Shown here: positions 1 through 64,000 of the stretch, piece by piece
How positions within the stretch are numbered: the first letter of the stretch is position 1
How the letters are laid out: every line of letters begins with the position of its first letter
Source of the DNA: Escherichia coli 042
GTDB taxonomy: Bacteria > Pseudomonadota > Gammaproteobacteria > Enterobacterales > Enterobacteriaceae
Assembly (NCBI RefSeq): GCF_000027125.1
Contig: NC_017626.1
Strand: one strand, 5' to 3'
DNA length: 64,000 nucleotides
Translations under genes and position numbers: made by a program
The notes under the pieces: model-generated
What the model was told of the DNA's origin: nothing
What the model saw: only the letters and a program-made list of their open reading frames with translations
Database searches by the model: none

Positions 1-10
1 TTACTGCCTC

Positions 11-2320
11 ATGGAGTTATGGATATTTATAGTAGCTATTTATTTGATTTATATTCTTTTTTTCAAAAAGAAGAAAACTAAGTCCGCGGGCTCTTATACT
101 TCCGCTCCTGTGAAAGCACCACCTAAAGAATGGCTTGCTAACAACAAAAAAAATCAGTCTGTAATGCAAAACGAGGACAGCGAAGATGACAATCTGGCTA
201 CGTTTACACTAAGTGGCGGGCGGAATGTCGAATACAGCATAACAGCCACTCAACGCCAGAATTTCTCAAAAACTACCGGTGCTTTGGCTCGTTGGATTTT
301 TCCGGGAGAGATGATCACAGTCAGTGGGATAGAGGTTACCGGCGGTCACTTCTATCTTGGGCAGCGTATGAAACCTGCCGGGCATAACTCAGGCGGTTAT
401 TATGATGGCAATAACGAGGCATCGCTAGTTGACGACACGCTTAAAATATACCCCACACCTTACATTTACGAAGATAGTTCATTAGGGTATTGGCCCAGTT
501 TTTCCTCACTTTCACCTGAAGCTCGTGGTGCGTACCTGAGTTGGCTTGCCAGCGACAGATGCGACACTTCCTGCCCAATTGGTTACGTTTTCATTTATCT
601 GTATGGTCTGGAAAGAAGGGCGCTTGTTGACAGCAGGGACAACAATATATCCGACGATGAGTTCTATTCTCTTTTCAAAGAGATCTGCCGTCTCAGATCG
701 GTTTTCAATGAAAACCGATCTTTCCGGAATTACTCATCCCAGTTACTTGAAGCGATGTCCATTCTTCGTCCGAACGAAAATCTTGCAGCAGCTCTCAACG
801 ATGATTCGGAGTTCAGCAATAGCATGCAGTTCAGGTTAATCCTGGCAAAGACTGTTGATACAGGAGCCCCGGTTCCAGCGGATCTGGCTCTGACGTGGGT
901 GACAAACCATGCTGAATACTCATTACGAACCCCCGCCCGCCGCTGTGCGAAAGAATTTGCTGCACTATTTAAACGGCGTTACACCCTTAAATACGGTGAA
1001 GGGATGGTAGTGAAGCCGAATAAAGCGCGTCTGCGTTTAGATTACACGCCTGCAAGTCCCAGTTTGCGAGGTATTCGGCTTCCTGTTCCCGACTTGCCTG
1101 ATCCAGGTGCATTGAAAGGCCCTGTTCAGAAGCTTATGGCCATTGCCGATATATGCACAGGTGAACTGGATGCTTACAGTCGTTACCTTGGTAGAAAAGG
1201 TACTTCAGCAAATGATACCGCTGCAATTTTGTTGCTGCCTTCAGAAATCGTTAACGAAAGCGCAGAAAAAATATTAAGTACATTCAAACACTGGGCTGAT
1301 GACGCAATCCGCAGTAAGGGTGGGATAGTTTCAGTTGCTGACTACTGGTCACATATGAATGCCACCTGTCCGGCGAAGATCAATAAAAAAGAGGCCGACT
1401 TAATGCAAGCCTTTGCACAGAAAATGGGATACTGTCTGGCTCCTGACCCCTATCACCACCACGTAAAGGCAGATGTCGATGGTGTACTTGTTTTATTCCC
1501 TGCTGGTGAAAGAGGACGTTTCTCACCTTCTCCTGAATTTATCACAGCTGTATTGACGCTCCGATTAGGTTCGGTAGTCGCCTTGATTGACAATTCTCTC
1601 GATCAAGCCGAACAGAAAGTGCTTGAGAATGCCATCAACAACAATGCCAGCTTCAGCGATGATGAAAAGCGCTCTCTGCACGCATATTTAACGTGGCAGC
1701 TTCATACTCCGGCGAATATGACGGGAATGAAAAGCCGGATTGAATTACTCGGTGCAGCGGAAAAATCAGCTGTGGGTAAGGTTATCGTTAGTGTCGCTTG
1801 CTCTGACGGCAGAATTACGCCTGCCGAAATCAAACAGCTTGAGAAGATTTATACAAGCCTGGGACTGGATCCCTCATCCGTATCAAGCAATATCCATCAG
1901 CATTCCGCAACTGAAACTGCTCTCGTTTCATCTGTACCAGCTAATCAGTCGACGGCAGGGTTTACGCTGGATGCCAACGTACTTGCCCGCCACGAATCTG
2001 CCACTGATGATGTTCGTAAATTACTGAACTCAATTTTCACTGAAGAAGAACCAGAACAACCAGAAAGCGCTCCAGCCTCATTAACCGGGGAAGGGGGACT
2101 TGACTCCGCTCATAGCCAACTTTATCGCAGGTTGCTGGAGAAAGAACAATGGTCCAGAAAAGAGGCGACAGAGTTGTGTAGTAACTGGAACCTGATGCTC
2201 GGCGGTGCGCTTGAGGTGATTAACGATTGGTCCTATGCGGTGGTTGATGCACCAGTGCTGGAAGATGCTGATGATCACATTTGGATTGACCTGGAAATAG
2301 CCAAAGAATTAGAGGGTTAG
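11..2320 (+). CDS. Large protein with N-terminal hydrophobic helix; candidate SngA-like (TerB-N/TerB-C type) first gene of a Shango-like operon
   Basis: 769-aa ORF, ATG at position 11; stop is 4 bp before the next gene start. N-terminus MELWIFIVAIYLIYILFF is a predicted TM helix. TerB domain assignment is from recalled architecture, not a computed domain hit. Confidence 0.5.
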   Translation: MELWIFIVAIYLIYILFFKKKKTKSAGSYTSAPVKAPPKEWLANNKKNQSVMQNEDSEDDNLATFTLSGGRNVEYSITATQRQNFSKTTGALARWIFPGEMITVSGIEVTGGHFYLGQRMKPAGHNSGGYYDGNNEASLVDDTLKIYPTPYIYEDSSLGYWPSFSSLSPEARGAYLSWLASDRCDTSCPIGYVFIYLYGLERRALVDSRDNNISDDEFYSLFKEICRLRSVFNENRSFRNYSSQLLEAMSILRPNENLAAALNDDSEFSNSMQFRLILAKTVDTGAPVPADLALTWVTNHAEYSLRTPARRCAKEFAALFKRRYTLKYGEGMVVKPNKARLRLDYTPASPSLRGIRLPVPDLPDPGALKGPVQKLMAIADICTGELDAYSRYLGRKGTSANDTAAILLLPSEIVNESAEKILSTFKHWADDAIRSKGGIVSVADYWSHMNATCPAKINKKEADLMQAFAQKMGYCLAPDPYHHHVKADVDGVLVLFPAGERGRFSPSPEFITAVLTLRLGSVVALIDNSLDQAEQKVLENAINNNASFSDDEKRSLHAYLTWQLHTPANMTGMKSRIELLGAAEKSAVGKVIVSVACSDGRITPAEIKQLEKIYTSLGLDPSSVSSNIHQHSATETALVSSVPANQSTAGFTLDANVLARHESATDDVRKLLNSIFTEEEPEQPESAPASLTGEGGLDSAHSQLYRRLLEKEQWSRKEATELCSNWNLMLGGALEVINDWSYAVVDAPVLEDADDHIWIDLEIAKELEG

Positions 2321-2323
2321 TGA

Positions 2324-3640
2324 ATGTCTGTAACACGTATAAGAGTGAAAGAGCGCGACGCTATCATTCAGTCACTTAAGTCGGGAGTAACGCCAAGAAT
2401 AGGTATTCAGCATATCCAGGTTGGCCGCGTGAATGAGATAACCGCCCTCCATCAGGATATTGAACGGATTGCTGATGGCGGGGCAAGCTTCAGACTTATC
2501 ATTGGTGAGTACGGTTCCGGGAAAACATTCTTTTTAAGTGTTGTACGGTCTATTGCGTTAGAGAAGAAGCTGGTCACGGTCAGTGCAGACCTTTCTCCCG
2601 ACAGACGTATCCACTCATCGGGAGGTCAGGCTCGTAATCTCTACTCAGAGCTTATGAAAAATATGTCCACCAGAAACAAACCAGATGGCAATGCATTACT
2701 TAGCGTTGTGGAAAGGTTTGTTACTGAGGCAAGGAAGGAAGCTGATGCGAACGGCTCCCTGGTCTCATCCGTTATTCATAAACGCCTTGCTGCTTTGTCA
2801 GATATGGTGGGAGGATATGACTTTGCGAAGGTCATTGACGCATTCTGGCGCGGGCATGAGCAGGATAACGAAACCTTAAAATCCAATGCTATTCGCTGGT
2901 TGCGGGGCGAGTACACCACAAAAACTGATGCCCGTAATGATCTTGACGTCCGAACGATTATCTCAGACGCCTCGTTCTATGATTCTTTGAAGTTGATGAG
3001 CCTTTTTGTCCGTCAGGCAGGCTATGCCGGACTTTTAGTTAGCCTCGACGAGATGGTGAACCTCTTCAAGTTGAATAATACGCAAGCGAGAACGGCCAAC
3101 TACGAACAAATTTTGCGGATTCTGAATGACTGCCTGCAAGGCTCCGCCGAAAATATTGGTTTTATCCTCGGGGGGACGCCAGAATTTCTTTTCGATCCAC
3201 GTAAGGGGCTCTACAGCTATGAAGCGCTCCAGTCGCGTCTGGCAGAAAACCGATTCGCACAGAAAGCTGGCGTGATTGACTACTCGTCCCCCACGCTGCA
3301 TCTTGCCAGCCTCACTCCTGAGGAACTGTATATTTTACTGAAAAACCTTCGTCATGTTTATGCTGGTGGAGATCCCGTAAATTATCTGGTGCCAGATGAT
3401 GCTCTGACCGGGTTTCTGCATCACTGCAGCAAAACCATCGGAGATGCTTACTTTCGAACTCCCCGCAATACCATAAAAGGTTTTCTGGATATGCTGGCTG
3501 TGCTGGAACAAAACAGAACGATGAACTGGCAACCCCTCATTGAGGGGGTGGCGATTGAAGAAGACAAGCTCAGCGATATGGATGATGCCATTGTGGAGGA
3601 AAGTGATGACGATGATGGCCTGGCGAATTTCAGATTATGA
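2324..3640 (+). CDS. P-loop NTPase (Walker A GEYGSGKT, Walker B-like LLVSLDEM); candidate SngB-like ATPase
   Basis: 438-aa ORF with clear Walker A motif; stop overlaps the downstream helicase start (ATGA overlap at 3637-3640), implying translational coupling. Confidence 0.6.
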   Translation: MSVTRIRVKERDAIIQSLKSGVTPRIGIQHIQVGRVNEITALHQDIERIADGGASFRLIIGEYGSGKTFFLSVVRSIALEKKLVTVSADLSPDRRIHSSGGQARNLYSELMKNMSTRNKPDGNALLSVVERFVTEARKEADANGSLVSSVIHKRLAALSDMVGGYDFAKVIDAFWRGHEQDNETLKSNAIRWLRGEYTTKTDARNDLDVRTIISDASFYDSLKLMSLFVRQAGYAGLLVSLDEMVNLFKLNNTQARTANYEQILRILNDCLQGSAENIGFILGGTPEFLFDPRKGLYSYEALQSRLAENRFAQKAGVIDYSSPTLHLASLTPEELYILLKNLRHVYAGGDPVNYLVPDDALTGFLHHCSKTIGDAYFRTPRNTIKGFLDMLAVLEQNRTMNWQPLIEGVAIEEDKLSDMDDAIVEESDDDDGLANFRL

Positions 3641-5835
3641 GTAGTGCCTACAATAGTCTTGATCCCCGTGTCCGTAAGTGGGTTTATAAGCAGGGCTGGT
3701 CATCCTTAAGGCCCTTGCAGGAAAGCTCTATTCCGGCAATTTTAGCCCGTGATCGTGATGTACTAATTAGTGCAGGTACAGCTGCGGGTAAAACAGAGGC
3801 TTTCTTTCTTCCTGCCTGTTCAGCGATTGCAGATCTCACTGGTGGATTTGGCATTATCTATATCAGTCCATTGAAGGCATTAATTAACGATCAACACCGT
3901 CGTCTTGAGAGTCTTGGTGAAGCCCTGGAAATGCAAGTGACGCCCTGGCACGGGGATGTACCACAAAGCAAAAAGAAGAAAGCACGGACAACCCCTTCTG
4001 GCATCTTACTTATCACACCTGAATCACTTGAGTCTTTGCTCATAAACTCATTGGGTTGGCTCAAACAGGCGTTTTCTTCTGTGGCATACATTGTTATTGA
4101 TGAGTTCCATGCTTTTATTGGCTCAGAGCGTGGTATACAGCTGCTTTCTCTGCTTAACAGAATTGACCATGTGCTGGGACGCCAGTTGAATCCAGTTCCC
4201 CGTGTCGCGTTGAGTGCCACACTGGGAGAGCTGGAAAAAGTACCAGAACTATTGCGCCCGGATAAGAGATTACCTTGTGAAACGGTAACAGACAGTAATA
4301 GCAAAGCCACAATACAGGTTCAGGTTAAAGGTTATCTTGAGCGGGTGCCCGAAAAAGGAAAAGAGCTCCAGAGCTCTGCTGAACAGCTCGTCTGCGCGGA
4401 TATTTTCAGGCTCTGCCGTGGCGATTCCCACCTAGTCTTTGCTAACAGTCGAAAGCGTACTGAAAGCATAGCGGCAACACTGAGCGACATGTGTGAAGCA
4501 AATGTCGTTCCTAATGAATTCTTTCCTCATCATGGTTCCCTTGCAAGGGAGTTGCGTGAGGCGCTTGAAGCCCGACTGCAGAAAGGGAATTTGCCCACAA
4601 CCGCTGTTTGTACAATGACTCTGGAGCTGGGTATTGATATTGGTAAGGTGCAGTCTGTCATACAAGTGACACCTCCGCATTCTGTTTCCAGTCTGCGTCA
4701 ACGCATGGGACGTTCAGGGCGGCGCGATTCCCCATCGGTGCTGAGAATGTTAATTACTGAACCTGAACTTACCGCAACCAGCAGCATTGTGGATCATTTA
4801 CGGCTGCAGTTGGTTCAGGCGATGGCAATGATCAGGTTGATGATCTCTAAGCGCTGGTTCGAGCCTGCAGATATCCGGCAGAAACATTACTCCACACTAC
4901 TACACCAGATCTTGGCTATTACTGCGCAATGGGGAGGTGTTCGTGCCGATCAGCTCTGGTCACAACTTTGCCAGACAGGTCCGTTCCGGAATGTGGATAT
5001 AAATGACTTCAAAAGTCTGCTTAAACATATGGGGACATGTGGCCTGCTCACTCAACTAACCAGCGGTGAAATAGTTGTCGGGGCTGAGGGGGAGAAACTG
5101 ACTAATCACTACACGTTTTATACCGTATTCAATACACCTGAGGAGTTTCGCATTGTAACGGGAAACCGAACTCTTGGCACAGTGCCTGTAGACTCCCCAC
5201 TTTTGCCGGAGCAGCACATCATCTTCGGCGGACGGCGCTGGAAAGTGACAGAGATCGAGGTTGAAAAAAAGGTTATCTATGTTGAGACGACTAAAGGCGG
5301 TCAGCCGCCACTATTCAGTGGTAGCGGGATGTCTGTTCATGATGTTGTTCGCCAGGAAATGCTCACTATCTACAGGGAAAATGATTACCGTATCGCGGTA
5401 GGCAACAAGAGAGTCGATTATGCTGATGCCGCAGCCAGAAGCCTCTTCGCGGAAGGAAGTGACAACTTCCAACGCTACAATCTACAAAATGACTGTTTTA
5501 TTGCCAGTGGTCAGAACTGCTACGTGATCCCGTGGATGGGGGATAAAATTGTCAATACAATTACGTCCCTGCTTATACGTTGTGGCTTTAAAGCCAGTTC
5601 ATTTGCAGGTGTGATAGAGGTAGAGGACTCAGGCGTTGCCTCTGTCCAGCGTGCACTTAAGAAAATGCTATTGTCGGGGCTACCTTCAGAGTTTGAGCTT
5701 GCTGCAGTTGTTCCCGACAAGTATCTGGATAAATATGACGAGTATTTACCAGAGACTTTGCTTGCTAAAGGGTATGGGGCACAGGCGTATGATATAGAAG
5801 GAACGTGCATCTGGCTGCAGAAACACCTTCAGTAG
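3637..5835 (+). CDS. DExH-box superfamily 2 helicase with ~300-aa C-terminal extension; candidate SngC-like helicase
   Basis: 732-aa ORF with Q-motif/motif I (SAGTAAGKTEAF), motif II (VIDEFHAF), motif III (LSATLG) and helicase-C motif (QRMGRSGR). Confidence 0.7.
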   Translation: MSSAYNSLDPRVRKWVYKQGWSSLRPLQESSIPAILARDRDVLISAGTAAGKTEAFFLPACSAIADLTGGFGIIYISPLKALINDQHRRLESLGEALEMQVTPWHGDVPQSKKKKARTTPSGILLITPESLESLLINSLGWLKQAFSSVAYIVIDEFHAFIGSERGIQLLSLLNRIDHVLGRQLNPVPRVALSATLGELEKVPELLRPDKRLPCETVTDSNSKATIQVQVKGYLERVPEKGKELQSSAEQLVCADIFRLCRGDSHLVFANSRKRTESIAATLSDMCEANVVPNEFFPHHGSLARELREALEARLQKGNLPTTAVCTMTLELGIDIGKVQSVIQVTPPHSVSSLRQRMGRSGRRDSPSVLRMLITEPELTATSSIVDHLRLQLVQAMAMIRLMISKRWFEPADIRQKHYSTLLHQILAITAQWGGVRADQLWSQLCQTGPFRNVDINDFKSLLKHMGTCGLLTQLTSGEIVVGAEGEKLTNHYTFYTVFNTPEEFRIVTGNRTLGTVPVDSPLLPEQHIIFGGRRWKVTEIEVEKKVIYVETTKGGQPPLFSGSGMSVHDVVRQEMLTIYRENDYRIAVGNKRVDYADAAARSLFAEGSDNFQRYNLQNDCFIASGQNCYVIPWMGDKIVNTITSLLIRCGFKASSFAGVIEVEDSGVASVQRALKKMLLSGLPSEFELAAVVPDKYLDKYDEYLPETLLAKGYGAQAYDIEGTCIWLQKHLQ

Positions 5836-5851
5836 ACTGGATATGTAGTCA

Positions 5852-5884
5852 GGGTATAAATAAGTATTTATACCCTTATTTTTT
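5852..5884. terminator. Rho-independent terminator between the convergent helicase gene and the minus-strand cassette
   Basis: Perfect 11-bp inverted repeat gggtataaata / tatttataccc with a 2-nt loop, followed by ttatttttt. Confidence 0.5.
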
Positions 5885-6206
5885 ACTTACCTGTGGACTT
5901 ACTTGGCTTTAATCCCGGAGTATTGCCAGGAGTATCTTTATTATCGCGTCGGCGTTGATCCGGTTTTCCTGTTGACTTAGCAATTGGTTTTGGACCTGGT
6001 TTTAGACCCATGATAGTTATCCTTCGAGATGTAAGAGGAATGCCCTCAACATTGGTATATTCTATACTGAGAAATTTTTCAATGGGAATGTTCAACGGCC
6101 GAATGATTAACTCGATATTGTGAGCAATGTCTTTTTTTGGCACAGAGCGAACCGTTAGATTGCGCGTATTTTTATGGAAGGAGATCATCCAATAACGGTT
6201 ATTCAC
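5883..6206 (-). CDS. Hypothetical ORF (low-complexity, Pro/Lys-rich C-terminus); possibly a gene remnant
   Basis: 107-aa ORF; 5' end region (MISFHKNT) carries one copy of a 25-bp repeat also found at 10940-10964; 3' end overlaps the terminator T-tract. Confidence 0.25.
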   Translation of the reverse strand: MNNRYWMISFHKNTRNLTVRSVPKKDIAHNIELIIRPLNIPIEKFLSIEYTNVEGIPLTSRRITIMGLKPGPKPIAKSTGKPDQRRRDNKDTPGNTPGLKPSKSTGK

Positions 6207-6270
6207 CGATCTCCTTTATGGTAATACGAACCTGTTTTTTTAATATATAGAAAAATTACTCCGACATGTT

Positions 6271-6915
6271 TTATCTTTTTGAAATCAGGACATTTACCAA
6301 CTCACTTAAAACTCTCTTTTGTTCTTCATCCTGAAGATATTGAATCCGGAATTTAATCTCTTCTGCAACCCGCCTTGTATCGGACTCATTAAGTATTTTT
6401 GTTATTCGCTGTCTCTGATGTTCAGGCTGGTCTTCCATATTTCGTAAAACCAGATGAAATAATATATCATAAAGTGCGCAATGCCATGAATAACCATCAT
6501 TGGTTAGAATAAGCTCCCAAACCCGCTCCTGTTCGGCAATAAGCTGCAGAACAAAGGATTCAACCTGTTCTGATTGTCCGGGGACAACCCGGTATAGCGG
6601 CGCAATCACAGCAAAAAACAGTTCATTTAGCCAGGATTCCGCCTCTTTCTCGCTCCTGAAAGATGGACAGTTCTGTATTCTTCGTTCGTATTCACGGGTA
6701 ACCTGCTCCGGAATATCCTCCGGCGGTGTCAGCCACTTATTCCTGAGCAATATACTGGTTGACGGATGGCAGCAGGCTATTTCAGCAATAATTTCACGTA
6801 ATGCCTCCGGGCTGAATTTCTTCAGCTGATTGTAGTGCTCCCGGGTAAAACCATGATCATCGCATAAAAGTTGCCATGTCATTGATATACTGTTTGCCAT
6901 TCCTTTCTTCATCAT
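6271..6915 (-). CDS. Hypothetical protein, last gene of the ibrAB-containing cassette
   Basis: 214-aa ORF co-directional with and 20 bp downstream of the PerC-like ORF; no family recognised by eye. Confidence 0.45.
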   Translation of the reverse strand: MMKKGMANSISMTWQLLCDDHGFTREHYNQLKKFSPEALREIIAEIACCHPSTSILLRNKWLTPPEDIPEQVTREYERRIQNCPSFRSEKEAESWLNELFFAVIAPLYRVVPGQSEQVESFVLQLIAEQERVWELILTNDGYSWHCALYDILFHLVLRNMEDQPEHQRQRITKILNESDTRRVAEEIKFRIQYLQDEEQKRVLSELVNVLISKR

Positions 6916-6935
6916 TAATACCTGTTACCTGAATA

Positions 6936-7244
6936 TCAACAGACCGGTGTACCTTTTCTGAATACCTCCCCGGACGGACTGGCAATCCCCATTCGCCTCA
7001 GCGTGGCATCTGCAGCTTTCGCCACTTCGCTGATATCCAGCTTTTCAGGTAGCGGCGGGGACGATATCTGCGCCAGGCAATAATTCCTGCGCAACAACAA
7101 CCACTCCCGTTGTGCTTCTGTACATTCAACATTTCCCATAACAAAAAGCCAGCGGGCGGAAGCTCTGCGCCAGCAACCCGCAGCCTCCAGCTTCTGTGCA
7201 ACCATGTCTTCCACGACTTCCGGGGTACTCTTTTTCCTGCTCAA
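6936..7244 (-). CDS. Small PerC-like putative transcriptional regulator
   Basis: 102-aa ORF; segment LEAAGCWRRASARWLFVM resembles the PerC/Pch family core as recalled. 40 bp downstream of the ibrB-like gene. Confidence 0.4.
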   Translation of the reverse strand: MSRKKSTPEVVEDMVAQKLEAAGCWRRASARWLFVMGNVECTEAQREWLLLRRNYCLAQISSPPLPEKLDISEVAKAADATLRRMGIASPSGEVFRKGTPVC

Positions 7245-7283
7245 AACATTAACTCACTGAAATAATATACATATATGACGGTC

Positions 7284-7922
7284 TCAGCGAACCGTCCATG
7301 CCGGACTGAAATCCTCTTCCAGAAACAGCTCCGTCAGCCCGCTAATCTGTTTCAACCTGAGAACTTCATCCTGGTCCATACCCAGCTCCGTACCAATACG
7401 TTCATCCGTCCAGCCCAGCCGCGACAGGTCCCTGACAATATCAGACATTGAAGTTATCTGGTGCTTCCCCCTGGCCCGGTTATGTCTAATGGTTGCAGCA
7501 ATACGTGAGGCCTGTCCCTTTCTTTCCGGATTAATACAGGTCACTGGCAACCAGCCCTTCAGGCGTTTTCCCGTACCTGCTTCCCTGCCCAGTAATTGAC
7601 GATGAAAACCATCCACGACCAGATAATGCTCCTTCTCTTCCGAGACAACCACAGGCTGCGTGAACCCATCCTGCTCCAGTGAATGTTTCAGCAGTTTCTT
7701 CTCACCCGGCGCCATGACATTGGGGTTATAATCGTTGGCCACCACCTCATCTGCTTTCACCCACAGCACACAGTCCACAGGCTCCTGTGCAAATGGACTG
7801 ACCTCATGAAGCACCCTGCGCAGATGATTCAGGGCCTGTATGGCCTCTTCTTCTGGTCGTTCCTGGCTGAAGTACTGACGAATCATGTTGCTCAGTATCT
7901 CCGGTGTCACAGAATCCCCCAT
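7284..7922 (-). CDS. ibrB: ParB/Srx-fold (ParB-like nuclease domain) protein, IbrB-like
   Basis: 212-aa ORF with a ParB-like core (YLVVDGFHRQ); start overlaps the upstream ibrA-like stop by 16 bp. Confidence 0.7.
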   Translation of the reverse strand: MGDSVTPEILSNMIRQYFSQERPEEEAIQALNHLRRVLHEVSPFAQEPVDCVLWVKADEVVANDYNPNVMAPGEKKLLKHSLEQDGFTQPVVVSEEKEHYLVVDGFHRQLLGREAGTGKRLKGWLPVTCINPERKGQASRIAATIRHNRARGKHQITSMSDIVRDLSRLGWTDERIGTELGMDQDEVLRLKQISGLTELFLEEDFSPAWTVR

Positions 7923-9139
7923 TCCTTCCTCCTTTCTTTCATACGCTGCAGATAACGTTCATAGTGCCGGGGTTTGTTCGGACTGAAGGAGAGGGTACGG
8001 CACCAGAAATCATTCTTTATGAGAGTCTTACAGATACGTCGCCAGGACGGAATATCCCGGCTCCCCAAGTCATTCTCCTGTTCATCCGGGATGTCATCCG
8101 GGAAGCCCCGCGTCTGATACCAGCGCAGATAGACAGCTATCTTGTTGCGGTAATGTTCTGCCGTTCTTTCCGGCATCACATCCAGCAGAAACATCGCATA
8201 GCTGCGCCAGGTATGATGGGCTGGTTTTGATATGCGCTTACGCAGGGCAAAATAAGCCCCGCTTTCATTGGCATAAAGTGCCCCGCTGGCAGCCCCTGAC
8301 ACCCGCTCACACATCCTGGCCCAGGTTTCCGGCTCCAGAACATGGTAAAGCCACAGTCCCTTACGTTGTTCAGGACCAAAAGGTTCACAGACACGCATGT
8401 TGCGTAACGGTACGCCGGCACGGTACATCAGGTCATACAGGGGATTGTAGATGGCACGGGTTCTGGTGTGATATATCCAGATATCACGAGTTTTCCAGTC
8501 ATACAGCGGATACATGGTGTAGTAAAACCCTTCAGGCGATGCCGTGGTCCAGGGCTTATCATCGGCGTATCTCAGTTTGCGCTGGGATACCAGTCCCATG
8601 AACCGGTTAAGGGACTCATCCGCACGGACACCGGTCAGTACTGCCACACCACATTTATTGTCTGCAAACCAGGAAGAAAATGCCGGAACAAATTCTTCAA
8701 ACGTCATGGCATACCGGTAAAAGGGAAAATACGCCATATCTGTAATGGCCCCCTCCGGTGGCTGGCGAACCCACTTCACACCAGACTCCCAGCATATCCA
8801 CTCCGGCTGAAACTGAGAAACACCGTTTACCGTGGTCAGGGGAAGTGCCACCCAGTAAAAGGTTTCCGTCACATCATGGTACATTTCCCGCATCTTCTGA
8901 ATATGTTCAATGGTGCACTGGTACTGAGCCTCCCAGTCAATGAACAGTACAGAGAAACGACGTTTTTTCCTGCGGGCCACATCAGCCAAAAGATGGAAAA
9001 GCACGGTGGAATCTTTACCACCGGAAAAAGAGAGACAAACTGATGGAAATGTTTCAAAAATCCACTCAATACGAGCAATTGCTGCACGCAGAACATTCTC
9101 TCCAGTAAGGACTTTCTCCGTTAAAAAATTATCATTCAT
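7907..9139 (-). CDS. ibrA: PAPS reductase-family PP-loop ATP-pyrophosphatase-like protein, IbrA-like
   Basis: 410-aa ORF with PP-loop motif SFSGGKDST near the N-terminus; size and pairing with a ParB-like gene match the ibrA/ibrB pair. Confidence 0.75.
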   Translation of the reverse strand: MNDNFLTEKVLTGENVLRAAIARIEWIFETFPSVCLSFSGGKDSTVLFHLLADVARRKKRRFSVLFIDWEAQYQCTIEHIQKMREMYHDVTETFYWVALPLTTVNGVSQFQPEWICWESGVKWVRQPPEGAITDMAYFPFYRYAMTFEEFVPAFSSWFADNKCGVAVLTGVRADESLNRFMGLVSQRKLRYADDKPWTTASPEGFYYTMYPLYDWKTRDIWIYHTRTRAIYNPLYDLMYRAGVPLRNMRVCEPFGPEQRKGLWLYHVLEPETWARMCERVSGAASGALYANESGAYFALRKRISKPAHHTWRSYAMFLLDVMPERTAEHYRNKIAVYLRWYQTRGFPDDIPDEQENDLGSRDIPSWRRICKTLIKNDFWCRTLSFSPNKPRHYERYLQRMKERRKEWGIL

Positions 9140-9279
9140 TTATTTTTACTTTATGCAAAAGAAACCTGTTTATGCTTTCAACATATAGCAACAAACATTA
9201 AATGACGTTTAATTAGCCACTACTAAAATTGCTTACTTTCATCCTGATGAACATATAAAACATATTACAAACATATTTA

Positions 9280-9987
9280 TCAATAAAGAATCTTTATTGA
9301 TGATACTGGCACTGTAACAATCCCATTGAGAGAACGATTTATAACCACCCACTCATGTGGTTCAACCAACCAGGAGTTTACATGTTTTGAATCAATAAAA
9401 TCATGGCAATATAATATATCTGAAGCAGGTATATCCAACTCCAGTTTAACACGTCCGTGATATTCATCCGCATCATTAAAAGAATTCAATATATCCATCT
9501 CAAAAGAAATCACATCCTCCCCTCTTATCTCTGCTGTTTCTTTTAACTCAGCAATCGTATCTGCATACCTGCCATTAAGTTTCCTGCCTAACTGGATAGT
9601 TGTGATTTTCTTTTCGTTGCAGCATCGCTGAGTATGTTCATATATAGCCATCACTTCCTGGCAAATACAATCAACTTCTATATCACTCAAAGAATTATAT
9701 ATGTCCATAACTTTTCTCTCATAATGCAAAAAAAGATTAAATATACGATAATGAGAGAGCAAATCAGAATTTGTTACTTTCGTTAAGAATAAAGTTAATA
9801 AAACATAACCTACCTGTTTACTACCATTAAACCCAATAAAATCACTTCTCACATCTCCTTTCAATCTACCAGTTCCGATACAACGAGCTAACAATTCACT
9901 CCTGACATTATATTTACCATTCATATTCACCATACTATTCGAAACAACAGACGAACATCCAAAAGCGCTTAAACACTCCACAAACAA
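9280..9987 (-). CDS. Hypothetical protein (AT-rich gene upstream of ibrA)
   Basis: 235-aa ORF, markedly lower GC than ibrA; no recognisable motifs. Confidence 0.4.
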   Translation of the reverse strand: MFVECLSAFGCSSVVSNSMVNMNGKYNVRSELLARCIGTGRLKGDVRSDFIGFNGSKQVGYVLLTLFLTKVTNSDLLSHYRIFNLFLHYERKVMDIYNSLSDIEVDCICQEVMAIYEHTQRCCNEKKITTIQLGRKLNGRYADTIAELKETAEIRGEDVISFEMDILNSFNDADEYHGRVKLELDIPASDILYCHDFIDSKHVNSWLVEPHEWVVINRSLNGIVTVPVSSIKILY

Positions 9988-10040
9988 ACTATCTCACCGA
10001 ATAAATTGCAACACTCCCCTTACCCCACATCCTAAAGGCT

Positions 10041-10964
10041 TTATATAAAACAGTAAAAGTGAATCAGCTTAACAAATGCATCTTTCATTTGTTTTTGCTG
10101 CTGCTCGCTTCCATTCTGGTTGCGGACTTCACCATAGTGACACAACTGTTCTTCTGCCAGGATATGCCGGTTAAAAGCCTGCATGATGCCAGACACCTCC
10201 GTTTTCAGCTCACTGACCGTCATGTATTTTCCCCGCTGTTCATCCGGACGGTTCAGGCGCTCAGCCAACAGCTGTAAGCGGGTCATGCCTTCGTTCCAGC
10301 CAGTCATCGCCTCTTCCGGGAGCGCACGACTCCTTGCACTCTTCTGCCAGTTATCCACCATTTCCTGAACACGAGGATTGTCGGGGAAAAGTACCATCAG
10401 TTGCTGCAGCAATTGCACACTGCGTTGCAGGTTGTATGCCGGGGGGAATTCTGTCAGTCGCGTTATCTGCTGACCGGAAAGGGTTATCCACTCTGACGCA
10501 TGATTTAACAGTGTTCTGCTGAGCTGCATCATCTGGTCTGCTGAAAGCACATCCGGTGAGGGTGTCAGCAGCGCCCTGAGTTGCTGCTCCGCCGGTGATG
10601 GCTGTGTCAGAAACTGCCATCCCGGAATGGCCACGCAGACCGCCAGCAATGCCGTACAGACACCTGTAACAAACGTTTTCAGAAACGTGAGCGGGGATTT
10701 TTGAAGGAAGAGTGTGGGCTCTGTTTTTGTTTCAGAAACAACATACACCAGACGGGAGTGCGGCAGGGTCTGATGTTCCTGCACATCCGGAGCTTCAAGC
10801 CTGAGTGCCTGCGCCAGTAGCGTTACCGGAGACGATACTTCCCCCTGCACAGGCTGGTTCTCCAGGCGGGTGATATATCCCTTCACCATGGCTTCCGGTA
10901 AAGCCACTTTACTGCTCTGTTTAAGTTCGTGCCAAGCCTGCGTATTTTCATGGAAGGAGATCAC
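10041..10964 (-). CDS. Hypothetical membrane protein; possible C-terminal portion of a VasL-like (ImpA_N + TM) protein
   Basis: 307-aa ORF with one predicted TM segment (TFVTGVCTALLAVCVAIPGW); track start is GTG; overlaps the upstream ImpA_N-like ORF in another frame. Confidence 0.4.
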   Translation of the reverse strand: MISFHENTQAWHELKQSSKVALPEAMVKGYITRLENQPVQGEVSSPVTLLAQALRLEAPDVQEHQTLPHSRLVYVVSETKTEPTLFLQKSPLTFLKTFVTGVCTALLAVCVAIPGWQFLTQPSPAEQQLRALLTPSPDVLSADQMMQLSRTLLNHASEWITLSGQQITRLTEFPPAYNLQRSVQLLQQLMVLFPDNPRVQEMVDNWQKSARSRALPEEAMTGWNEGMTRLQLLAERLNRPDEQRGKYMTVSELKTEVSGIMQAFNRHILAEEQLCHYGEVRNQNGSEQQQKQMKDAFVKLIHFYCFI

Positions 10965-11388
10965 TCAGTGTCTTCAGGAATGTTTCGGTCTGATACAGCA
11001 GGGGCAGGTTGTCACGGTTATCCGGAGGCATGGCCCGGAGCGTTTTTTGCAGACGGTTGAACAGACCGGTAATAATTTCCAGCCGGGAGTGTGTATTCAG
11101 CGGCCACATCACTGACCAGTGATGCCGGGTCAGCGCAGCAATCAGAGCCAGCCCTTCATTCAGACCACTTAACCCTGTTGTATGCATCCGGGCAATGGTG
11201 TACCAGGATGCCGTCTGTAATTCCACGCCATTGTGTTCATACAGACGCAGGCAGAGCGTTTCCACGTAACGCCAGTCCACATCAGGGCGTGCCGGGTGGG
11301 TCAGTTTGCTGATTTCATCGCGCAGGGCAGCATAATCCGGTAATGACCGGGGGTCACCACCGGTTTTCAGTTTCACTTCAGAAGTCAT
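10948..11388 (-). CDS. ImpA_N-like domain protein (TssA/VasL N-terminal domain family); possibly the N-terminal portion of a frameshifted gene
   Basis: 146-aa ORF; pattern DYAALRDEI...DVDWRYVETLCLRL...GLSGLNEGLALIAAL resembles the ImpA N-terminal domain as recalled. Confidence 0.4.
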   Translation of the reverse strand: MTSEVKLKTGGDPRSLPDYAALRDEISKLTHPARPDVDWRYVETLCLRLYEHNGVELQTASWYTIARMHTTGLSGLNEGLALIAALTRHHWSVMWPLNTHSRLEIITGLFNRLQKTLRAMPPDNRDNLPLLYQTETFLKTLSDLLP

Positions 11389-11781
11389 CGGCAGATTCAG
11401 TGTTTAGGTATTAAACCATTGTTAATTATAGGGAGAGAGTCAGTGCGATACCGTTACCCAGGAAAGGTATTCCACTGCGCAGATGATTGCCGGTGTCACA
11501 TCCCACCGCCGTTTCAGAACCGGTAACAGCTCATTAAGGTTTCTGATATAACGCTCAGTGAAAACCGGACTGATTACAGGTAATGGTGATATGACAGGTA
11601 TCGTTGCCAATATACACGGCTTCCAGAGGTATGAATCTTACATTCCAGTACCAGGAGTACGGCGAGTGGTTCAGATGAAAAAGACGCATCTGAATATCGT
11701 TAAATAACGGGTTCATGGCGAATTAAATAAACCTGATAATAACAGTATGGGGAAAGTCCGGAATAAAGAAATGGTCCGGTA

Positions 11782-13569
<1,788 letters not shown>

Positions 13570-13627
13570 AAACGCACCTTAATCTGCGAACAAAAAAAAG
13601 AATCATCACCGACACCCACGACGTTAT

Positions 13628-14021
<394 letters not shown>

Positions 14022-14888
14022 TCAGCCCTCTCGTTCCTGCAACATAATTTTCCAGTCAAACGAAAAACCTTTTATTCATGTCATACCAACAATCACCAGC
14101 CTCCTGACGATACCTCCCACCATGTTTTGCGATGGCACGCTACCGCCCTTCCGGTATTTACCCGCATCAACTGGTACCAGAATGCTGAGCAATAAATCTG
14201 CCAATTTTTAGCTGACTTATTTTTGATCATTATAGAATAATGATCTGAACTACAGCAATATGACAGATTTATCGATCGATATAACACAAATGAACAGTTC
14301 TTTATTCTGTCATATATCGCAAAAACAGCACATTGCAAAATTTATAACCATAATTAATGGAAAAGTGCAGAAAATTATTCCACTGAATGCTCAGTTGGTT
14401 AGCTAAAAAAATAGCAATTTTTGATTTCAGTCATTGAAAATTGCAATGCATGACGATTCAACAGCATTTAAGTGAGTTTCAGGATATGGGAAGGACATGA
14501 AAGGAGGAGCGCAATAAAATATACAGGAAGAAGGGGAAAATGTTTCGTAAAAACAGAAAATTAACAGCGCACATCAGGAAACGCAGTCTCCTGATTCAGT
14601 GCTACCACATGAAAATTTAGTTAACTGTTACCGTACTAAAATTTATGTCAGAAGATGTTCCATTACCGAAAGTCAATCAGCGATACAAAGACGATCATGG
14701 TGCGCTTGTCACCGTGACCAGTGTTGAGGAAACCCGGGTGGTGTTTATGCGGGACGGCTATCCGCATCCCTGCATGCGACCGATGTACAACTTTCTGGGA
14801 AAATTCAAACCCGCCCCCCGGGAAGAAACAGAATAAAACGAAATCCCTGCCGGCAATCACACTGCCTGATGGCAGCATAATCCACTTA

Positions 14889-15197
14889 TTAATTCTCATC
14901 TCCGGAGACAAGCCCTGAAAACCACTCAGGGTGTTCACTGTATGCCGTGTTCAGCGCATCCCAGGAAACGTTTATATAAAAGCTGTCCTGCAATTTCCGG
15001 GTAACCACCTCTGCCAGGCGGTTCCGGTTATCCGCCAGTCCGGCATAACCTCTCTCTGTCAGCCACTCATTCAGTTCATGTTTCAGAGACAGATTAATAA
15101 TATCATAATCGGACCTTGCCATTCCCGTTTCCTTAGCACATATTTTCAGGCACGGGGATAAAGTATAAAGAATGTCGTACTGCTGCTGCCAGAGCAA
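14889..15197 (-). CDS. Hypothetical small protein
   Basis: 102-aa ORF; likely true start at internal Met (MARSDYDIINL...). Confidence 0.3.
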   Translation of the reverse strand: MLWQQQYDILYTLSPCLKICAKETGMARSDYDIINLSLKHELNEWLTERGYAGLADNRNRLAEVVTRKLQDSFYINVSWDALNTAYSEHPEWFSGLVSGDEN

Positions 15198-15217
15198 TAT
15201 TCCCCCTGATGGTTGTA

Positions 15218-15877
15218 TCAGAGATGGTATGCCGGTACTTTGCGGGTTGTTCCTGTCAGGTTATCGTGCACCTCCACGGTCGTGGTCACCACCGGCATTC
15301 CGGCCTTTCTCAGCCTCAGAACATCAGCCGCAATACGCTGACTGCCAAACCAGAACAGGCCGTCCAGTGCAGTCACCAGTAAACCCGCCTCCAGTGCATA
15401 CTTCAGCCGTTCACGGGGCGCTTTCACTTCCCGGGCAACCTGCTGATATGGCAATGATGTGTTTTCATTCCCAACCACGCGACGAATACGGTGAGACAGA
15501 TGATACCGGAATGTATCCGGCACACCAGAAAGGCTGGCCTTCAGGCTGTACACGCAACCAAACCGTTTATCGTTAAACACCACATTTTTCTGGCTGATGC
15601 CCCATTCTTCACGCAGCGCGGCAATCAGTTGTGGTGTCCGGGTAAGCAGCAAGCGAAAAGGCAGTTCAAAACTGGTGACGTAATCCACATTCAGCAGTGC
15701 AATACGCAGCCGTTCTTCTGGCCCGGCCTCTGTCTGCCGGCACTCCTCCAGAACATCCTGCCACTGCTGGCGAAGACGGGAAGACTCATTCAGCTCAGTA
15801 AAACTGTATTTATCCGCCAGATAGTCAATTCGTGTACGCATACTGAAGAGCATTCCGTATAAAGATTCAGCTGGCAA
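15218..15877 (-). CDS. Hypothetical protein, co-directional with the YfjJ-like gene next to the microcin island
   Basis: 219-aa ORF; no family recognised by eye. Confidence 0.4.
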   Translation of the reverse strand: MPAESLYGMLFSMRTRIDYLADKYSFTELNESSRLRQQWQDVLEECRQTEAGPEERLRIALLNVDYVTSFELPFRLLLTRTPQLIAALREEWGISQKNVVFNDKRFGCVYSLKASLSGVPDTFRYHLSHRIRRVVGNENTSLPYQQVAREVKAPRERLKYALEAGLLVTALDGLFWFGSQRIAADVLRLRKAGMPVVTTTVEVHDNLTGTTRKVPAYHL

Positions 15878-16108
15878 AACTTTATCAGTCCATAAAAATC
15901 AACGGAAGCGCAGATGGTTCACACGTCCATTACCAACTGATTGTTGTCACAACCGGTAACACAAAGGACTGAACGACTGTTTTTAACAGCGGTGTTGCGT
16001 CATCCACCACCGTGAAACAACGCTGTGCAGGGAATCGTCCGCATCCCCATAACGGTCAAACATCGTGGCGTTGACAGAATGACCGACGAAAAGCCAGAAA
16101 GCGCTGAT

Positions 16109-16657
16109 TCACTGAGCTGTAATCAATGTACAGCGCTGTACCGGACGATGGGTAATGGCGGTCACAACCGGTAACCCCAGAGACAATGCGACTGTTTTTA
16201 ACGCAACATACTGACCGGATGTATCACCCCGGGCAACCCGAAAACACCTTTCCACCCGGCATTGTCCGCCAGCACTTATCACCTGCCAGCTATGTTGCAG
16301 TAAATCCACCACTTGCGAACATTGTTCATCAACTGTGACACTGGCTCGCGGGTGACAAATACTCGTCTGGCTGAGCAGCAACAGGCATCGAATTGTTGCT
16401 CCTTCATGTTGTTCCCGCAACCAGCGTAATACCACCGGAGAGGATGGACTGGCAGTGTGATTACGCTCAGTAATACGTTCATGCAGTTGTCGATAAAAGG
16501 AAGTACAGAATGCCTGAATCTGTTGCCCGTTGATGTTTCCTTCAGCCGAATGGAGCGTGAAGTGGACTGCCAGCAGACGCGGCCAGTGGTCCACCGCCTG
16601 CTGAACAAAACGCCGGATGTCTCCCGGCTCTGAAATTAAGGCTTCGGTTATTTGCAC
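16109..16657 (-). CDS. YagK/YfjJ-family (inovirus Gp2-like) protein
   Basis: 182-aa ORF with GTG start lying inside the left island repeat; core (VVLRWLREQHEGATIRCLLLLSQ) parallels the other YfjJ-like ORFs in the window. Confidence 0.45.
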   Translation of the reverse strand: MQITEALISEPGDIRRFVQQAVDHWPRLLAVHFTLHSAEGNINGQQIQAFCTSFYRQLHERITERNHTASPSSPVVLRWLREQHEGATIRCLLLLSQTSICHPRASVTVDEQCSQVVDLLQHSWQVISAGGQCRVERCFRVARGDTSGQYVALKTVALSLGLPVVTAITHRPVQRCTLITAQ

Positions 16658-16730
16658 GAAATGTTCCTTTTCAAACCCTGTTGAATTTTGTTAAGCCAGT
16701 GCAGACACAGTAAAGCGCGCATCAACACCT
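16641..16730. repeat. Left copy of ~90-bp imperfect direct repeat flanking the microcin island
   Basis: Aligns to 29420..29512 at ~80% identity with a 1-nt indel; 29-bp core ttgaattttgttaagcc(a/g)gtgcagacaca differs only at the a/g position. Confidence 0.7.
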
Positions 16731-17087
16731 GAAATGATGGTTTTATTCAGAGTATATGACTTTCTTTTACCCGCTCAAGATACGTTCCCTAGCGATATCA
16801 TCAGAAGTTTATGTGTTGTGTATCCATCCATATTAATCTGGTTCCAGTTTTCGGTATATGTCATGAGGAAACATTACAAATATATTCTGGAGCGGAGAAA
16901 GGAAATTGAAACCGTTTCAGAAAGGTTGATACGTGAGGCTGATACGAGAGAATATGAACTATGGCGTCCTGCCCGTCGTTTTTTCTCCATTCTTTTTATT
17001 GTTCTATTAGTTTATATTCATTCACTGATAACAACTATAAAATAAAAATTATGGCTGTTCTGATACCGGAGAAGAAACGTTCATTCT

Positions 17088-17807
17088 ATGGTTACCTCTT
17101 CCTGTTATATAAAAATTTTAAATAACAAGCAAGGGAATATAAATGGAAATAACAAAAAATGCAACATAAAAACAGTCATCAGCGGCTGCTTTTTAATGTT
17201 TACTTTATCATTTTCTATTACCTTTATTCCTGCATTCCTTACAAACAGGCAGGAACTTATATCCAGGGGACTTCTTGTTCCAGCATTATTTCTTGCTGAA
17301 TTTCTAATTCTTGTTCCACTGTATTTTATTTTCTTCCGAAAAAGAGAAGGATTAGGAAGAGGTTCTTTTCGACCGGATGTTTTTTACTCTTTTCTCTTTA
17401 ATAATGATTATTCAGTTATTTGTCCCTTATCTGCTGGCAGTGAGGAAAACGGAAGAATGGATGATCTCGCAAATGTCTTTTTCTGAGGCCATTTTATGTT
17501 TCTTCTGTACTTCTATGTTCCTGTATATGAAGAGATTGTATTTCGAGGGTGTTTTTTTAATTCTTTATAATTCTGGTTTAATGACAATATTTACATCTCT
17601 GCCATTGTAACATCAGTCATATTCTCTGCATTGCATCTACAATATACTGACTTTCGTACATTTTTTATGCTCTTTTTAGTATCGTTAGTTCTTATTAGCG
17701 CACAAATAAAGTCGAATGGTCTGTTAATGCCCATATTACTTCACATGGCGATGAATGCAGTCATAGCAGGAATACAATATCTAGCTTATATCAGTTATTC
17801 CCATTAA
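17088..17807 (+). pseudogene. Degenerate CPBP (CAAX protease / Abi) family intramembrane protease-like gene, disrupted by frameshifts
   Basis: Frame ending at 17807 encodes a typical CPBP C-terminus (FSALHLQ ... NGLLMPILLHMAMNAV); upstream hydrophobic segments lie in two other overlapping frames (17088..17486, 17377..17610). Confidence 0.45.
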
Positions 17808-18002
17808 CAGAGCATTTTCTGTTACAATCTCATATGATAAAAATTAAACGGACTAGCATTGTTACTATGCGGTATGCATAAAATGATAAACGTTCGGAGG
17901 AGCCTAACTTAAACCATTACATAGGCATCATTAACAATATAAGGTTTAATTTCCACTCCCCGCAGACGAAGAAGCACTTGATGTACATCTGCCGGATCCA
18001 AA

Positions 18003-18224
18003 CTAGGATGATAATCCTATACCTGAGGGAGACATGGAGGGACTAACCGTCGCAGTCGTTGCCCATGAATGTACTTTATCACCTATATAAGCCCCTGCAA
18101 TAGAACCAAATCCCGGGCTAATAAACGTACCTGCAAGTGAACCAATAGCAATTAATTCTGCCTGCCCGTCATTCCCGTCACCTCCAGATATTTGTTTTAT
18201 TTCATTTTCAGATAGTTTTCTCAT
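18003..18224 (-). CDS. mcmA: Microcin M precursor (double-glycine leader, Ser-rich C-terminus)
   Basis: 73-aa product from internal ATG: MRKLSENEIKQISGG leader then DGNDGQAELIAIGSLAGTF...SPSGIGLSS, matching microcin M as recalled. The 133-aa track ORF is an upstream extension. Confidence 0.8.
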   Translation of the reverse strand: MRKLSENEIKQISGGDGNDGQAELIAIGSLAGTFISPGFGSIAGAYIGDKVHSWATTATVSPSMSPSGIGLSS

Positions 18225-18294
18225 TTCAACACCTTCGCTATAAAATTTGTGAAGAAGTAAAAATTCACGTTTAACCACAACGATAAAAATGTAA

Positions 18295-18441
18295 CTACAA
18301 GTGATAAAAAAACATATATAGATTAAAAAAATTATATCTATAGTAATAACTAAGATATAATGACACCGGAATATAAAAGAACAGATAATTGATAACAAAA
18401 GCAATCACTGTTATTTTTATATCCTTCTTAACCTCCCCCAT
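18295..18441 (-). CDS. Candidate small hydrophobic immunity protein (McmI-like), below the ORF-track size cutoff
   Basis: Hand translation: ATG 8 nt after aaggag gives a 48-aa ORF (MGEVKKDIKITVIAFVINYLFFYIPVSLYLSYYYRYNFFNLYMFFYHL) between the mchF stop and the mcmA start. Confidence 0.4.
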   Translation of the reverse strand: MGEVKKDIKITVIAFVINYLFFYIPVSLYLSYYYRYNFFNLYMFFYHL

Positions 18442-18476
18442 CGACAAAACTCCTTACAAAGTTACACCAGTGGATT

Positions 18477-20591
18477 TTAAATAGAAATAATCCTGTCAAC
18501 AGTTCTCAACGTAGTTTCTCTGTGTGCAATAATCACCCGGGTGATATTCATTTTTTTTATGGCAGCATTCACGAAACGTTCACTTTCTGTATCAAGAGAA
18601 CTTGTAGCCTCATCCATAAATAATATTCCAGGTTTCCGGTATAAAGCTCGGGCAATGAATATACGCTGTTTTTGACCGCCGGAAAGACCTTCCCCCAGTT
18701 CACCTATTAACGTTTCATACCCCATTGGCATTTTCATTATCACATCATGAATATGACTTGCTCTGGCACATTCTGTCATCCATTCGTCGTCTGTTTCTTC
18801 TGCAAACCCACAGATATTTTCACGAATTGATCCTGAAAATAGCCGGTCGTCCTGCATAACACAGGCTATCATACGGTGATAATTATTTATTCCAAGTTGA
18901 CGTATATCCGTGCCATTAACCAGTACTTTTCCACTATCTGGTTCAAACAGTCCACATAATACTTTCATTAATGTGGTTTTTCCGGCACCGGAGGCACCAG
19001 TTATAGCCACACTTTCTCCCGGAGCCACAGACAAATTCAGACCACTGAATACCTGTGCTGACTGGCTGTCATACCGGTAGCTTAAATCAGTGGTTTCCAG
19101 TGAAACCGGGCTCATGTCAGCAACGATTTCAATTTCCGGTTTCTTTTCTTCCTTTTCATGTAGTGCAATATCTGCAATGCGCTCATTATGCAGACTCATT
19201 ATTCTCAGTTGAAGAAGAAAACTGGTCAGCGAAGCAACCCGATCCGAAAACTGCCCACGAAAAGAACCAAATGCCACAAACATCCCTATTGTCATCTGAT
19301 TATCGATCACAAGGCTTGCACCCAGCCATAAAATCGCCACCTGATCACAGGCGGCAACAAAAGTATTTATCCCCCCGAAGAGCAAATCCATCTTGGTTAA
19401 CTTAATACCTGAATTGATCGCATCTATTTTCAGGTTAAGCCAGTGTGTTCCCCGGATCCCAGCCATACCTTGGATTTTTACCGTGGCAATACCATACAGG
19501 CTTTCCATAAAATAGGAGCTGGCCCGGGCCCCCCTGACAAGAGTTTCTTCCGATATTTGCCGGTAATAGCCGTATGTCACCAGACGAATAAGAACGTAAA
19601 CCATGGTAAAACCGAGCACTATCCAGGTAAGATATCCTCCATATAACAGCATCATCACAAAAACACCCACAACCATAATACTGTCCATGATTGCCCCAAC
19701 CACACAGGTGGTAAAGGTGGCCCTCAAAGTGTCAAGGGAGCCAAAACGCGACTGGATATCACCTAATTTACGGCGTTCAAAAAACGCCAGCGGCAGTCTG
19801 AGAAGATGGTTAAACAGACCCGACTGCCACTGTATATTGATGAGCGTGCTCATAACCAGTGAGGACCATGCACGCAGCATACTCACCGCGGCCCTGAGCA
19901 ATATAAAGAACATCAGGCCAGCAGAAATAAGCGTCAGCAGCCCTCTGTCCCCCGCCGGAATCGCATGATCCATAACCAGCTGAGTCCCCACCGGCATTAC
20001 CAGATTGATTGCTTCAATTACAACTGACAGACAGAAAATTTTCGCCAGTGTTCTTTTAATACCGTAAATACTGTTAATCAGTGAACGGAGACTTATGCGG
20101 ATCTGCTGGGTTTCCGCCAGGAATTCACTTCCAGGCCAGACCTCAAGTGCAATGCCCGTAAAATACCGGCTCATTTCCTCCCGACCGAGATATCTTCTGC
20201 CTCTGGCCGGATCATGCAGTACATAACGGTTACGCTTTACGCTGACCAGCACGACAAAGTGACTGAAATCCCAGTGGAGAATACACGGCATTTTGAGGGC
20301 ACCAAGTTCATCCAGCTCCAGTGAAAGAGCCCGGGTGACCATCCCCAGCTGCTCCGCTATTCCATTGATTCCTGCAAGGTTTGCTCCACGGGCCGAGAGA
20401 TTAAACTTCCGGCGAAGAGATATCAGGTCAATATTCTTACCAAAATGACCGCATATCATTGCCAGGCAGGCCAGTCCACATTCAGCGGTCTCCGTCTGAT
20501 GAATAACCGGAACACGACGTCGCCAGCGCATATCAAGCTGATTTATAATTTGTCTGAAACTCCCGTTAGTCATTGAGCGGTCCTGTTGCAC
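18477..20591 (-). CDS. mchF: Microcin ABC exporter with N-terminal C39 peptidase domain (CvaB-like)
   Basis: 704-aa ORF; C39 motif around [18 protein letters not shown], six-TM region, C-terminal ABC ATPase ([17 protein letters not shown]). Confidence 0.9.
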
Positions 20592-21840
20592 TGTGTTTCA
20601 TGTCATAGAAAGGAGAAAGCATCCACTGGTAAATACGCCTTTTTTCCAGAAATAGTGTACTTTCGGCTTTCATTCCATTTTCCAGAGGGAGGTATTTTTC
20701 GTCATATCTGATAATCTGCTTTTCAGGCATCGCAATGACTTTATACCAGGGAACAGAGGCGCCCGGCGTATTCTGTGGTGCACCCTTATAGGTCAACATT
20801 TCCTGTGTTGACGCAGGAGTCCTGGATATAGTTTTAACCGTAGCAGAGAACTGCCCAAATTTTTCTGCCGGAAAGGCTTCATAACGAATATTCACTTTGT
20901 CACCAGCCGAAATATAAGGAACAGCATCATTTGGGACCCAGAGAATAAGATAATAGTTTTCAATGTTCTCAGGAATAACCTGCAGAAGGCTGTCTCCGGT
21001 ATTGACCATTTGCCCGACAGTGACACTCAGGGAGTCAACTTTCCCGTCAGTCAACGCCCGGATAATAATTTCGCCCTCCACATCAGTGTTAACCAGTTCT
21101 TTCTGTAACTCGTACCGTTGCAGTTCCATCTGGTAGATACGGTTATCAAAATCTGCAGCCTGAGTCTGAATCTGACTCTCCAGAGTGGTTATCTGCAGGG
21201 CATTCTGTTCGTTCTGTCCGCTCAGGCTGAGAAGATTGTTTTGTTGCTGATAATATAATGCCACCTGGTTAGTTAACTGATCTTTATTAATCAGCCCTTT
21301 TGCCTGATAGTTTCTGTAATTCTCCATATTGTTTTTCATTATTTTTATCCCTTCCTCTGCACGCTGTATAATATCTGATGAGCGACGAAACGCATCTGTG
21401 TATTGCAGACGTTGTTTTTCCAGGGTATCTAACGTTATTTTTTTACTTTCTTCCAGACGGGAAATAATGTTGTCCACACGAACCAGCTGATTTTCTATAT
21501 CCCGCCGATGATTATCAGTGACAATACCACTACGTGTACTTTTACTGATGTCAATCAGATAAACAGGATCCCCTTTTTTTATCAACTGCCCTTCATGAAC
21601 AAATTGCCTGACAACAAATCCCTGTACACCTGAATATATATTGACAGCTCTTGGCCAGGTTGTGACCTCACCACTGACATTAACACGGCGGCTATAGGTA
21701 CCAACAATAATGAACATCAGAAATGCCGTAATAAACACAATGCTTCCCAGCATGATTAACCATAGTGGTATTCCGGGAAGTAATATTGCCCGTCCCTGCC
21801 ACTTCATTTTTCTGTTTTCTAAAGCATCCTGACGAAACAA
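20566..21840 (-). CDS. mchE: HlyD/CvaA-family membrane fusion protein for microcin export
   Basis: 424-aa ORF with N-terminal TM and coiled-coil-rich periplasmic region; overlaps mchF start. Confidence 0.85.
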
Positions 21841-21992
21841 AATAGCTCCTCTTACTCACACTTTTCCTGTAATACCTTCACTGATTAACCGAAACGCTAT
21901 AATCAAAGCCAGAAAATACAGAGTCCTGTCAAAATAGTATCAGCGATGCATTTACCCCGTAATTTACAATTATCTCTGTATCTTCAGAGGTA

Positions 21993-22445
21993 CTACGTTT
22001 TATGCAGCCGCTCAGGGATGTATGTCACAATTTTCTTTCGCCTGCTTAACCATCGTACTTCTCCTTCCCCCCATGGCTGAAGCTGTATGAGATAGTCAAT
22101 AACTTTTCGACCAAAGCCTGGTTTACAACAGAAATCCAGGATCCAGATCCTTCCATCTTCATTCCATTCAGACGGATGCAACCTGAATTCTGGATCCCTG
22201 AGCAGGCGCGCTTCCGTATCAGCCTCAAGATATGCCCAGGTTATATACGCCAGTGGAAAACCTCGTGAATCAAACAGGAATTTAATCTGATTATGCTGTA
22301 TCGCATATTCAGTCCAGTATTGAATGGTTAACACCGGATACAGACTGTAATTACGATTGTAGAGCATACAACTGACCGCAAAACCTATCTGTTCATAAAC
22401 AGTCCATTCATCTTTTCCTCTGATGGTTTCCCTTATATAAGACAT
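21993..22445 (-). CDS. mchD: HlyC-like acyltransferase-family protein (microcin maturation, MchD/MceI-like)
   Basis: 150-aa ORF at the position and size expected for mchD in the mchCDEF operon. Confidence 0.65.
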   Translation of the reverse strand: MSYIRETIRGKDEWTVYEQIGFAVSCMLYNRNYSLYPVLTIQYWTEYAIQHNQIKFLFDSRGFPLAYITWAYLEADTEARLLRDPEFRLHPSEWNEDGRIWILDFCCKPGFGRKVIDYLIQLQPWGEGEVRWLSRRKKIVTYIPERLHKT

Positions 22446-22470
22446 GATTACTATTTCCCTTATATATTTA

Positions 22471-24021
22471 TTACACTGTGTTTCTTATCGGTTCAAGATA
22501 TCCAAATGCATCTCTGGAAAACTTAAGCATAAAATTTTTCATATCAGAAATTGCTTCTTGTAAAAAAAGGGGATCATCGCCATGATTATCCAGCAGGATG
22601 GCAATTTTTTCGCACATATTCTCTTTCCTCAGCTCTTCCCTGGGTTGCAGCCTTTTCATGGTATGATGTTCAATTTCTTTCAGGAGTAATGAAGCATTTA
22701 TCTGACGTCTGGTACTGCCTTGCGTCAGCCAGTGGATAGTCTGGGAAAAACACTGTTGTGCAACGGTGAAATAAACATCATTCTTGATGCTACTATTCAG
22801 TGCCTGCTTTTGATTATGCCTATGATGGATTAGCGTCACAACCAACTTTTGCAATGGTGAACCATCCTGATTGACAATATCTTGGGCATGTGATTTCTCG
22901 CAGTATTTATTGAGTAATGCAACAAAACTGTTAACCAGTTGTTTCAATATATCAGGTATCTCTTTTTGTGTTATAAATTCTCCAGGAATACCCAACAGTT
23001 CTAGATAACAGTAATAACATGCTTCATGAAAAGTTTTCTGAAATATCTCCTCAACCTTCAAACGGGCTGCAAGAGTGAAGTCAGGGTCAAACATATATTT
23101 TCCGATATACAAGCAGAGATCAGACAGCCCTTGCATAAGTACCATCGGTTCTTTTGCCAGTTCAGCTAATCTTAGTTTATACCCAAAATCAGCTGGGGAA
23201 TCTCCCGGAAACAGACAACTGAGTCCGTTAAAATCCATTAATCTGCCATCCATTGCAATATTAGAAGGAGAAGTTGTCAATCTCAGGAAACGTGTTCGAC
23301 AAAATGCCATTTGCCAGGCCTCACGACGTGCCAGTTCACATAATCCCTCAATGCAATAAATCCGGGGATCAGTTCGTGCTTCAGCATCAATTTCTTCCGG
23401 TGGTACAGGTAGATATCCTGGCAGCTTGTGGATCACAGATCTAACCCGACAGGCATCGTGAATTAACTGACTGGAATACTCCGGTTTTACTTGGAAGTAT
23501 GGTGCCCGTTCAAAATGCGCCGGGCGAACAACAGGCTCACGTACCAACAGGGCTCTTCGTGATTTCATACCGGAGCGCTCAAATGCCTTTTCAGTATAGA
23601 GATCTGTAAGTAAAACCGCCCGAACCCGCACAGCACTATAAGGTAATATTTGAGCCAGTACTTCTCCCCACAAAGCCTCATATATTGCATGAACAGCGCC
23701 GAGTGCACCATTAGAATGACGTTCGTCAGTACCTTCACCAACCAACGGATTACTTCCTATTCCTTTAACCTGGTAGTTACCATCAAACCCACAACGTGCA
23801 CCACCTCCATTACGCTGAATACCACTGCCACCATAGCGCTCTGCATGGAACACTTTGGCAGAAGCCGTACTGTCAGGATCGATAATATAACTGCAGGCAT
23901 TTTGCAGCTCGCCTGGATTTCTGACATCCTCTGCACACCAGATTAATGAGGACTTGATCTGCCTGGCAGTGAAAGGCACCAGGTTTTCATTCAGTTCAGA
24001 AAGTGAACACTGATGACTCAT
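22471..24021 (-). CDS. mchC: Microcin maturation protein (MchC/MceJ-like)
   Basis: 516-aa ORF immediately upstream of mchD, matching the mchC size and position. Confidence 0.65.
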   Translation of the reverse strand: MSHQCSLSELNENLVPFTARQIKSSLIWCAEDVRNPGELQNACSYIIDPDSTASAKVFHAERYGGSGIQRNGGGARCGFDGNYQVKGIGSNPLVGEGTDERHSNGALGAVHAIYEALWGEVLAQILPYSAVRVRAVLLTDLYTEKAFERSGMKSRRALLVREPVVRPAHFERAPYFQVKPEYSSQLIHDACRVRSVIHKLPGYLPVPPEEIDAEARTDPRIYCIEGLCELARREAWQMAFCRTRFLRLTTSPSNIAMDGRLMDFNGLSCLFPGDSPADFGYKLRLAELAKEPMVLMQGLSDLCLYIGKYMFDPDFTLAARLKVEEIFQKTFHEACYYCYLELLGIPGEFITQKEIPDILKQLVNSFVALLNKYCEKSHAQDIVNQDGSPLQKLVVTLIHHRHNQKQALNSSIKNDVYFTVAQQCFSQTIHWLTQGSTRRQINASLLLKEIEHHTMKRLQPREELRKENMCEKIAILLDNHGDDPLFLQEAISDMKNFMLKFSRDAFGYLEPIRNTV

Positions 24022-24291
24022 CTGGCAGTATTCTCCGTTTTAATTTTCATAAAAGAGTGTTCATAAAAGAGCAAGTAAGTGTCCTGACAGCTTCTTCCTT
24101 ATTACAGTAAAACTCTATTAATTACACATAAATTAATAATTATTTATCAACGACTGTAAATCATATCTTCATCAGTAAAGTGTTGAACATAAAAACACAC
24201 TTATAAATGGATCTTCTATCTGCTTTAAACGAAAGGGATATATTTTACAGGCACTATCGAAAAAGTGCCTGTAAAATAAATAAAATTATAA

Positions 24292-24519
24292 TTAGCTACC
24301 GCCACCAGCAGAAGAACTGGCACTACCACTTCCCACGGTCGAGCCAATTGCTGTTGTCAAACCGGCAGATACGGCTCCAACTACAACCCCAAGTGGACCA
24401 CCAGGTATTCCGGCGAGAGCTCCAACAATAGCTGCAGCACCTGCGGCATTAGCTGAAGTCGCTGGCGCACCTCCCGCCCCGGAAATATATCTTAACTGTG
24501 ATTCTGTTATTTCTCGCAT
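24292..24519 (-). CDS. mchB: Microcin H47 precursor
   Basis: 75-aa product from internal ATG: MREITESQLRYISGAGG leader then Gly/Ala-rich core ending SGSASSSAGGGS, matching MccH47 as recalled. Confidence 0.85.
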   Translation of the reverse strand: MREITESQLRYISGAGGAPATSANAAGAAAIVGALAGIPGGPLGVVVGAVSAGLTTAIGSTVGSGSASSSAGGGS

Positions 24520-24535
24520 ATAAACTCCATCATAT

Positions 24536-24745
24536 TTAACTTCCGTTTTTCCAGCCTGACCAGACCAGAATCTTTCGAATCCCATGAATCAGCTCAATAA
24601 AACCAAGAAATATTATAAAGCTTAGAAAAACGTCAACATAAGAATTCCCTTCGCCAACAATCCGAAGGGATGAAAGTGAAACCAATAAGATAGTAAGAGG
24701 TAAACTAAATATAGCCGTCAATTGGTACAGTTTTTTATAACTCAT
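24536..24745 (-). CDS. mchI: Microcin H47 immunity protein (small two-TM membrane protein)
   Basis: 69-aa hydrophobic ORF 16 bp upstream of mchB; size matches MchI. Confidence 0.75.
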   Translation of the reverse strand: MSYKKLYQLTAIFSLPLTILLVSLSSLRIVGEGNSYVDVFLSFIIFLGFIELIHGIRKILVWSGWKNGS

Positions 24746-25156
24746 TAATACCTACCTGTTGCTTTATTTTCATTATGAAAAGTTACCAAATCTTAGCGCT
24801 TCAGTCAGGGGAGTCAGGTCATCGATAAAGAATATTCCAGTAGAGTGGCGCTCATGATCAAAGACAACAGCAAAGTTGATGACAGTGCTGACCGACTGTC
24901 ATTTACAGTAACCCTGTTTGTAGCAAATTCCATCTTACCAGACCTCACCCAGACAAAGACAAAAGAGAATGATTGTTATTTACTTTTCAAAAAAAGTGTC
25001 ATATTGTCCATATAAAGTCAAGAGGTATTTTACGTTATGTAACTGATGCAATTGTTAGTCAGGATCTCATGGTTGTCGCTCATGTATAACCTGAGACTTG
25101 AACGTACACTAATAGCACTGACGGTCATACATCGGGAAATGTGAGGAGGCATAAGA

Positions 25157-25402
25157 ATGAATTGTGATAATAATCACAGAAATGAAGAATTCATTGTTAC
25201 CTTTGATAAAGGCAACAAGCAAGACAATTCAAGACGAAAACACGATAATTTTCCTATAGAGGTAGAATCCTCCGTAGAGCTGGAGACACACTGTATCACA
25301 AATAATAAGTCGGCTTCCGGTATAGTAACACATGACTATGATGCCGATTATATTTGTGGTTGTGGTGAAATTATGTGTCCTGGTTGCGGTCATGACCTAT
25401 AA
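25157..25402 (+). CDS. Small Cys-rich hypothetical protein (C-terminal CGCGEIMCPGCGH motif); possibly the mchS4 equivalent
   Basis: 81-aa ORF with strong RBS (gaggagg 7 nt upstream of ATG); C-terminal CxC-x4-CPxC motif suggests metal binding. Confidence 0.35.
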   Translation: MNCDNNHRNEEFIVTFDKGNKQDNSRRKHDNFPIEVESSVELETHCITNNKSASGIVTHDYDADYICGCGEIMCPGCGHDL

Positions 25403-25556
25403 CAAACATATTTGCAAACTGATACCTGATCAGGTACAAGCCTGTTGATTATTATGCTGAATATTCCAGTTATCAATCCATCGATATGAACATTAACAAG
25501 AAAAAACATATATTGTTTATCTGAATATTTATCGATGGAAAACCAAAGGGGAAAGT

Positions 25557-25991
25557 ATGTATCTTACGAAAAAGATTATAATAAGTATGATGTTTATATT
25601 ACCATCTGCTGCATTTTCATCAGATCCACCTCCCCTTCAACAATCGTTAGAAAAAACAACCTATTTTTCTATAGGTATGAATGGGTTTATAGGCTATCAG
25701 AGCGAAGGGGAAAAATTATACACACACATTCTTACATTAGATAATCCCGAAGAGATATTTAAAAATATAATAAAAAATAGAAAGTCAACTAAGGAGTCTA
25801 AAATTTATGCTGCTTGTGGGCTATATTATTTAAACGTAGAAAATATAGAGTCATTGTTTAATGAAAATGATAAACAAGAATATGTGTCTGTCTTAAGAGG
25901 GGATATTTTAACAAAAATAAAACTGAATGATATTCTGAATTCTGTGATAATAAATGGTTGCAACACCAAATTAATATCTGAACATAAATGA
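25557..25991 (+). CDS. Signal-peptide protein immediately upstream of microcin I47; possibly its immunity/accessory protein (MchS3-like)
   Basis: 144-aa AT-rich ORF with N-terminal hydrophobic signal; ends 17 bp before the microcin I47 precursor gene. Confidence 0.35.
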   Translation: MYLTKKIIISMMFILPSAAFSSDPPPLQQSLEKTTYFSIGMNGFIGYQSEGEKLYTHILTLDNPEEIFKNIIKNRKSTKESKIYAACGLYYLNVENIESLFNENDKQEYVSVLRGDILTKIKLNDILNSVIINGCNTKLISEHK

Positions 25992-26007
25992 GCAGGAGGT
26001 TTTTAAA

Positions 26008-26241
26008 ATGAGAGAAATATCAGATAACATGCTTGATTCCGTGAAAGGAGGGATGAATCTTAATGGATTACCTGCTTCTACTAATGTAATAGATCTACGT
26101 GGAAAAGATATGGGAACATATATTGATGCTAATGGAGCATGCTGGGCTCCGGATACTCCATCCATCATCATGTATCCGGGGGGAAGTGGACCTTCTTATA
26201 GTATGAGTAGTTCCACATCCAGTGCAAACAGCGGCAGTTAA
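26008..26241 (+). CDS. mchS2: Microcin I47 precursor (double-glycine leader, Ser-rich C-terminus)
   Basis: 77-aa ORF: leader MREISDNMLDSVKGG, C-terminus SMSSSTSSANSGS typical of siderophore-microcins. Confidence 0.7.
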   Translation: MREISDNMLDSVKGGMNLNGLPASTNVIDLRGKDMGTYIDANGACWAPDTPSIIMYPGGSGPSYSMSSSTSSANSGS

Positions 26242-26529
26242 ATAAATACCATCCGGCTATGCCGGAGGGTATTTATGATGTGCCTGTAAGACTCTACTTC
26301 TGTCGTCTCTTTACAAAGGCATATGATCTGACATTTTGTACCAGACATCTTAACGAGAGCCTTTTCATATATTACTTACATACGTGAAATCTACAGTATA
26401 AAGCAAAAATTTTATTAAACCTGTTTTATATTTATCATCAATACAACAGATTTAATTCCGGAAAGTCACTCATCACCCCTTGAATGAACGTCATTTGATG
26501 TATTATTCTTACACTTGGATTAATTTAAG

Positions 26530-27804
26530 ATGATACCTATGAAAAACTATCTTTTCCAGACTCCCGAAGATATTTGTGTACAGTTAAAAAAAATGACACA
26601 TCCTGTCACAATAAGAACAACAGATATTGCTAATTTCTGGCACTATCTTGAGTCAGCAACTCTTCCGGTGATCACAAAAAGCACCACTACAGAAAATCGG
26701 GAGGTTACATTTCTGTGGCGCTCAGAGAAAGCAGTGCAAGGCGTATATCTTCGCCTGAATCGTGTTACAGATAAAAAAGATGTCAAAAAAGGACTAATGA
26801 CTCATATCCCTTCGACAGATATCTGGATGCTGACACTGGTGTTACCAGCTTCATATCGGGGCTCATACTCATTTATAGAAATTCCCACAGATATGACACA
26901 AAAAGACATATTTCAACTAGGAAGTCGCTTCTCTCCATTACCCGGTAAATCTGATCCATTTAACAAAACAGCAGAAATAAATATACGAGGATTCGGAGAA
27001 TCAGTCCTTTCTCTTGATATGGCTCCTGAACAAAAGGAATGGGATGATACTTCCCATAAATGTACAGGTATTCTTTCAACATTACATTCCTTTGTTGCAG
27101 GATATCAACGCCGGATTCGTTTATATTTTCCCCAGAATCCAACATCAGTACCTCTTGGATTACTTGTGTTACCTGATGCTGAAATATGGTTTGACCGGAT
27201 GGATATTACCCGGGCATTAGATATGGCCATTACCACTGGTCATATTGCGCCAATGGCAATTATGGGGATAGACAATATTAATGAATCTGATCGTATGAAT
27301 ATACTGGGAGGCAATAAAGAACTTATCTTTGATATAGCGGAAAATCTGATACCCCAGTTATACAGAGACTACCCGAATATCGTATGGGCTGGTCGTTCTA
27401 ATACTATACTGGCCGGTCAGAGCCTCGGTGGAGTGACAGCACTGATGGCAGCTATATATGCGTCGACAACATTTGGTACAATCATTAGCCACTCACCTTC
27501 AATGTGGTGGAACCCTGACCAGGGCAGCCCGATTTTGTTTACTGAGAATGATATCTCCTGGGTAAGTGAGCAGATACTTTCAGCGCCTCCGAAAGATGTA
27601 AATATCCAACTTGGAGTCGGTTCTTTAGAAGGTACAACCGTCTCACATGTTCAGCGGTTGCATCAGTCGTTAATCGCAGCAGGTTTGGAAAGTAACCTCA
27701 CTGTCTATGCCGGTGGTCATGATTATGCCTGGTGGCGCGGAGCAATTATTGATGCATTAGCAAATTATAATTGCAGGAAGATATCAGATAATAACTTTGT
27801 GTAA
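26530..27804 (+). CDS. mchS1: Enterochelin esterase-like hydrolase (IroD/MceD-like) for siderophore-microcin maturation
   Basis: 424-aa ORF with esterase nucleophile motif (LAGQSLGG) in an alpha/beta-hydrolase-like C-terminal half. Confidence 0.7.
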   Translation: MIPMKNYLFQTPEDICVQLKKMTHPVTIRTTDIANFWHYLESATLPVITKSTTTENREVTFLWRSEKAVQGVYLRLNRVTDKKDVKKGLMTHIPSTDIWMLTLVLPASYRGSYSFIEIPTDMTQKDIFQLGSRFSPLPGKSDPFNKTAEINIRGFGESVLSLDMAPEQKEWDDTSHKCTGILSTLHSFVAGYQRRIRLYFPQNPTSVPLGLLVLPDAEIWFDRMDITRALDMAITTGHIAPMAIMGIDNINESDRMNILGGNKELIFDIAENLIPQLYRDYPNIVWAGRSNTILAGQSLGGVTALMAAIYASTTFGTIISHSPSMWWNPDQGSPILFTENDISWVSEQILSAPPKDVNIQLGVGSLEGTTVSHVQRLHQSLIAAGLESNLTVYAGGHDYAWWRGAIIDALANYNCRKISDNNFV

Positions 27805-27952
27805 GCGATTATCTCATCGTACCGATAACGCTTTCTGCAACATTATAACGGGAGACATACTCATTTATTTAGTTATGTCCTTCATCATATAAGTGAAGGA
27901 CATTCTATTACTCATGACATTTTTCGTCGATAATATCAGCAATACTATACAA

Positions 27953-29071
27953 TTATTTCCCGTTGTTTTTTAATTTTCTCATCAAAACCTCTGCGATCTC
28001 TGCAGGACTGGGTTGTTCAGCCATTTCAGCGGCTACCTGATCTGAACAGAAGCGTAGTGAATCATCATAAAGCAGGCGATTTACCAAATCACTGGTCAGT
28101 CCATGCTTGTCCGGAATAATCCCACACCCACGCATCGCAACAATTTCTGCATTAACAGAGCGATCTGCACCTTCGCCAAACACAATCTGTGGTATCCCAC
28201 TATACAACGCTGTCAGGGTATTACCTGCGCCACCATGATGAATAAATCCATCAGCTCCATTAAGGAATACACCCATAGGTATCCAGTCAACCAGACGTAC
28301 ATTTGATGGTAGTTTTCGTAATCCAGTACGAGCATTTATTGCAAGTTGCAAAATGATATCAGCATCAACTTCATTTGCAGAATCCATAACCCATGAAATC
28401 AGCTCCAGACCATCAACCATTGGTTTTACAGTGCCAAGGCTGATGAGTAAACGTTTTCGATCAGAATCCCTGTCCCACCATGTTTCCTTTACAGCACCTC
28501 CGTTATAAGGAATATATCTCATTGAGATAACCGGTTCTTCAGCATTTTTAAGAATGCTCATACTTGGGGGAGCAACATCAATCCATGCTAAATCACATAG
28601 TGGACCGCTGACTCCATGCCGCCTGTAAGCATTGCTTAAAGAACGGTTTAACATCTGAATATGGGCAGATGTATGCGCGAATCCAACAGCCAGCATCACT
28701 GAAGGAATTCTATATTTAGCAGCAACCAATGGGCCTGCCGGACCAAGCGGGGGATAGACTATTAAATCTGGCCTCCATTTTCCTGCAAAATCGATGAGGT
28801 TATCTGCCATTTCATCGCTAAAAAAAGAGAAATGACCAATAATATTACTTTTTTTCCTCAACTCTTCCTGATGGCGATATCCAGCCTCTGAATCTAAACT
28901 TGGAACTGCATCAAAAACAACCAGTCCAGCTTCTGCTGCTTTATTCGCGAATTTGCCAGCACTACTAATTACTACATCATGTCCGATTACACGAAAGGCC
29001 TGAGCCAGAGAAATCAATGGGTATAACAAACCGTACAGCGGTGGGCCAATAAAAAGAATACGTTTTCGCAT
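27953..29071 (-). CDS. mchA: Family 1 glycosyltransferase (IroB/MceC-like) for siderophore-microcin modification
   Basis: 372-aa ORF with MGT-type N-terminus (RILFIGPPLYGLLYP) and C-terminal donor-binding region (HHGGAGNT). Confidence 0.75.
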   Translation of the reverse strand: MRKRILFIGPPLYGLLYPLISLAQAFRVIGHDVVISSAGKFANKAAEAGLVVFDAVPSLDSEAGYRHQEELRKKSNIIGHFSFFSDEMADNLIDFAGKWRPDLIVYPPLGPAGPLVAAKYRIPSVMLAVGFAHTSAHIQMLNRSLSNAYRRHGVSGPLCDLAWIDVAPPSMSILKNAEEPVISMRYIPYNGGAVKETWWDRDSDRKRLLISLGTVKPMVDGLELISWVMDSANEVDADIILQLAINARTGLRKLPSNVRLVDWIPMGVFLNGADGFIHHGGAGNTLTALYSGIPQIVFGEGADRSVNAEIVAMRGCGIIPDKHGLTSDLVNRLLYDDSLRFCSDQVAAEMAEQPSPAEIAEVLMRKLKNNGK

Positions 29072-29419
29072 TAAAAAAGTCCGTCTTCTGCTTACCTGTT
29101 TATTTTTCTATCGCTAAGAAAACATAATTAATATTATTTTTATGTGAGCTTATGCACAAAAATAACCAAGTATCTTATCTTCTGGTAGAGATACAGGATA
29201 CAGTTTGTAGGAGCTTTCTTTTTTGAACAATGAGTTACAGGACAGTTATGCCAACCTACCGGAATCAGTATCACACCAATAAATGACAGATCATACCTGA
29301 AATTTGAATTAACAGGCATCATGAATGTCAATAGTCTAAGCGGTTACTACTTACATCGCTTGCATAAATACTAAACACTGACTAGAAAAGTATTGGATAA
29401 CCCCGTCACTAAAAGTAAC

Positions 29420-29512
29420 GCTTCGGTTATTTGCACAGAATACGACTCCTTCAGACTCTGTTGAATTTTGTTAAGCCGGTGCAGACACACGGGAAGGTGC
29501 GCATCAACACCG
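29420..29512. repeat. Right copy of ~90-bp imperfect direct repeat flanking the microcin island
   Basis: Aligns to 16641..16730; on the minus strand it retains the first six codons (VQITEA) of the YfjJ-like gene found after the left copy, then diverges. Confidence 0.7.
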
Positions 29513-29705
29513 GTGTAATGCCAGTTATAAACAATGTGAATGGAATGACGAATCAGTCAGGAAAGAGCTACAACCTGCTGGCTGACCGGAGAGGGTCAGC
29601 AGGAAAATGAACGGTAATGTCGCCAGCACCAGGGACAGGGCTGATTTCCGCAATACCAGCGCCGGCATTTTGCACATTGCCAGCGTACCGGCATCACAAC
29701 ACGTT

Positions 29706-29942
29706 TCATGCTGCTGCTCCTCGTGATTCCTCAATTCGCTGCTGCATCCACTGCTCCACTTCACTTTTGTACCAGCGGCTGCTGCGGCCCAGCTTGATGG
29801 GTTTCGGGAAATGGCCTTCACTGATCAGCTTGTAAAACCATTTATCTGTCATACCGGTGAAACTGGTGATGTAGTTCATGTCGATCAGGGGATCGTCGGC
29901 ACGCAGCAACACGCAGTCGTGGCCTGTCATTGAGGTCAACAT
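29706..29942 (-). CDS. alpA: AlpA-family prophage regulatory / excisionase-like protein
   Basis: 78-aa ORF; C-terminal region (GHFPKPIKLGRSSRWYKSEVEQW) matches the AlpA family pattern. Confidence 0.7.
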   Translation of the reverse strand: MLTSMTGHDCVLLRADDPLIDMNYITSFTGMTDKWFYKLISEGHFPKPIKLGRSSRWYKSEVEQWMQQRIEESRGAAA

Positions 29943-30010
29943 GGTCAGAATATCCTCTGTGAGATTTATGAAGGTTGTGCGAATGCGGGGAAAGGTGCTG
30001 AGCCGTATTC

Positions 30011-30586
30011 TCAGAACGGTCCTGCAGATCCGGGATAGCCGGGATTACCGGCGAGGCAACGGGCTTCCGGATCGCACACACCACGACGATCGCGGGCGAA
30101 ATCACTGAACGCCCAGATCAAATCTTTGAGGATGTCTTCGCAGTCCGGTGAACGACTGTCCAGCACCACATCCCGGGTTATCTGTTTCTGGTACGGTGCC
30201 GCTTCCCCCGGTGACGCGAAGCCCAGTACGTTGCTCCAGGCATCCAGAATCAGCCGGTCCAGTTCGGGGCCGTCGAAATACTCCTGTCTGACGCACAGCA
30301 CCACGTGGTATTCCGGCTTTTCCGGATGACGGGTCAGGAGCCAGCAAAGGTCGCGTCCGGGTTTCGCATTCATCAGCGCACTGACGGTTTCGATAAAATC
30401 CATACCAAACCAGGTCTGTCTGCTGTTGAAGGCGTTGTCATGTTCCCACGGCAGACGAAGCAGGATCCGCCGTATCCGTGAGCCGGACTGCTCACGCAGC
30501 GCACGCTCAAGGACGCCGATGACTTTGTTCTGATAAGATGGCCAGAAGGGTGCCAGGCTATAGTCGAAATAAGGAATAGCATTCAT
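30011..30586 (-). CDS. YagK/YfjJ-family (inovirus Gp2-like) protein
   Basis: Track ORF starts at GTG 30718; likely true start is internal ATG (MNAIPYFDY...). Paralogous to 30833..31399 and 37556..38287. Confidence 0.5.
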   Translation of the reverse strand: MNAIPYFDYSLAPFWPSYQNKVIGVLERALREQSGSRIRRILLRLPWEHDNAFNSRQTWFGMDFIETVSALMNAKPGRDLCWLLTRHPEKPEYHVVLCVRQEYFDGPELDRLILDAWSNVLGFASPGEAAPYQKQITRDVVLDSRSPDCEDILKDLIWAFSDFARDRRGVCDPEARCLAGNPGYPGSAGPF

Positions 30587-30832
30587 AAGATATGTTCCGT
30601 TATGCGCAGCCCACAATGCGTCCTGCCCGTGAATGAGCTGACGTGTTATGGCTTGCGGATGAGATTGATGGAATAAGTGAAGAACTGAAGCAGAACGGGA
30701 AGATAAGGGACAGAACACCGGATTCAGGTTCAGGATGAATGATCTCCGTTGACTTCAGTTCACATCATTAATCAATGCGGTAAGTTTTTACCGACGGAGT
30801 GTTTCCAGGAGCGGAGGCTCAGGCCTTAAGCT

Positions 30833-31399
30833 TCAGAAGTGAGGCTTACGAGGACGCCCTGCAGCAGGACGTTCAGGAACTTCATTGCAGCCGTAGGCAC
30901 ACAGCCCGTCTTTTTGTTCTTCTTTCGCCAGATAATGCAGGGCACCGCGAATATTATCGATGCTTTCAGGATCGTTGTGGCGCACAGGAATGTTGATGTT
31001 GTATGCATAATGCGGCTGATATGTACAGCGGTGCGCCGAACCACAGTTATACGTAATTGCCTGCCAGCATTCCGCTATCCGCTCCGCAAAGGGATATATT
31101 TTTTTAACCCTCTGACGATCGATCCAGAAAACGACATGCGCATGAAAACCATGATCAGCCGTCCATTCAATCACCCAGAAGAAACCAACGATATTTTCAA
31201 ATTGTTCCACCTGCTCCAGCAGCATACGCAACTGCAATTCAAGCCAGCGATGATCAGGTTGTAAGAAATCAGGCGTATCTTTCCTGTAGAAGAAATCCAT
31301 GCGTAAGGCCCGCAGGCAGGAATAGCGTGCCATCATTTGATTGATGTGATTGTCAAGTAAAGCGGTAAAAAACCAGTTTGGTGTGTAAGATTTAGGCAT
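30833..31399 (-). CDS. YagK/YfjJ-family (inovirus Gp2-like) protein
   Basis: 188-aa ORF (HAHVVFWIDRQR core) in tandem with the previous paralog. Confidence 0.55.
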   Translation of the reverse strand: MPKSYTPNWFFTALLDNHINQMMARYSCLRALRMDFFYRKDTPDFLQPDHRWLELQLRMLLEQVEQFENIVGFFWVIEWTADHGFHAHVVFWIDRQRVKKIYPFAERIAECWQAITYNCGSAHRCTYQPHYAYNINIPVRHNDPESIDNIRGALHYLAKEEQKDGLCAYGCNEVPERPAAGRPRKPHF

Positions 31400-32826
31400 G
31401 TTGATGACTCCTGAAAGTTAATGATGTTTTAAGCTCTGTGAACGAATTAATGCTTTCGCTCATAATCAGATCTAAAACGGTAATAACTTACAGATGGTAT
31501 TTATCAGGCATGCTGTAGCAGAATGGATACGACGGGTTATTAACGATACGCAGCATTATGCAGAAAGAAATGGATTATCTGATGGTATTAGCTAAAGAGA
31601 TGAGATAAACGAGGAGTAAAGAAAATACAGACTCAATAAAACATCACGAAATACTGCAAAATACGCGATAAAACACCACGACCAGAAGGTTAAGAAACAT
31701 ATTGCGACCAATCATAAACTACAAACTTGCTCTCAGTGGTTGTAAAAACCGTGTACAAGGCCAATGCAATAAACTTATATGCGCTCATTCAATCTGTTCT
31801 TAAGGACATGAACATTCACGGCTCACGATAGCAGAATAAAAAATACCACTGACATGATTTTCATCCTGCATCTTAGATAATACAACCCAGAACAAACATA
31901 ATCAGGAATCTCTCCTGTCAATTCCATTGTTTATCCAGCTCTGTTAATCGTTACAGAATCATGGATACCTTATCAAAAAGTAAACATTCGGTTAATCAGT
32001 AATGACAAAAGAATTGATGTTCATCAGAATAGTTAAAACACTTCAGATAAACAATTATCGTTAAGTAAATACAGTTCATGATGGATAAGATTAAAATCAA
32101 TTACTGTTTCAGTGAAGACTGATAACAGATGAATATCATCAGTAGAATGGTAGAGGATAACTTATCTGAGTATCGTATGAATTACAGTAGTTATGCCTAA
32201 TGAAGAAGGAAGTGGATATTATGATAATGGTGACAATGAAGATTAGACAAAGAAGAGTGTGAGTAAAGACAGAGTGAATATAATTATAGTAATAAACCTA
32301 AATTAAAATTATCCATGTTTGATGTAAAATAATAATATACTGACAACCATGAAGATAAGAAAAAGAGAGTGCAGGTATCAGGAAGATCTCAGGATATGAA
32401 GATTCCCACAACACAGATTTAAAATCAGTCGAATATAATAAATTTAAAAACCTTAATTAAAATGTAATCTCATCCATGGTTAACATGCTCCTGAAAAGAA
32501 AATTTACAAATACCGTATGCTACCAACTAATTACAACAATGATATATGTACATTCAATAAGAATACAGATAAAATATTAATACCAACTTCCAGTATCAAG
32601 ATCGTATCGCGAACTTCAGATGCGCTATGAGGCAGTTCAATTTTTAACTTTCGTTTTCCTCTTCCTCCCTGGCTTCATATGCATAAGCGACTTGAAAGAC
32701 CCGATGATAGTTACAATTTCAGGTTGTGGCATGACGATCAATTTGTAACTGAAACAATGAACGGTAACGCTGCCATATAAACATCAAAATGCGAGCATTA
32801 CAGCGACATTGAACCGATTAGATGTA

Positions 32827-33573
32827 TCACTCATAATCAGAACAAGATGATGTATCCTGAGATATAAGAAAATCATCAAGAGAACCTCCGGCTTTTATTG
32901 CTTCTGCAATAACATTAGGCCGACGACCTTGTCCACTCCAGTACATTGTTTGACCGTTATACTCATACCTGTATTTATTAGACTCTCCTGAATCGTTTTT
33001 CCTGCCCGTCTGTAATTTTTTGCCAAATTCACGTTCGTCGATCATGGTAATGATATAGCGACGCATTTCACCCATTCTGAGCTCAATGGCGTCCATCCCA
33101 ATGAGCTCACCGGTCTTTACCGGACGGTAGTGCTTTGGCCGGCGGGGTTTGGCGGTTCGCTTTTTGACAAGCAGAGCCTTACCCCGCGAGCTCAGACGTA
33201 CTGGTATCATCCGCATTTTATCGTGTGCGGTGGCGATCATTCTGCCGATGGTGGAAACACTCGGGCAGGTCAGATGGCGCTGTGCGCACCAGGGCTTCAG
33301 GCGAACAAAAATCTGCTCTTTACCGAGGTTTGGCAGCTCTGTCCTGAGGCGTCGAATCTCTTTCAGCACATCGGGATGCCAGTGCTTTTTTCGTCGCACC
33401 AGAGGTGCCTTACTGTGCGGGATTAGCCCCTCAGGTCCTCCCTTGTTCAGTAACTGACGCCACCAGTAAAGCGTGCGGCAGGACACGCCAAAGGCTTCAG
33501 AAGCCGCAGAAATACCGTGTTTATCCCAGAAGTGCAGAGCCTTCATTCTCATTGTTGCTATATCAGCTGTCAC
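32827..33573 (-). pseudogene. Truncated IS481-family transposase-like gene (HTH plus start of DDE domain, then unrelated tail)
   Basis: N-terminus (LHFWDKHGISAASEAFGVSCRTLYWW) and GELIGMDAIELRMGEMRRYIITMID resemble IS481-family transposase up to the start of the catalytic core. Confidence 0.4.
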
Positions 33574-34102
33574 GAACGGTGCAATAGTGATCAGCCATCA
33601 CTGAAAGCCTCAACGCATAATCGGCCGTTTAGGATAGCCAACCATCAGATGCTGCATTTGCATAGTGCAATCTCCCCTTACTTATCCGGAGGCAATTGCA
33701 ATATCTCTGTGAACTTACACATAGGTGTAATCAATAAGGGCGTACGGAGATTGCCCGTTATTGCTGCAGGATCGGCAGACTGGTTTCCGTCCTTGCGCAT
33801 ATAACTGTACAACTACAGAGAAAAGCATCAATGCACGCTTTATGTTGCGTCAGGGCAGCGAACGACTCCTTTTGTTGACGACACATATCACCTTCTGTAC
33901 TGCTAATTATGGCATTCAGCGTCTCCCCGAGTTTTAAGCTCCTGCTCTTACGAACCAGCGACAAGCAATAAATAACTATGGCAATGAATCTAATAACAGC
34001 ATAAATATGAGACTCATCGATACTCATCGTGATTAGTATAATCGGGGCATAATTGGGGCAGAATTATATTCACTGTCTGATTTATTATTGGGTTAAATAT
34101 AA

Positions 34103-34555
34103 TTAAAGTGTTCTCAAAAGTCTGGCTGGATTACCGGCATACACGCCTTTTACCAGTACGGGCTTTGTAACCACACTACCAGCACCAATCACTGCTCCAC
34201 TGCAAATTTCTGTTGTTAAAATGGTCGCTCCGCTACCCACTGTTACAGTGTTACCTAATACGATGCGTATCCAGCTTTCTGCAGAGGCATCGGGACCACC
34301 ACACTTAAAAAGATCATTAGCAAAAGTTACGCCATGACCGATGAAACAGCCATCACCTAAAATGACGTTCTCACAGATGAAACTGTGGGACTGAATTCGG
34401 CTCCGGTTGCCAATGATACATCCCTTCTGTATTTCCACAAAGGGACCGATAAAAACATCATCCCCCAGTTCACATTCATAGAGGTTTACTGGCATGACGA
34501 CTTTCACATTTTCACCAAATTTCACATCACGAATGCGGCTGTCAATAACGTTCAT
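34103..34555 (-). CDS. Left-handed beta-helix (hexapeptide-repeat) acyl/acetyltransferase
   Basis: 150-aa ORF with repeated hexapeptide pattern (IGNRSRIQSHSFICENVILGDGCFIGHGVTFAND). Confidence 0.6.
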   Translation of the reverse strand: MNVIDSRIRDVKFGENVKVVMPVNLYECELGDDVFIGPFVEIQKGCIIGNRSRIQSHSFICENVILGDGCFIGHGVTFANDLFKCGGPDASAESWIRIVLGNTVTVGSGATILTTEICSGAVIGAGSVVTKPVLVKGVYAGNPARLLRTL

Positions 34556-34962
34556 ATCCGTTGTATCCTCCCTCAGGATGATTCTTATCAGAACATTTCA
34601 CCTGTCAGAATATTCCCGGTAATGTGATACAAGAGCCAGTCTCACCGGGTACCACGTGTTATTGCCCGTATCCTTTTACCCGTTACGAGTGTACAACCGG
34701 TTTTATATTTTGCAATCCAGGCCTGTTACACCAGAGCATCCTCTCACTGCCCCCTCACTGGTCAATCCGGGATTCAAATTCATCCTCCAGCACTAAACCC
34801 CATACCAGTCCTGAACCTTCCCTCGCCAGCAGCCAGACTCCTACTGTTCACCACAATCCTCTTCCGTGAATGGCCGTAAGTGCGCAGCACCAAAATAATG
34901 AGGTAGCCTGAGTTTAACGGACACTCCTTCCTGAAATAGAATGGCATCAGAAGGAGCTAATA

Positions 34963-35225
34963 ATGAGCAGAAAAACCCAACGTTACTCTAAAGAGTTCAA
35001 AGCCGAAGCTGTCAGAACGGTTCTTGAAAATCAACTTTCGATCAGTGAAGGCGCTTCCCGATTATCTCTTCCTGAAGGCACTTTAGGACAATGGGTTACC
35101 GCCGCCAGAAAAGGGCTCGGTACTCCTGGTTCCCGCATGGTGGCTGAACTGGAATCTGAAATTCTGCAACTGCGTAAGGCGTTAAATGAAGCTCGCCTTG
35201 AGCGAGATATATTAAAAAAAGCAAC
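34963..35225 (+). pseudogene. IS600-like orfA, interrupted near its 3' end by IS30
   Basis: HTH-type OrfA; reading frame runs into IS30 at 35226; original C-terminus (AYFAQESLKNSR) follows at 36447. Confidence 0.75.
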
Positions 35226-36446
35226 TGTAGATTCAATCTGTCAATGCAACACCCCTTTCAATTATCTCTTTCGGTGTTTTGAACTTCAGTGTCTTTCTCG
35301 GTCTGTTGTTTAGCTGAGCAGCAACCAGATCTAGTTCATGTTGAGTATATTGGGCAAGACATGTCTTTTTAGGAAAGTACTGCCGAATTAGCCCATTTGT
35401 ATTCTCATTTGTTCCCCGCTGCCAAGGACTCTGAGGATCGCAGAAGTAAACTTTAACGCCGGTGCTGACAGTAAATTCTAGATGTCTGGCCAGTTCCATT
35501 CCTCTGTCCCATGTCAGTGATTTTCTGAGTTCTGACGGTAAACTCAGGAATTTGTCGGTAAGAGCCTGATTTACTGAGACAGAATCTTTGCCCCTGAGTC
35601 TAAGGATGATCGTATAACGTGATTTTCGGTCTACAAGTGTGGCTATATGAGAGTTTTTTGTACCTGAGACTAAATCGCCCTCCCAATGCCCCAGAGAGCG
35701 TCTGTTATCGATATTTCGGGAACGTTCGTGAATTGGTGTTCCGTTCACTATGTTAATCGTACCTCTTTCGCCTTTGCGGGTATGACGCCTGCCATGGCGA
35801 AGGCTATGCGACCGTCGCAGATGCTGTATATTCAGGTGGTGTTGCGCTTCACGGCTACGAAAGTACAGCGTTTTATAAATTGTCTCAGGTGATATTCGCA
35901 GCGTTTTTTGACGTGGTTTTGTTCGCCTTAACCATCCTGATATTTGCTCTGGAGACCATTTCATCTCCAGCTTTTCCAGAACAAGCTTTCGCAATGGTAA
36001 ATTTTGATCCAGTAAGCACGGTTTTGGCCTTTTCGCCATTCTGTTGGCTCGGTTATTAGCATCAACAGCTTTGTAATAGCGTCTGCCCCGATTACGCTGA
36101 ACTTCACGTGAGATCGTCGAAGGACTGCGATTCAGCGCAGTAGCTATCGCACGAATGCTCATTTTGGCTGACAAACCAGCTCGTATCTCCTCGCGCTCAG
36201 ACAGTGTCAGGTGAGCTACAGCCCGCTTACGCTCATGGGGTTTTATGCCGCCAGTATCCCTTAACATAGTGAAGATCGTTCCGGGTTTTGAACCCAGGAT
36301 ATTCGCTATTTCACTGAAGCCTGTTCCGTTCTTCCATAGTTCAAAAACAGAGGCTTTTTCCTCTGCTGTAAATGTTCGTCTCATTCAAAAAACCTCCACA
36401 ACCCCATGTTTTCACATAACTGTTGCGTTGACCAATTGAATCTACA
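35226..36446 (-). mobile_element. IS30 (1221 bp) with 26-bp terminal inverted repeats and 2-bp AC target duplication
   Basis: Ends tgtagattcaat(c/t)... at 35226 (plus) and 36446 (minus); AC dinucleotide on both flanks; length matches canonical IS30. Confidence 0.9.
35233..36384 (-). CDS. insI: IS30 transposase
   Basis: 383-aa ORF (MRRTFTAEEKASVFELWKNGTGFSEIANILG...), the canonical IS30 transposase length and N-terminus. Confidence 0.9.
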   Translation of the reverse strand: MRRTFTAEEKASVFELWKNGTGFSEIANILGSKPGTIFTMLRDTGGIKPHERKRAVAHLTLSEREEIRAGLSAKMSIRAIATALNRSPSTISREVQRNRGRRYYKAVDANNRANRMAKRPKPCLLDQNLPLRKLVLEKLEMKWSPEQISGWLRRTKPRQKTLRISPETIYKTLYFRSREAQHHLNIQHLRRSHSLRHGRRHTRKGERGTINIVNGTPIHERSRNIDNRRSLGHWEGDLVSGTKNSHIATLVDRKSRYTIILRLRGKDSVSVNQALTDKFLSLPSELRKSLTWDRGMELARHLEFTVSTGVKVYFCDPQSPWQRGTNENTNGLIRQYFPKKTCLAQYTQHELDLVAAQLNNRPRKTLKFKTPKEIIERGVALTD

Positions 36447-36523
36447 ACAGCGTATTTTGCACAGGAGTCGCTGAAAAATTCGCGTTAATCGAACAATGGC
36501 GACAACAATTTCCCATTGAAGCG

Positions 36524-37342
36524 ATGTGTCAGGTATTTGGTGTATCCAGGAGCGGTTATTACAACTGGGTACAGCATGAACCCTCAGACAGAAAACAAAG
36601 TGATGAGCGGCTAAAACTGGAGATTAAGGTGGCACATATCCGCACTCGCGAAACATATGGAACCCGGCGGCTCCAGACGGAGCTGGCAGAGAATGGCATC
36701 ATCGTTGGTCGTGACCGACTGGCACGTCTTCGTAAGGAGCTAAGGCTACGCTGTAAGCAGAAACGCAAGTTCAGAGCGACTACGAACTCGAACCACAATC
36801 TGCCAGTTGCGCCAAATCTGCTGAACCAGACGTTCGCTCCTACAGCACCAAATCAGGTCTGGGTGGCGGACCTGACGTATGTTGCCACACAGGAGGGATG
36901 GTTGTACCTCGCTGGCATCAAAGATGTTTATACGTGCGAAATTGTCGGCTACGCCATGGGAGAGCGCATGACAAAAGAGCTGACAGGTAAAGCCCTGTTT
37001 ATGGCGCTCAGGAGCCAGCGCCCACCTGCCGGGCTAATCCACCACTCTGATCGAGGTTCACAGTACTGCGCATACGATTACCGGGTCATACAGGAGCAGT
37101 TTGGTCTGAAAACATCAATGTCGCGTAAAGGTAACTGTTACGACAACGCTCCGATGGAAAGCTTCTGGGGAACGCTGAAAAATGAGAGCCTGAGCCACTA
37201 TCGTTTTAATAACCGGGATGAAGCCATCTCAGTAATACGGGAATACATTGAGATTTTCTACAATCGTCAGCGTCGTCACTCTCGTCTGGGGAATATCTCC
37301 CCGGCAGCCTTCAGGGAAAAATATCATCAGATGGCTGCTTAA
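36524..37342 (+). CDS. IS3-family (IS600-like) OrfB transposase catalytic subunit
   Basis: 272-aa ORF with DDE integrase core (HHSDRGSQY, GNCYDNAPMESFWGTLK). Confidence 0.85.
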   Translation: MCQVFGVSRSGYYNWVQHEPSDRKQSDERLKLEIKVAHIRTRETYGTRRLQTELAENGIIVGRDRLARLRKELRLRCKQKRKFRATTNSNHNLPVAPNLLNQTFAPTAPNQVWVADLTYVATQEGWLYLAGIKDVYTCEIVGYAMGERMTKELTGKALFMALRSQRPPAGLIHHSDRGSQYCAYDYRVIQEQFGLKTSMSRKGNCYDNAPMESFWGTLKNESLSHYRFNNRDEAISVIREYIEIFYNRQRRHSRLGNISPAAFREKYHQMAA

Positions 37343-37555
37343 AAAAAGAACAAATGGTAGTGTCCGCTATTGCCAGTACACCTCATAAATCGGTACTTCC
37401 GATGACAGACAGTGAAAGCGTAAGGAGAAATATGAACATGAGAATGGAAGCAGATACATGACTTCAGGACGACTTTTTCAGAAAACGAGCTAAGGGCGTT
37501 GGCTGACGCCCTTACTGTGGCATAAGCTCAGGCACCGGATGCCGTTTTACAGGGT

Positions 37556-38287
37556 TCACCTGCCATCCAGTAGACGCCCCGGCCCACGACTGCAACCATA
37601 ATTACGTTGCCCGGAACCGTTATGCAGCTTCGTTTCATATTTCACGAGATAACTGGCTCTGTTCCGGGCTTTCTGCAGCGCTTCCACATCACCACGCTTG
37701 ATCCAGAGAACAGCGGCTTCACCCGGCTTTTTGTCTGAAGCCTTCCTGGTATCAGAACATCCACCCGACAAAGGCGTGTCATCGGAAGAAGGGCGAGCAT
37801 CAGACGATGCTGGTTTACGGGAAGGCGTCCACCTGGAAAAATGGACCTGGCCATCGCCTTGCCAGGGCTCAAGATGCAGGGCGCTGCACCATGCCTCTAG
37901 GATCATCGTCGCCAGCGAAGATGGTTCGCTGAAATCCCCGAGCGAGCACCAGGTATCTTTGTTGAGCAGTAATATCACGTGATAATGTTTCCTGCCATAC
38001 ATCTTGCCGAACTCCCGGCACCAGAAATAACGCAGGCTGGTTGCATGCACACGCTGATTGGCACATCTTTTTTTCCGCTGGTAAGCCTGAATTTTGGCTT
38101 TCAGGGATGCAAAAAAACGAGAAATCACCGCTGAATCCGGATCGGGATCCATGATGGTGACAGGCATATACTCAGGAAACCGTAAATCCACCCGGATTAA
38201 CGAGACGGCACGGTGTTGCACCAGGGCACTGTTGAGAATACTTTCAAAACGGGATAACCAGTAATCATTGTGTATTGGTTGATTCAT
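37556..38287 (-). CDS. YagK/YfjJ-family (inovirus Gp2-like) protein
   Basis: 243-aa ORF (RVDLRFPEYMP ... HYHVILLLNKD); third paralog in the window. Confidence 0.6.
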   Translation of the reverse strand: MNQPIHNDYWLSRFESILNSALVQHRAVSLIRVDLRFPEYMPVTIMDPDPDSAVISRFFASLKAKIQAYQRKKRCANQRVHATSLRYFWCREFGKMYGRKHYHVILLLNKDTWCSLGDFSEPSSLATMILEAWCSALHLEPWQGDGQVHFSRWTPSRKPASSDARPSSDDTPLSGGCSDTRKASDKKPGEAAVLWIKRGDVEALQKARNRASYLVKYETKLHNGSGQRNYGCSRGPGRLLDGR

Positions 38288-38956
38288 GATGAGAGATCTC
38301 CGTTGATTTGGATTGACTTCACATCATTAATCGCCGCGGTAAAACTTTACGGCATCCCACCAATGAGCAACGCCAATAGCTCCTGATTAAAACGGAATGA
38401 ATCGTCCCGTAACGAAAAGATAATCCTGCACACGACAGCAAAACGTAAAACAACGGCATGAATGAGCTAAATGTCTAAAGAAAAACTGCCTTTTCACATT
38501 ATTTTTCAGCGAGTGATCATACCAGCATCCCTAACATACGAAATCGCATCGTGATCGATCGCTGATTCGCCGAACAACTGATCGAATACACCTGAATCTG
38601 CACTAACATCCTGATGGGTAACGGAAGACTAAAAAACCAGTGTTCTATTGATTGCACGGAATGCCTGTGCGCTGGCCTGACCAGTAAGCACAATTCTACG
38701 AGTAGTAAGATATCTACTCCAAAACCATGCGCAGTAGCCACCATATGTTGCCAGGGTGAAAAATAAGCTCAGAACTATAGGGGAGTAATTCCCGTTAATG
38801 TCATCGCCGTACCTCAATCAGCTCACAAACTGGCTGAAACGTTAAGCTGAGGCCTTTATTCTTCAGATGTATTTTCCGGTTTACCTGTAAATTATCTTCT
38901 GATATTTATCACATTAGTAATTGTGCTGATTATCTACATACTTCAAGGTCTGAAAT

Positions 38957-39487
38957 ATGAAGCTAACAGAAGAAAGTCTGAATCTAGTCATTGACATCCT
39001 GAATGATTTGATCTGTGAAGGAAAAATGCTGAACGATGTGGAGCGCAGATCTCTGCTCAATGCAGTTATGGCAATTACAGCGGTAAAAGAACGTTCTGTC
39101 GTATCTGTATCATCCCGAAAAGAGCAAAGTAAGAAGGAGAAGAAGGAAAGAGAGATCGATCCTCGTTTCCCAAATGCTGGTGTGGCATGGAATGAGGCAG
39201 ACGAGAATTTATTGCGAGATGTTCTGGAGGATGTACCGGACGATGAAATTGGTAAACACCTTTTCTGGCTGGCAGAGAAACTAGGGCGAACCCCGTACAG
39301 TGTAGCCTGTAAAGTCAGACAAATTAAGAAATTACCTGCAGAATGGAAGGATCAATTTCGTAAAATCTCTGACAGGATCCGTAGTTCTGGAATGTCAGTC
39401 AGTGAATATCTACAACGCCAGGGACTGTTAAGCCCAGAGTCAGGGGAAGAAAACAATCCTGTCAGTCATAACAACAATGTAGCTTAA
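38957..39487 (+). CDS. Hypothetical protein
   Basis: 176-aa ORF, charged/Lys-Glu-rich middle; no family recognised by eye. Confidence 0.4.
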   Translation: MKLTEESLNLVIDILNDLICEGKMLNDVERRSLLNAVMAITAVKERSVVSVSSRKEQSKKEKKEREIDPRFPNAGVAWNEADENLLRDVLEDVPDDEIGKHLFWLAEKLGRTPYSVACKVRQIKKLPAEWKDQFRKISDRIRSSGMSVSEYLQRQGLLSPESGEENNPVSHNNNVA

Positions 39488-40649
39488 TCCTGAAGAAGAT
39501 GAACAGTTTATACTCTTTAAACTGTTCCCTTAATTTTAGAAAAACAGTTTGTGTAAGTGCATGCTCCAACATTCTGAAGGCATTATTTCTTACAATACAT
39601 CATAATCATTGGCAGATCCTCATCTGAATCAAAACACCACAACCAATCATCACACTTTTTCTGAAAAGAGCCTTATGATGAAGATAATCACCTTACGCTG
39701 AGAAAAAACACTAGGGCCAGTTAATCACCTTATCAATCTCGCCGTTACAAAATCATCCATAAGCCATTTAACAGTGTTATCGCAAACTCACAGTAAATCG
39801 CATCAGGTTACCTCAATCGGATTTGAGTTAATTCACTGGGCTTTACGTAAAGATACTTTTCTCAGGTTAACGACTAAAACACGAAAACTCAGAAAAGGTT
39901 AAACACAGGTTCAGTAAAATCGAATATCATCTTGATTGCTTAAACAGGACAGAGGGTTTTGTAGTGAGGTTAACTGATTTTAGCGATCGTAAAAAAAGGA
40001 CTAACAAATTTACTAAACTGGATGTGTATCAGACAAAGCAATGTGTGTAGCAATGCTTAATGAAAATACTTGTATGATTGTCTATGAAAGTACGTGTATA
40101 ACACTTACTGAAATGCTTAGTAAAAATACGTGTATATAGTATCATACCGACATTCTCAACTCTTCCAAACATCCATGCAGACTGAATGTTGGTTTCAGTT
40201 TTTCACGGCCAGCATGGATCTTTACTGGTCAAAAAACAGACATGTTTACTCTGGAATTATTTTTCTGATTCCGTCTTCAGAACAACAAAAACTCGTGATA
40301 ACTCTACAACAAACTATCGTAATTGGCTTCTGTAACCCCGTCACTTTTCCTAAGAAATGTGCCCCCATATAATGCGGGAGAGATAAGTCATCGTATACAG
40401 GAAACACTGCCAATCATAACATAACGTCATTCAATAATTTTTATCCATAATCAGATGAGCATATCATGATTATTGAATATTATGATATATAACTCATATG
40501 AATGTGTTATTATCTGTAAGCGTTAAGCATCACATTGCATAACCATACTAAGCTGGATAATCATCAACGTTTTTATATGTAACTCATTGAAATTAATTAT
40601 ATGTTTTTTGTGGATAATTAATATGTAATGTGAAATTAATATTTTCACA

Positions 40650-41873
40650 TCATGAACGCCATTTAAAATTACCATCCTGAATATCATATGACAATATATT
40701 TTCACTAAAGCATGAATTGTATATATCTATTAACTCTGGAAAATTATCAGGATTCACCTTCAAATTCACTTGAATGTTACGTTTAATTTCACCCAGCAGT
40801 TCTTCATGTGTGGATTTTATTATCCCTTTCTCATAATCGATAAATACACACATGTTCTTTATGAATTCAAAACCTTTTCCTGTATACAGTTTAATGAATG
40901 CCACCAGAGCAAACATTTCAAGATATAGCCATAATGCCACGTTAGTTTTTTGCAAAGTATAAAAAATTGAATTCGCCACTCTTTTACTTATTGCTCTTTT
41001 ATACTGTGATCGGGCAAGATTCAGTAGCGGAAGCTCTCGTTCAATAAATGAATGTGAAAAGACTGGATAAATTGATGTAGGAAACCTTTCAGGTCTTATG
41101 ATATTTTCTATTTCCACCATAAATCTATCCATAGAAAGAAAGTCACTTTCTTTTTTTATTCTGGTATAGAGACCGCCTTTATTCCTTTCTGAGGTTTGTT
41201 TTCGTGCTATCCCCCCCAACACTTTCTCTAATTGTTTATTTATCTTCGTATAATTAAATACAACCATTCTTCTTATCATCCTCGGAAGGATAATAATATC
41301 AGTGCTTGAATCACTTGAGCGGCAATTATTATTTATCCATGCAACTTCAAGTTGCAGTATCGGAACATTAACTTTTCTGGGGTGAATATCTCTCTGATAT
41401 CGTTTTTTGTATGCGTTTTCATTAAGATATTCTCTGCTGTAGAGAAACTTATAGCAATATAATCTGATAATATCTTTTATGTAAAATTTAAATAGTTCAC
41501 CTGTAACAGATATATGTTTTCTGCTCAGTAACTCCTGTGTATTAAGCCATTCCCGTGACCGAAGCACACCCTTGTGAAAACTTTTTCTTACTTGCTTTGA
41601 AGCACGCCATTGATGTAATATTTTTGCGTCCTCAATAATTCTCTTTCCCGTTTTATTTTTTGCAGCATCTCTTACTCTATAAAATATCTCCCAGTCCAGA
41701 CTTTTGTCATATCTACTAATTATACGACAAATATTCCTGACCCGACGATTCTCTTTATTTCGCTTCCATAGCTTATAATGATCATCGCATAACCTTAAGG
41801 CATTTGCCTCATCAAATTCTGAAACAGGATTACTGCATTTTTTATTCCGACAGATACCTTTGTTTTTAGCCAT
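40650..41873 (-). CDS. Orphan AT-rich hypothetical protein with N-terminal Cys cluster (CRNKKC...C..H)
   Basis: 407-aa basic ORF, much lower GC than its flanks, isolated between two ~1-kb non-coding stretches. Confidence 0.5.
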   Translation of the reverse strand: MAKNKGICRNKKCSNPVSEFDEANALRLCDDHYKLWKRNKENRRVRNICRIISRYDKSLDWEIFYRVRDAAKNKTGKRIIEDAKILHQWRASKQVRKSFHKGVLRSREWLNTQELLSRKHISVTGELFKFYIKDIIRLYCYKFLYSREYLNENAYKKRYQRDIHPRKVNVPILQLEVAWINNNCRSSDSSTDIIILPRMIRRMVVFNYTKINKQLEKVLGGIARKQTSERNKGGLYTRIKKESDFLSMDRFMVEIENIIRPERFPTSIYPVFSHSFIERELPLLNLARSQYKRAISKRVANSIFYTLQKTNVALWLYLEMFALVAFIKLYTGKGFEFIKNMCVFIDYEKGIIKSTHEELLGEIKRNIQVNLKVNPDNFPELIDIYNSCFSENILSYDIQDGNFKWRS

Positions 41874-41973
41874 ACTCTTCTTCCCGTCAATGGAAAAATT
41901 TTCACACCCATATTACCTGAATGATAAACCGGATTAGTGTGATCCGGTTCAGTGAAATCAACAGGATACCGGT

Positions 41974-42858
41974 ATGCCATTCAGCAATTCTTCCCTCTCC
42001 GCGCAAGTGAAATCATATCTGACGTTTCTTCCTGAAGAAATTCGCCAGAAAATCCTTGAACATCTCCACGGTGTTATTCATTACGAGCCCGTGATTGGCA
42101 TTATGGGTAAATCCGGCACCGGCAAAAGCAGTCTGTGTAATGCCATTTTTCAGTCCCGTATCTGCGCCACGCATCCCCTGAACGGCTGCACCCGCCAGGC
42201 TCATCGCCTCACCCTGCAGATTGGTGAACGCAGAATGACGCTGGTCGATCTGCCCGGCATTGGTGAGACACCGCAGCATGATCAGGAATACCGGGAGCTT
42301 TACCGTCAGTTACTGCCGGAACTGGATCTGATTATCTGGATCCTGCGGGCTGATGAACGTGCGTATGCTGCCGATATTGCCATGCATCAGTTTTTACTGA
42401 ATGAAGGTGCAGATCCCTCGCGTTTTCTGTTTGTTCTCAGCCATGCCGATCGCGTGTTTCCTGCTGAAGAATGGAATGCCACAGAAAAATGCCCATCCCG
42501 TCACCAGGAACTCTCACTGGCAACTGTTACAGCCTGGGTGGCAACCCTGTTCCCGTCATCATTTCCGGTACTCCCCGTTGCTGTGCCTGTCGGCTGGAAT
42601 CTTCCGGCGTTTGTGTCGCTGATGATCCACGCCCTGCCACCGCAGGCAACCAGTGCGGTTTATTCACATATCCGGGGGGAAAACCGCTCTGAACAGGCCC
42701 AGAAACACGCACAACAGACTTTTGGTGACGCCATCGGGAAAAGTTTTGACGACGCCGTTGCCCGGTTCACTTTTCCGGTCTGGATGTTACAGCTTCTGCG
42801 TAAAGCCCGGGACCGCATTATCCGCCTGCTGGAAACACTGTGGGATCGTCTGTTCTGA
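41974..42858 (+). CDS. YfjP/YkfA/YeeP-family GTPase (cryptic-prophage GTP-binding protein)
   Basis: 294-aa ORF with P-loop (GIMGKSGTGKSS) and G3-like (DLPGIGE) motifs. Confidence 0.75.
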   Translation: MPFSNSSLSAQVKSYLTFLPEEIRQKILEHLHGVIHYEPVIGIMGKSGTGKSSLCNAIFQSRICATHPLNGCTRQAHRLTLQIGERRMTLVDLPGIGETPQHDQEYRELYRQLLPELDLIIWILRADERAYAADIAMHQFLLNEGADPSRFLFVLSHADRVFPAEEWNATEKCPSRHQELSLATVTAWVATLFPSSFPVLPVAVPVGWNLPAFVSLMIHALPPQATSAVYSHIRGENRSEQAQKHAQQTFGDAIGKSFDDAVARFTFPVWMLQLLRKARDRIIRLLETLWDRLF

Positions 42859-43060
42859 CACACTCACGCCGACAGGATGTGTCGCTGGATTAACGAGTAT
42901 TCTTCTTTTTATGAAATCATCATTAAAAATCAGATAATTAAAGGAATATTTTTTCTGCTGCATTTTATTCCTGATTATTCAGATACGACACATCCTTTCA
43001 ACACCATGAGGCATAATAACATCATGAAATAAAAGATGTTTTCTTACGGAGTACACATCT

Positions 43061-43741
43061 ATGTCTGATGATCGTTCCCGGCATGATCGTCTGGCGGTTC
43101 GCTTATCACTCATTATCAGCCGACTGATGGCCGGAGAATCTCTGTCACTAAAGACACTGTCAGATGAATTTGGCGTTACAGAACGTACTTTACAGCGCGA
43201 TTTTCATCAGCGTCTGGTTCACCTGGATTTAGAGTACAGAAATGGCAGGTACAGCCTCAGACGACAGAGCAGCCCGTGTGCGATCCCTGAAATGCTTTCT
43301 TTTATACAGAATACCGGGATCGCACGGATACTTCCGCTCCGGAACGGACGACTGATAACCTTTCTTACCGACAACCAGGAGCCCTCTCCCTGCCTTATCT
43401 GGCTGCCGGCGCCGGATATCACTGCAACGTTCCCCGAGTGTTTCTCGCAACTCATCCTGGCAATAAGACAGTGTATCCACATCTCTCTGATGACTGAGCG
43501 ATGGTATCCGTCACTGGAGCCCTGCCGGCTCATTTATTACAGCGGTAGCTGGTATCTGATCGCGTTACAGAAGGGAAAACTGCAGGTCTTTCCTCTGGCA
43601 GATATCAAATCAGTCAGCCTGACATCAGAACGGTTTGAACGGAGAGGCCACATCCACAGTCTGGTCGCTGAAGAGCGTTTTATCTCCGCCCTGCCACATT
43701 TCTCTTTCATCCATAAACTTATCAACACCTTTAACCTGTGA
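43061..43741 (+). CDS. HTH transcriptional regulator, YfjR-like (DeoR-type HTH)
   Basis: 226-aa ORF with N-terminal HTH (LKTLSDEFGVTERTLQRDF). Confidence 0.5.
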   Translation: MSDDRSRHDRLAVRLSLIISRLMAGESLSLKTLSDEFGVTERTLQRDFHQRLVHLDLEYRNGRYSLRRQSSPCAIPEMLSFIQNTGIARILPLRNGRLITFLTDNQEPSPCLIWLPAPDITATFPECFSQLILAIRQCIHISLMTERWYPSLEPCRLIYYSGSWYLIALQKGKLQVFPLADIKSVSLTSERFERRGHIHSLVAEERFISALPHFSFIHKLINTFNL

Positions 43742-43888
43742 TCGCCGGCCTGCCAAAGCCGTCCCGACAGGTATGGAGACAATATGTTGAACAGAAAACT
43801 AAATATACGGCTACGTCATTCCCTGAACAGTCACTGCATACCTTCCATCATTATCAATAACACCGTACGTTCATTTCAGAGGTCAGTC

Positions 43889-53114: not shown

Positions 53115-54794
53115 GTGATGAAATTATTTAAATCAATTTTACTGATTGCCGCCTGTCACGCGGCGCAGGCCAGCGCGGCCATTGATATTAACGCTGACCC
53201 AAACCTTACAGGAGCCGCGCCGCTTACCGGTATTCTGAACGGGCAACAGTCGGATACGCAAAACATGAGCGGCTTCGACAATACCCCGCCGCCCGCACCG
53301 CCGGTGGTAATGAGCCGTATGTTTGGTGCTCAACTTTTCAACGGCACCAGCGCGGATAGCGGTGCGACGGTAGGATTCAACCCTGACTATATTCTGAATC
53401 CGGGTGATAGCATTCAGGTTCGCTTGTGGGGTGCGTTCACCTTTGATGGTGCATTACAGATTGATCCCAAAGGTAATATTTTTCTGCCAAACGTTGGTCC
53501 GGTGAAAGTTGCCGGGGTTAGCAATAGTCAGTTGAACACTCTGGTTACATCAAAAGTGAAGGAAGTGTACCAGTCCAACGTCAACGTCTACGCCTCCTTA
53601 TTACAGGCGCAGCCAGTAAAAGTGTACGTGACCGGATTTGTGCGTAATCCTGGTCTGTATGGCGGTGTGACGTCTGATTCGTTACTCAATTATCTGATCA
53701 AGGCTGGCGGCGTTGATCCAGAGCGCGGAAGTTACGTTGATATTGTGGTCAAGCGCGGTAACCGCGTGCGCTCCAACGTCAACCTGTACGACTTCCTGCT
53801 GAACGGCAAACTGGGGCTTTCGCAGTTCGCCGATGGTGACACCATCATCGTCGGGCCGCGTCAGCATACTTTCAGCGTTCAGGGCGATGTCTTTAACAGC
53901 TACGACTTTGAGTTCCGCGAAAGCAGCATTCCCGTAACGGAAGCGTTGAGCTGGGCGCGCCCTAAGCCTGGCGCGACTCACATTACGATTATGCGTAAAC
54001 AGGGGCTGCAAAAACGCAGCGAATACTATCCGATCAGTTCTGCGCCAGGCCGTATGTTGCAAAATGGCGATACCTTAATCGTGAGCACTGACCGCTATGC
54101 CGGCACCATTCAGGTGCGGGTTGAAGGCGCACACTCCGGTGAACATGCCATGGTACTGCCTTATGGTTCCACTATGCGTGCGGTTCTGGAAAAAGTCCGT
54201 CCGAACAGCATGTCGCAGATGAACGCGGTTCAGCTTTATCGCCCATCAGTGGCTCAGCGTCAGAAAGAGATGCTGAATCTCTCGCTGCAAAAGCTGGAGG
54301 AAGCATCACTTTCTGCCCAGTCATCCACCAAAGAAGAAGCCAGCCTGCGAATGCAGGAAGCACAACTGATCAGCCGCTTTGTGGCGAAAGCACGCACCGT
54401 GGTTCCGAAAGGTGAAGTGATCCTCAACGAATCCAATATTGATTCTGTTCTGCTTGAAGATGGCGACGTCATCAATATTCCGGAGAAAACATCGCTGGTT
54501 ATGGTTCATGGCGAAGTGCTGTTCCCGAACGCGGTGAGCTGGCAGAAGGGTATGACCACCGAGGATTACATCGAGAAATGTGGTGGCCTGACGCAAAAAT
54601 CGGGTAACGCCAGAATTATCGTCATTCGTCAGAACGGTGCAGCCGTCAACGCAGAAGATGTGGATTCACTCAAACCGGGCGATGAGATTATGGTTCTGCC
54701 GAAATATGAATCGAAAAATATTGAAGTTACCCGTGGTATTTCCACCATCCTCTATCAGCTGGCGGTGGGTGCAAAAGTGATTCTGTCTTTGTAA
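53115..54794 (+). CDS. kpsD: Capsule polysaccharide export outer-membrane/periplasmic protein (OPX family)
   Basis: 559-aa ORF with N-terminal signal peptide; synteny kpsE-kpsD-kpsU. Confidence 0.9.
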   Translation: MMKLFKSILLIAACHAAQASAAIDINADPNLTGAAPLTGILNGQQSDTQNMSGFDNTPPPAPPVVMSRMFGAQLFNGTSADSGATVGFNPDYILNPGDSIQVRLWGAFTFDGALQIDPKGNIFLPNVGPVKVAGVSNSQLNTLVTSKVKEVYQSNVNVYASLLQAQPVKVYVTGFVRNPGLYGGVTSDSLLNYLIKAGGVDPERGSYVDIVVKRGNRVRSNVNLYDFLLNGKLGLSQFADGDTIIVGPRQHTFSVQGDVFNSYDFEFRESSIPVTEALSWARPKPGATHITIMRKQGLQKRSEYYPISSAPGRMLQNGDTLIVSTDRYAGTIQVRVEGAHSGEHAMVLPYGSTMRAVLEKVRPNSMSQMNAVQLYRPSVAQRQKEMLNLSLQKLEEASLSAQSSTKEEASLRMQEAQLISRFVAKARTVVPKGEVILNESNIDSVLLEDGDVINIPEKTSLVMVHGEVLFPNAVSWQKGMTTEDYIEKCGGLTQKSGNARIIVIRQNGAAVNAEDVDSLKPGDEIMVLPKYESKNIEVTRGISTILYQLAVGAKVILSL

Positions 54795-54803
54795 GGAGTT
54801 GAG

Positions 54804-55544
54804 ATGAGCAAAGCAGTTATTGTCATTCCGGCTCGCTATGGCTCCTCGCGCCTGCCGGGTAAGCCACTGCTCGATATTGTTGGTAAACCGATGATCCAGC
54901 ATGTTTACGAGCGTGCGTTACAGGTGGCGGGCGTCGCAGAAGTTTGGGTGGCAACAGACGATCAGCGTGTTGAAAAGGCCGTGCAGGCATTTGGCGGGAA
55001 AGCCATCATGACGCGCAACGATCATGAATCCGGCACCGATCGGCTGGTCGAGGTGATGCATAAAGTCGAGGCAGATATCTACATTAACCTGCAGGGCGAC
55101 GAACCAATGATTCGCCCGCGGGATGTAGAAACGCTGCTACAAGGAATGCGTGATGATCCCGCGTTGCCAGTGGCAACGCTATGCCACGCGATTTCTGCCG
55201 AAGAAGCGACCGAGCCAAGCACGGTAAAAGTAGTGGTAAATACCCGCCAGGATGCGCTTTATTTCAGCCGTTCGCCGATTCCGTATCCGCGTAATGCTGA
55301 AAAAGCGCGCTACCTGAAACACGTTGGTATTTACGCTTATCGTCGCGATGTGCTGCAAAACTACAGTCAGTTACCAAGGACGGCATTAAGTCAAATCGAG
55401 GAACTGGAGCAGCTACGGTTAATGAACGCGGGGATCAACATTCGCACATTTGAGGTTGCCGCAACCGGTCCGGGCGTCGACACCCCGGCATGCCTTGAAA
55501 AGGTGCGTGCCCTGATGGCGCAAGAACTGGCTGAAAACGCATGA
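54804..55544 (+). CDS. kpsU: CMP-Kdo synthetase (3-deoxy-manno-octulosonate cytidylyltransferase), capsule-specific
   Basis: 246-aa ORF with KdsB-like N-terminus ([19 protein letters not shown]). Confidence 0.9.
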
Positions 55545-57568
55545 TTGGCATTTACTCGCCTGGCATCTGGCGTATTCCGCATCTGGAGAAATTTCTGGCA
55601 CAACCGTGCCAGAAACTTTCTCTGCTGCGTCCTGTTCCGCAAAACGTCGATGCTATCGCCGTGTGGGGACATCGTCCCAGCGCGGCGAAACCAGTCGCCA
55701 TCGCCAAAGCAGCGGGAAAACCCGTCATTCGTCTGGAAGATGGATTTGTGCGTTCGCTGGATCTTGGCGTCAATGGCGAGCCGCCGCTTTCTCTGGTGGT
55801 GGATGATTGTGGCATTTACTACGATGCCAGCAAGCCTTCAGCACTGGAGAAACTGGTACAGGATAAAGCCGGAAATACAGCTCTGATAAGCCAGGCCAGA
55901 GAAGCGATGCACACCATCGTGACCGGGGATTTGTCGAAATATAACCTGGCACCTGCGTTTGTGGCTGATGAGTCAGAACGTTCAGACATCGTTCTGGTTG
56001 TCGATCAGACATTTAATGATATGTCAGTGACGTATGGCAATGCTGGCCCGCATGAGTTTGCTGCCATGCTGGAAGCCGCGATGGCGGAAAATCCTCAAGC
56101 CGAAATTTGGGTGAAGGTGCACCCAGATGTACTGGAAGGAAAGAAAACAGGTTATTTCGCCGATCTGCGCGCCACGCAACGAGTACGTTTAATTGCCGAG
56201 AATGTCAGCCCGCAGTCGCTGTTGCGACACGTTTCCCGGGTTTACGTCGTGACCTCCCAGTACGGCTTTGAAGCCTTGCTGGCAGGAAAACCGGTGACAT
56301 GCTTCGGCCAGCCCTGGTATGCAGGCTGGGGCTTAACCGACGATCGCCATCCGCAGTCCGCTTTGTTATCTGCCCGACGCGGTTCTGCCACGCTGGAGGA
56401 ACTTTTTGCCGCTGCATACCTGCGTTACTGTCGCTATATCGATCCGCAAACGGGAGAAGTAAGCGATCTATTTACCGTGCTGCAATGGCTGCAATTACAA
56501 CGTCGACATCTGCAACAGCGTAATGGTTATTTATGGGCGCCAGGCTTAACGCTGTGGAAGTCGGCAATCCTGAAACCTTTCTTGCGTACCGCAACAAACA
56601 GACTGAGTTATTCACGCCGTTGTACTGCGGCGACGGCTTGCGTGGTATGGGGTGTAAAGGGAGAACAGCAATGGCGAGCCGAAGCGCAACAAAAATCACT
56701 GCCGTTATGGCGAATGGAAGATGGTTTTCTGCGTTCATCCGGACTTGGCTCTGACCTGCTGCCGCCGCTATCGTTGGTACTGGATAAACGCGGGATCTAC
56801 TATGACGCCACGCGCCCCAGCGACCTGGAAGTCCTGCTTAATCACAGCCAGTTAACGCTGGCGCAGCAGATGCGAGCTGAAAAATTACGCCAGCGACTGG
56901 TTGAAAGCAAACTGAGCAAATACAACCTAGGGGCCGATTTTTCTCTGCCTGCCGAGGCCAAAGATAAAAAAGTTATCCTGGTGCCGGGTCAGGTAGAAGA
57001 CGATGCCTCGATTAAAACCGGCACAGTCTCGATTAAGAGCAACCTTGAGTTATTACGCACAGTACGCGAGCGTAATCCGCACGCTTACATTATTTATAAA
57101 CCGCACCCGGATGTACTGGTGGGGAATCGCAAGGGCGATATTTCGGCAGAATTGACTGCTGAACTTGCTGACTATCAGGCACTGGACGCAGATATTATTC
57201 AATGCATTCAGCGCGCAGATGAAGTGCACACCATGACATCATTGTCCGGGTTTGAAGCGTTATTACATGGCAAGCAAGTTCATTGTTACGGCCTGCCCTT
57301 CTATGCCGGTTGGGGTTTAACCGTCGATGAACATCACTGCCCGCGCCGCGAACAAAAATTAACGTTAGCAGATTTGATCTATCAGGCGTTGATTGTTTAT
57401 CCAACCTATATCCACCCAACACGGCTACAACCTATTACGGTTGAAGAGGCGGCGGAATATTTGATCCAGACGCCGCGCAAGCCGATGTTTATTACCCGAA
57501 AAAAAGCGGGGCGAGTAATACGCTATTACCGCAAATTAATTATGTTCTGCAAGGTCAGATTTGGCTAA
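55541..57568 (+). CDS. kpsC: Capsule Kdo-linker transferase
   Basis: 675-aa ORF with internal duplication (two similar halves, each with a YAGWGLT motif); start overlaps the kpsU stop. Confidence 0.9.
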
Positions 57569-57602
57569 ACAATTTCATAGTTGACTATTACGCAAATTAT
57601 TT

Positions 57603-58850
57603 ATGCAAGACAACGCACTAACCATTTTATTATCGGGTAAAAAATATCTGCTATTGCAGGGGCCAATGGGACCCTTTTTCAATGACGTCGCCGAATGGTT
57701 AGAGTCATTAGGCCGTAACGCTGTGAATGTTGTCTTCAACGGCGGGGATCGTTTTTACTGCCGCCATCGACAATACCTGGCTTACTACCAAACGCCGAAA
57801 GAGTTTCCCGGTTGGCTGCGAGATCTCCACCGACAATATGACTTTGATACCATCCTCTGCTTTGGTGACTGCCGCCCATTGCACAAAGAAGCAAAACGCT
57901 GGGCAAAGTCGAAAGGGATCCGCTTTCTGGCATTTGAAGAAGGATATTTACGCCCGCAATTTATAACCGTTGAAGAAGGCGGAGTGAACGCATATTCATC
58001 GCTACCGCGCGACCCGGATTTTTATCGTAAGTTGCCAGATATGCCTGCGCCGCACGTTGAGAACTTAAAACCTTCAACGATGAAACGTATAGGTCATGCG
58101 ATGTGGTATTACCTGATGGGTTGGCATTACCGTCATGAGTTCCCTCGCTACCGCCACCACAAATCATTTTCCCCGTGGTATGAAGCTCGTTGCTGGGTTC
58201 GTGCATACTGGCGCAAGCAACTTTACAAGGTAACACAGCGTAAGGTATTGCCGAGGTTAATGAATGAGCTGGATCAGCGTTATTATCTTGCCGTTTTGCA
58301 GGTGTATAACGATAGCCAGATTCGTAACCACAGCAATTATAACGATGTGCGTGACTATATTAATGAAGTCATGTACTCATTTTCGCGTAAAGCGCCAAAA
58401 GAAAGTTATTTGGTGATCAAACATCATCCGATGGATCGTGGTCACAGACTCTATCGACCATTAATTAAGCGGTTGAGTAAGGAATATGGCTTAGGTGAGC
58501 GCGTCATTTATGTGCACGATCTCCCGATGCCGGAATTATTACGCCACGCAAAAGCGGTGGTGACGATTAACAGTACGGCGGGGATCTCTGCGTTGATTCA
58601 TAATAAACCACTTAAAGTGATGGGCAATGCCCTGTACGACATCAAAGGCTTAACGTATCAAGGGCATTTGCACCAGTTCTGGCAGGCCGATTTTAAACCG
58701 GATATGAAACTGTTTAAGAAGTTTCGGGGGTATTTATTGATGAAGACGCAGGTTAATGCGGTTTATTATGGGGGAGTAAGCATTGGAGAAAAAAATAGGT
58801 ATGAAAGTGATTACTCCTATTATTCAAAGAAACCGCATCATAATGACTAA
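57603..58850 (+). CDS. kpsS: Capsule Kdo transferase
   Basis: 415-aa ORF, last region 1 gene, convergent with region 2. Confidence 0.85.
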   Translation: MQDNALTILLSGKKYLLLQGPMGPFFNDVAEWLESLGRNAVNVVFNGGDRFYCRHRQYLAYYQTPKEFPGWLRDLHRQYDFDTILCFGDCRPLHKEAKRWAKSKGIRFLAFEEGYLRPQFITVEEGGVNAYSSLPRDPDFYRKLPDMPAPHVENLKPSTMKRIGHAMWYYLMGWHYRHEFPRYRHHKSFSPWYEARCWVRAYWRKQLYKVTQRKVLPRLMNELDQRYYLAVLQVYNDSQIRNHSNYNDVRDYINEVMYSFSRKAPKESYLVIKHHPMDRGHRLYRPLIKRLSKEYGLGERVIYVHDLPMPELLRHAKAVVTINSTAGISALIHNKPLKVMGNALYDIKGLTYQGHLHQFWQADFKPDMKLFKKFRGYLLMKTQVNAVYYGGVSIGEKNRYESDYSYYSKKPHHND

Positions 58851-58958
58851 TAATTAGATAATCTACTAATTTTAATCAAAAAAATAATTATGTAAAACTA
58901 ACTATATGGATTAATGTGTTCATTATCTTTAGTTGCTAAAAATTAGCAAGTTATATAT

Positions 58959-60551
58959 TTATTTACACCTATAATTTTCGGGTGATGACATTGCCCAGGT
59001 TACTCCAGAAGATATGATGTTTGCCGGTGCCCCGGATATAATCTGATTAGATGTAAAAAATTTATTTTCCACAATACAACCGGCAGACACATAACATTCA
59101 TCAGAAATATGTGTTCCTTTTAGCAACATCACACGTGACCCAATCCAAACCCTATCCCCTATATTTATAGGCTGGCCCGGATTTAATAAGTAGCCATTGC
59201 TATCAAGAAGGGAATGCTCGTCCTGACAACAAATCTTAACATCGCTACCTATAACGCAACCATCTCCTATTTTACAACAATTATCGCCATTCAAATAAAT
59301 ATCTAGCTGCTTATCAATAATGCATGAGTTTCCAATACATACTTTTCCACCGATATTATTATTCAATATTGATAAGTTATTATATTTTGAATTTCCTAAA
59401 TGAACATAACCTCCACTATTTAATAAAATTGTAGAATCCTTAAAAGTGGCTCCATCTTCAATTACCACCATATTATTAACACCACTGAATTTCAACATTA
59501 AACCAGAAACAGATTGATATGTACCATCTGATACATACTCTATTTTATTTCCATATATAATTGTATTCTTATTAACTTTAAAATCTTTATACTTATGAAA
59601 TAATGAATATAATTCTTTAATTTTAGATTCAGATTTTGAACATTGCAAAAGTTTAATATCACCTGTAGAAATCTTGTTTATTTTTTCAATCCCAATGGAA
59701 TCTTTCCCATAAATATCATATCCAGTTGCATGATCTATATATCGTTTTACGTACTCTTCAAAGTTTATAGACTCATTATAAAATGAATAACAATGATCGG
59801 TTTTGATAAAGTTAAGGTTCAAATGTTTTATTACACTAGGGTATAAGGGAACGTGAATATGATTTTTAGAAAAAGGATATATATCGATATTTCTTTTTTT
59901 ATTAATTCCCAAACAATCAAGAATGCTATTTGTTAACCATAAAAAATAATCGTTTGTTGGGTGATTTACTGTCACCGACATATAATTACTGTAAATAGCA
60001 TTTTTTAAATATGGTACTGAAGGTATATCAACTTTATTTAATTTTTCACGTTGGTTTAGATCATTAAATGTTTTTGTTAAATTGTCCGTTATTGTTTTTT
60101 CATCATAAAAGTCAGGATCAGAAACGATTTTTATAATGTTTTCTGTGCGAATATTTGCTAACAGCAAAGAATTTATATTTTTATCGCCGTATGGAAATAT
60201 TCCTGAAGGAGATATCGAGTATTTCCTATTTGGCCTAATTACAGGATTTTGTGAGTGCTGGGGGAAATAAGCAGAAAGCCAAAAATTAGGAATGGATATT
60301 CGAATGCAATCCGAACGTAACTTACTACAAATATGATCTGTGCAAAAAAAAGGATCAAAGGTTGACGATACATGTTGATATATAAAAAGATCAATTTTGG
60401 ATAATGTATCATCATCCAAATAAGACTTATCTTTTAGATACACATCTTTAACTTTAACTAGATTGAAATAATTTATAAAATCAGTTTGTTCAAGAAAATT
60501 TTGTAGATGTGTATGCTGGCAATTCCCATAAATCATACATAGTTTTTTCAT
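58959..60551 (-). CDS. Capsule region 2 protein with C-terminal hexapeptide-repeat (acyltransferase-like) domain
   Basis: 530-aa very AT-rich ORF; C-terminal ~180 aa show a left-handed beta-helix repeat pattern. Confidence 0.5.
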   Translation of the reverse strand: MKKLCMIYGNCQHTHLQNFLEQTDFINYFNLVKVKDVYLKDKSYLDDDTLSKIDLFIYQHVSSTFDPFFCTDHICSKLRSDCIRISIPNFWLSAYFPQHSQNPVIRPNRKYSISPSGIFPYGDKNINSLLLANIRTENIIKIVSDPDFYDEKTITDNLTKTFNDLNQREKLNKVDIPSVPYLKNAIYSNYMSVTVNHPTNDYFLWLTNSILDCLGINKKRNIDIYPFSKNHIHVPLYPSVIKHLNLNFIKTDHCYSFYNESINFEEYVKRYIDHATGYDIYGKDSIGIEKINKISTGDIKLLQCSKSESKIKELYSLFHKYKDFKVNKNTIIYGNKIEYVSDGTYQSVSGLMLKFSGVNNMVVIEDGATFKDSTILLNSGGYVHLGNSKYNNLSILNNNIGGKVCIGNSCIIDKQLDIYLNGDNCCKIGDGCVIGSDVKICCQDEHSLLDSNGYLLNPGQPINIGDRVWIGSRVMLLKGTHISDECYVSAGCIVENKFFTSNQIISGAPANIISSGVTWAMSSPENYRCK

Positions 60552-60779
60552 AATGCACTACCAAAACATATGACTTTAATATTAGCGAAGCATCGAATAT
60601 AATAAAAATTACTCAAGCCATTAAGAGTTGATATTAATTAATAACGATTGCATTTCGCTATGTAATTTATCTTATATTAATAGGAGGCATCGTTTATTGT
60701 AGATGCCTCCCATTAATGGGATTATATCACTTTATATTTCATGAAGGCTTTAGCATTTCATACAAAAACAACATTAGAA

Positions 60780-63700
60780 TTAATTTAGATATTTCACATA
60801 CATTTCACGCCCCTTATCCCAAATGATTTTTGTAATTTCACTTTTATAAAACTTGCGTTTGAAATATATAAAGGTATTCCTCTTCAAATTGGCTTCTTTT
60901 GGAACTGACTCCGGGACAGGACTAGGTTGCGTTTTGCTCTGTTCTTTATTTGGAATGATCTTTTTTACTGGTTTCGTAGCGGTAGTTGACTTCTTAAGTG
61001 GTGGATAAATTACAGGGAAATGTTTATCCTCATATAGAGGGTCGTCAGCGACATACTGATTTAATAACAATTGGTCTGTAGTATTACTGCAAAGATAAGA
61101 CAATGGGTAAACGAATGCATCCCGTGTTTGAGAGTTAATATACTCCCATTTGCCTTTAAATAAAGAAACGTAATCTTTACAGAACTCCTTCATATATACT
61201 TGTGATTTTAAAGTTAAAAGAGATGTTGCTGTAATTTCAGACGGAAAAATAATTGGTTTTACTGCTGATTCTGATTTCTCATAACCGTAACAGGTAGATG
61301 TTAAAGCATCTGATAATAGTAATTCATAAAATGATGGGAGAAATACTCGAAGCCCACGTCTAAAAGGATTAAATGTATCAACTAAGTAACTATTTATGTC
61401 ATTTACACATTTATGTTTCCTTTCACGGAACATAAATAAAGGTATATCAATCCCCATAAGATCAGCTAATATATCACGACTGGTTCCTCTTGCGCCCAAG
61501 TCGAATACAGCGAATTTTTTATTTTCGGTAATGCTAGTAATATATTCAATCAAATACTTATTTTTTTTATTTACTTCATTACTACATGAAGCAAAATCAT
61601 AGTATTTATGTATAAACTGTGAAATTTCATGTTTATTTTTACTACTGTCAGCAGACAAGTTCAGCTTCAACTCTTGCACTAACTTTTTAGCTATTCTATC
61701 ATTTGAAACGTCTATATCAAATACGTAATCTAAAAACTTTTTAACATTTAACTTTGAATTATAAAGAGACAGCAGCGTGCCTTTTAATGCTTTATTGTTA
61801 TATGCAGACAAGGTAGCTGTTCTGGATATATAAAAGTATACACTTTTAGGTAACTGATGATTATACAGTGTATCATTTATATAATTGTAAACATCAAAAA
61901 CGACTCTGGAATCTCTTGAAGAAAAAAGTATTTTCTCATAATTGCTATTTTTTGTATTTTGTATAAGCCAGTGAGTGAGACTTAAAACTAATGGTCCAAA
62001 AATATAATAACCAAGAAGCGCACTTGAATTATTGATAGAAGTTTTATGATCAAATGGAACGAATGGATTATCAAATAGCTTATTAGCGATCATTCCAAGA
62101 TAAAATGAAAAGTTTTCTTTATAGACAAAACCTAATACATCAGGCTTAAACAGATTAGTTTTTCTAAATTCATCTATTGCCTTAGGATAATGCTCTGCCA
62201 GTAATCCATTATCGGTAGCTCTCTGAACATCAGATTTTAAATTATCCCCGATGAATAGAGTTTTAGAAGCATCAAAACCTTCTTTCAATAATATAAGCTT
62301 GAATAAGGAACCATTATATTTTACTTTATTGTACTCACATGAGATATAAACTGGTATCTGATTAATTTCATATCCATTACTTATTAAAATATCTTTTAAT
62401 AAGTCTTCCGGTAAGTACATATCAGAAGCAACAAATAAATTTTTATGATGGATTTTAGCCAGTGTAAAATATTCTAACATTGTTTCTCTTGGAGTGAGTA
62501 ACTGGCGTTCCATTTCACATTCTATGTTTTTTATTTTACTTATTGTATCATCTGTAAATCCAGTACTTTCTTGTAATTTATTATATATCTCATCTAGCGT
62601 TACTTCTATTTTACCTTGTCTAGCCAAGCTTTCTGCATGAATTCTTGTTGTTGAAAAATTAAAACTCCTTAATTTTGTTACTTTATATATATCTTCTTCT
62701 ATTAGATTAAATAGATCTGTTGGCTTGACCAACGGACGGCATAACAAAGTATCAAAAATATCAAAACCAATATTTCTTATATTATCATTAATTAAATAAC
62801 CAAGTAATTTTTCAAATTTAGTTTGCTCATAGTTTATATGTACATTATTCTGTAAAAGAAGCTGCTGAGAAAGTCTCGCTTTATATCCACGCAATGTTCC
62901 CAATTGCGGAAGATACTTAATATATTCGTTATTTTCAATGTTTTTTATTATTTGTTTTAAATATAAGAAACTATTTTTTTCATTACGTAAAAAACGAGTG
63001 TTAACTTTATGTGTTAATACGTACTTAATTATTTTATTACTTATATCAATATAATCAGATGAAAGAGTTGCATTGGTTGATAAGTAATTATACACATGTT
63101 CAACAGTACCAATTGAAAATTTGCTATTAGGGCTATTTCCATAGCTAAAAATTGGCTTCCCTAAAAGCATGGCTGGCATAAATATATTTGAGTAAATATT
63201 TATAACAGCATCAACATGAGGAAGTACTCTTATAGAAATATCATTATCAATAGATGACACTTTATCGAGATTAATTATCCTTTCATTATTATCAATATAA
63301 TGATCGTTTTCTGTTCTATCTAACGAGTGTTTTGAATAAACTATTGCGCAATCATTTGGAATTTGTTCTAAAAGAAACTGTAAAAAAGCTGCATTAGATG
63401 AAAATCCAGAATATTTTTTAAATCGTAATGAAGGAAAATTTCCCGGATAGAATATCAAATATTTAAATTTACTGTCAGGATCGAGAGTTTTTCTATTTAT
63501 TTGTGTTTCAAATATAATGTTATCTTGATAATATTTTTTTAAATTTTGTATATCGATAACATCCTCTGGTACTATTTCAACTTTTTTTATAGCTTCAAAA
63601 AAGGCATCATCATATTTTTTGTCTTTTGTTGAAACATTAAATAACACATCGGGGTTGTTATTTTCCAATCGCCAGAAACCAGTATGAGAGCCCTCAAGCA

Positions 63701-63917
63701 AGACACTATCTTTAAAAACCTCTGCAAAAATTTCAGAACAAAATTCCCAGTAAATAACAATATCAGGATTTAAATTACCCAGCTTATTCCTAAAATAATC
63801 AACCAGATGTTCTTTTAGCTTTTTTGAAATGTCATTGCTAATAACCATCTCAACTGTCGAATCATAATAATCCAATATATTTCTTATTTCTGAGTCTGGT
63901 ATATTAATCACTGTCAC
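60780..63917 (-). CDS. Large capsule region 2 protein; putative polymer-synthesising transferase with HAD-like motif
   Basis: 1045-aa AT-rich ORF with DxDxT-like motif (FDIFDTLLCRP); function inferred only from position in kps region 2. Confidence 0.45.
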   Translation of the reverse strand: MTVINIPDSEIRNILDYYDSTVEMVISNDISKKLKEHLVDYFRNKLGNLNPDIVIYWEFCSEIFAEVFKDSVLLEGSHTGFWRLENNNPDVLFNVSTKDKKYDDAFFEAIKKVEIVPEDVIDIQNLKKYYQDNIIFETQINRKTLDPDSKFKYLIFYPGNFPSLRFKKYSGFSSNAAFLQFLLEQIPNDCAIVYSKHSLDRTENDHYIDNNERIINLDKVSSIDNDISIRVLPHVDAVINIYSNIFMPAMLLGKPIFSYGNSPNSKFSIGTVEHVYNYLSTNATLSSDYIDISNKIIKYVLTHKVNTRFLRNEKNSFLYLKQIIKNIENNEYIKYLPQLGTLRGYKARLSQQLLLQNNVHINYEQTKFEKLLGYLINDNIRNIGFDIFDTLLCRPLVKPTDLFNLIEEDIYKVTKLRSFNFSTTRIHAESLARQGKIEVTLDEIYNKLQESTGFTDDTISKIKNIECEMERQLLTPRETMLEYFTLAKIHHKNLFVASDMYLPEDLLKDILISNGYEINQIPVYISCEYNKVKYNGSLFKLILLKEGFDASKTLFIGDNLKSDVQRATDNGLLAEHYPKAIDEFRKTNLFKPDVLGFVYKENFSFYLGMIANKLFDNPFVPFDHKTSINNSSALLGYYIFGPLVLSLTHWLIQNTKNSNYEKILFSSRDSRVVFDVYNYINDTLYNHQLPKSVYFYISRTATLSAYNNKALKGTLLSLYNSKLNVKKFLDYVFDIDVSNDRIAKKLVQELKLNLSADSSKNKHEISQFIHKYYDFASCSNEVNKKNKYLIEYITSITENKKFAVFDLGARGTSRDILADLMGIDIPLFMFRERKHKCVNDINSYLVDTFNPFRRGLRVFLPSFYELLLSDALTSTCYGYEKSESAVKPIIFPSEITATSLLTLKSQVYMKEFCKDYVSLFKGKWEYINSQTRDAFVYPLSYLCSNTTDQLLLNQYVADDPLYEDKHFPVIYPPLKKSTTATKPVKKIIPNKEQSKTQPSPVPESVPKEANLKRNTFIYFKRKFYKSEITKIIWDKGREMYVKYLN

Positions 63918-64000
63918 ATTATTCTTTATTAAATTCTGTTTTATTTCTCTTTTTTCCAGAACGGAATCCAGGGCTAAATAGGTGACTTTTAGATCTTTTT

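Follow-up and report, generated by a model that had tools for sequence, protein, structure and literature searches.

The mchS4 and mchS3 genes of the Escherichia coli microcin H47/I47 genomic island: a small acidic protein with a conserved cysteine-rich tail and a self-immunity protein with a predicted signal peptide

Genes upstream of the microcin I47 precursor

The region analysed in this study lies in a 64,000-nucleotide stretch of E. coli 042 DNA (the window) and holds two genes already known from the microcin H47/I47 genomic island of E. coli (Table 1). A preliminary description of the region, made from the sequence alone, had reported two uncharacterised genes, for a Cys-rich 81-aa protein and a secreted 144-aa protein, directly 5' of the microcin I47 (MccI47) precursor. 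Both open reading frames, each with an ATG start, were found where they had been placed, with the sizes and strand given, and the MccI47 precursor gene follows them. The ribosome-binding sites were also found to be good, that of mchS3 being a Shine-Dalgarno-like AAGGGG about 5 nt 5' of the ATG. The precursor gene begins 16 nt past the mchS3 stop codon, and its ATG is preceded by AGGAGG.

Exact-sequence look-up identified the 81-aa protein as 'MchS4 protein' (UniProt Q712P8), identical at all 81 residues, the 144-aa protein as MchS3, also called MciI (Q712P9), identical at all 144 residues, and the 77-aa protein as 'MchS2 protein', the product of mciA and precursor of MccI47 (Q712Q0). The same look-up excluded a mismatch to the mchS3 and mchS4 genes of AJ009631, and the DNA matches, at 100% identity, E. 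coli chromosomes on which PGAP annotates mchS3, mchB and mchI. The term uncharacterised was thus mistaken: the homology comparison that the preliminary description had proposed returned identity to both mchS3 and mchS4, which were named, and their roles given, about twenty years ago. Both proteins also occupy the same places as in the described systems, MchS3/MciI of E. coli H47 directly 5' of the MccI47 precursor and MchS4 of the MccH47 system between mchS3 and mchX, with no difference in either case. The identities and roles of MchS4 and MchS3 are close to certain. Taken as a whole, the region is very probably best explained as the known mchS3 immunity gene and the known mchS4, together with the mechanisms inferred for them below.

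Annotation pipelines continue to miss mchS4 and mchX, and in many cases the MccI47 precursor as well, with the result that automated surveys of microcin islands under-report these genes.

Table 1 Position of genes and sequence features in the mchX-mchS2 region of the window
Feature	Position	Strand	Remarks
mchX	24814..24933	-	39 aa from ATG; start in the program-made list is GTG 24948; small upstream ORF, mchX-mchI-mchB operon
Fur-box-like site GAGAATGATTGTTATTTAC	24965..24983	-	consensus match, 14/19; mchX-mchS4 intergenic region (Python scan)
Shine-Dalgarno GAGGAGG of mchS4	25143..25149	+	7 nt 5' of ATG
mchS4, 81 aa	25157..25402	+	exact match to Q712P8
Codons of the conserved MchS4 tail YICGCGEIMCPGCGHDL, proposed metal site	25349..25399	+	alignment, codon comparison
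Weak terminator-like hairpin, 3' of mchS4	25431..25444	+	consensus scan
Promoter-like site TGAACA-16-TATATT, 5' of mchS3	25487..25514	+	consensus match only
mchS3 (= mciI), 144 aa	25557..25991	+	NF041432, Q712P9, PGAP annotation
mchS2 (= mciA), MccI47 precursor, 77 aa	26008..26241	+	exact match to Q712Q0
Terminator-like hairpin closing the mchS3-mchS2 unit	26252..26266	+	consensus scan

MchS3 and immunity to microcin I47

MchS3 scored 139.3 bits against the NCBIfam profile NF041432 ('MchS3 family', cut-off 100), with residues 31-135 of the protein covering profile positions 1-105 of 105. The maximum of the Kyte-Doolittle plot (15-residue window) was 2.05, at residues 7-21, and all other windows reached at most 1.6. 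The signal peptide noted earlier was recovered as the N-terminal MYLTKKIIISMMFILPSAAFSS, the sole hydrophobic segment of the protein; residues 1 to about 21 are predicted to form a Sec-type signal peptide and the remainder a soluble helical domain (AF2 model, pLDDT 84, core about 96). The two or more transmembrane helices of typical class II microcin immunity peptides (about 50-100 aa) were not found in the 144 residues, which have a single N-terminal hydrophobic window and a soluble helical model, and the remark that neither protein looks like a typical multi-TM immunity protein was borne out, MchS4 having no such window at all. In an alignment of 22 family members (31-55% identity) every protein began with a hydrophobic signal that has small residues at its end, and C87 and C135 were invariant. 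A lipoprotein was considered and rejected: the signal peptide of E. coli MchS3 ends without a Cys, and the Cys found there in some homologues is not conserved.

MchS3-like genes were found directly 5' of an I47-like precursor at four further loci (L004, L009, L028 and L049), and in other genera relatives down to 33% identity hold the same position. Across the loci, the identities of the MchS3-like proteins and of the adjoining I47-type toxins drop in parallel. One such homologous pair, Ro I47I/Ro I47A, has been described in Raoultella (PMC11634061). In published work mciI served to confer immunity to MccI47, and leaderless mciA was lethal to cells when mciI was left out (PMC9542533). That lethality in the cytoplasm is awkward for a purely periplasmic interception of the toxin by MchS3. 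MccI47 itself has been detected only under iron deprivation (PMC3191183), and no published target for it was found in the literature. The mchS3 gene is the published self-immunity gene for microcin I47, co-transcribed with mchS2/mciA, and the earlier suggestion that one of the two genes encodes the I47 immunity or accessory factor has proved sound, MchS3/MciI being the immunity factor (PMC9542533, PMC11634061) and MchS4 an accessory factor.

The most likely mechanism of protection, to which we give roughly even odds, is that MchS3 binds MccI47 in the periplasm. According to this proposal, MchS3 would be exported to the periplasm by means of its Sec signal peptide, and the mature protein would fold there as a domain of helical repeats, about 120 aa long, in which a disulfide between Cys87 and Cys135 confers stability; it would bind MccI47, or cover its access route or target, at the periplasmic side of the inner membrane. 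A tentative alternative, in which the toxin is not sequestered, is that MchS3 acts at the inner membrane, where it would occupy or modify the cellular target of MccI47 or the route by which the toxin is taken up, and where an uncleaved signal may keep it anchored. Leaderless MccI47 made in the cytoplasm kills unless mciI is present (PMC9542533), which points to a target in the membrane that the toxin can reach from either side; the hydrophobic N-terminus might serve as a signal anchor, having been treated as a predicted TM domain in an eLife screen (PMC11634061), and folds of helical repeats generally act as scaffolds for protein binding. However, the small residues at -3/-1 that end the hydrophobic segment throughout the family are typical of cleavage, and the parallel divergence of MchS3 and the I47-type toxins is what direct recognition would predict; a target in the host, by contrast, would be conserved.

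Like the class II microcin immunity peptides, MchS3 is encoded in one operon with its toxin, by an adjacent gene, and its protection is toxin-specific. It differs from MchI, encoded in the same window, in being a 144-aa protein with one hydrophobic segment and a soluble helical domain, whereas MchI has 69 aa and is mostly hydrophobic. McmI and MceB are, like MchI, small integral membrane immunity peptides. The immunity proteins to colicin M (Cmi) and pesticin (Pim), on the other hand, are soluble or anchored, are exported and act on the periplasmic side; colicin M and pesticin are enzymes with periplasmic substrates. By analogy, MchS3 appears to resemble such soluble periplasmic immunity proteins more than the small multi-TM microcin immunity peptides, with no sequence or fold similarity to Cmi or Pim detected. 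A match of the MchS3 model to the N-terminal domain of Prp38, from the eukaryotic spliceosome B-complex, is almost certainly a resemblance of fold and not family membership, given a sequence identity of 7-15% and an unrelated cellular context.

The conserved tail and distribution of MchS4

MchS4 is acidic (pI 4.8) and hydrophilic, and has no signal peptide and no TM or hydrophobic segment. The CxC-x4-CPxC motif previously noted at its end is real, the protein terminating in YICGCGEIMCPGCGHDL. Of 5426 complete E. coli genomes, 291 had the mchS4 gene with an intact ORF, and within the species 2 substitutions were counted in the 246 nt of the ORF, compared with 21 in 565 nt of flanking DNA (Fisher p = 0.02). 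In about 128 complete genomes of the species mchS4 has been retained after loss of mchS3/mchS2; the gene therefore belongs to the maturation module and not to I47, and the link to I47 first proposed for it does not hold.

Unannotated positional homologues of MchS4 were found in Klebsiella oxytoca, Cedecea, Tenebrionibacter and Hafnia. A scan of the genome collection with MchC as query recovered Cedecea, Tenebrionibacter, Yokenella and Hafnia, with K. pneumoniae not among them. In the window and at loci L012, L015, L016 and L018, the MchS4-like gene is always divergent from mchX and beside mchC, with or without I47-type genes. In the other genera tblastn found an MchX-like ORF, with the conserved C-terminus LIMSATLLEYSLSM[TF], adjoining each MchS4-like ORF, and the homologues keep AGGAG at the same distance from the ATG as in mchS4. 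The only conserved part of the proteins in the five-genus alignment is the tail, Y[IV]CGCG[CE]xxCxGCGHD[LF], which is followed directly by the stop codon and contains Cys67, Cys69, Cys74, Cys77 and His79 of MchS4; the N-terminal part, of about 60-95 aa, is variable. Across the five genera, synonymous codon changes were seen at 9 of the 11 invariant tail residues and replacements at none, which indicates selection on the protein, so MchS4 does something.

A DNA-pattern scan of metagenomes for the tail returned 34 loci, among them 31 MchS4-like ORFs and 2 others that encode SlyD-type FKBP proteins. Nearly all of the 31 ORFs had mchX and/or mchC detected beside them, 28 of them mchX; in the remainder, two contigs end first and the third (L037) has a K. 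oxytoca-type mchX that did not score. A pairwise BLASTP comparison of MchS4 from E. coli with its K. oxytoca counterpart gave E = 4.6, which alone is not significant, and homology of the two therefore rests on synteny and the terminal motif. Word-indexed protein searches with MchS4 returned E. coli variants only, and an exhaustive HMMER search of 1.84 billion representative proteins likewise found no homologue beyond these; its sole non-E. coli match, P0065, is a tandem repeat translated out of frame and was discarded as an artefact. No match to MchS4 was found in plasmids by tblastn, nor to a profile of the five MchS4-like proteins in PDB sequences. A Pfam scan at E <= 1 gave two sub-threshold, unrelated matches and NCBIfam none. 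With no Pfam match to an MbtH domain, the enterobactin NRPS activator of YbdZ type, an MbtH-like reading of MchS4 was rejected, and Pfam gave no support either for MchC as a SelO-like protein. The single-sequence AF2 model of MchS4 was uninformative (pLDDT 34).

The absence of Pfam, NCBIfam and HMMER matches, together with the failure of PGAP to annotate the ORF in most genomes, would suit a chance ORF in a regulatory spacer that is no gene at all. Yet the 81-aa ORF is preceded, at a suitable distance, by a strong Shine-Dalgarno sequence, is intact in all of the 291 genomes with fewer substitutions per nt than its flanks, and has counterparts of similar size, with the same position and terminal motif, in four other genera, in which the invariant residues vary synonymously only; moreover, a phenotype has been assigned to it by experiment (PMC10380612, PMC6071977). 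This extremely improbable reading is effectively refuted, and mchS4 is a monocistronic gene, divergent from mchX, that encodes a real cytoplasmic small acidic protein. The Cys4-His tail probably binds a metal (Fe or Zn). No MchS4-like gene was found in the class IIb clusters examined from Yokenella and from plasmids of Salmonella and Pantoea, indicating that the protein is dispensable for the pathway.

Enterobactin, Fur and the possible role of MchS4

MchS4 has been reported to cause enterobactin overproduction (PMC10380612, PMC6071977). A described counterpart lies in the microcin E492 cluster of Klebsiella pneumoniae, where mceE is, like mchS4, a small monocistronic gene divergent from mceX; Fur binds in vivo to the intergenic region that mceE and mceX share (PMC6071977). 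In published descriptions MceE is likened to MchS4, its C-terminal portion being reported as identical in part (PMC10380612, PMC6071977).

A strict Fur-box search of the window (<=3 mismatches) gave no match, and only looser matches were obtained. In the mchX-mchS4 intergenic region, 2 sites matching at least 13/19 were observed against 0.12 in dinucleotide shuffles, and the block that holds the site at 24965-24983 is conserved in five genera. Between 25403 and 25600, 12 sites matching at least 12/19 were observed against 1.7 in shuffles, and 0 of 500 shuffles reached 12. The promoter-like site of mchS3 sits within this cluster of Fur-box-like hexamers (25447-25600).

The tail of MchS4 has a likeness in the two SlyD-type FKBP proteins from the metagenome scan (L020 and L048), whose Cys/His-rich tails contain CGCGCDDCEGCGHD, of the form CGCGC[DE]DCEGCGHD, matching CGCG[CE]xxCxGCGHD of the MchS4 family. 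The C-terminal domain of SlyD is reported to bind nickel (PMC11198818). In contrast to SlyD, MchS4 has no FKBP/chaperone domain (Pfam finds FKBP_C in L020), its tail has 15 residues instead of about 50, and it lacks runs of His, so the likeness may be one of convergent coordination chemistry. YdiV with SlyD in E. coli is a known protein antagonist of Fur (PMC7515728), and FurA/YlaN of B. subtilis and PacT of P. aeruginosa are reported to be further ones. Such antagonists are induced under iron limitation and relieve Fur repression, which is the type of action proposed here for MchS4; MchS4 has no sequence similarity to YdiV/SlyD, FurA/YlaN or PacT.

That MchS4 acts through Fur is possible, and we propose it tentatively. 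Somewhat more speculative is the wider suggestion that MchS4 and its relatives are a family of small, Fur-controlled, metal-binding proteins of siderophore-microcin islands, which antagonise iron sensing by means of the Cys4-His tail. Under iron starvation MchS4 would amplify derepression of the Fur regulon; it would either compete for the Fe(II) co-repressor or have Fur itself as its point of action, and the resulting supply of enterobactin would let the producer modify its microcins.

The enterobactin phenotype could instead be an effect of DNA, the intergenic region of mchX and mchS4 in multicopy titrating Fur and so derepressing the ent genes, with MchS4 itself having another role or none in it. 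We consider this doubtful but worth weighing: the MccH47 system was studied using recombinant plasmids (PMC3191183), 240-bp fragments of the orthologous mceE and mceX promoter regions on pACYC184 derepressed a Fur reporter in a Fur titration assay (PMC6071977), and the 14/19 match at 24965-24983 lies in the five-genus conserved block and is enriched over shuffles. Against it, the literature holds the mchS4 gene, and not the region, responsible (PMC10380612, PMC6071977), the tail is under protein-level selection across genera, and the best Fur-box match adjoins mchX and is some 170 nt away from the start of mchS4, the best one nearer mchS4 being only 12/19.

A more distant alternative is that MchS4 is a RiPP-like precursor of a modified peptide, such as a thiazole/thiolate metallophore, with the variable N-terminus as leader and the Cys/Gly-rich C-terminus as core. 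The invariant C-terminal 17-mer behind a variable N-terminus would agree with this, as would the many Gly-Cys dipeptides, which recall azole-forming precursors such as those of microcin B17 and methanobactin. We nevertheless regard it as very unlikely. Neither the annotation of the island nor the set of Pfam families on the K. oxytoca island includes a cyclodehydratase (YcaO), a radical-SAM enzyme or one of MbnBC type, and all annotated island genes are assigned to mcm/mch export, maturation, immunity or toxin. MchS4 lacks a double-glycine leader that would serve the MchEF exporter, the conserved part of a RiPP precursor is usually its leader, and a near-identical motif occurs within the SlyD tails of L020 and L048, the C-terminal domain of SlyD being a reported nickel-binding domain (PMC11198818).

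MccI47 is under development as a live-biotherapeutic payload against carbapenem-resistant Klebsiella (PMC9542533), and knowledge of its immunity mechanism is therefore of some practical value. MchS3 is an unusual, apparently periplasmic and soluble immunity protein, a hint that the periplasmic face is the place where MccI47 is intercepted or exerts its action. MchS4, for its part, is no orphan: positional relatives occur in four other genera at least, with the 17-residue Cys-rich tail as their only defining feature, and this conserved tail provides a concrete handle on the question of how the microcin island raises enterobactin synthesis. If the proposed antagonism of iron sensing is correct, a positive feedback would force the host to overproduce the enterobactin needed to arm the toxins of the island, and a mobile element would rewire the iron regulation of its host with a protein of about 80 aa.

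Identity and surroundings of mchS4 and mchS3

The genes around mchS4 and mchS3 are those of the E. coli microcin H47 island (see table). In the preliminary description, two ORFs with good ribosome-binding sites were placed directly upstream of the microcin I47 (MccI47) precursor gene, and the ORF listing and raw sequence confirmed their coordinates and sizes, with GAGGAGG located 7 nt 5' of the mchS4 ATG, AAGGGG 5' of the mchS3 ATG and AGGAGG 5' of the mchS2 ATG. The C-terminal end of MchS4 was accurately read as YICGCGEIMCPGCGHDL, and the N-terminus of MchS3, MYLTKKIIISMMFILPSAAFSS, is the sole hydrophobic stretch of that protein. The label 'uncharacterised', however, had to be abandoned, since exact-sequence look-up returned 'MchS4 protein' (UniProt Q712P8) and MchS3 (Q712P9), the very identities that the description had named as its own refutation. 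The same look-up identified the 77-aa peptide as 'MchS2 protein' (Q712Q0); with the NCBIfam model NF041432 ('MchS3 family', cut-off 100) the 144-aa protein reached 139 bits, and its gene is labelled mchS3 by PGAP. MchS4 and MchS3 are the founding members of their own named families, and as both genes were already named and have published roles, the observation is real but known.

Features of the window
Feature	Position	Strand	Remarks
mchD	21993-22445	-	
mchC	22471-24021	-	516 aa
mchB + mchI	24292-24745	-	
mchX	24814-24933	-	
Conserved ~60-bp block	24960-25030		
Fur-box-like site	24965-24983		14/19 vs Fur consensus
mchS4	25157-25402	+	81 aa, ATG start; ORF listing
Weak Fur-like hexamers	25403-25600		mchS3 promoter/start
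mchS3	25557-25991	+	144 aa, ATG start; ORF listing
mchS2	26008-26241	+	77-aa microcin I47 precursor; ORF listing
mchS1	26530-27804	+	esterase
mchA	27953-29071	-	glycosyltransferase
Small Cys-rich ORF	29596-29730	-	
AlpA-like gene	29706-29942		excisionase-type

In the RefSeq/PGAP annotation, mchX (24814-24948) is missing from every genome inspected, mchS4 is left out in most and the MccI47 precursor in some. In strain GPEC709, a 78-aa hypothetical protein antisense to mchX (L007:3854-4090, +), enabled by a 1-bp insertion, is probably a mis-call replacing mchX. MchC, which is needed for siderophore attachment to the microcin, contains a highly conserved ERYGGSGIQRNGGGARCGF...VKGIG block and matched no Pfam family. 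The small Cys-rich ORF (…WQCAKCRRWYCGNQPCPWCW…) just below the AlpA-like gene was also found in two other loci, L001 and L002.

MchS3 as the MccI47 immunity protein

The suggestion that one of the two genes encodes the I47 immunity factor proved right for mchS3, which under the alias mciI has been employed as the MccI47 immunity gene; leaderless MccI47 was lethal to cells when mciI was left out (PMC9542533). As also anticipated, MchS3 falls outside the definition of the small multi-TM microcin immunity peptides. A profile search recovered ~22 full-length relatives that are 31-55% identical to E. coli MchS3, all carrying an N-terminal hydrophobic segment that ends in small residues (e.g. AYS, AHA, AYA), as expected for signal-peptidase cleavage. 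The blocks FSxGxNGFxG, STxEAKLYAACGL, LxGDIL and HGC are common to all relatives, and two cysteines (C87 and C135) are invariant. AlphaFold2 applied to the family alignment gave a confident, Prp38-like model (mean pLDDT 84, core ~96) with five helices and a beta-hairpin for this atypical immunity protein.

Several loci carry an I47-like double-glycine peptide 20-40 nt after an MchS3-like gene, a pairing that supports cognate immunity. These are L004 (MchS3-like protein 47% identity), L028 (MchS3 56%, MchS2 74%), L049 (MchS3 36%, MchS2 50%) and L009 (5001-5724; MchS3-like 33%). The L009 peptide is devoid of the Ser-rich siderophore-attachment tail, and the genes flanking the pair (3624-8751) encode HlyD, a C39-ABC exporter and a JmjC/cupin protein; the pair looks like an I47-type bacteriocin that carries no siderophore, matched by an immunity protein of the MchS3 kind. 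K. oxytoca CP033844 has an otherwise intact H47-like cluster in which the MchS3-like immunity gene is an orphan, lying beside a frameshifted I47-like precursor pseudogene (L008:4968-5600, equivalent to L012 14283-14900).

MchS3 would be exported and disulfide-bonded. At the periplasmic face it may protect by binding MccI47, or by covering the route or target of the toxin, at most in the manner of soluble periplasmic immunity proteins. That it shields the target rather than binding the toxin is a plausible, less favoured alternative, given the lethality of leaderless MccI47 in the cytoplasm (PMC9542533).

Distribution of mchS4 and its conserved tail

Several complete E. coli chromosomes carry a 2.2-kb stretch of the locus with 100% identity, and among 5426 complete genomes 293 gave a match. 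The region of mchS4 occurs in 291 complete E. coli genomes; only 164 keep most of the stretch, and the remainder have an IS3 element in place of mchS3/mchS2. In islands of the ATCC 25922 / KC-Dl-1 type (L005:4754-5903 and L006:4754-5903), an IS3-family element replaces mchS3, mchS2, mchS1 and mchA, sparing mchS4 and 47 codons at the 5' end of mchS3, as in ~128 complete E. coli genomes. This retention indicates that mchS4 belongs with the mchX-mchC maturation module and not with I47. The Salmonella-plasmid and Pantoea class IIb clusters examined had no MchS4-like ORF, which points to an optional accessory.

MchS4 is reported to cause enterobactin overproduction 'through an unknown mechanism' and to resemble the C-terminal part of MceE, a protein of the microcin E492 cluster (PMC6071977). 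It is acidic (pI 4.8), hydrophilic and without a signal peptide. Word-indexed and exhaustive HMMER protein searches gave no true match outside E. coli, the single candidate being rejected as an out-of-frame repeat artefact; single-sequence structure prediction was uninformative (pLDDT 34). Synteny was more productive, and scanning genomes with MchC as the query yielded four more class IIb clusters. K. oxytoca has an 86-aa ORF divergent from an mchX-like ORF and ending in SEYICGCGCACCCGCGHDF; ORFs at the mchS4 position end in EYVCGCGCDCCCGCGHDL in Cedecea, EYVCGCGCDCCCGCGHDF in Tenebrionibacter and NYICGCGCESCSGCGHDL in Hafnia, and the Yokenella class IIb cluster had none there. The Tenebrionibacter gene (L016:925-1245, -) has an upstream in-frame stop at the position of a Cedecea Gln codon, which points to recent pseudogene formation or to an error in sequencing.

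Conservation is limited to the last 17 residues, the N-terminal parts being unalignable. Codons vary synonymously at 9 of 11 invariant tail residues with no replacements, which shows that the protein, and not the DNA, is under selection. Within E. coli, substitutions number 2/246 nt in the mchS4 ORF versus 21/565 nt in the flank (p = 0.02). Scanning metagenomes for a degenerate DNA pattern that encodes the tail returned 34 contigs: 31 with MchS4-like ORFs, two with SlyD-type proteins and one spurious. Nearly all of the 31 have mchX and/or mchC alongside (mchX in 28); for the rest, two contigs end first and the mchX of L037 is K. oxytoca-type, below scoring.

The two SlyD-type proteins are FKBP prolyl isomerases (Pfam FKBP_C and PDB SlyD matches) whose Cys/His-rich C-terminal tails contain CGCGCDDCEGCGHD. 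Nickel is bound by the C-terminal domain of SlyD (PMC11198818), and by analogy this motif is the best available pointer to metal coordination by the MchS4 tail. MchS4 itself lies outside the SlyD, MbtH-like and RiPP-precursor families.

Iron regulation and possible action of MchS4

The mchX-mchS4 intergenic region contains a Fur-box-like site, GAGAATGATTGTTATTTAC, enriched over dinucleotide shuffles. Around it, a ~60-bp block that likely includes the mchX promoter (reverse-strand TTGACT) shows conservation across five genera. This block is shared by E. coli, Cedecea, Hafnia, K. oxytoca and a metagenome contig, and conservation does not extend to the half of the spacer nearer mchS4. The orthologous K. 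pneumoniae mceE/mceX region has two Fur boxes and, when cloned as fragments of ~240 bp, is able to titrate Fur in vivo (PMC6071977), which together with the intergenic site supports Fur control of mchS4. Around the mchS3 promoter and start, weak Fur-like hexamers form a second cluster, with 12 matches of at least 12/19 versus 1.7 in dinucleotide shuffles, consistent with the detection of MccI47 only under iron deprivation (PMC3191183).

The same titration means that enterobactin overproduction from multicopy mchS4 clones could stem from the cloned DNA sequestering Fur and not from the protein; we consider this rather unlikely, given the protein-level selection on the tail codons. The preferred reading is that MchS4 would be a Fur-controlled small metal-binding protein that may amplify derepression of the Fur regulon. 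YdiV with SlyD offers a precedent for Fur antagonism by protein (PMC7515728), and FurA/YlaN and PacT are reported as further protein antagonists. The residual value of the observation lies in the hitherto unannotated family of MchS4-like tails, its resemblance to the tail of SlyD and the confident Prp38-like model of MchS3.

Follow-up and report, generated by a model that had tools for sequence, protein, structure and literature searches.

In E. coli, Rho and H-NS act as silencers of foreign DNA that is AT-rich and untranslated. The transposase mRNAs of IS10 and IS50 are subject to fold-back inhibition, with 5'UTR hairpins that sequester the ribosome-binding site. AlpA-dependent promoters of P. 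aeruginosa carry an AlpA binding element between the -35 and -10 positions and have terminators downstream (PMC7969949, PMC9371919). The residue numbering of this AlpA (R128-H142) indicates a protein of at least 142 residues, and it has an N-terminal RNAP-binding segment (PMC9371919). Gp2 proteins of the YagK/YfjJ family are uncharacterised, yet they belong to the backbone of islands whose cargo includes microcins, D-serine utilisation and defence systems. A literature search for YfjJ, YagK and Inovirus_Gp2 gave no functional study.

The locus described here is a 1.4-kb stretch directly upstream of a Gp2 gene, within 64 kb of E. coli 042 DNA (the window). The best reading is that this stretch is a non-coding spacer or control region, previously undescribed and ordinary; a hidden gene is not supported. 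We assign a probability of roughly 55% to the interpretation, drawn from comparison of sequences, that it consists of an upstream control region and a long untranslated leader (about 880 nt) that keep the Gp2-AlpA operon silent.

Non-coding DNA in a genomic island backbone

The region fills exactly the gap that separates the start codon of Gp2 (31399) from the stop codon (32827) of an ORF containing an H-NS fragment, and the minus strand of the window is the sense strand for the operon downstream. The operon encodes, in order, Gp2 (HUH Rep-like), a hypothetical protein of 191 aa, an excisionase-like AlpA and a hypothetical protein of 182 aa. The local AlpA has 78 aa, and its sequence matches in the PDB are only small AlpA, TorI and RdfS proteins, 8c3t among them. 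The flanking genes had been named YfjJ-like and IS481-like in the initial annotation, which is roughly right, except that the right flank is really a chimera of IS481-type HTH and H-NS C-terminal sequence; in the PGAP annotation it is two features, an H-NS family protein of 72 aa and an HTH pseudogene with a frameshift. The coordinates of all features are given in Table 1.

Table 1. Features of the intergenic region and its flanking genes (window positions)
Feature	Coordinates	Strand	Remarks
Gp2 / YagK-YfjJ family protein, 188 aa	30833..31399	-	Flanking gene; HUH Rep-like fold
Whole intergenic region	31400..32826	-	Gp2 start codon to stop codon of the H-NS-fragment ORF
Predicted 5'UTR hairpin, about 117 nt	31396..31513	-	SD CAGGAG (31413-31408) and AUG (31399-31397) paired with upstream arm
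Highly constrained proximal leader	31400..31528	-	Kept in every deletion variant
Leader body, near-neutral dispensable spacer	31529..32024	-	Divergence, gaps, deletions
Central segment, intermediate constraint	32025..32100	-	Divergence 0.071
Hypervariable pyrimidine-rich, C-rich, G-poor zone	32190..32280	-	Degenerate units (TTATATTCACTC...TCTTTAC); candidate rut tract
Repeat unit 1 (first unit of the initial annotation)	32216..32320	.	Box and first part of the C-rich zone
Conserved box TTAATTTAGGTTTATTACTATAATTA	32281..32306	-	-10-like TATAAT 32288-32283; CACTC directly downstream
Shared distal end, about 30 nt upstream of box	32307..32336	-	End of the block common to all contexts
Repeat unit 2, degenerate tandem duplicate of unit 1	32329..32481	.	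Second, decayed box (TTAATTAAGGTT...TATTAT)
3' flank of the island's H-NS-paralog gene	32624..32826	-	88% identity, see L018/L025
248-aa chimeric ORF	32827..33573	-	Flanking ORF; IS481-type HTH domains and H-NS C-terminal DNA-binding domain

No ORF of at least 60 codons overlaps 31400-32826 on either strand, the longest being 42 aa, and the GC content is 0.28-0.38 inside versus about 0.45-0.55 in the flanks. The description of the region as AT-rich and ORF-free is therefore correct. It had also been called unusual. At 1427 bp it is the longest stretch in the window free of such ORFs (the runner-up is 756 bp), but 24% of random sequences with the same dinucleotide make-up are equally ORF-free, against 3% of those with the average composition of the window. 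The absence of ORFs is thus largely due to the AT-richness of the region. A/T tracts occur at 17.5 per kb in the region and 13.8 per kb outside it. A 100% identical record, NZ_AP022298.1, has no annotation across 31400-32826.

The Gp2-proximal ~930 bp are found in 1566-1572 of 5426 complete E. coli genomes (about 29%), always joined to the operon encoding Gp2, the hypothetical protein and AlpA, and are never annotated. The stretch is non-coding DNA of the backbone in a family of E. coli genomic islands. The upstream neighbours of the block vary, and include an H-NS paralog, YfjI, dsdA, a sugar kinase, IS481 and IS3. The different context classes share just 27-32 nt (approximately) upstream of the box described below, an extent that is that of a promoter upstream region. 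Beyond this point, 32337-32623 is specific to the lineage of this window, and the 32624..32826 segment is 88% identical to sequence beside the longer H-NS paralog genes (116 and 146 aa) of L018 and L025. Two components make up the distal 490 bp (32337-32826), the 3' flank of an H-NS paralog and a tandem duplicate of the box unit that has decayed; in the ancestral arrangement the H-NS paralog gene lies directly upstream of the leader.

This decayed duplicate is what the initial annotation saw as tandem repeat units. The two units are real; 87 of 100 aligned bases are identical in a gapped alignment (z-score 7.1; none of 2000 shuffles scores as high), and they include the direct repeats D1 (32216-32253 and 32329-32366, 74%) and D3 (32276-32307 and 32431-32462, 72%). 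Unit 2 carries about 50 nt of insertions relative to unit 1, and is restricted to the lineage with the H-NS fragment (the window, L003, L019 and L021). There are only two copies and no array of three or more head-to-tail copies; Tandem Repeats Finder reports none, and no k-mer or iteron in the region rises above simulation. DnaA-box-like TATCCAT is likewise not enriched.

The conserved box and the proposed untranslated leader

The distal box, TTAATTTAGGTTtATTAcTATAATTA at 32306-32281 of the minus strand, is also found upstream of Gp2 genes in other genera. The match is unique in the 64-kb window, with 0 expected. All 16 E. coli-type homologs carry its core, TTAATTTAGGTT, with one substitution allowed for L002, and the box precedes roughly 50%-identical Gp2 genes in Mixta, Enterobacter, Citrobacter, Salmonella diarizonae, Klebsiella and Xenorhabdus. 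The leader in these other genera is only 120-250 nt long with the box retained, and the box is the sole significant similarity between those leaders and this one. A Gp2 gene lies downstream on the same strand in 84 of 120 metagenome loci that have the box, and most of the others are too short to judge. An ORF of 197-207 aa that precedes the box in distant loci has left no remnant here.

The pattern of conservation suggests that the box is the promoter core of the operon, with a -10 element (TATAAT/TATTAT) and a start near CACTC. The columns TA.TAT.ATTA and the AC of CACTC are invariant, and all 16 E. coli-type copies, along with 7 other lineages, have the A and T that mark positions 2 and 6 of a -10 hexamer. 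A 7-3-7 AT palindrome within the box is perfect in most lineages. Changes in its left arm go uncompensated, a pattern consistent with a -10 element and start site and one that argues against a hairpin. GC-rich repeats (a GC stem) flank the box in one lineage only. A -35 hexamer was not found at 16-18 bp spacing, where AATTTT or GAAAAT occurs, so a promoter at the box is probably activator-dependent or weak. A consensus promoter scan does not call the box a promoter, and found no other consensus promoter on the minus strand of 31400-32200. The conservation of a ~35-nt element at >85%, while the protein is about 50% identical, exceeds that of a usual plain promoter, and the box may also be a protein-binding or nick site. 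The exact box had no match in IMG/VR; a degenerate box pattern gave 120 chance AT-rich matches there, and Gp2 was never nearby.

The sequence after the box is strongly biased toward C. No other minus-strand segment of the 64-kb window exceeds the C/G ratio of 8.0 at 32280-32201, which ranks among the top 0.1% of all windows compared, and the 200 nt after the box contain 22-39% C and 4-10% G in all 16 homologs. The length of the C-rich zone varies from 102 to 258 nt among these homologs, and in one strain a unit (CCTTCTCCA) is repeated about 10 times. Across strains the zone behaves as a degenerate minisatellite of variable length, in which the spacing of the YTTTAC motif is irregular. About 80 nt here are untranslated and unstructured with C well above G, as in a Rho-utilisation (rut) site, given fold z-scores of at least 0 and no ORF. 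On this composition the C-rich tract is a candidate rut site.

Constraint differs sharply along the leader. The neighbouring genes diverge by 0.136 at 4-fold sites and by 0.029 at codon positions 1+2; the mean pairwise divergence of the proximal leader is 0.033. In the body it is 0.098 (31526-31600) and 0.156 (31601-32024), again versus 0.136 at 4-fold sites, and 31526-32199 has about 25 distinct gap runs and 287 variable columns of 725. The divergence of the central segment is about half the neutral rate (profile identity 0.93-0.98), and part of this segment is missing in one deletion variant. An inverted repeat that overlaps it, I1 (31987-32025 / 32089-32116), was rejected as a conserved hairpin, having six one-arm substitutions without compensation. 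Metagenomic variants lack 31529-31889 or 31839-32037. In natural deletion variants homology resumes at 31528, and the deletions strip segments of the body but never the box or 31380-31528. With a near-neutral body, the 1.4 kb may for the most part serve no purpose beyond spacing.

The proximal leader is predicted to form a hairpin that hides the ribosome-binding site, both SD and AUG. Its minimum free energy of -30.4 kcal/mol (z = -3.55) is equalled by 1 of 200 shuffled sequences. Substitutions in homologs fall at unpaired positions or keep the pairing (U-G to C-G), with a few breaks; there are no double compensatory changes, and one homolog has a 12-nt deletion in the hairpin. In Klebsiella L027 and Enterobacter L014, whose leaders are unrelated to this one, the SD is likewise predicted to be sequestered. 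The plus strand of 31400-31549 also folds well (z = -3.7).

The elements described above could act in series. The box would serve as the promoter core of the operon, with transcription starting near CACTC. The untranslated C-rich transcript would provide a loading site for Rho, such that most transcripts would terminate early, and the AT-rich DNA would be a likely target of H-NS. Those transcripts that get through would be poorly translated due to the hairpin. The combined layers would keep the replication/excision module silent. The suggestion of a regulatory or nucleoid-protein-bound region, made in the initial annotation, is the one favoured by the promoter-like box, the rut-like tract and the putative hairpin at the ribosome-binding site. 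The published H-NS high-affinity motif (TCGATAAATT-like) is unenriched, at 1.4 per kb inside versus 1.3 outside. The leader has no ops (RfaH)/JUMPStart element. A resemblance to a Fur box at about 32055 amounted to 9 of 19 positions by eye and was discarded, and a literature search showed no link of the sRNAs Esr41 (OI-43) and PapR to this locus.

Alternative explanations

A decayed gene and an ncRNA locus had both been proposed for this stretch. That it is the remnant of a protein-coding gene is extremely unlikely. A length of about 1.4 kb and neutral-like evolution would suit an old pseudogene, but translations of all six frames matched no Pfam family and none of 5.8 billion database proteins, no reading frame is conserved among 16 homologs (whose longest ORFs, of 35-84 aa, lack conservation), and ORFs from related loci do not map to the region by tblastn. 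An intact gene at this position elsewhere, which the initial annotation proposed to seek by BLASTN, is annotated at none of about 1570 homologous places; these hold only IS elements and one 44-aa repeat-derived call. An unannotated ncRNA or small-protein gene is very unlikely. Such a gene could be a type I toxin-like hydrophobic ORF of 34 aa (32100-31996) or a ProQ/FinO-assisted antisense RNA to the Gp2 5'UTR, and the constraint on 32025-32100 and the 5'UTR, together with the plus-strand fold and the presence of a ProQ/FinO family gene beside the module in several strains, would be consistent with it. However, just 7 of the 16 homologs have an intact copy of the 34-aa ORF, which has no SD, other small ORFs are unconserved outside invariant sequence, and the ProQ/FinO gene, missing from the 64-kb window, is in many cases a pseudogene. 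The best Rfam 15 matches, obtained at permissive E-values, are eukaryotic or archaeal snoRNA models with 17-23 bits versus gathering scores of 35-75, and were judged spurious. Fold z-scores are near or above zero except in the 5'UTR, conservation is lacking for the terminator-like hairpins 31917-31903 and 31680-31664, and neither a conserved terminator nor a suitably placed plus-strand promoter was found.

It is unlikely that the region is mostly junk, that is, filler from past rearrangements that is AT-rich by mutation bias, with the promoter and ribosome-binding site within about 130 nt of the Gp2 start and the box a relic. The neutral-like substitutions and indels of the body, its natural deletions, the mosaic structure of the region through recombination, the tolerance of IS insertions in the distal part and the frequency of ORF-free sequences of this composition all agree with such an origin. 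Against it, the box is present in every copy, including those of other genera with 120-250 nt leaders, and is spared by all deletion variants, the extreme C>G bias after the box persists despite sequence turnover, and the proximal 800 nt have no consensus promoter on the sense strand. The main rival reading, a rolling-circle origin or oriT of the island in which the box (perhaps with the 5'UTR inverted repeat) would be a cis site bound and nicked by the HUH Rep-like Gp2, is quite unlikely; promoter and origin functions could overlap. The adjacent gene encodes a protein with invariant HUH and YxxK motifs, some homologs of which are named 'rolling circle replication-associated protein' by NCBI, and the box is far more conserved than its surroundings and strictly linked to Gp2 across genera. 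In most lineages it contains a perfect palindrome, and in one it has GC-rich flanks. The zone 3' of the box also repeatedly duplicates units that begin with box sequence, which could stem from aberrant initiation and termination at a nick site. However, the palindrome and GC stem are unconserved, only the right arm with its -10-like hexamer being invariant, and iterons and enriched k-mers are absent. This copy of the module lacks the YfjI/DUF3987 neighbour of other copies and any helicase or other replication gene, and a literature search found no nicking activity for the YagK/YfjJ family. The module is also missing from the phage and viral collections searched; the phage collection gave no DNA match, and its only protein matches were two distant DUF3296 proteins in Acinetobacter phage records. 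A more specific version of this idea makes the box, TTAATTnnGGTTnnTTAaTATAATTAa..CACTCC, the cognate target that HUH Rep-like proteins of the YagK/YfjJ ('Gp2') family bind or nick, perhaps jointly with the invariant inverted repeat of the 5'UTR; it is likewise quite unlikely. If it were true, the widespread 'cryptic' Gp2-AlpA modules would be rolling-circle replication or mobilisation cassettes, and the hypervariable repeat zone would be a scar of aberrant initiation and termination.

Significance and comparison with known systems

The large unannotated gap before Gp2 does not contain a missed gene, and its dispensable filler can be told apart from three short constrained elements, the 26-nt box, the ~80-nt C-rich tract and the 117-nt hairpin. 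The box is a cis element strictly linked to Gp2 genes across genera. These three elements are small targets for learning how island modules stay silent, and whether a Rep-like protein acts on the DNA there. Should it prove to be no more than a silencing leader, the region would be a further example of a known principle and of local interest.

The island is of the same type as CP4-57 of E. coli K-12 (intA-alpA-yfjI-yfjJ), with AlpA, YfjI/DUF3987 (in some copies) and a YfjJ-type Gp2. However, the yfjI-yfjJ gap of K-12 is only 153 bp and has no exact box, and the gene order is different. As at P. aeruginosa AlpA promoters, the interval from the expected -35 to the -10 holds a conserved element (TTAATTnnGGTT), a leader follows, and the operon encodes an AlpA-domain protein. 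Unlike in that system, the intrinsic terminators of the leader are weak and unconserved, and the local AlpA is of the excisionase/RDF type, with P. aeruginosa AlpA not among its PDB matches. An analogy to AlpA-mediated antitermination was downgraded because the local protein is small and excisionase-like, at 78 aa versus the 140 aa or more (approximately) expected.

The gene II intergenic region of the Ff phages (M13/f1/fd) and the intergenic regions of Rep-encoding ssDNA replicons, which combine origin and promoter, resemble this locus in being long non-coding regions directly upstream of a Gp2/HUH initiator-like gene, and in having an AT-rich conserved box of palindromic type and a long hairpin beside the gene. 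They differ in that this locus has no sequence similarity to them, no phage genes and no place in phage collections; its palindrome is unconserved, iterons are lacking and most of the region is neutral. The likeness to IS10 and IS50 is in the 5'UTR, where an upstream arm is predicted to pair with the SD and start codon of a mobile-element gene, which would lead to poor translation of long read-through transcripts. Unlike in IS10 and IS50, no nearby internal promoter for a hairpin-free transcript was found, and the support for the hairpin is thermodynamic only.

Compared to leaders silenced by Rho and H-NS, this leader is unenriched in the H-NS high-affinity motif and has no ops/JUMPStart element. 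Like them, it has several hundred nt of AT-rich untranslated DNA separating the first gene from a promoter-like site, with an unstructured tract rich in C and poor in G toward the 5' end, and it lies in an island that ancestrally had its own H-NS paralog.

Extent, composition and flanks of the gap

The gap, the intergenic stretch upstream of the Gp2 gene, contains no ORF of at least 60 codons, as the initial annotation had claimed; the longest encodes 42 aa. At 1427 bp the gap exceeds every other such stretch of the 64-kb window (runner-up, 756 bp). Its reported AT-richness is also borne out, with a GC content of 0.28-0.38 vs roughly 0.45-0.55 in the surroundings. After correction for this AT-richness the lack of ORFs is just mildly unexpected: an ORF of at least 60 codons is missing from 24% of random sequences that share the dinucleotide make-up of the gap, compared to 3% at window-average composition. 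The longest ORF across 16 homologous copies ranges from 35 to 84 aa and is not conserved.

Features of the gap and its flanks; divergence is the mean pairwise value from an alignment of 16 homologs
Feature	Position	Strand	Divergence	Description
188-aa gene (Gp2)	30833-31399	minus		left flank; annotated 'inovirus-type Gp2 / YagK-YfjJ domain protein'
Gap	31400-32826			between start codon of minus-strand 188-aa gene and stop codon of minus-strand 248-aa ORF
Predicted 5'UTR hairpin	31513-31396	minus		long, imperfect; upstream arm pairs with CAGGAG (31413-31408) and AUG
Proximal 126 nt	31400-31525		0.033	
Leader body	31601-32024		0.156	
Central segment	32025-32100		0.071	
Post-box zone	about 32280-32190	minus		varies more than any other part, in both sequence and length
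Box	32306-32281	minus		TTAATTTAGGTTTATTACTATAATTA; single occurrence in window
Lineage-specific segment	32337-32623			confined to truncated-H-NS-gene lineage; contains unit 2
Distal segment	32624-32826			88% identical to sequence that other strains have 3' of longer H-NS paralog genes (116 and 146 aa)
Right-flank ORF	32827-33573	minus		continuous 248 aa; IS481-type HTH / H-NS chimera
Codon positions 1+2, three downstream genes			0.029	
4-fold sites, three downstream genes			0.136	

E. coli BEC1-S17-ESBL-09 matches the window at 100% identity; its copy of the gap is unannotated and lies in a microcin H47 island adjoining cadC. The minus-strand order is H-NS fragment, gap, Gp2 (188 aa), a hypothetical protein of 191 aa, AlpA (78 aa) and the microcin cluster; in other strains AlpA is followed by a 182-aa hypothetical protein in place of the microcin cluster. 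The microcin H47/M cluster separates alpA from the 182-aa 'UCP030791 family' gene (window ~16109-16657 and 29706-29942); in other strains this gene is directly 3' of alpA, and the cluster is thus cargo inserted within the backbone module. The 8-nt ops core GGCGGTAG has exact matches at window 24303, 14147 and 58155 (minus strand), two of them within the microcin cluster.

The right flank had been described as a truncated IS481-like gene. IS481-type HTH domains are indeed present (residues 8-112), but the ORF is a chimera that also holds an H-NS C-terminal DNA-binding domain (residues 200-237). In the PGAP annotation the ORF appears as two pieces, a 72-aa 'H-NS histone family protein' and a frameshifted HTH pseudogene, and other strains have H-NS paralogs of 116 and 146 aa at this position.

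On the other side of the gap, H86, H88, Y156 and K159 of the 188-aa protein are invariant in 31 homologs and correspond to HUH and YxxK motifs. Pfam REP_ORF2-G2P scores just under cut-off for this protein and over cut-off for a 243-aa paralog (37556-38287), and NCBI labels some homologs 'rolling circle replication-associated protein'. The YfjJ-type 243-aa paralog is divergently transcribed from a 176-aa ORF; its 669-bp upstream intergenic region (38288-38956) is not AT-rich and lacks the box. The local AlpA is a small excisionase/RDF-like protein that matches 8c3t, TorI and RdfS. It differs from the antiterminator AlpA of P. aeruginosa, a larger protein with a binding element between -35 and -10 (PMC7969949, PMC9371919).

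The box and the block that it bounds

The core of the box is kept in 16/16 homologs, one of which has a single substitution. The box also occurs 120-250 nt upstream of Gp2 genes with just ~50-59% protein identity, in Mixta, Enterobacter (two paralogs), Citrobacter, Salmonella diarizonae, Klebsiella, another E. coli lineage and Xenorhabdus, where it is interrupted by an IS. It is the sole significant similarity between these distant upstream regions and the gap. A metagenome scan for the box yielded 120 loci, and in 84 of these a Gp2 gene lies downstream on the same strand, after a leader of 355-1032 nt (median 943) in 58 loci of the 188-aa type and of 120-129 nt in 26 loci of the 190-aa type. 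The others comprise three chance matches, two rearranged loci and a remainder too short to judge. In other lineages, defence-like genes lie immediately downstream of box-plus-Gp2 (Klebsiella, L027 3924-6493; E. coli, L029 3598-6576; Xenorhabdus, L028 3860-6516), encoding an OLD-like TOPRIM/AAA ATPase with UvrD-like helicase, dynamin-like GTPases and DUF6361. Cargo may be inserted at a spot marked by the Gp2 gene.

The invariant columns of the box are TA.TAT.ATTA and the AC of the CACTC that follows. Most lineages have a 7-3-7 palindrome whose left arm varies without compensation. Given this variation and the invariant columns, TATAAT or TATTAT as a putative -10 hexamer, with a start ~7-9 nt downstream, fits the box better than a hairpin. 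The box has no -35 element and a consensus promoter scan does not call the site; the conserved TTAATTnnGGTT occupies the position expected of an activator or operator site.

Of 5426 complete E. coli genomes, 1566-1572 carry the Gp2-proximal ~930 bp (31400 to about 32330) at 80-100% identity, in up to five copies per genome; a few plasmids carry it as well. The full 1.4 kb is present in only 142 genomes. In all copies examined the block is joined to the same Gp2-hyp-AlpA genes, and its upstream neighbours vary (full or truncated H-NS paralog, YfjI (DUF3987), dsdA, sugar kinase, IS481 and IS3). The classes of upstream sequence have just ~27-32 nt in common beyond the box, which places the end of the common block near 32336. 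In several strains a ProQ/FinO-family gene on the opposite strand, usually frameshifted and absent from the window, adjoins the module (L003 2288-2497, L004 1927-2435, L019 1-486).

Beyond this end, the distal segment is the 3' flank of an H-NS paralog gene, as its likeness to sequence downstream of such genes indicates. The two related units noticed initially are real: 32216-32320 (unit 1) and 32329-32481 (unit 2) are identical at 87/100 paired positions, and unit 2 carries ~50 nt of insertions (z-score 7.1; 0/2000 shuffles reach that score). The unit occurs only twice, and Tandem Repeats Finder returns no array. Unit 2 repeats the box and the first portion of the C-rich zone in tandem and in decayed form; it has TTAATTAAGGTT and TATTAT. 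The promoter-like end of the block has therefore been duplicated, and other strains show different duplications at that spot.

Evolution and RNA features of the putative leader

The leader body diverges about as much as 4-fold sites of the downstream genes and thus evolves at about the neutral rate. Across 31526-32199 there are ~25 distinct gap runs and 287/725 variable columns, and the leader region is also a recombination mosaic. Natural deletion variants among the 120 metagenome loci lack 31529-31889, 31839-32037 or part of the post-box zone; all retain the box and 31380-31528. The 75-bp central segment evolves at half the neutral rate within an otherwise neutral leader, and no ORF, structure or motif accounts for it.

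The post-box zone is 102-258 nt long among 16 strains and made of degenerate pyrimidine-rich units. On the sense strand, the 200 nt after the box contain 22-39% C and 4-10% G in 16/16 homologs. The C/G ratio at 32280-32201 (8.0) is unsurpassed on the window's minus strand and ranks within the top 0.1% overall; the most extreme ratio of the window is 11.5, at 9791-9880 (plus strand). That a strand-specific composition is retained while the sequence turns over points to a role at the level of RNA (or of the single strand). Rho loads on untranslated, unstructured RNA that is C-rich and G-poor. In L017 (NZ_CP165737.1), the locus 3830-3964, homologous to window ~32215, carries the 9-nt CCTTCTCCA (sense strand) ~10 times, on which PGAP calls a 44-aa hypothetical protein.

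The hairpin predicted beside the Gp2 start has an MFE of -30.4 kcal/mol (z = -3.55; 1/200 shuffles fold equally well). The homologs vary too little for covariation; changes fall in loops or preserve pairing, a few break pairs, and a 12-nt deletion occurs in one homolog. Local SD-sequestering hairpins are also predicted in the Klebsiella and Enterobacter copies, whose leaders are unrelated.

A probable control region and its alternatives

The observed conservation, linkage and composition and the predicted folding suggest, with a probability of roughly 0.55, that the gap serves a Rep-like/excisionase operon as control region and long untranslated leader. We infer several layers that would jointly keep the module silent: a promoter at the box that is weak or needs an activator, early termination by Rho on the C-rich tract, probably H-NS coating of the AT-rich DNA, and masking of the RBS by fold-back. 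Most of the leader length would be dispensable filler. The pure-filler reading is rather unlikely; the near-neutral body and natural deletions would suit it, but the box persists in every deletion variant. The main rival, that the HUH protein nicks or binds the box, perhaps with a promoter overlapping it as in other Rep-encoding replicons, is unlikely. It would suit the constant linkage of box and Gp2 gene, but a rolling-circle origin would be expected to have a conserved hairpin and iterons; the palindrome present in most lineages has a left arm that changes uncompensated, and no k-mer is enriched above simulation, which argues against an iteron array.

A hidden RNA or small protein is very unlikely. 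Among small ORFs sought across homologs, the only one to keep its frame has 20 codons and sits in near-invariant sequence without an SD. The ncRNA locus proposed initially gained nothing from Rfam, which yields only spurious snoRNA matches far below threshold; sliding-window folding of both strands finds excess structure only beside the Gp2 start, and two sense-strand terminator-like hairpins are not conserved. Least probable is the decayed gene also proposed. Six-frame translations have no match in Pfam or a 5.8-billion-protein database, no remnants of ORFs of related loci were found in the gap, and the NCBI pipeline annotates no gene at homologous places except IS insertions and one 44-aa simple-repeat call. 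A phage collection also has no match to the gap.

The region is real and well delimited, and neither the putative leader nor the box is described in the literature searched. Its importance would be greater only if the box is a Rep target. As a control region, the gap resembles the Rho/H-NS-silenced leaders of foreign operons and the RBS fold-back control of mobile elements, and its layout recalls the non-coding region before gene II of Ff phages. K-12 CP4-57 has the same gene families, but its yfjI-yfjJ gap is just 153 bp and lacks the exact box.

What the first reader, a model, noticed from the sequence alone, without database searches (positions are those of the whole stretch)
34899..37385. 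IS30 nested inside an IS600-like IS3-family element, both with intact target-site duplications
IS30 is exactly 1221 bp with matching terminal repeats and AC flanks, and it splits orfA of the host element. The host element is 1264 bp after removal of IS30 and its duplication, with TAA flanks. Intact duplications on both suggest relatively recent, successive insertions.
Basis: seen in the sequence. Interest (0 to 1): 0.3.

Follow-up and report, generated by a model that had tools for sequence, protein, structure and literature searches.

The report
IS30 inserted inside an IS600 copy

Summary
Window 34899-37385 is a 2487-bp composite. A 1221-bp IS30 (35226-36446, transposase on the minus strand) is flanked by an AC duplication. 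It lies inside a 1264-bp IS600 that is flanked by a TAA duplication. Related E. coli strains carry the empty site with a single TAA.

Both elements are canonical. The IS30 has 3 mismatches to K-12 IS30A. The IS600 has 2 mismatches to common uninterrupted copies.

IS30 sits 5 nt after the A7 slippery run of IS600. It therefore cuts off the OrfA C-terminus and prevents synthesis of the OrfAB transposase. IS600 is left non-autonomous, while IS30 looks intact.

"Recent" is only partly supported:
- Only 5 of 5426 complete E. coli genomes carry this insertion at this locus.
- The composite nevertheless carries 4 private substitutions.
- No IS600-only intermediate was found at this locus.
- The same junction occurs in 330 genomes at many other loci, so the composite may have arrived already nested.

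One added point: the insertion site is a recurrent IS30 hot spot. IS30 occurs at the homologous codon of five IS3-family elements. In three of them it occurs in both orientations, and K-12's IS911A::IS30A is one example.

Novelty: already known. Interest: low.

The parts
34896..34898 (.). Left copy of the 3-bp TAA target-site duplication of IS600
   Evidence: The empty site in ERP001 has a single TAA.
34899..35225 (+). IS600 left arm (nt 1-327): left inverted repeat starting TGAGGTAGCC, and orfA codons 1-87 (34963-35223)
   Evidence: 325 of 327 bases match the fragment annotated 'IS600' in K-12 MG1655. NCBIfam IS3-family transposase model, E 8e-12.
35214..35220 (+). A7 slippery run (A AAA AAA) of the IS600 programmed -1 frameshift. 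IS30 begins 5 nt downstream.
   Evidence: restored fusion frame of 385 aa. PGAP annotates a 'programmed frameshift' in the uninterrupted copy L005.
34963..35313 (+). Truncated orfA reading through into IS30: 87 native codons, then 29 codons spanning the junction and IS30, 116 aa in all
35224..35225 (.). Left copy of the 2-bp AC target-site duplication made by IS30
35226..36446 (-). IS30, 1221 bp, inverted relative to IS600. The right repeat lies at 35226-35251 and the left repeat at 36421-36446.
   Evidence: 3 mismatches to K-12 IS30A, none of them in the terminal repeats.
35233..36384 (-). IS30 transposase gene, intact, 383 aa. Differs from K-12 InsI1 by L181Q and V261L.
   Evidence: NCBIfam NF033563, E 3.5e-82.. 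PGAP protein WP_001254942.1.
36447..36448 (.). Right copy of the AC duplication
36449..37385 (+). IS600 right arm (nt 328-1264): last 13 codons of orfA, the orfB frame (open to 37342) and the right inverted repeat ending ...CACCTCA
   Evidence: NF033516 IS3-family transposase, E 7e-100. PGAP 'IS3-like element IS600 family transposase, missing N-terminus'.
37386..37388 (.). Right copy of the TAA duplication

Best explanation
Two ordinary insertion sequences are nested.

First event: an IS600 inserted at a TAA in the spacer between an acyltransferase gene and an inovirus-Gp2-family gene. The site lies in a microcin-H47 genomic island of an E. coli chromosome. IS600 is an IS3-family element of 1264 bp, with OrfA and an OrfAB transposase made by a -1 frameshift at an A7 run. 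The insertion made a 3-bp duplication.

Second event: an IS30 inserted into that IS600 copy, either at this locus or at an earlier one. IS30 is 1221 bp and encodes one DDE transposase. Its copy-out/paste-in mechanism with a 2-bp staggered attack comes from the literature. The insertion fell between nt 327 and 328 and duplicated AC.

Why this position: it is the best match in the whole of IS600 to IS30's own target preference. The half-site is roughly TAAAAAAGGCN followed by the 2-bp duplication. The IS3-family slippery sequence plus the following GC supplies that half-site.

Consequences (inferred from the sequence):
- OrfA loses its last 13 residues.
- The slippery site is separated from orfB by 1223 bp, so OrfAB cannot be made.
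- This IS600 copy is therefore dead as an autonomous element, although its two ends are intact and could be used by transposase supplied in trans.
- IS30 keeps intact ends and an intact 383-aa reading frame, so it is presumably still mobile.
For: Boundaries, lengths, inverted repeats, both duplications and the restored orfA/OrfAB frames.

Family assignment: NCBIfam IS30 model at E 3.5e-82 and IS3 model at E 7e-100. PGAP names in identical records are 'IS30-like element IS30' and 'IS3-like element IS600'.

Near-identity to reference copies:
- 3 mismatches to K-12 IS30A.
- 2 mismatches in 327 to K-12's annotated IS600 fragment.
- 2 mismatches to many uninterrupted IS600 copies.

Empty site with a single TAA.

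Hot spot:
- STEC2018-553 has IS30 at the same dinucleotide with the same AC duplication but in the opposite orientation. Strain 2013C-3033 has the same locus with an uninterrupted IS600.
- K-12 IS911A::IS30A sits at the homologous codon with an AC duplication.
- Scans of phage and genome collections show IS30 at the same position in five IS3-family elements, three of them in both orientations.
- A weight matrix built only from 16 IS30 half-sites outside IS3-family elements ranks the real site first of 1238 positions in IS600, 13.9 against 7.3 bits.

Mechanism (2-bp duplication, hot-spot targeting, minicircle and dimer intermediates): PMC9333248.
Against: Nothing contradicts the nested structure.

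What is not shown:
- That this IS30 copy is active. Its transposase carries a private L181Q change.
- That truncated OrfA is made or does anything.
- Where the IS30 insertion happened. No IS600-only intermediate exists at this locus in 5426 genomes, and in 3 of the 5 carrier genomes this is the only IS30 on the chromosome.

The published IS30 hot-spot consensus (Olasz et al. 1998) could not be read. The target profile used here is my own, built from few sites.
Confidence: 0.95

Rival explanations
1. One event at this locus. The IS600::IS30 composite was formed elsewhere. It then transposed here as a single 2487-bp unit using the intact IS600 ends and OrfAB supplied in trans by another IS600, making the TAA duplication.
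For: - No IS600-only allele exists at this site. 5 genomes are occupied, all with IS30, and 503 are empty.
- The same junction in the same orientation occurs in 330 genomes and at least 8 contexts.
- A complete composite on plasmid pCP55-141k has its own perfect GAA duplication. It is base-identical to a chromosomal composite in the same strain, including a shared IS600 variant at nt 470.
- In 3 of the 5 carrier genomes no other chromosomal IS30 exists that could have been the donor.
Against: - The hot spot is strong enough for repeated independent hits, and one in-situ hit is documented.
- From general knowledge, IS3-family transposases act preferentially in cis, so mobilisation in trans is inefficient.
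- Sequence variants do not help. The IS600 part is only 2 mismatches from common solo copies.
Confidence: 0.38
2. An IS600 already at this locus acquired the IS30 insert by homologous recombination or gene conversion with another IS600::IS30 copy, not by transposition of IS30.
For: Recombination among these elements is common. Hybrid junctions exist with an IS600 left arm on one side of an IS30 and IS911 or another IS3-family element on the other.
Against: - It needs an IS600-only precursor at this site, and none is seen.
- The private substitutions lie in both IS600 arms and in IS30. Nothing marks a conversion tract.
Confidence: 0.05
3. The nesting is an assembly artefact or a chance resemblance.
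For: None.
Against: The identical 2487-bp structure with identical flanks is present in 5 independently assembled complete genomes. Both elements have canonical lengths, ends and duplications.
Confidence: 0.01

Closest known systems
IS911A::IS30A in the CP4-6 prophage of E. coli K-12 MG1655 (insN / insI1)
   Same: IS30 sits inside orfA of an IS3-family element at the homologous codon (...AAAAAAGGCTAC|IS30|ACCGCG), 263 bp into orfA in both cases. The AC duplication is the same and the frameshift fusion is lost in the same way. The interruption is described in PMC9333248.
   Different: The host element is IS911, not IS600. IS30 is in the opposite orientation relative to orfA. K-12's IS911A is also truncated, whereas the IS600 here is complete apart from the insertion.
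IS911B / IS30D / IS600-fragment cluster in KpLE2 of E. coli K-12 MG1655 (insO, insI3, insM)
   Same: It contains the very same IS600 nt 1-327 | IS30 junction. The fragment is annotated 'IS600' and differs from the window's left arm at 2 of 327 bases. This junction type is found in 1284 of 5426 genomes.
   Different: In K-12, IS30 meets the IS600 arm with its other end (opposite orientation). The rest of IS600 is missing, and the other side of IS30D abuts IS911, so the structure is rearranged.
IS600::IS30 next to ISEc45 in E. coli STEC2018-553
   Same: A complete 2487-bp composite with the same insertion dinucleotide and AC duplication, and a TAA duplication around IS600.
   Different: IS30 is in the opposite orientation and the chromosomal locus is different. 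There the IS600-only precursor allele exists (strain 2013C-3033), which proves in-situ insertion at that locus.
IS600::IS30 at the yedS(porin)-hchA locus (for example KSC64, O104:H4)
   Same: The same composite, orientation and junctions, 5 substitutions from the window copy.
   Different: There is no target duplication around IS600 there (AGA against TAT). The locus recurs among the composite hits I listed or fetched, including O104:H4 strains, whereas the window's locus is occupied in only 5 genomes.

Membership tests
IS30 (IS30 family) | Length of about 1221 bp with 26-bp imperfect terminal inverted repeats | tested here: met
   1221 bp. 23 of 26 terminal bases are complementary. The ends are identical to K-12 IS30A.
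IS30 (IS30 family) | Single long reading frame encoding an IS30-type DDE transposase | tested here: met
   383-aa ORF. NF033563 at E 3.5e-82, 276 bits against a cut-off of 80. 2 amino-acid differences from K-12 InsI1.
IS30 (IS30 family) | 2-bp target-site duplication | tested here: met
   AC on both sides. Removing IS30 and one AC restores the IS600 reading frames.
IS30 (IS30 family) | Insertion into a hot-spot type target (nearly palindromic, according to the literature) | tested here: met
   A profile from 16 independent half-sites ranks the real site first of 1238. The published consensus itself could not be consulted. PMC9333248 describes hot-spot targeting only in words.
IS30 (IS30 family) | Transposition activity of this copy | not testable with these tools
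   The ORF and ends are intact, but the private L181Q change has unknown effect.
IS600 (IS3 family) | Length 1264 bp, imperfect terminal repeats with TG...CA tips | tested here: met
   1264 bp after removing IS30 and AC, with TGAGG...CCTCA ends.
IS600 (IS3 family) | Two overlapping frames, orfA and orfB, joined by a programmed -1 frameshift at an A-rich slippery run | tested here: met
   The restored element gives a 100-aa OrfA and a 385-aa OrfAB across the A7 run. PGAP annotates the frameshift in the uninterrupted copy. In the window itself the fusion is broken by IS30.
IS600 (IS3 family) | IS3-family transposase (integrase-type catalytic core) in orfB | tested here: met
   NF033516 at E 7e-100, covering profile positions 106-369 of 369.
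IS600 (IS3 family) | 3-bp target-site duplication | tested here: met
   TAA on both sides, and a single TAA in empty alleles.
IS600 (IS3 family) | Near-identity to the reference IS600 sequence (ISfinder) | tested here: inconclusive
   ISfinder was not available. As proxies, there are 2 mismatches in 327 to K-12's annotated IS600 fragment and 99.8% identity to copies that PGAP names IS600.

The most novel reading that the evidence does not exclude
IS30's target preference coincides with the programmed-frameshift window of IS3-family elements (TTAAAAAAGGC... followed by the duplicated dinucleotide). IS30 would then systematically land in and disable IS600, IS911 and their relatives across enterobacteria. 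This would be a general, sequence-driven antagonism of one insertion-sequence family towards another. It would also seed the IS30/IS3-family clusters and hybrid junctions seen in K-12 and many other strains. The targeting itself is well supported here. It is uncertain whether it has already been described (the key 1998 paper could not be read), and whether it has any selective meaning beyond coincidence.
Probability: 0.3. Interest if true: 0.4.

Novelty: already known. Interest (0 to 1): 0.15.

Why it matters
For this window it matters little. It is an annotation-level fact that one IS600 copy has been inactivated by an IS30 in a microcin island.

Two practical points follow:
- Intact target duplications should not be read as evidence of recency.
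- A nested element with intact outer ends may move as a unit, so 'two events at this locus' cannot be assumed.

The wider pattern is the only part with some general interest. Roughly a third of IS30 copies in complete E. coli genomes abut the frameshift window of IS600 or IS911-type elements. That estimate is confounded by shared ancestry. The pattern would explain why IS30 and IS3-family fragments are so often found together, and why they form rearrangement-prone clusters.

Tried and rejected
1. Sequence variants cannot decide between in-situ insertion and arrival as a unit. The elements are too uniform. The IS600 part is 2 mismatches from many solo copies, and the IS30 part is 2 mismatches from many solo copies.

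2. Looking for the IS600-only intermediate at this locus found none. This is absence of evidence only.

3. Literature searches for the published IS30 hot-spot consensus, or for any statement that IS30 targets IS3-family frameshift sites, found nothing. The consensus was not in the searchable library. PMC179709 is not held, and Olasz 1998 (cited from memory) did not turn up in the searches. Only the K-12 IS911::IS30A interruption is mentioned (PMC9333248).

4. Rfam search for a frameshift-stimulating RNA in IS600 that IS30 might disrupt gave no match, in either the intact copy or the window.

5. Naming the third IS3-family target: PGAP calls it only 'IS3 family transposase'.

6. A search for further IS600 or IS30 copies inside the window found none.
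Full report
**1. Observation**

- IS30 occupies 35226-36446 (1221 bp). Both tips read TGTAGATTCAAT, and 23 of the first 26 terminal bases match as an inverted repeat. AC is present at 35224-35225 and at 36447-36448.
- Deleting IS30 and one AC leaves a 1264-bp element with TGAGG...CCTCA tips. TAA is present at 34896-34898 and at 37386-37388.
- The restored element has a 100-aa orfA starting at 34963, an A7 slippery run, and a 385-aa OrfA-OrfB fusion frame.
- No other copy of either element lies in the window.

**2. Identity**

- The minus-strand ORF 35233-36384 (383 aa) matches the NCBIfam IS30 transposase model at E 3.5e-82. The ORF 36524-37342 matches the IS3-family model at E 7e-100, and the orfA stub matches it at E 8e-12.
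- The composite is 100% identical to a stretch in five complete E. coli chromosomes. There PGAP names the parts 'IS30-like element IS30 family transposase' and 'IS3-like element IS600 family transposase'.
- The IS30 differs from K-12 IS30A at 3 bases, none of them in the terminal repeats. Its transposase differs from InsI1 by L181Q and V261L.
- The IS600 left arm differs at 2 of 327 bases from the fragment annotated IS600 in K-12 MG1655. The restored element is 2 mismatches from many uninterrupted IS600 copies.
- The host is therefore IS600 proper, not merely IS600-like.

**3. Context**

The window is about 99.9% identical to the chromosome of E. coli BEC1-S17-ESBL-09. The composite lies in an intergenic spacer of a genomic island. 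An acyltransferase gene lies upstream and an inovirus-Gp2-family gene downstream. A microcin H47 / colicin-V-type gene cluster lies about 10-17 kb to the left, and a CP4-type backbone to the right (YfjP GTPase, DUF932, antirestriction protein, the CbtA/CbeA toxin-antitoxin pair).

**4.

- Empty site. A query joining the two flanks with a single TAA finds contiguous matches in 503 genomes. The best are 99.8% identical. In strain ERP001 the site reads caccaaaaTAA|atcggtac, with 2 mismatches in 800 bp. This fixes the IS600 boundaries and the 3-bp duplication.
- IS600 without IS30 at this site. A query of flank plus restored IS600 plus flank is fully covered in only five genomes, and all five carry IS30 (two aligned pieces). 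No intermediate was found.

**5. What the insertion does (inferred from sequence)**

- IS30 begins 5 nt after the last A of the slippery run (35214-35220).
- OrfA therefore loses its last 13 residues. It reads into IS30 for 29 further codons (ORF 34963-35313).
- The frameshift site is separated from orfB by 1223 bp, so the OrfAB transposase cannot be made.
- This IS600 copy is non-autonomous, but it keeps both ends.
- IS30 keeps its ends and its reading frame.

**6. Why there: a hot spot**

Other occurrences of IS30 at this position:

- In K-12 MG1655, IS30A interrupts IS911A exactly 263 bp into orfA. That is the same distance as here, at the homologous codon, and with the same AC duplication (...AAAAAAGGCTAC|IS30|ACCGCG), but in the opposite orientation.
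- In STEC2018-553, IS30 lies at the same IS600 dinucleotide with an AC duplication in the opposite orientation. Strain 2013C-3033 has the same locus with an uninterrupted IS600. That IS30 insertion therefore happened in place and independently.
- I scanned the phage-contig and species-representative genome collections for the IS30 left end. This gave 32 distinct flank pairs.
- Many of those pairs lie at ...ATATTAAAAAA(A/G)GCnnn| in IS600, in IS911, in an IS911-like variant, and in an unnamed IS3-family element (OrfA MSGKRYPEEFK..., duplication GC). A further IS3-family element in Yersinia aleksiciae has a related window (...TTGTTAAAAAAGGCTTC|).
- IS600, IS911 and the unnamed element are each hit in both orientations.

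Pooling 28 distinct half-sites gives the profile T-A-A-A-A-A-A-(G/C)-G-C-N followed by the duplicated dinucleotide.

To avoid circularity I built a weight matrix only from the 16 half-sites that are not in IS3-family elements. I then scored every position of the restored IS600. The real site ranks first of 1238, at 13.9 bits against 7.3 for the runner-up.

The literature I could read confirms that IS30 has hot-spot targets, described as nearly palindromic, and makes 2-bp duplications. It also mentions the IS911::IS30A interruption in K-12 (PMC9333248).

**7. How common**

Counts are in 5426 complete E. coli genomes.

| Feature | Genomes |
|---|---|
| IS600 arm / IS30 junction, window's orientation | 330 |
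| IS600 arm / IS30 junction, opposite orientation (includes K-12's KpLE2 cluster IS911B-IS30D-IS600 fragment) | 1284 |
| IS911-type orfA abutting the IS30 left end | 1012 |
| IS911-type orfA abutting the IS30 right end | 1214 |
| Any IS30 match (7790 places in total) | 3639 |
| Full 2487-bp composite in one aligned place | 155 |
| Uninterrupted IS600 | 1613 |

These counts are heavily confounded by shared descent and by the many laboratory K-12 genomes in the collection. They show that the junction is old and widespread. They do not measure the number of independent events.

**8. Age and order of events**

The nesting order is certain: IS600 existed first and IS30 entered it. Where the second step happened is not resolved.

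In favour of two events at this locus:
- The hot spot is strong.
- An in-situ hit is documented at another locus.

In favour of arrival as a unit:
- There is no IS600-only allele here.
- The same-orientation junction occurs in at least eight contexts: this island, yedS-hchA, the CP55_Sichuan chromosome and plasmid, ETEC plasmids, an ISL3-adjacent hybrid, TW14425 and NCTC9100.
- The plasmid pCP55-141k copy has its own perfect GAA duplication. It is base-identical to the chromosomal copy in the same strain.
- In three of the five carrier genomes this is the only chromosomal IS30.

Sequence variants cannot decide between the two.

On recency:
- Only 5 of 5426 genomes are occupied at this locus, and 99.8%-identical empty alleles exist. 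The insertion is therefore younger than the diversification of the island.
- The composite carries four substitutions absent from every comparison copy examined. These are IS600 nt 240 (OrfA T59M) and nt 359, IS30 transposase L181Q, and one base upstream of the IS30 transposase start codon. For the IS30 pair, no copy outside this locus is closer than 2 mismatches.
- Either the composite has sat somewhere long enough to accumulate these changes, or it came from unsampled donor variants.
- Intact duplications mean only that no later deletion or recombination has touched the ends. At yedS-hchA and in the CP55 chromosome, the same composite has lost matching duplications.

**9. Verdict**

The structural interpretation is correct, and the 'recent, successive' inference is only partly supported. 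Both elements, this kind of nesting, and even this exact junction are already represented in annotated genomes, including K-12. Novelty is nil and interest is low. The one thing worth keeping is the side observation that IS30's preferred target coincides with the frameshift window of IS3-family elements.

Noticed in passing
window 35212-35225; loci L003, L004, L010, L021, L034, L036, L041, L047: IS30 is found at the homologous codion just after the slippery run (LKKA|) of five different IS3-family elements. In IS600, IS911 and an unnamed element it occurs in both orientations. The empirical IS30 half-site TAAAAAAGGCN+2 bp is mimicked by the IS3-family frameshift signal.
   Followed up: partly
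L009, L012, L029, L030, L041 (K-12 KpLE2), L058, L061, L062: Some single IS30 copies are flanked by arms of two different IS3-family elements, or by two inverted IS600 left arms. Examples are an IS600 left arm on one side with IS911 or the unnamed element on the other. These look like products of recombination or IS30-mediated rearrangement between IS30 copies sitting in different IS3-family elements.
   Followed up: no
window 34890-34898 / 37386-37395, and L005 2493-2504 / 3769-3780: Two independent IS600 insertion sites share the core A-TAA-ATC with TAA duplicated (AAAATAA|ATCGG here, CACATAA|ATCCA next to ISEc45). This may reflect an IS600 target preference or may be coincidence.
   Followed up: no
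window about 18000-27800: By collinearity with NZ_AP022298.1, this stretch holds a microcin H47 / colicin-V-family bacteriocin cluster: mchB, mchI, mchF, an HlyD-family export protein and mchS3. The composite therefore sits in a microcin island.
   Followed up: no
window about 10000-13900: This stretch holds type VI secretion remnants (VasL- and ImpA-domain fragments), a 3'-5' exonuclease gene and a 261-bp integrase-core pseudogene. The same T6SS remnants (NCTC9100, L063) and a similarly annotated 3'-5' exonuclease gene (CP55_Sichuan, L006) lie directly beside IS600::IS30 junctions in those strains. This hints that the island segment has been reshuffled around such composites.
   Followed up: no
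window about 9000-9300: The window carries an 11-nt length difference relative to NZ_AP022298.1 near 9.2 kb. Apart from that it is about 99.9% identical over 49.7 kb.
   Followed up: no
L056, L057 (ETEC and pig plasmids): On two plasmids the IS600::IS30 composite carries a third level of nesting: another IS3-family element is inserted inside the IS30 transposase gene.
   Followed up: no

Follow-up and report, generated by a model that had tools for sequence, protein, structure and literature searches.

The question raised by this locus is what keeps an AT-rich gene of 407 codons beside a YfjP-type GTPase gene in a genomic island of Escherichia coli. The gene, referred to below as gene X, lies in a 64,000-nucleotide stretch of E. 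coli 042 DNA (the window, to which all coordinates refer), and its product, WP_001107219.1, is labeled "hypothetical protein" in RefSeq. The genes and the spacer considered here are listed in order of position.

29718..29897, minus strand: the island's AlpA-family gene, an HTH regulator by annotation (tblastn with L002-L006 AlpA proteins, 64-73% identity)
37556..38287, minus strand: Inovirus Gp2-family (YagK/YfjJ-type Rep) gene by annotation, which in E. coli is the first conserved gene beyond X on its downstream side
39488..40649, no strand: AT-rich spacer poor in ORFs on the downstream side of X (GC about 0.33-0.37), which reaches the Gp2-family gene in other E. coli strains
40650..41873, minus strand: gene X, an ATG-to-stop ORF for the 407-aa protein, intact CDS in the annotation
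41974..42858, plus strand: YfjP-family (Era/EngA-like) GTPase gene, divergent from X (annotation; NCBIfam GTPase matches)
43061..43741, plus strand: WYL-domain/HTH regulator gene (YfjR-like), second gene of the divergent unit (annotation; PADLOC WYL models, 2e-18)

The reading frame proposed for X in a first-pass annotation made from the sequence was confirmed as running from ATG to stop on the minus strand, and the probability of 407 stop-free codons by chance was about 2e-16 for the base composition of X itself. The low GC content and basic product described there were likewise borne out. Thus, GC was 0.333 for X as opposed to 0.533 for the adjoining GTPase gene and 0.444 for the window, and the predicted pI of the protein was 9.8, with all segments basic. 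Values of GC for family genes ranged from 0.28 to 0.37, indicating that AT-richness is kept family-wide. Among E. coli alleles, dN/dS of X was 0.22–0.34, close to the values of 0.13–0.23 for the neighboring GTPase gene, and X was found to evolve about twice as fast as its neighbors. Gene X is a genuine protein-coding gene under purifying selection. The adjoining gene was correctly recognized as that of a YfjP-like GTPase (annotated "YfjP family GTPase", start at 41974). The claim that X is flanked on both sides by about 1 kb free of ORFs held for the downstream side, where 39488-40649 (1162 bp) contained no ORF of more than 80 aa, and failed for the upstream side, where the GTPase gene is 100 bp away. 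This spacing, exactly 100 bp from the start codon, was identical in other E. coli loci inspected.

Of the two flanks, the downstream spacer was less conserved than X, with no annotated gene under the match in 29 of 30 sampled RefSeq genomes. It was approximately 87% identical to that of ATCC 11775, a strain in which the X protein is identical and its gene has two synonymous differences only, and in comparison with locus L013 its identity per 60-nt block was 30–85% as opposed to approximately 90% inside X. A noncoding RNA in the spacer or the intergenic region was considered and rejected, there being no Rfam match in either and no hairpin significant relative to shuffled sequences (z -1.1 and -1.8). 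An AlpA relic in the spacer was also rejected since tblastn detected none and the AlpA gene of the island was located at 29718-29897, separated from X in the window by IS30/IS600 and a second Gp2-type gene. Gp2-type homologues were noted after X, directly behind AlpA, in loci L002, L003, L005 and L016.

Of 5426 complete E. coli genomes, 975 (about 18%) carried gene X, among them the type strain ATCC 11775 as well as UTI89, S88 and APEC O1, and in 967 it was full length and intact. The earlier designation of X as an orphan did not survive, as X belongs to a small family found in Enterobacterales only, with relatives in Citrobacter, Klebsiella and others that are 25–37% identical to X. Members of the clade that includes X (clade A) were 27–47% identical mutually and all were full length with 35 invariant residues. 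A search for related loci in 100,044 species genomes, made with a narrow alignment, recovered no more than 2, and the family was absent from collections of phage (50,697 records) and plasmid (72,556 records) sequences.

In agreement with the first-pass annotation, in which no family was recognized, searches of Pfam, NCBIfam, PADLOC and PDB sequences with X were without match. A PHROG search gave a single match at the level of chance (E 0.08), and literature searches yielded nothing on the X protein. A Pfam scan of 17 family members gave no match at E <= 0.001 and matches at about 0.1 to two unrelated families, one member each. Foldseek comparison of X with AFDB50 gave matches to uncharacterized Enterobacterales relatives only, some of the AFDB relatives being automatically named "HNH endonuclease". 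A reverse transcriptase, which is the UniRef name of the K. michiganensis homologue P0016, was rejected on the basis that neither RT palm motifs nor a Pfam RVT match was detected; a YxDD-type motif was not among the conserved columns of family alignments, and the name is apparently an artefact of annotation.

The protein itself would comprise three parts, which map to the window as follows.

41778..41852, minus strand: N-terminal CCCH zinc-ribbon or treble-clef-like motif, C8-x4-C13-x15-C29-x2-H32, then Y33..W36
41217..41357, minus strand: predicted degenerate HNH (His-Me finger) unit, residues 173-219 (AF2 model and alignment with clade B, described below)
40653..41186, minus strand: C-terminal, mainly helical domain, residues 230-407, with Y236, P282, R293, E319, Y385 and N386 invariant in the family

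The N-terminal Cys/His cluster noted earlier exists and is invariant or nearly so family-wide, its spacing being C-x4-C-x15-C-x2-H and not CxxxC. Residues C8, C13, C29 and H32 were invariant in clade A and at least 90% conserved across both clades, and AF2 pLDDT over residues 11-40 was 85–86. Zinc-ribbon modules were duplicated or supplemented in relatives of X, as in P0020, which carries the motif twice in tandem; nucleic-acid binding by X is favored by these modules together with the pI of 9.8. The AF2 model of X, built from 17 sequences, was of moderate quality (pLDDT 77, pTM 0.67). In this model, the degenerate HNH unit was predicted as strands at 175-179 (LEVAW, ending at residue 179) and 193-197 (D192-IIILP, ending at 197) and a helix at 198-219 (RMIR, ending at 201, then RMV), with local pLDDT of about 74–92. 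Foldseek comparison with the PDB gave no match for the first AF2 model, which was built from 8 sequences and too poor (mid-protein pLDDT 54). The C-terminal helical domain of X is without known relatives.

The origin of the central unit was indicated by the sister clade of the family, clade B. Alignment of clade A with clade B by hhalign gave a probability of 99.9% (E 1.9e-32) over 369 columns, which indicates full-length homology, and the clade-B motif LEVcH-yPNsKGGAN-x3-NliiaP-x2-INR aligned column for column with residues 173-219 of X. The H, N and N of the HNH signature in clade B correspond to W179, D192 and R201 in X. At the position of the general-base His, all 11 clade-B proteins had His and clade-A proteins had W, F, Y or K. 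Clade B had Asn at both the structural Asn and the metal-ligand Asn/His positions, where clade A invariably had D192 and R201. All six matches of a clade-B motif profile to 177,635 PDB sequences were HNH nucleases, namely 4h9d, McrA (6ghc), three Cas8f-HNH fusions and pyocin AP41. A weak match to the Cas9d model, confined to one region, was given by five clade-B proteins, of which one matched IscB as well; the region matched is what we take to be the HNH domain of these models. Weak matches of the sister clade to Pfam HNH_4 (E 0.01) and a match to PHROG 1271, "HNH endonuclease" (E 0.07), were also noted. X itself gave no match to Pfam HNH families even at E 10 and none in NCBIfam or PDB sequences; its HNH assignment rests on the sister clade, for which the matches to HNH models were individually weak (E 0.004–1). 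The beta-beta-alpha core that defines the His-Me finger was present in X as a prediction of the AF2 model. Judged from these alignments, X, in which all three catalytic residues are lost, would be the descendant of an HNH (His-Me finger) nuclease, is to be placed in the HNH superfamily as a predicted inactivated, zinc-ribbon-bearing branch, and would no longer cut DNA by HNH chemistry.

All recovered contexts of the X family, which came from E. coli, Citrobacter, Klebsiella, Salmonella, an unclassified Enterobacteriaceae isolate (RIT691) and metagenomic assemblies, were of one island family (CP4-57/P4-like). X directly adjoined the GTPase gene in 12 of about 15 distinct contexts; in L016 and L017, its divergent neighbor was the WYL regulator gene and not the GTPase gene. 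The slot of X, which has the GTPase/WYL module beside it and AlpA and the Gp2-type Rep downstream, is the junction of an int/AlpA/Rep-or-primase module with a GTPase-WYL-DUF932-antirestriction-RadC-CbtA module. The genes that we take to be the backbone of CP4-57/P4-like islands are int, AlpA, Gp2/DUF3987, YfjP GTPase, WYL, DUF932, antirestriction, RadC, CbeA/CbtA and DUF4942. The rank order of identities between X proteins (27–47%) mirrored that between GTPases (50–70%), as expected of a vertically inherited backbone gene and not of mobile cargo, and X appears to belong to the fixed backbone of CP4-57-type genomic islands in E. coli. GTPase loci that lack X were frequent in E. coli, K-12 CP4-57 being one, and a 1.6-kb query matched 1729 genomes as opposed to 975 for X alone. 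The occurrence of such loci indicates that X is dispensable for the GTPase module. YfjI of K-12, a DUF3987 protein in a different position, was rejected as a homologue of X.

The region between X and the GTPase gene contained two further elements.

41874..41973, no strand: divergent intergenic region of X and the GTPase gene, 100 bp, with an inverted repeat and a conserved 10-mer
41908-41917, no strand: 10-mer GGTAATATGG in the sense of X, equivalent to CCATATTACC in the sense of the GTPase gene, conserved in all clade-A loci
41927-41949, no strand: perfect inverted repeat AACCGGAT-N7-ATCCGGTT, one occurrence in the whole window against a chance expectation of 0

Clade-B loci with co-directional X and GTPase genes also had the 10-mer, approximately 55 nt ahead of the GTPase gene. 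It tracks the GTPase gene and not X, so that the 10-mer was dropped as an X-specific promoter and does not count as evidence of an X-specific operator. The arms of the inverted repeat varied between loci, yet were palindromic in several, and a repeated operator was rejected since the window contained one copy only. Against a regulatory role of X, a simple regulator that binds an operator would be expected to be smaller than 407 aa, and WYL and AlpA regulators are already encoded by the island.

The reading that we favor, tentatively and with a probability of roughly 0.45, is that X is a domesticated, non-catalytic, HNH-derived DNA-binding protein that would serve the regulation or the replication-excision of its own island. 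The N-terminal CCCH zinc ribbon and the central beta-beta-alpha relic of the nuclease would together bind nucleic acid, with the C-terminal helical domain as the third part of the protein, and the target would be the DNA of the island itself. At this target X could control the overlapping divergent promoter region common to X and the GTPase operon or, as a second candidate role, could provide accessory site recognition for the excision-replication module of AlpA and Gp2-Rep (or the DUF3987 primase). X may act at either of these candidate targets, which stand unranked.

The first-pass annotation had pointed to abortive-infection or defense genes as a frequent cargo of such islands. In the corresponding reading, X is an anti-phage defense or Abi component that acts alone or with the GTPase and WYL proteins as a nucleic-acid sensor or effector, which we consider unlikely while allowing it some weight. 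The slot itself can indeed carry defense genes, since abpAB and rnlAB are found between yfjJ and yfjP in the equivalent slot of K-12 CP4-57, and cargo of the HamA/helicase, AbiJ and dynamin-like kinds comes after a clade-B homologue in Salmonella. Moreover, X combines AT-richness with a rate of evolution about double that of its neighbors, WYL regulators are listed by PADLOC as defense-associated, the C-terminal part of the GTPase partially matched LeoBC (E 6e-7) and the X and GTPase genes stay adjoining despite changed relative orientation. The proposal that X is such cargo, in contrast, was not supported. No PADLOC-DB v2 model matched X (E up to 1) or the 5–9 relatives scanned from both clades, and PADLOC matches among neighbors of X were to WYL regulators only, plus the partial LeoBC-like match of the GTPase. 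In addition, the X family was confined to one island backbone with no member in the phages and plasmids searched, X co-diverges with the GTPase and thus with this backbone, its catalytic residues are lost, and X and the GTPase were each found without the other.

Free-standing HNH homing genes often lie at module boundaries and are prone to decay, and X could be the relic of such a selfish endonuclease gene at a module junction, with no function for the island. HNH ancestry with loss of catalytic residues, the AT-rich insertion between conserved modules and the patchy presence of X among otherwise similar GTPase loci are all consistent with this reading, which is nonetheless quite unlikely in view of a dN/dS of about 0.25 (range 0.22–0.34) and of the fact that 967 of the 975 carriers in E. 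coli keep the frame intact. Clade A, despite mutual identities of 27–47%, also keeps full length and 35 invariant residues, D192 and R201 of the replaced signature being among them. The persistence of X over this span once the catalytic residues were gone points to a function that selection maintains.

An enzymatic X with another active site, such as a nickase or an enzyme of recombination that uses the family-invariant R147, E176, Y236, R293, E319 and Y385 as initiator of island replication or transfer, is improbable. Polar residues outside the HNH signature are invariant or nearly so in both clades, and X lies beside Rep/primase genes and a long non-coding stretch that is a possible origin. 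However, no HUH, tyrosine-recombinase (HxxR), PD-(D/E)xK or Walker motifs were visible in family alignments, and the islands already encode a Gp2-type Rep or DUF3987 primase. Tyrosine recombinase, HUH relaxase, PD-(D/E)xK or NTPase identities were rejected for X because the defining motifs are missing from conserved columns. Little credence is likewise given to a three-gene switch of CP4-type islands made up of X, the YfjP-type GTPase and WYL, in which the dead HNH-derived protein would sense DNA (for example that of incoming phage or of the excised island) and overlapping divergent promoters, with the shared near-palindromic -10-like 10-mer and the inverted repeat, would allow either X or the GTPase operon to be expressed but never both, controlling island induction or a new defense.

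The reading of X as a domesticated HNH derivative bears on a gene that about 18% of complete E. coli genomes carry as a "hypothetical protein", for which the proposed HNH placement offers a testable family identity. The case also warns against a defense label assigned from position and composition alone, and points out a compact regulatory region common to X and the equally uncharacterized YfjP GTPase operon. The advance is modest and opens no long-standing question.

Compared with known HNH nucleases (McrA 6ghc, the Geobacter protein 4h9d, Cas8f-HNH, pyocin AP41 and Cas9d/IscB), X has a predicted beta-beta-alpha unit (residues 175-219) and an accessory zinc-binding module as they do, and their catalytic H...N...N aligns with the motif of clade B, the full-length homologue of X. 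In X, however, the signature residues are replaced, the protein is predicted to be non-catalytic and is without a profile match of its own, and the HNH unit is central, between the CCCH ribbon and a helical domain of approximately 180 aa. The uncharacterized clade-B proteins (P0055 of K. pneumoniae, P0056 of C. freundii and P0060 of S. enterica) share the length and three-part architecture of X as well as its island family and its slot at the junction, with the GTPase gene downstream of them or the DUF3987 primase gene upstream. They differ in that the H/N/N motif is kept, in that the stretch modeled in X as a helical linker of low confidence corresponds to a second zinc finger, CxxC...C..(C/H), and in an orientation that is co-directional with the GTPase gene as opposed to divergent. 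Free-standing HNH homing genes of phages are AT-rich, lie at module boundaries, evolve rapidly and lose catalytic residues, all as in X, whereas X was found in chromosomal islands only, with none in 50,697 phage records, and has been under purifying selection after catalytic loss. The yfjJ-yfjP slot of K-12 CP4-57 (abpAB, yfjM and rnlAB) has the position of X relative to the Gp2-type gene and the GTPase gene in the same island family. The genes in that slot are unrelated to X and are known defense or toxin-antitoxin cargo, whereas the position of X is conserved across genera and X co-diverges with the island backbone.

X, the AT-rich orphan gene that the first-pass annotation had put forward as a candidate for abortive infection or defence, is a real gene. 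Its 407-aa reading frame was present in the window, where the probability of 407 codons without a stop, calculated from X's own base composition (A 0.38, T 0.29), was approximately 2e-16, and the 1224-nt frame was intact in alleles of four other strains. Comparison of the window with E. coli chromosomes gave matches of 100% identity, and the island carrying X adjoins cadC. With the ORF alone as query, 975 of the 5426 complete E. coli genomes were positive (967 at full length), with identities of 91%-100%. Pairwise dN/dS was 0.22-0.34 for X versus 0.13-0.23 for the neighbouring GTPase gene.

Features of the region around X (window coordinates)
29718-29897: AlpA-family gene
30833-31399: Gp2-family gene (inovirus)
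37556-38287: Gp2-family gene (inovirus)
38957-39487, plus strand: 176-aa ORF, convergent with X; 'hypothetical' in the JE86-ST05 annotation
39488-40649: ORF-poor spacer downstream of X, 1162 bp
40650-41873, minus strand: X ORF, 407 aa, RefSeq WP_001107219.1, 'hypothetical protein'
41874-41973: intergenic region between X and the GTPase gene, 100 bp
41908-41917: 10-mer GGTAATATGG, intergenic
41927-41949: perfect inverted repeat AACCGGAT-N7-ATCCGGTT (8+8), intergenic
41974-42858, plus strand: YfjP-family GTPase gene

The low GC content noted at first reading was borne out (0.333, against 0.533 for the divergent GTPase gene and 0.444 for the whole window), as was the basic character of the protein (pI 9.8, with all segments basic). 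The N-terminus, MAKNKGICRNKKCSNPVSEFDEANALRLCDDHY, does carry the cysteine cluster, as C8-x4-C13-x15-C29-x2-H32, although the CxxxC spacing given for it was one residue off. Of the roughly 1 kb of ORF-free DNA described on each side, only the downstream part stood; upstream, the GTPase gene starts 100 bp from the X start codon, with equal spacing in the other E. coli loci inspected.

The absence of a recognised family was confirmed by searches of Pfam, NCBIfam, PADLOC and PDB sequences, none of which matched X, while the sole match to PHROG was at chance level. Among 1.84 billion cluster representatives scanned exhaustively with HMMER, 25 proteins reached E <= 0.001, many of which were fragments; word-indexed searches returned 16 and 35 proteins, and a scan of 100,044 species (one genome each) returned two loci. 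The 50,697 phage records and 72,556 plasmids searched by tblastn contained no match, and no paper mentioning the family was found in the literature searched. The family is unannotated in Pfam and NCBIfam. Full-length relatives (25-37% identity) were from a Citrobacter genome, Klebsiella michiganensis, an unclassified Enterobacteriaceae isolate and metagenomic assemblies, and further relatives in AFDB, all uncharacterised, were from Salmonella, Enterobacter, Serratia, Providencia and Lelliottia. Low GC content was family-wide (0.28-0.37 for X homologues versus 0.45-0.54 for adjacent GTPase genes). The K. michiganensis homologue P0016 (AFDB A0AAX3CP38, locus L003, 10001-11257) is named 'Reverse transcriptase' in UniRef/UniProt, but reverse transcriptase motifs and Pfam matches were absent and the name was rejected. 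A contig labelled Chryseobacterium sp. 18061 (L017, CACSKA010000007.1) carried an island of enterobacterial type whose gene layout matches, at near-identical coordinates, that in Enterobacteriaceae bacterium RIT691 (L016), which is probably due to assembly mislabelling or contamination.

The most distant matches, P0033 and P0038, gave entry to a sister clade (B) from K. pneumoniae, C. freundii, Enterobacter, S. enterica and K. aerogenes. When the profile of clade A, which contains X (13 sequences), was compared with that of clade B (11 sequences), the probability was 99.9% and the E value 1.9e-32 over 369 columns. An invariant segment of clade B reads LEV(c)H-x-YPNsKGGAN-x3-N-l-i-i-a-P-x-x-I-N-R. 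A 61-residue profile of this segment searched against 177,635 distinct PDB sequences gave six matches (E 0.18-1.1), all HNH nucleases (4h9d, McrA 6ghc, three Cas8f-HNH fusions and pyocin AP41), with the clade-B His and Asn aligned onto their catalytic residues. Five clade-B proteins weakly matched one region of a Cas9d model, and one of these also matched IscB (E 0.004-0.13); we take the matched regions to be the HNH domains of those proteins. One family member matched Pfam HNH_4 (E 0.01), one matched PHROG 1271, 'HNH endonuclease' (E 0.07), and the database name 'HNH endonuclease' of some distant relatives agrees with the clade-B motif. Individually these matches are weak, but the named nuclease families matched were HNH, which points to a tie between the clade-B segment and HNH nucleases. 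The corresponding segment of X, L-E176-V-A-W179 ... S-x-D192-I-I-I-L-P197-R-M-I-R201-R-M-V, coincides exactly with a predicted beta-beta-alpha element. Within it, Trp stands in place of the general-base His (clade A has W, F, Y or K there), Asp (D192) in place of the structural Asn and Arg (R201) in place of the metal-ligand Asn, D192 and R201 being invariant within clade A. Because of these replacements X, as an HNH derivative, should be incapable of HNH catalysis.

An AF2 model built with 8 sequences was poor in the middle of the protein (pLDDT 54), whereas one built with 17 sequences reached a pLDDT of 76.9 and a pTM of 0.67. The latter comprised an N-terminal zinc-knuckle and helix, a helical linker predicted at low confidence (residues ~50-100), a small alpha/beta region (strands 175-179 and 193-197, helix 198-219) and a well-predicted C-terminal helical domain with a beta-hairpin at its end. 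The CCCH ribbon occurs twice in tandem in the homologue P0020 (locus L011, 8587-9984), and in clade B (e.g., P0038 residues 47-67) an extra CxxC-x12-C-x3-(H/C) finger replaces the clade A linker; the zinc modules of the family are modular.

In loci from Citrobacter (L002), K. michiganensis (L003) and two metagenomic contigs (L005, L006), the homologue was divergent from a YfjP-type GTPase gene across a gap of 95-105 bp, a WYL regulator gene followed the GTPase gene, and an AlpA-family gene lay downstream of the homologue, followed, where the contig was long enough, by a Gp2-type (YagK/YfjJ) Rep gene. In E. coli and L011, a stretch of 1.2-1.6 kb without annotation separated X from Gp2, which was followed by a hypothetical gene and AlpA; in the window, IS30/IS600 and a second Gp2 gene interrupt this unit further. 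The rank order of pairwise identities was the same for X (27-47%) and the GTPase (50-70%). X is therefore passed on together with the backbone, although at about double its rate of evolution. The linkage of X to the GTPase gene is strong but not obligatory. Thus, in L016 and L017 the WYL gene was present and the GTPase gene was not beside X, and in Salmonella the homologue occurred without the GTPase module. Clade B occupies the same island junction, with the order int ... X, GTPase, WYL, DUF932, RadC, CbeA, CbtA in K. pneumoniae, DUF3987 primase, X, GTPase and onward in C. freundii, and int, two small genes, DUF3987 primase, X and then cargo in Salmonella. This cargo (L022/L023, 10698-18430), directly downstream of the homologue, consisted of HamA with a DEAD helicase, an AbiJ-like gene and a dynamin-like GTPase, and the site just after X can accordingly be used as a cargo hotspot. 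The YfjP-family GTPase itself, of an uncharacterised family, is Era/EngA-like in its N-terminal part, and its C-terminal third (residues 185-289) matched PADLOC LeoBC (E 6e-7), a component of the dynamin-like Eleos system.

The intergenic inverted repeat occurred once in the window (0 expected by chance); its arms vary between loci yet are palindromic in several. Every clade-A locus kept the 10-mer as [GA]GTAATAT[AG]G, and L002 and L005 also have, on the X strand 17 nt upstream of it, a perfect TTGACA within a palindrome particular to the locus. This arrangement suggests a putative sigma-70 promoter for X with an overlapping operator. In clade-B loci with X and the GTPase gene in one direction, the reverse complement of the 10-mer, CTATATTAC, preceded the GTPase gene by approximately 55 nt, so the 10-mer probably belongs primarily to the GTPase promoter region; in the divergent layout, the putative promoters of X and the GTPase gene would overlap. 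A generic promoter scan found sites no more numerous than in shuffles. Together, the intergenic elements suggest that the divergent promoters overlap and include an operator, or else that the GTPase mRNA carries a hairpin in its 5' UTR.

The downstream spacer was less conserved than the X ORF, contained no ORF of more than 80 aa, was without gene annotation in 29 of 30 sampled RefSeq genomes and gave no significant folding z-score. In most E. coli strains it extends to the inovirus Gp2-type Rep gene and could therefore contain the origin of this Rep. The repeats of the spacer lie at 40052-40136 and 40167-40223: iteron-like direct repeats (three copies of ATACA(C/A)GTA, with flanking TTTT..TAAGCATT) were only partly kept in other E. 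coli strains, and an inverted repeat with 12-nt arms lay within a 120-nt stretch (40130-40246) approximately 80% identical to a divergent E. coli allele (L013). The convergent 176-aa ORF, without NCBIfam or PADLOC match, sits in a segment of about 0.9 kb missing from ATCC 11775 and other E. coli strains. Farther left, the stretch 29718-38287, which includes the AlpA-family and both Gp2-family genes, also holds IS30, an IS600 fragment, an H-NS gene fragment and an acyltransferase gene, and resembles two island left-hand modules joined as a composite or in tandem; beyond it to the left are microcin genes (mchS3).

The reading we favour, at a probability of roughly 45%, is that X is a domesticated, non-catalytic nucleic-acid-binding protein serving the island. 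It is drawn from a selected gene confined to one island family and fixed at a module junction, from a zinc ribbon (doubled in P0020, joined by a second finger in clade B) combined with a dead His-Me finger, and from a conserved novel helical domain and basic charge. Such a protein could control the divergent promoter region shared with the GTPase gene or, alternatively, help the AlpA/Gp2-Rep (or primase) module to recognise DNA, as an accessory factor. The defence role first proposed for X now seems unlikely: the WYL and GTPase neighbours, the AT-richness of X and the history of its slot, which in K-12 CP4-57 (yfjP without X) is occupied by abpAB, yfjM and rnlAB, are in keeping with it, but PADLOC gave no match, the family was not seen outside this island backbone and the catalytic residues are dead. 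Somewhat less likely still is a decaying relic of a selfish homing endonuclease, which would agree with the HNH ancestry and boundary position but not with purifying selection on X or with replacement residues invariant over deep divergence. A cryptic alternative enzymatic activity, supported by neither motif nor fold, is the least probable. X is common: 18% of complete E. coli genomes carry it, well-known ExPEC strains among them, and it is cheap to test. We place it in the HNH superfamily as an inactivated branch that bears a zinc ribbon and would have a fixed role in CP4-57-type islands.

Follow-up and report, generated by a model that had tools for sequence, protein, structure and literature searches.

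A probable K74-type region 2 in the capsule locus of Escherichia coli 042, encoding a predicted ribofuranose-Kdo polymerase

Genes at the capsule locus

The window, a 64,000-nucleotide stretch of contig NC_017626.1 from Escherichia coli 042, ends in a kps capsule locus in which the region 2 genes lie on the minus strand, convergent with region 1 (Table 1). These genes belong to the serotype-specific region 2 of a capsule locus of the ABC-transporter-dependent group 2 (kps) kind in E. coli, as the original prediction had it. Besides their position, GC content is 0.27-0.32 over positions 59000-64000 against about 0.52 in kpsFEDUCS, a drop typical of group 2 region 2 that agrees with the extreme AT-richness first noticed, and kpsT and kpsM come next in NZ_OZ547043, which is 99.9% identical to the window over the region under study. 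The annotation of this matching genome also bears out the description of region 1 as a typical kpsFEDUCS set. Its gene order is kpsFEDUCS, acetyltransferase, polymerase, cytidylyltransferase, kpsTM and gsp. Region 2 comprises three serotype-specific genes, the first two of which are held in the window, and the window stops before region 2 is complete, as had been proposed: past that point, NZ_OZ547043 carries a gene for a 231-aa cytidylyltransferase, followed by kpsT and kpsM. For E. coli 042, the cytidylyltransferase gene and the start of the polymerase, both outside the window, are taken from near-identical genomes. In a consensus scan of positions 58700-61000, promoter-like sites showed no excess over shuffled sequence, and no terminator was found where kpsS and the acetyltransferase gene converge.

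Table 1. Features of the kps locus in the window, with coordinates in window positions
Feature	Position	Strand	Basis
Region 1, kpsF-E-D-U-C-S	50855..58850	+	ORFs and NZ_OZ547043 annotation (99.9% identical stretch)
530-aa two-domain putative capsule O-acetyltransferase (kTYPr K74_7 equivalent; WP_024261641.1)	58959..60551	-	ORF
Left-handed beta-helix (hexapeptide-repeat) O-acetyltransferase domain, residues ~352-522	58986..59498	-	phmmer, Pfam, NCBIfam
WcbI-like N-terminal domain, residues 1-218	59898..60551	-	Pfam PF18588
Intergenic spacer between polymerase and acetyltransferase genes	60552..60779	.	ORF coordinates
Putative capsule polymerase gene (kTYPr K74_8 equivalent; WP_001197964.1), residues 41-1112 of 1112	60780..64000	-	Frame open at window end
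Polymerase C-terminal tail, residues 1023-1112: Lys/Pro/Ser/Thr-rich linker and conserved basic helix-like end	60783..61052	-	Sequence
Predicted PRPP-dependent ribofuranosyl-5-phosphate transferase module (CriT-like), residues ~656-1022	61053..62153	-	Alignment to Bcs3 CriT
Predicted HAD-type phosphoribosyl phosphatase module (CrpP-like), residues ~446-655	62154..62783	-	Alignment to Bcs3 CrpP
N-terminal beta-Kdo-transferase-like (GT99/GT107/GT140-fold) domain, residues ~1-445 (41-445 in window)	62784..64000	-	AlphaFold and Foldseek

The first region 2 gene encodes the 530-aa hexapeptide-repeat protein that had been predicted, with an additional N-terminal WcbI domain. The protein is 100% identical to one annotated in NZ_OZ547043 as 'WcbI family polysaccharide biosynthesis putative acetyltransferase', and its residues 4-218 match Pfam PF18588 (E 1.3e-31, 110.3 bits against a cut-off of 29.2), the same WcbI family as Burkholderia WcbI (PDB 4bqn). 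The Pfam Hexapep match is marginal (27.7 bits against a cut-off of 27). With phmmer, residues 352-522 match the polysialic acid O-acetyltransferase 3jqy_B (E 5e-13), one of the NeuO/OatWY-type enzymes (PDB 3jqy, 2wlc), and the domain also matches maltose and galactoside acetyltransferases; in NCBIfam its matches are WbbJ/WcaF-like. Unlike in NeuO/OatWY and WcbI, both domains are fused in a single protein at this locus, and the predicted substrate is a ribofuranose-Kdo (Ribf-Kdo) polymer. Because an acetyltransferase is encoded at the locus, an O-acetyl substituent is expected, in line with the earlier suggestion of an acyl-containing K antigen.

The 231-aa cytidylyltransferase matches Pfam PF02348 (29.5 bits against a cut-off of 22.6), and the NCBIfam KdsB models reach only 15-16 bits against cut-offs of 193-255. 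Its identity to the KpsU of the locus is 20% over only 61 residues, and its motifs are NeuA-like (VDIDT, QVTNP), with PLQ replacing PAR. A cytidylyltransferase-polymerase(-acetyltransferase) cassette is kept in Avibacterium, Desulfovibrio sp. An276, Atlantibacter hermannii and one unassigned metagenome contig. Two neighbors of other cytidylyltransferase homologues, a 399-aa protein in Vibrio vulnificus and a WaaZ-like protein in Pseudothauera, were found to be unrelated in hhalign comparisons.

Module composition of the polymerase

The large open reading frame had been described as a 1045-aa multidomain transferase, and both the reading frame and its multidomain make-up stand. The size does not. 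The mechanically called frame (60780-63917, minus strand) starts at a GTG and the frame stays open up to base 63998, so the 1045-aa length results from the gene being cut off by the window end. In NZ_OZ547043 the full-length protein has 1112 aa, with 100% identity between its residues 41-1112 and the 1072-aa window translation. Since Pfam and NCBIfam gave only sub-threshold HAD matches, the domain identities come from PDB sequence searches and fold searches. By these comparisons the 1112-aa protein is a predicted three-module polymerase, combining a Kdo-transferase fold, a HAD phosphatase and a PRPP-dependent ribofuranosyltransferase. Its C-terminal tail closes on a motif that is kept in homologues, and may serve in binding to the membrane or to a partner.

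Residues 451-1022 align to the CrpP and CriT modules (residues 385-958) of Bcs3, the capsule polymerase of Haemophilus influenzae type b (PDB 8a0c, 9h50; PMC10299916), with an E value of 4.5e-18. The HAD-like motif noted in the original prediction, weak in Pfam and NCBIfam, is clear as homology to the Bcs3 phosphatase: D453, the nucleophile, falls opposite D386 of Bcs3 and the motif III lysine K600 opposite K548, and the HAD motifs ASD (565-566) and GDN (624-626) are found. In the CriT-like module, the PRPP-binding S678-R679-D680 of Bcs3 corresponds to S734-R735-D736, S707-R708 to S765-R766, and the loop 821-825 to G875-S880. An aspartate, D873, replaces the Bcs3 glutamate E818; Bcs3 R712 is not kept, with T768 at the aligned position, and the SH3b region of Bcs3 past residue 958 has no match in the polymerase. 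The C-terminal part of KrkA, the proven Kdo/ribose polymerase of K13/K20/K23 (PMC12887879), is also homologous, at 26-29% identity (E 1e-38), and KrkA has the same module order and size, with an N-terminal domain of the same fold class. In both Bcs3 and KrkA, the HAD module takes off the 5-phosphate after PRPP-dependent ribose transfer (PMC10299916, PMC12887879). Because the phosphatase and ribosyltransferase modules are homologous to Bcs3 CrpP/CriT and to K13 KrkA, the HAD motif is predicted to mark ribose 5-phosphate removal, not phosphate in the polymer.

The AlphaFold model of the N-terminal domain has a pLDDT of 91, and its best Foldseek match is the GT99 beta-Kdo transferase domain of WbbB (PDB 5fa0, 8csf; E 1.2e-8, TM 0.55/0.62), with KpsC (GT107) and KrkA (GT140) also among the best. 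A modified GT-B fold is common to GT99, GT107 and this domain. The likeness lies in the fold: identity to WbbB is about 9%, without sequence-level detection, and none of the characterised Kdo transferases showed sequence-level similarity to the domain by phmmer, hmmsearch or hhalign. Searches of PDB sequences with phmmer and a profile hmmsearch returned only chance antibody light chain matches, with no sequence match to the KrkA structures 9yfz and 9yfy, and an hhalign comparison of the N-terminal alignment with the N-terminal domain of KrkA gave a probability of 0.9%, which places the domain outside the KrkA sequence family.

Some catalytic features of this fold class can nevertheless be traced. 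E125 and H264 are invariant among homologues, and the invariant W124-E125 stands at a strand end, resembling the Y-E102 of KrkA (the YE general base); the WE/YE glutamate and the HP-motif histidine of KrkA appear conserved as E125 and H264. The residue after H264 is variable in homologues (S, H or P; compare the CMP-binding HP motif). We saw no instance of the QxxxD nucleophile motif in the N-terminal domain, and Q189xxxD193 of KrkA has no clear counterpart: BLAST sets KrkA QTLND against TQ-INR209, a topological alignment gives S230 instead, and a conserved Q206...D213 pair lies close to the positions aligned with QxxxD. Nor did these comparisons establish a counterpart of the WbbB nucleophile D232.

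Assignment to a K type

In the kTYPr catalogue of 2026, K74, K109 and K95 each have a region 2 of three genes, for a 530-aa WcbI protein (_7), a polymerase of about 1113 aa that includes a HAD region (_8) and a 231-aa PF02348 cytidylyltransferase (_9), and K74 is grouped in a K74/K109/K95/K135 family (PMC13171606). The gene content seen here matches K74, the third gene being observed in near-identical genomes outside the window; K135, unlike this locus, is without the acetyltransferase. We compared the window type (class A) with two sister types, class B and class C, set against K109 and K95. The class A and class B polymerases are identical at 949 of 1113 positions, or 950/1114 = 85.278% with the stop column, which equals the published K74_8-K109_8 identity, and the class B polymerase has 1113 aa, as does K109_8 (PMC13171606). 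The cytidylyltransferases of the two classes share 226 of 231 residues, and 227/232 gives 97.845%, equal to the published K74_9-K109_9 value. From kpsF to kpsM, classes A, B and C span 15,692, about 15,559 and about 15,712 bp, and the published reference clusters of K74, K109 and K95 have 15,693, 15,561 and 15,714 bp (PMC13171606).

The locus shows no difference from the K74 cluster in gene content, published identity values or cluster length, a comparison made through the published identities and lengths of the K74 references (GCF_036861065 NZ_JAYXLI010000001.1:275556-291248; GCA_900636275) and not by direct alignment. It is thus most likely the rare, already catalogued K74. The original prediction had left the serotype unidentified; that claim gives way to a typed region 2 to which high identity was found, indirectly, through the published values. 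The other part of it, that the genes are those of neither K1 (neu) nor K5 (kfi), holds up: the region 2 gene set differs from both, and we rejected these types. A less common K antigen had also been anticipated, and this type occurs in 3 of 5426 complete E. coli genomes (13/5426 for acetyltransferase-bearing K74/K109/K95-type loci). Of the three carriers, one genome is from a human rectal swab and two strains are from ducks. Accessions of the matching genomes were not found in the supplements of the kTYPr and Kaptive papers, and the text of the Kaptive paper does not mention K74 or K95.

As the K74 call was made indirectly, the locus might instead be a sister type, K95 or K109, which would have the same O-acetylated Ribf and Kdo backbone chemistry with another linkage and antigen. 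Among the three types, the acetyltransferases are 95-98% and the cytidylyltransferases 96-98% identical, and the main difference lies in the polymerase (77-85%). We consider a sister type unlikely, however: at two genes the identities between classes A and B coincide exactly with the published K74-K109 values, with class B at the K109_8 length, the three cluster lengths agree with K74, K109 and K95 within 1-2 bp, and the window polymerase differs by 15% from the K109-like class B and by 19% from the K95-like class C.

A K13/K20/K23-type locus, with a KrkA orthologue making a beta-Ribf-(1-7)-beta-Kdop backbone, is highly improbable. The architecture is that of KrkA, with a Kdo-transferase fold, ribosyltransferase and phosphatase in about 1112 aa; an acetyltransferase gene adjoins it, and the KrkA paper points to several divergent E. 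coli clusters that may make this K13 backbone (PMC12887879). Yet the polymerase is only 26% identical to KrkA, the N-terminal domains are unrelated at the sequence level, and the K13 locus is without a cytidylyltransferase and carries another acetyltransferase, CatB-related and of 245 aa; K13_K23 and K74 are separate types in kTYPr (PMC13171606).

A phosphate-containing, teichoic-acid-like capsule, as had been suggested, in which the HAD motif would reflect phosphate chemistry in the polymer, draws on the HAD-like domain and on the closest solved structure, Bcs3, being the maker of a ribose-ribitol-phosphate polymer, but it is scarcely tenable: the Bcs3 alignment begins at 385 and is restricted to CrpP and CriT, a Kdo-transferase-fold domain replaces the TagF-like polyol-phosphate (in Bcs3, ribitol-phosphate) transferase CroT, with TagF itself only a remote Foldseek match of the N-terminal domain (rank 46), the locus has no Stealth module, the NZ_OZ547043 annotation shows no gene for CDP-polyol (CDP-ribitol, CDP-glycerol) synthesis in region 2, and the HAD module of Bcs3 and KrkA is a ribose 5-phosphate remover.

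Proposed pathway and the furanosidic Kdo

Taken together, sequence, fold model and analogy suggest, with a probability that we put at roughly 0.8, a K74-type region 2 locus encoding a Ribf-Kdo polymerase pathway. In this K74-type pathway, the NeuA/PseF-like cytidylyltransferase would make a CMP-activated Kdo donor, from which the N-terminal domain of the polymerase, to judge by its fold, would add Kdo to the growing chain. The CriT-like module would then move ribofuranose 5-phosphate from PRPP and the HAD module would strip the 5-phosphate, both steps being proposed from homology and catalytic residues, with the activities shown in Bcs3 and KrkA. The WcbI and hexapeptide-repeat protein may O-acetylate the polymer. 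In group 2 capsules, KpsMT, KpsED, KpsC and KpsS see to export and to the lipid-poly-Kdo anchor, and they would do so here. Such a pathway is expected to yield a heteropolymer of ribofuranose and Kdo that is O-acetylated and free of phosphodiester bonds.

The polysaccharides of K74 and K95 have been reported to contain ribofuranose and furanosidic beta-Kdo (beta-Kdof), whereas the Kdo of the K13 product is pyranosidic. Ahrens, in 1988, reportedly described the K74 repeat as a Rib-Rib-Kdo trisaccharide; the two Rib of such a repeat do not match the single ribosyltransferase module of the polymerase. A comparable unexplained mismatch is noted by kTYPr for K16 (PMC13171606).

We found no description in the literature of a biosynthetic route to the beta-Kdof of K74 and K95. 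The conserved cytidylyltransferase-polymerase cassette and the non-evident QxxxD may be connected with the formation of furanosidic Kdo. A bolder and doubtful extension is that the NeuA-like cytidylyltransferase works together with the Kdo-transferase-fold domain, which shows no canonical QxxxD, in a dedicated furanosidic Kdo pathway, with a donor unlike the KdsB/KpsU product (for example, a furanose CMP-Kdo) and a transfer unlike the double displacement through an Asp adduct in WbbB, KpsC and KrkA. If true, such a pathway would explain the beta-Kdof in K74 and K95 capsules.

The locus is ordinary in kind, its Kdo/ribose polymerase having the architecture known from recent work on KrkA and Bcs3, and the K74 capsule type is already known. 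Typing of the window as a rare K74-type group 2 capsule may be of use in epidemiology and in phage or vaccine targeting. The hypothesis of a dedicated furanosidic Kdo pathway, if borne out, would extend ulosonic-acid glycobiology by a novel donor or mechanism.

The capsule locus and its K type

Region 2 of the capsule locus stands out by base composition, with GC falling from about 0.52 across kpsFEDUCS to 0.27-0.32 across 59000-64000. The original prediction of two AT-rich, minus-strand reading frames holds for their positions and the drop in GC, but not for the 1,045-aa length of the larger product. Its frame is open as far as base 63998, and its counterpart in E. coli AF40 (NZ_OZ547043; 99.9% identity to window 58851-64000) encodes 1112 aa, with residues 41-1112 100% identical to the window translation. 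Region 2 of AF40 comprises three genes, encoding the 530-aa protein, the 1112-aa protein and a 231-aa 'cytidylyltransferase domain-containing protein', and beyond it lie kpsT, kpsM and gsp (type II secretion) genes; the window therefore stops within region 2, as had been proposed.

Capsule features in the window
Feature	Coordinates	Strand	Source
kpsFEDUCS (region 1)	50855-58850		
530-aa ORF	58959-60551	-	ORF call
1045-aa ORF from a GTG	60780-63917	-	ORF call, incomplete at window end

From 50106 on, the window and AF40 share 99.9% identity across the kps locus, compared with only 89-91% for the upstream island (44602-48790), and ISEc22 (IS66-family) lies before kpsF in AF40 but not in the window; a near-identical capsule locus thus sits in a different flank. 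A second AT-rich stretch, with a GC content of about 0.31, occupies 40000-41500, roughly 10 kb upstream of kpsF. Sequence similarity shared with the K13 strain NCTC9022 stops at about 58773, some 77 bases short of the kpsS stop codon, so the 3' end of kpsS (58773-58850) differs between K13 and the window's capsule type.

The kTYPr study describes a group of K-types with an ORF of >1,100 aa in common, and its source data hold a K74/K109/K95/K135 sub-family (PMC13171606). There, the 530-aa WcbI protein (_7) is about 97% identical in the K74-K109 and K109-K95 pairs, the polymerase (_8) 85.278% (K74-K109), 78.636% (K109-K95) and 72.956% (K95-K135), and the 231-aa cytidylyltransferase (_9) about 98%, with K135 lacking the acetyltransferase (PMC13171606). 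Matches to the window's region 2 DNA were found in 13 of 5426 complete E. coli genomes and form three classes: A, the window's own (at least 99% DNA identity, three genomes), B (89.5%, three) and C (87%, seven). Comparing reconstructed full-length polymerases, classes A and B share 949 of 1113 residues, or 950 of 1114 with the stop column, which is exactly the published K74-K109 figure of 85.278%. Their cytidylyltransferases share 226 of 231 residues, and 227/232 (97.845%) is likewise an exact match to the published pair. The polymerase has 1112 aa in class A and 1113 aa in intact class B, the latter being the kTYPr length of K109_8. From kpsF to kpsM, the class A cluster measures 15,692 bp (K74 reference, 15,693 bp), that of class B about 15,559 bp (K109 reference, 15,561 bp) and that of class C about 15,712 bp (K95 reference, 15,714 bp) (PMC13171606). 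A K135-like locus, reached via the polymerase homologue P0003, lacks the acetyltransferase and encodes a 227-aa cytidylyltransferase, in agreement with published K135.

Given these exact identities, polymerase lengths and cluster lengths, the window is probably of the K74 type (probability roughly 0.8), an assignment based on published values rather than direct alignment to the K74 reference. The K antigen is thus uncommon and neither K1 nor K5, as first suggested, but it is not an unidentified one: the locus is already known at the sequence level, since public genomes match it at 99.9% identity and a 2026 catalogue lists it as a K-type. The K74 polysaccharide structure was reportedly described in 1988. 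Among E. coli capsules, those in which beta-furanosidic Kdo has been reported are K74 and K95.

In GCA_958312255.1, a K95-like polymerase gene (CATRTJ010000003.1, 4001-7339; 97% DNA identity to class C) is interrupted by an in-frame stop, leaving fragments of 772 and 217 aa; since the 90% cluster of the cut product (P0004) holds 290 member sequences, a sizeable lineage may have an inactivated K95-like capsule polymerase. The K109-type polymerase of NZ_CP128875.1 is frameshifted near its 5' end (9046-9210 of locus L002), which moves the annotated start 53 codons further in and leaves 1060 aa; GCA_029400775.4 encodes an intact protein of 1113 aa.

Predicted modules of the polymerase

No curated Pfam or NCBIfam family matches the 1112-aa protein above threshold. 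Its residues 451-1022 align with residues 385-958 of Bcs3, the Haemophilus influenzae type b capsule polymerase (E 4.5e-18), a part comprising the CrpP (HAD phosphatase) and CriT (PRPP-dependent ribofuranosyltransferase) modules. The residues named in the Bcs3 paper are kept, except R712, which lies opposite T768. In the CrpP-like module, D453 aligns with the nucleophile D386 and K600 with K548; in the CriT-like module, S734-R735-D736 align with S678-R679-D680, S765-R766 with S707-R708, D873 with E818 and the loop G875-S880 with loop 821-825. The TagF-like N-terminal module of Bcs3 (CroT), in contrast, has no counterpart here. By homology to assayed enzymes, PRPP-dependent transfer of Ribf-5-phosphate, followed by dephosphorylation by the HAD module, is a well-supported prediction.

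Residues 1-447 are modelled as a modified GT-B domain (AlphaFold, 18-sequence alignment, pLDDT 91, pTM 0.90), with the best structural match to the beta-Kdo transferase domain of WbbB (GT99, 8csf; E 1.2e-8, TM 0.55/0.62) and other top matches to KpsC (GT107, 6mgd) and KrkA (GT140, 9yfz and 9yfy). KrkA of E. coli K13 (1113 aa) builds a Ribf-Kdo repeat in vitro, using an N-terminal retaining Kdo transferase, the founder of GT140, and a C-terminal ribosyltransferase and phosphatase (PMC12887879). Compared with KrkA as encoded in NCTC9022, the window polymerase is 26% identical (E 1e-38), mostly in the C-terminal two-thirds, and profile comparison of the N-terminal domains gives no alignment (probability 0.9%). 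Fold similarity and the presence of Kdo in K74 and K95 are the grounds on which this domain would transfer Kdo. In the predicted model, the invariant W124-E125 ends a beta-strand much as the general base Y-E102 does in KrkA, and the His of the KrkA/KpsC 'HP' CMP-binding motif aligns with invariant H264. No QxxxD nucleophile motif of canonical form is evident in the domain; the two candidate placements of KrkA Q-T-L-N-D are opposite T-Q-I-N-R209 by BLAST and opposite G-N-F-P-S230 by predicted strand order. A conserved Q206...D213 pair nearby could act as a stand-in.

The acetyltransferase and the small cytidylyltransferase

The 530-aa protein is a fusion of an N-terminal WcbI domain (PF18588 at residues 4-218, scoring 110 bits where the cut-off is 29.2) and a C-terminal hexapeptide-repeat acetyltransferase domain, whose nearest solved relative is the polysialic acid O-acetyltransferase 3jqy (E 5e-13, residues 352-522). 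Of the phosphate- or acyl-containing polymer first envisaged, O-acetyl groups are expected and phosphate is not.

The 231-aa product belongs to PF02348 (29.5 bits, cut-off 22.6) but is far removed from KdsB/KpsU, scoring 15-16 bits (cut-offs 193-255) and sharing 20% identity with KpsU of its own locus over 61 residues; it is nearer to NeuA/PseF-type enzymes. It carries the motifs VDIDT and Q-x-T-x-P, and P-L-Q replaces the usual P-A-R in every cassette member. This cassette, a cytidylyltransferase gene followed by a polymerase gene and often an acetyltransferase gene, also occurs in Avibacterium sp. (polymerase 58% identical), Atlantibacter hermannii (55%, no acetyltransferase), Desulfovibrio sp. 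An276 (49%) and an unassigned metagenome contig (37%); it was not found beside the most distant polymerase homologue (30%).

In Desulfovibrio sp. An276, the capsule locus (2883-5995 of L012) has genes for KdsA and a KdsB-KdsC fusion, and the small NeuA-like cytidylyltransferase gene immediately precedes that of the polymerase homologue, so this single locus holds two different cytidylyltransferases. Because the small enzyme is kept there beside a canonical CMP-Kdo synthetase, and is absent from the K13 locus, whose product contains pyranosidic Kdo, the pattern suggests that it is not redundant with KdsB and is possibly tied to furanose Kdo. A pathway dedicated to furanosidic Kdo (Kdof) nevertheless seems unlikely, since cytidylyltransferase homologues (55-73% identical) are commoner than polymerase homologues and occur in other settings; those of Vibrio vulnificus and Pseudothauera rhizosphaerae (56-65%) lie outside ABC-type capsule loci. 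A general role in local CMP-Kdo supply fits this wider spread at least as well. The Vibrio vulnificus homologue (6001-7909 of L019) sits in a Wzy-type, Wzc/rml capsule locus and is followed by two genes that no Pfam family matches. That of Pseudothauera rhizosphaerae (5048-6663 of L020) belongs to an LPS-core cluster with Kdo kinase-family genes, where it overlaps a WaaZ_KDO_III-like gene at the latter's end. The origin of furanosidic Kdo is a testable question of specialist interest.
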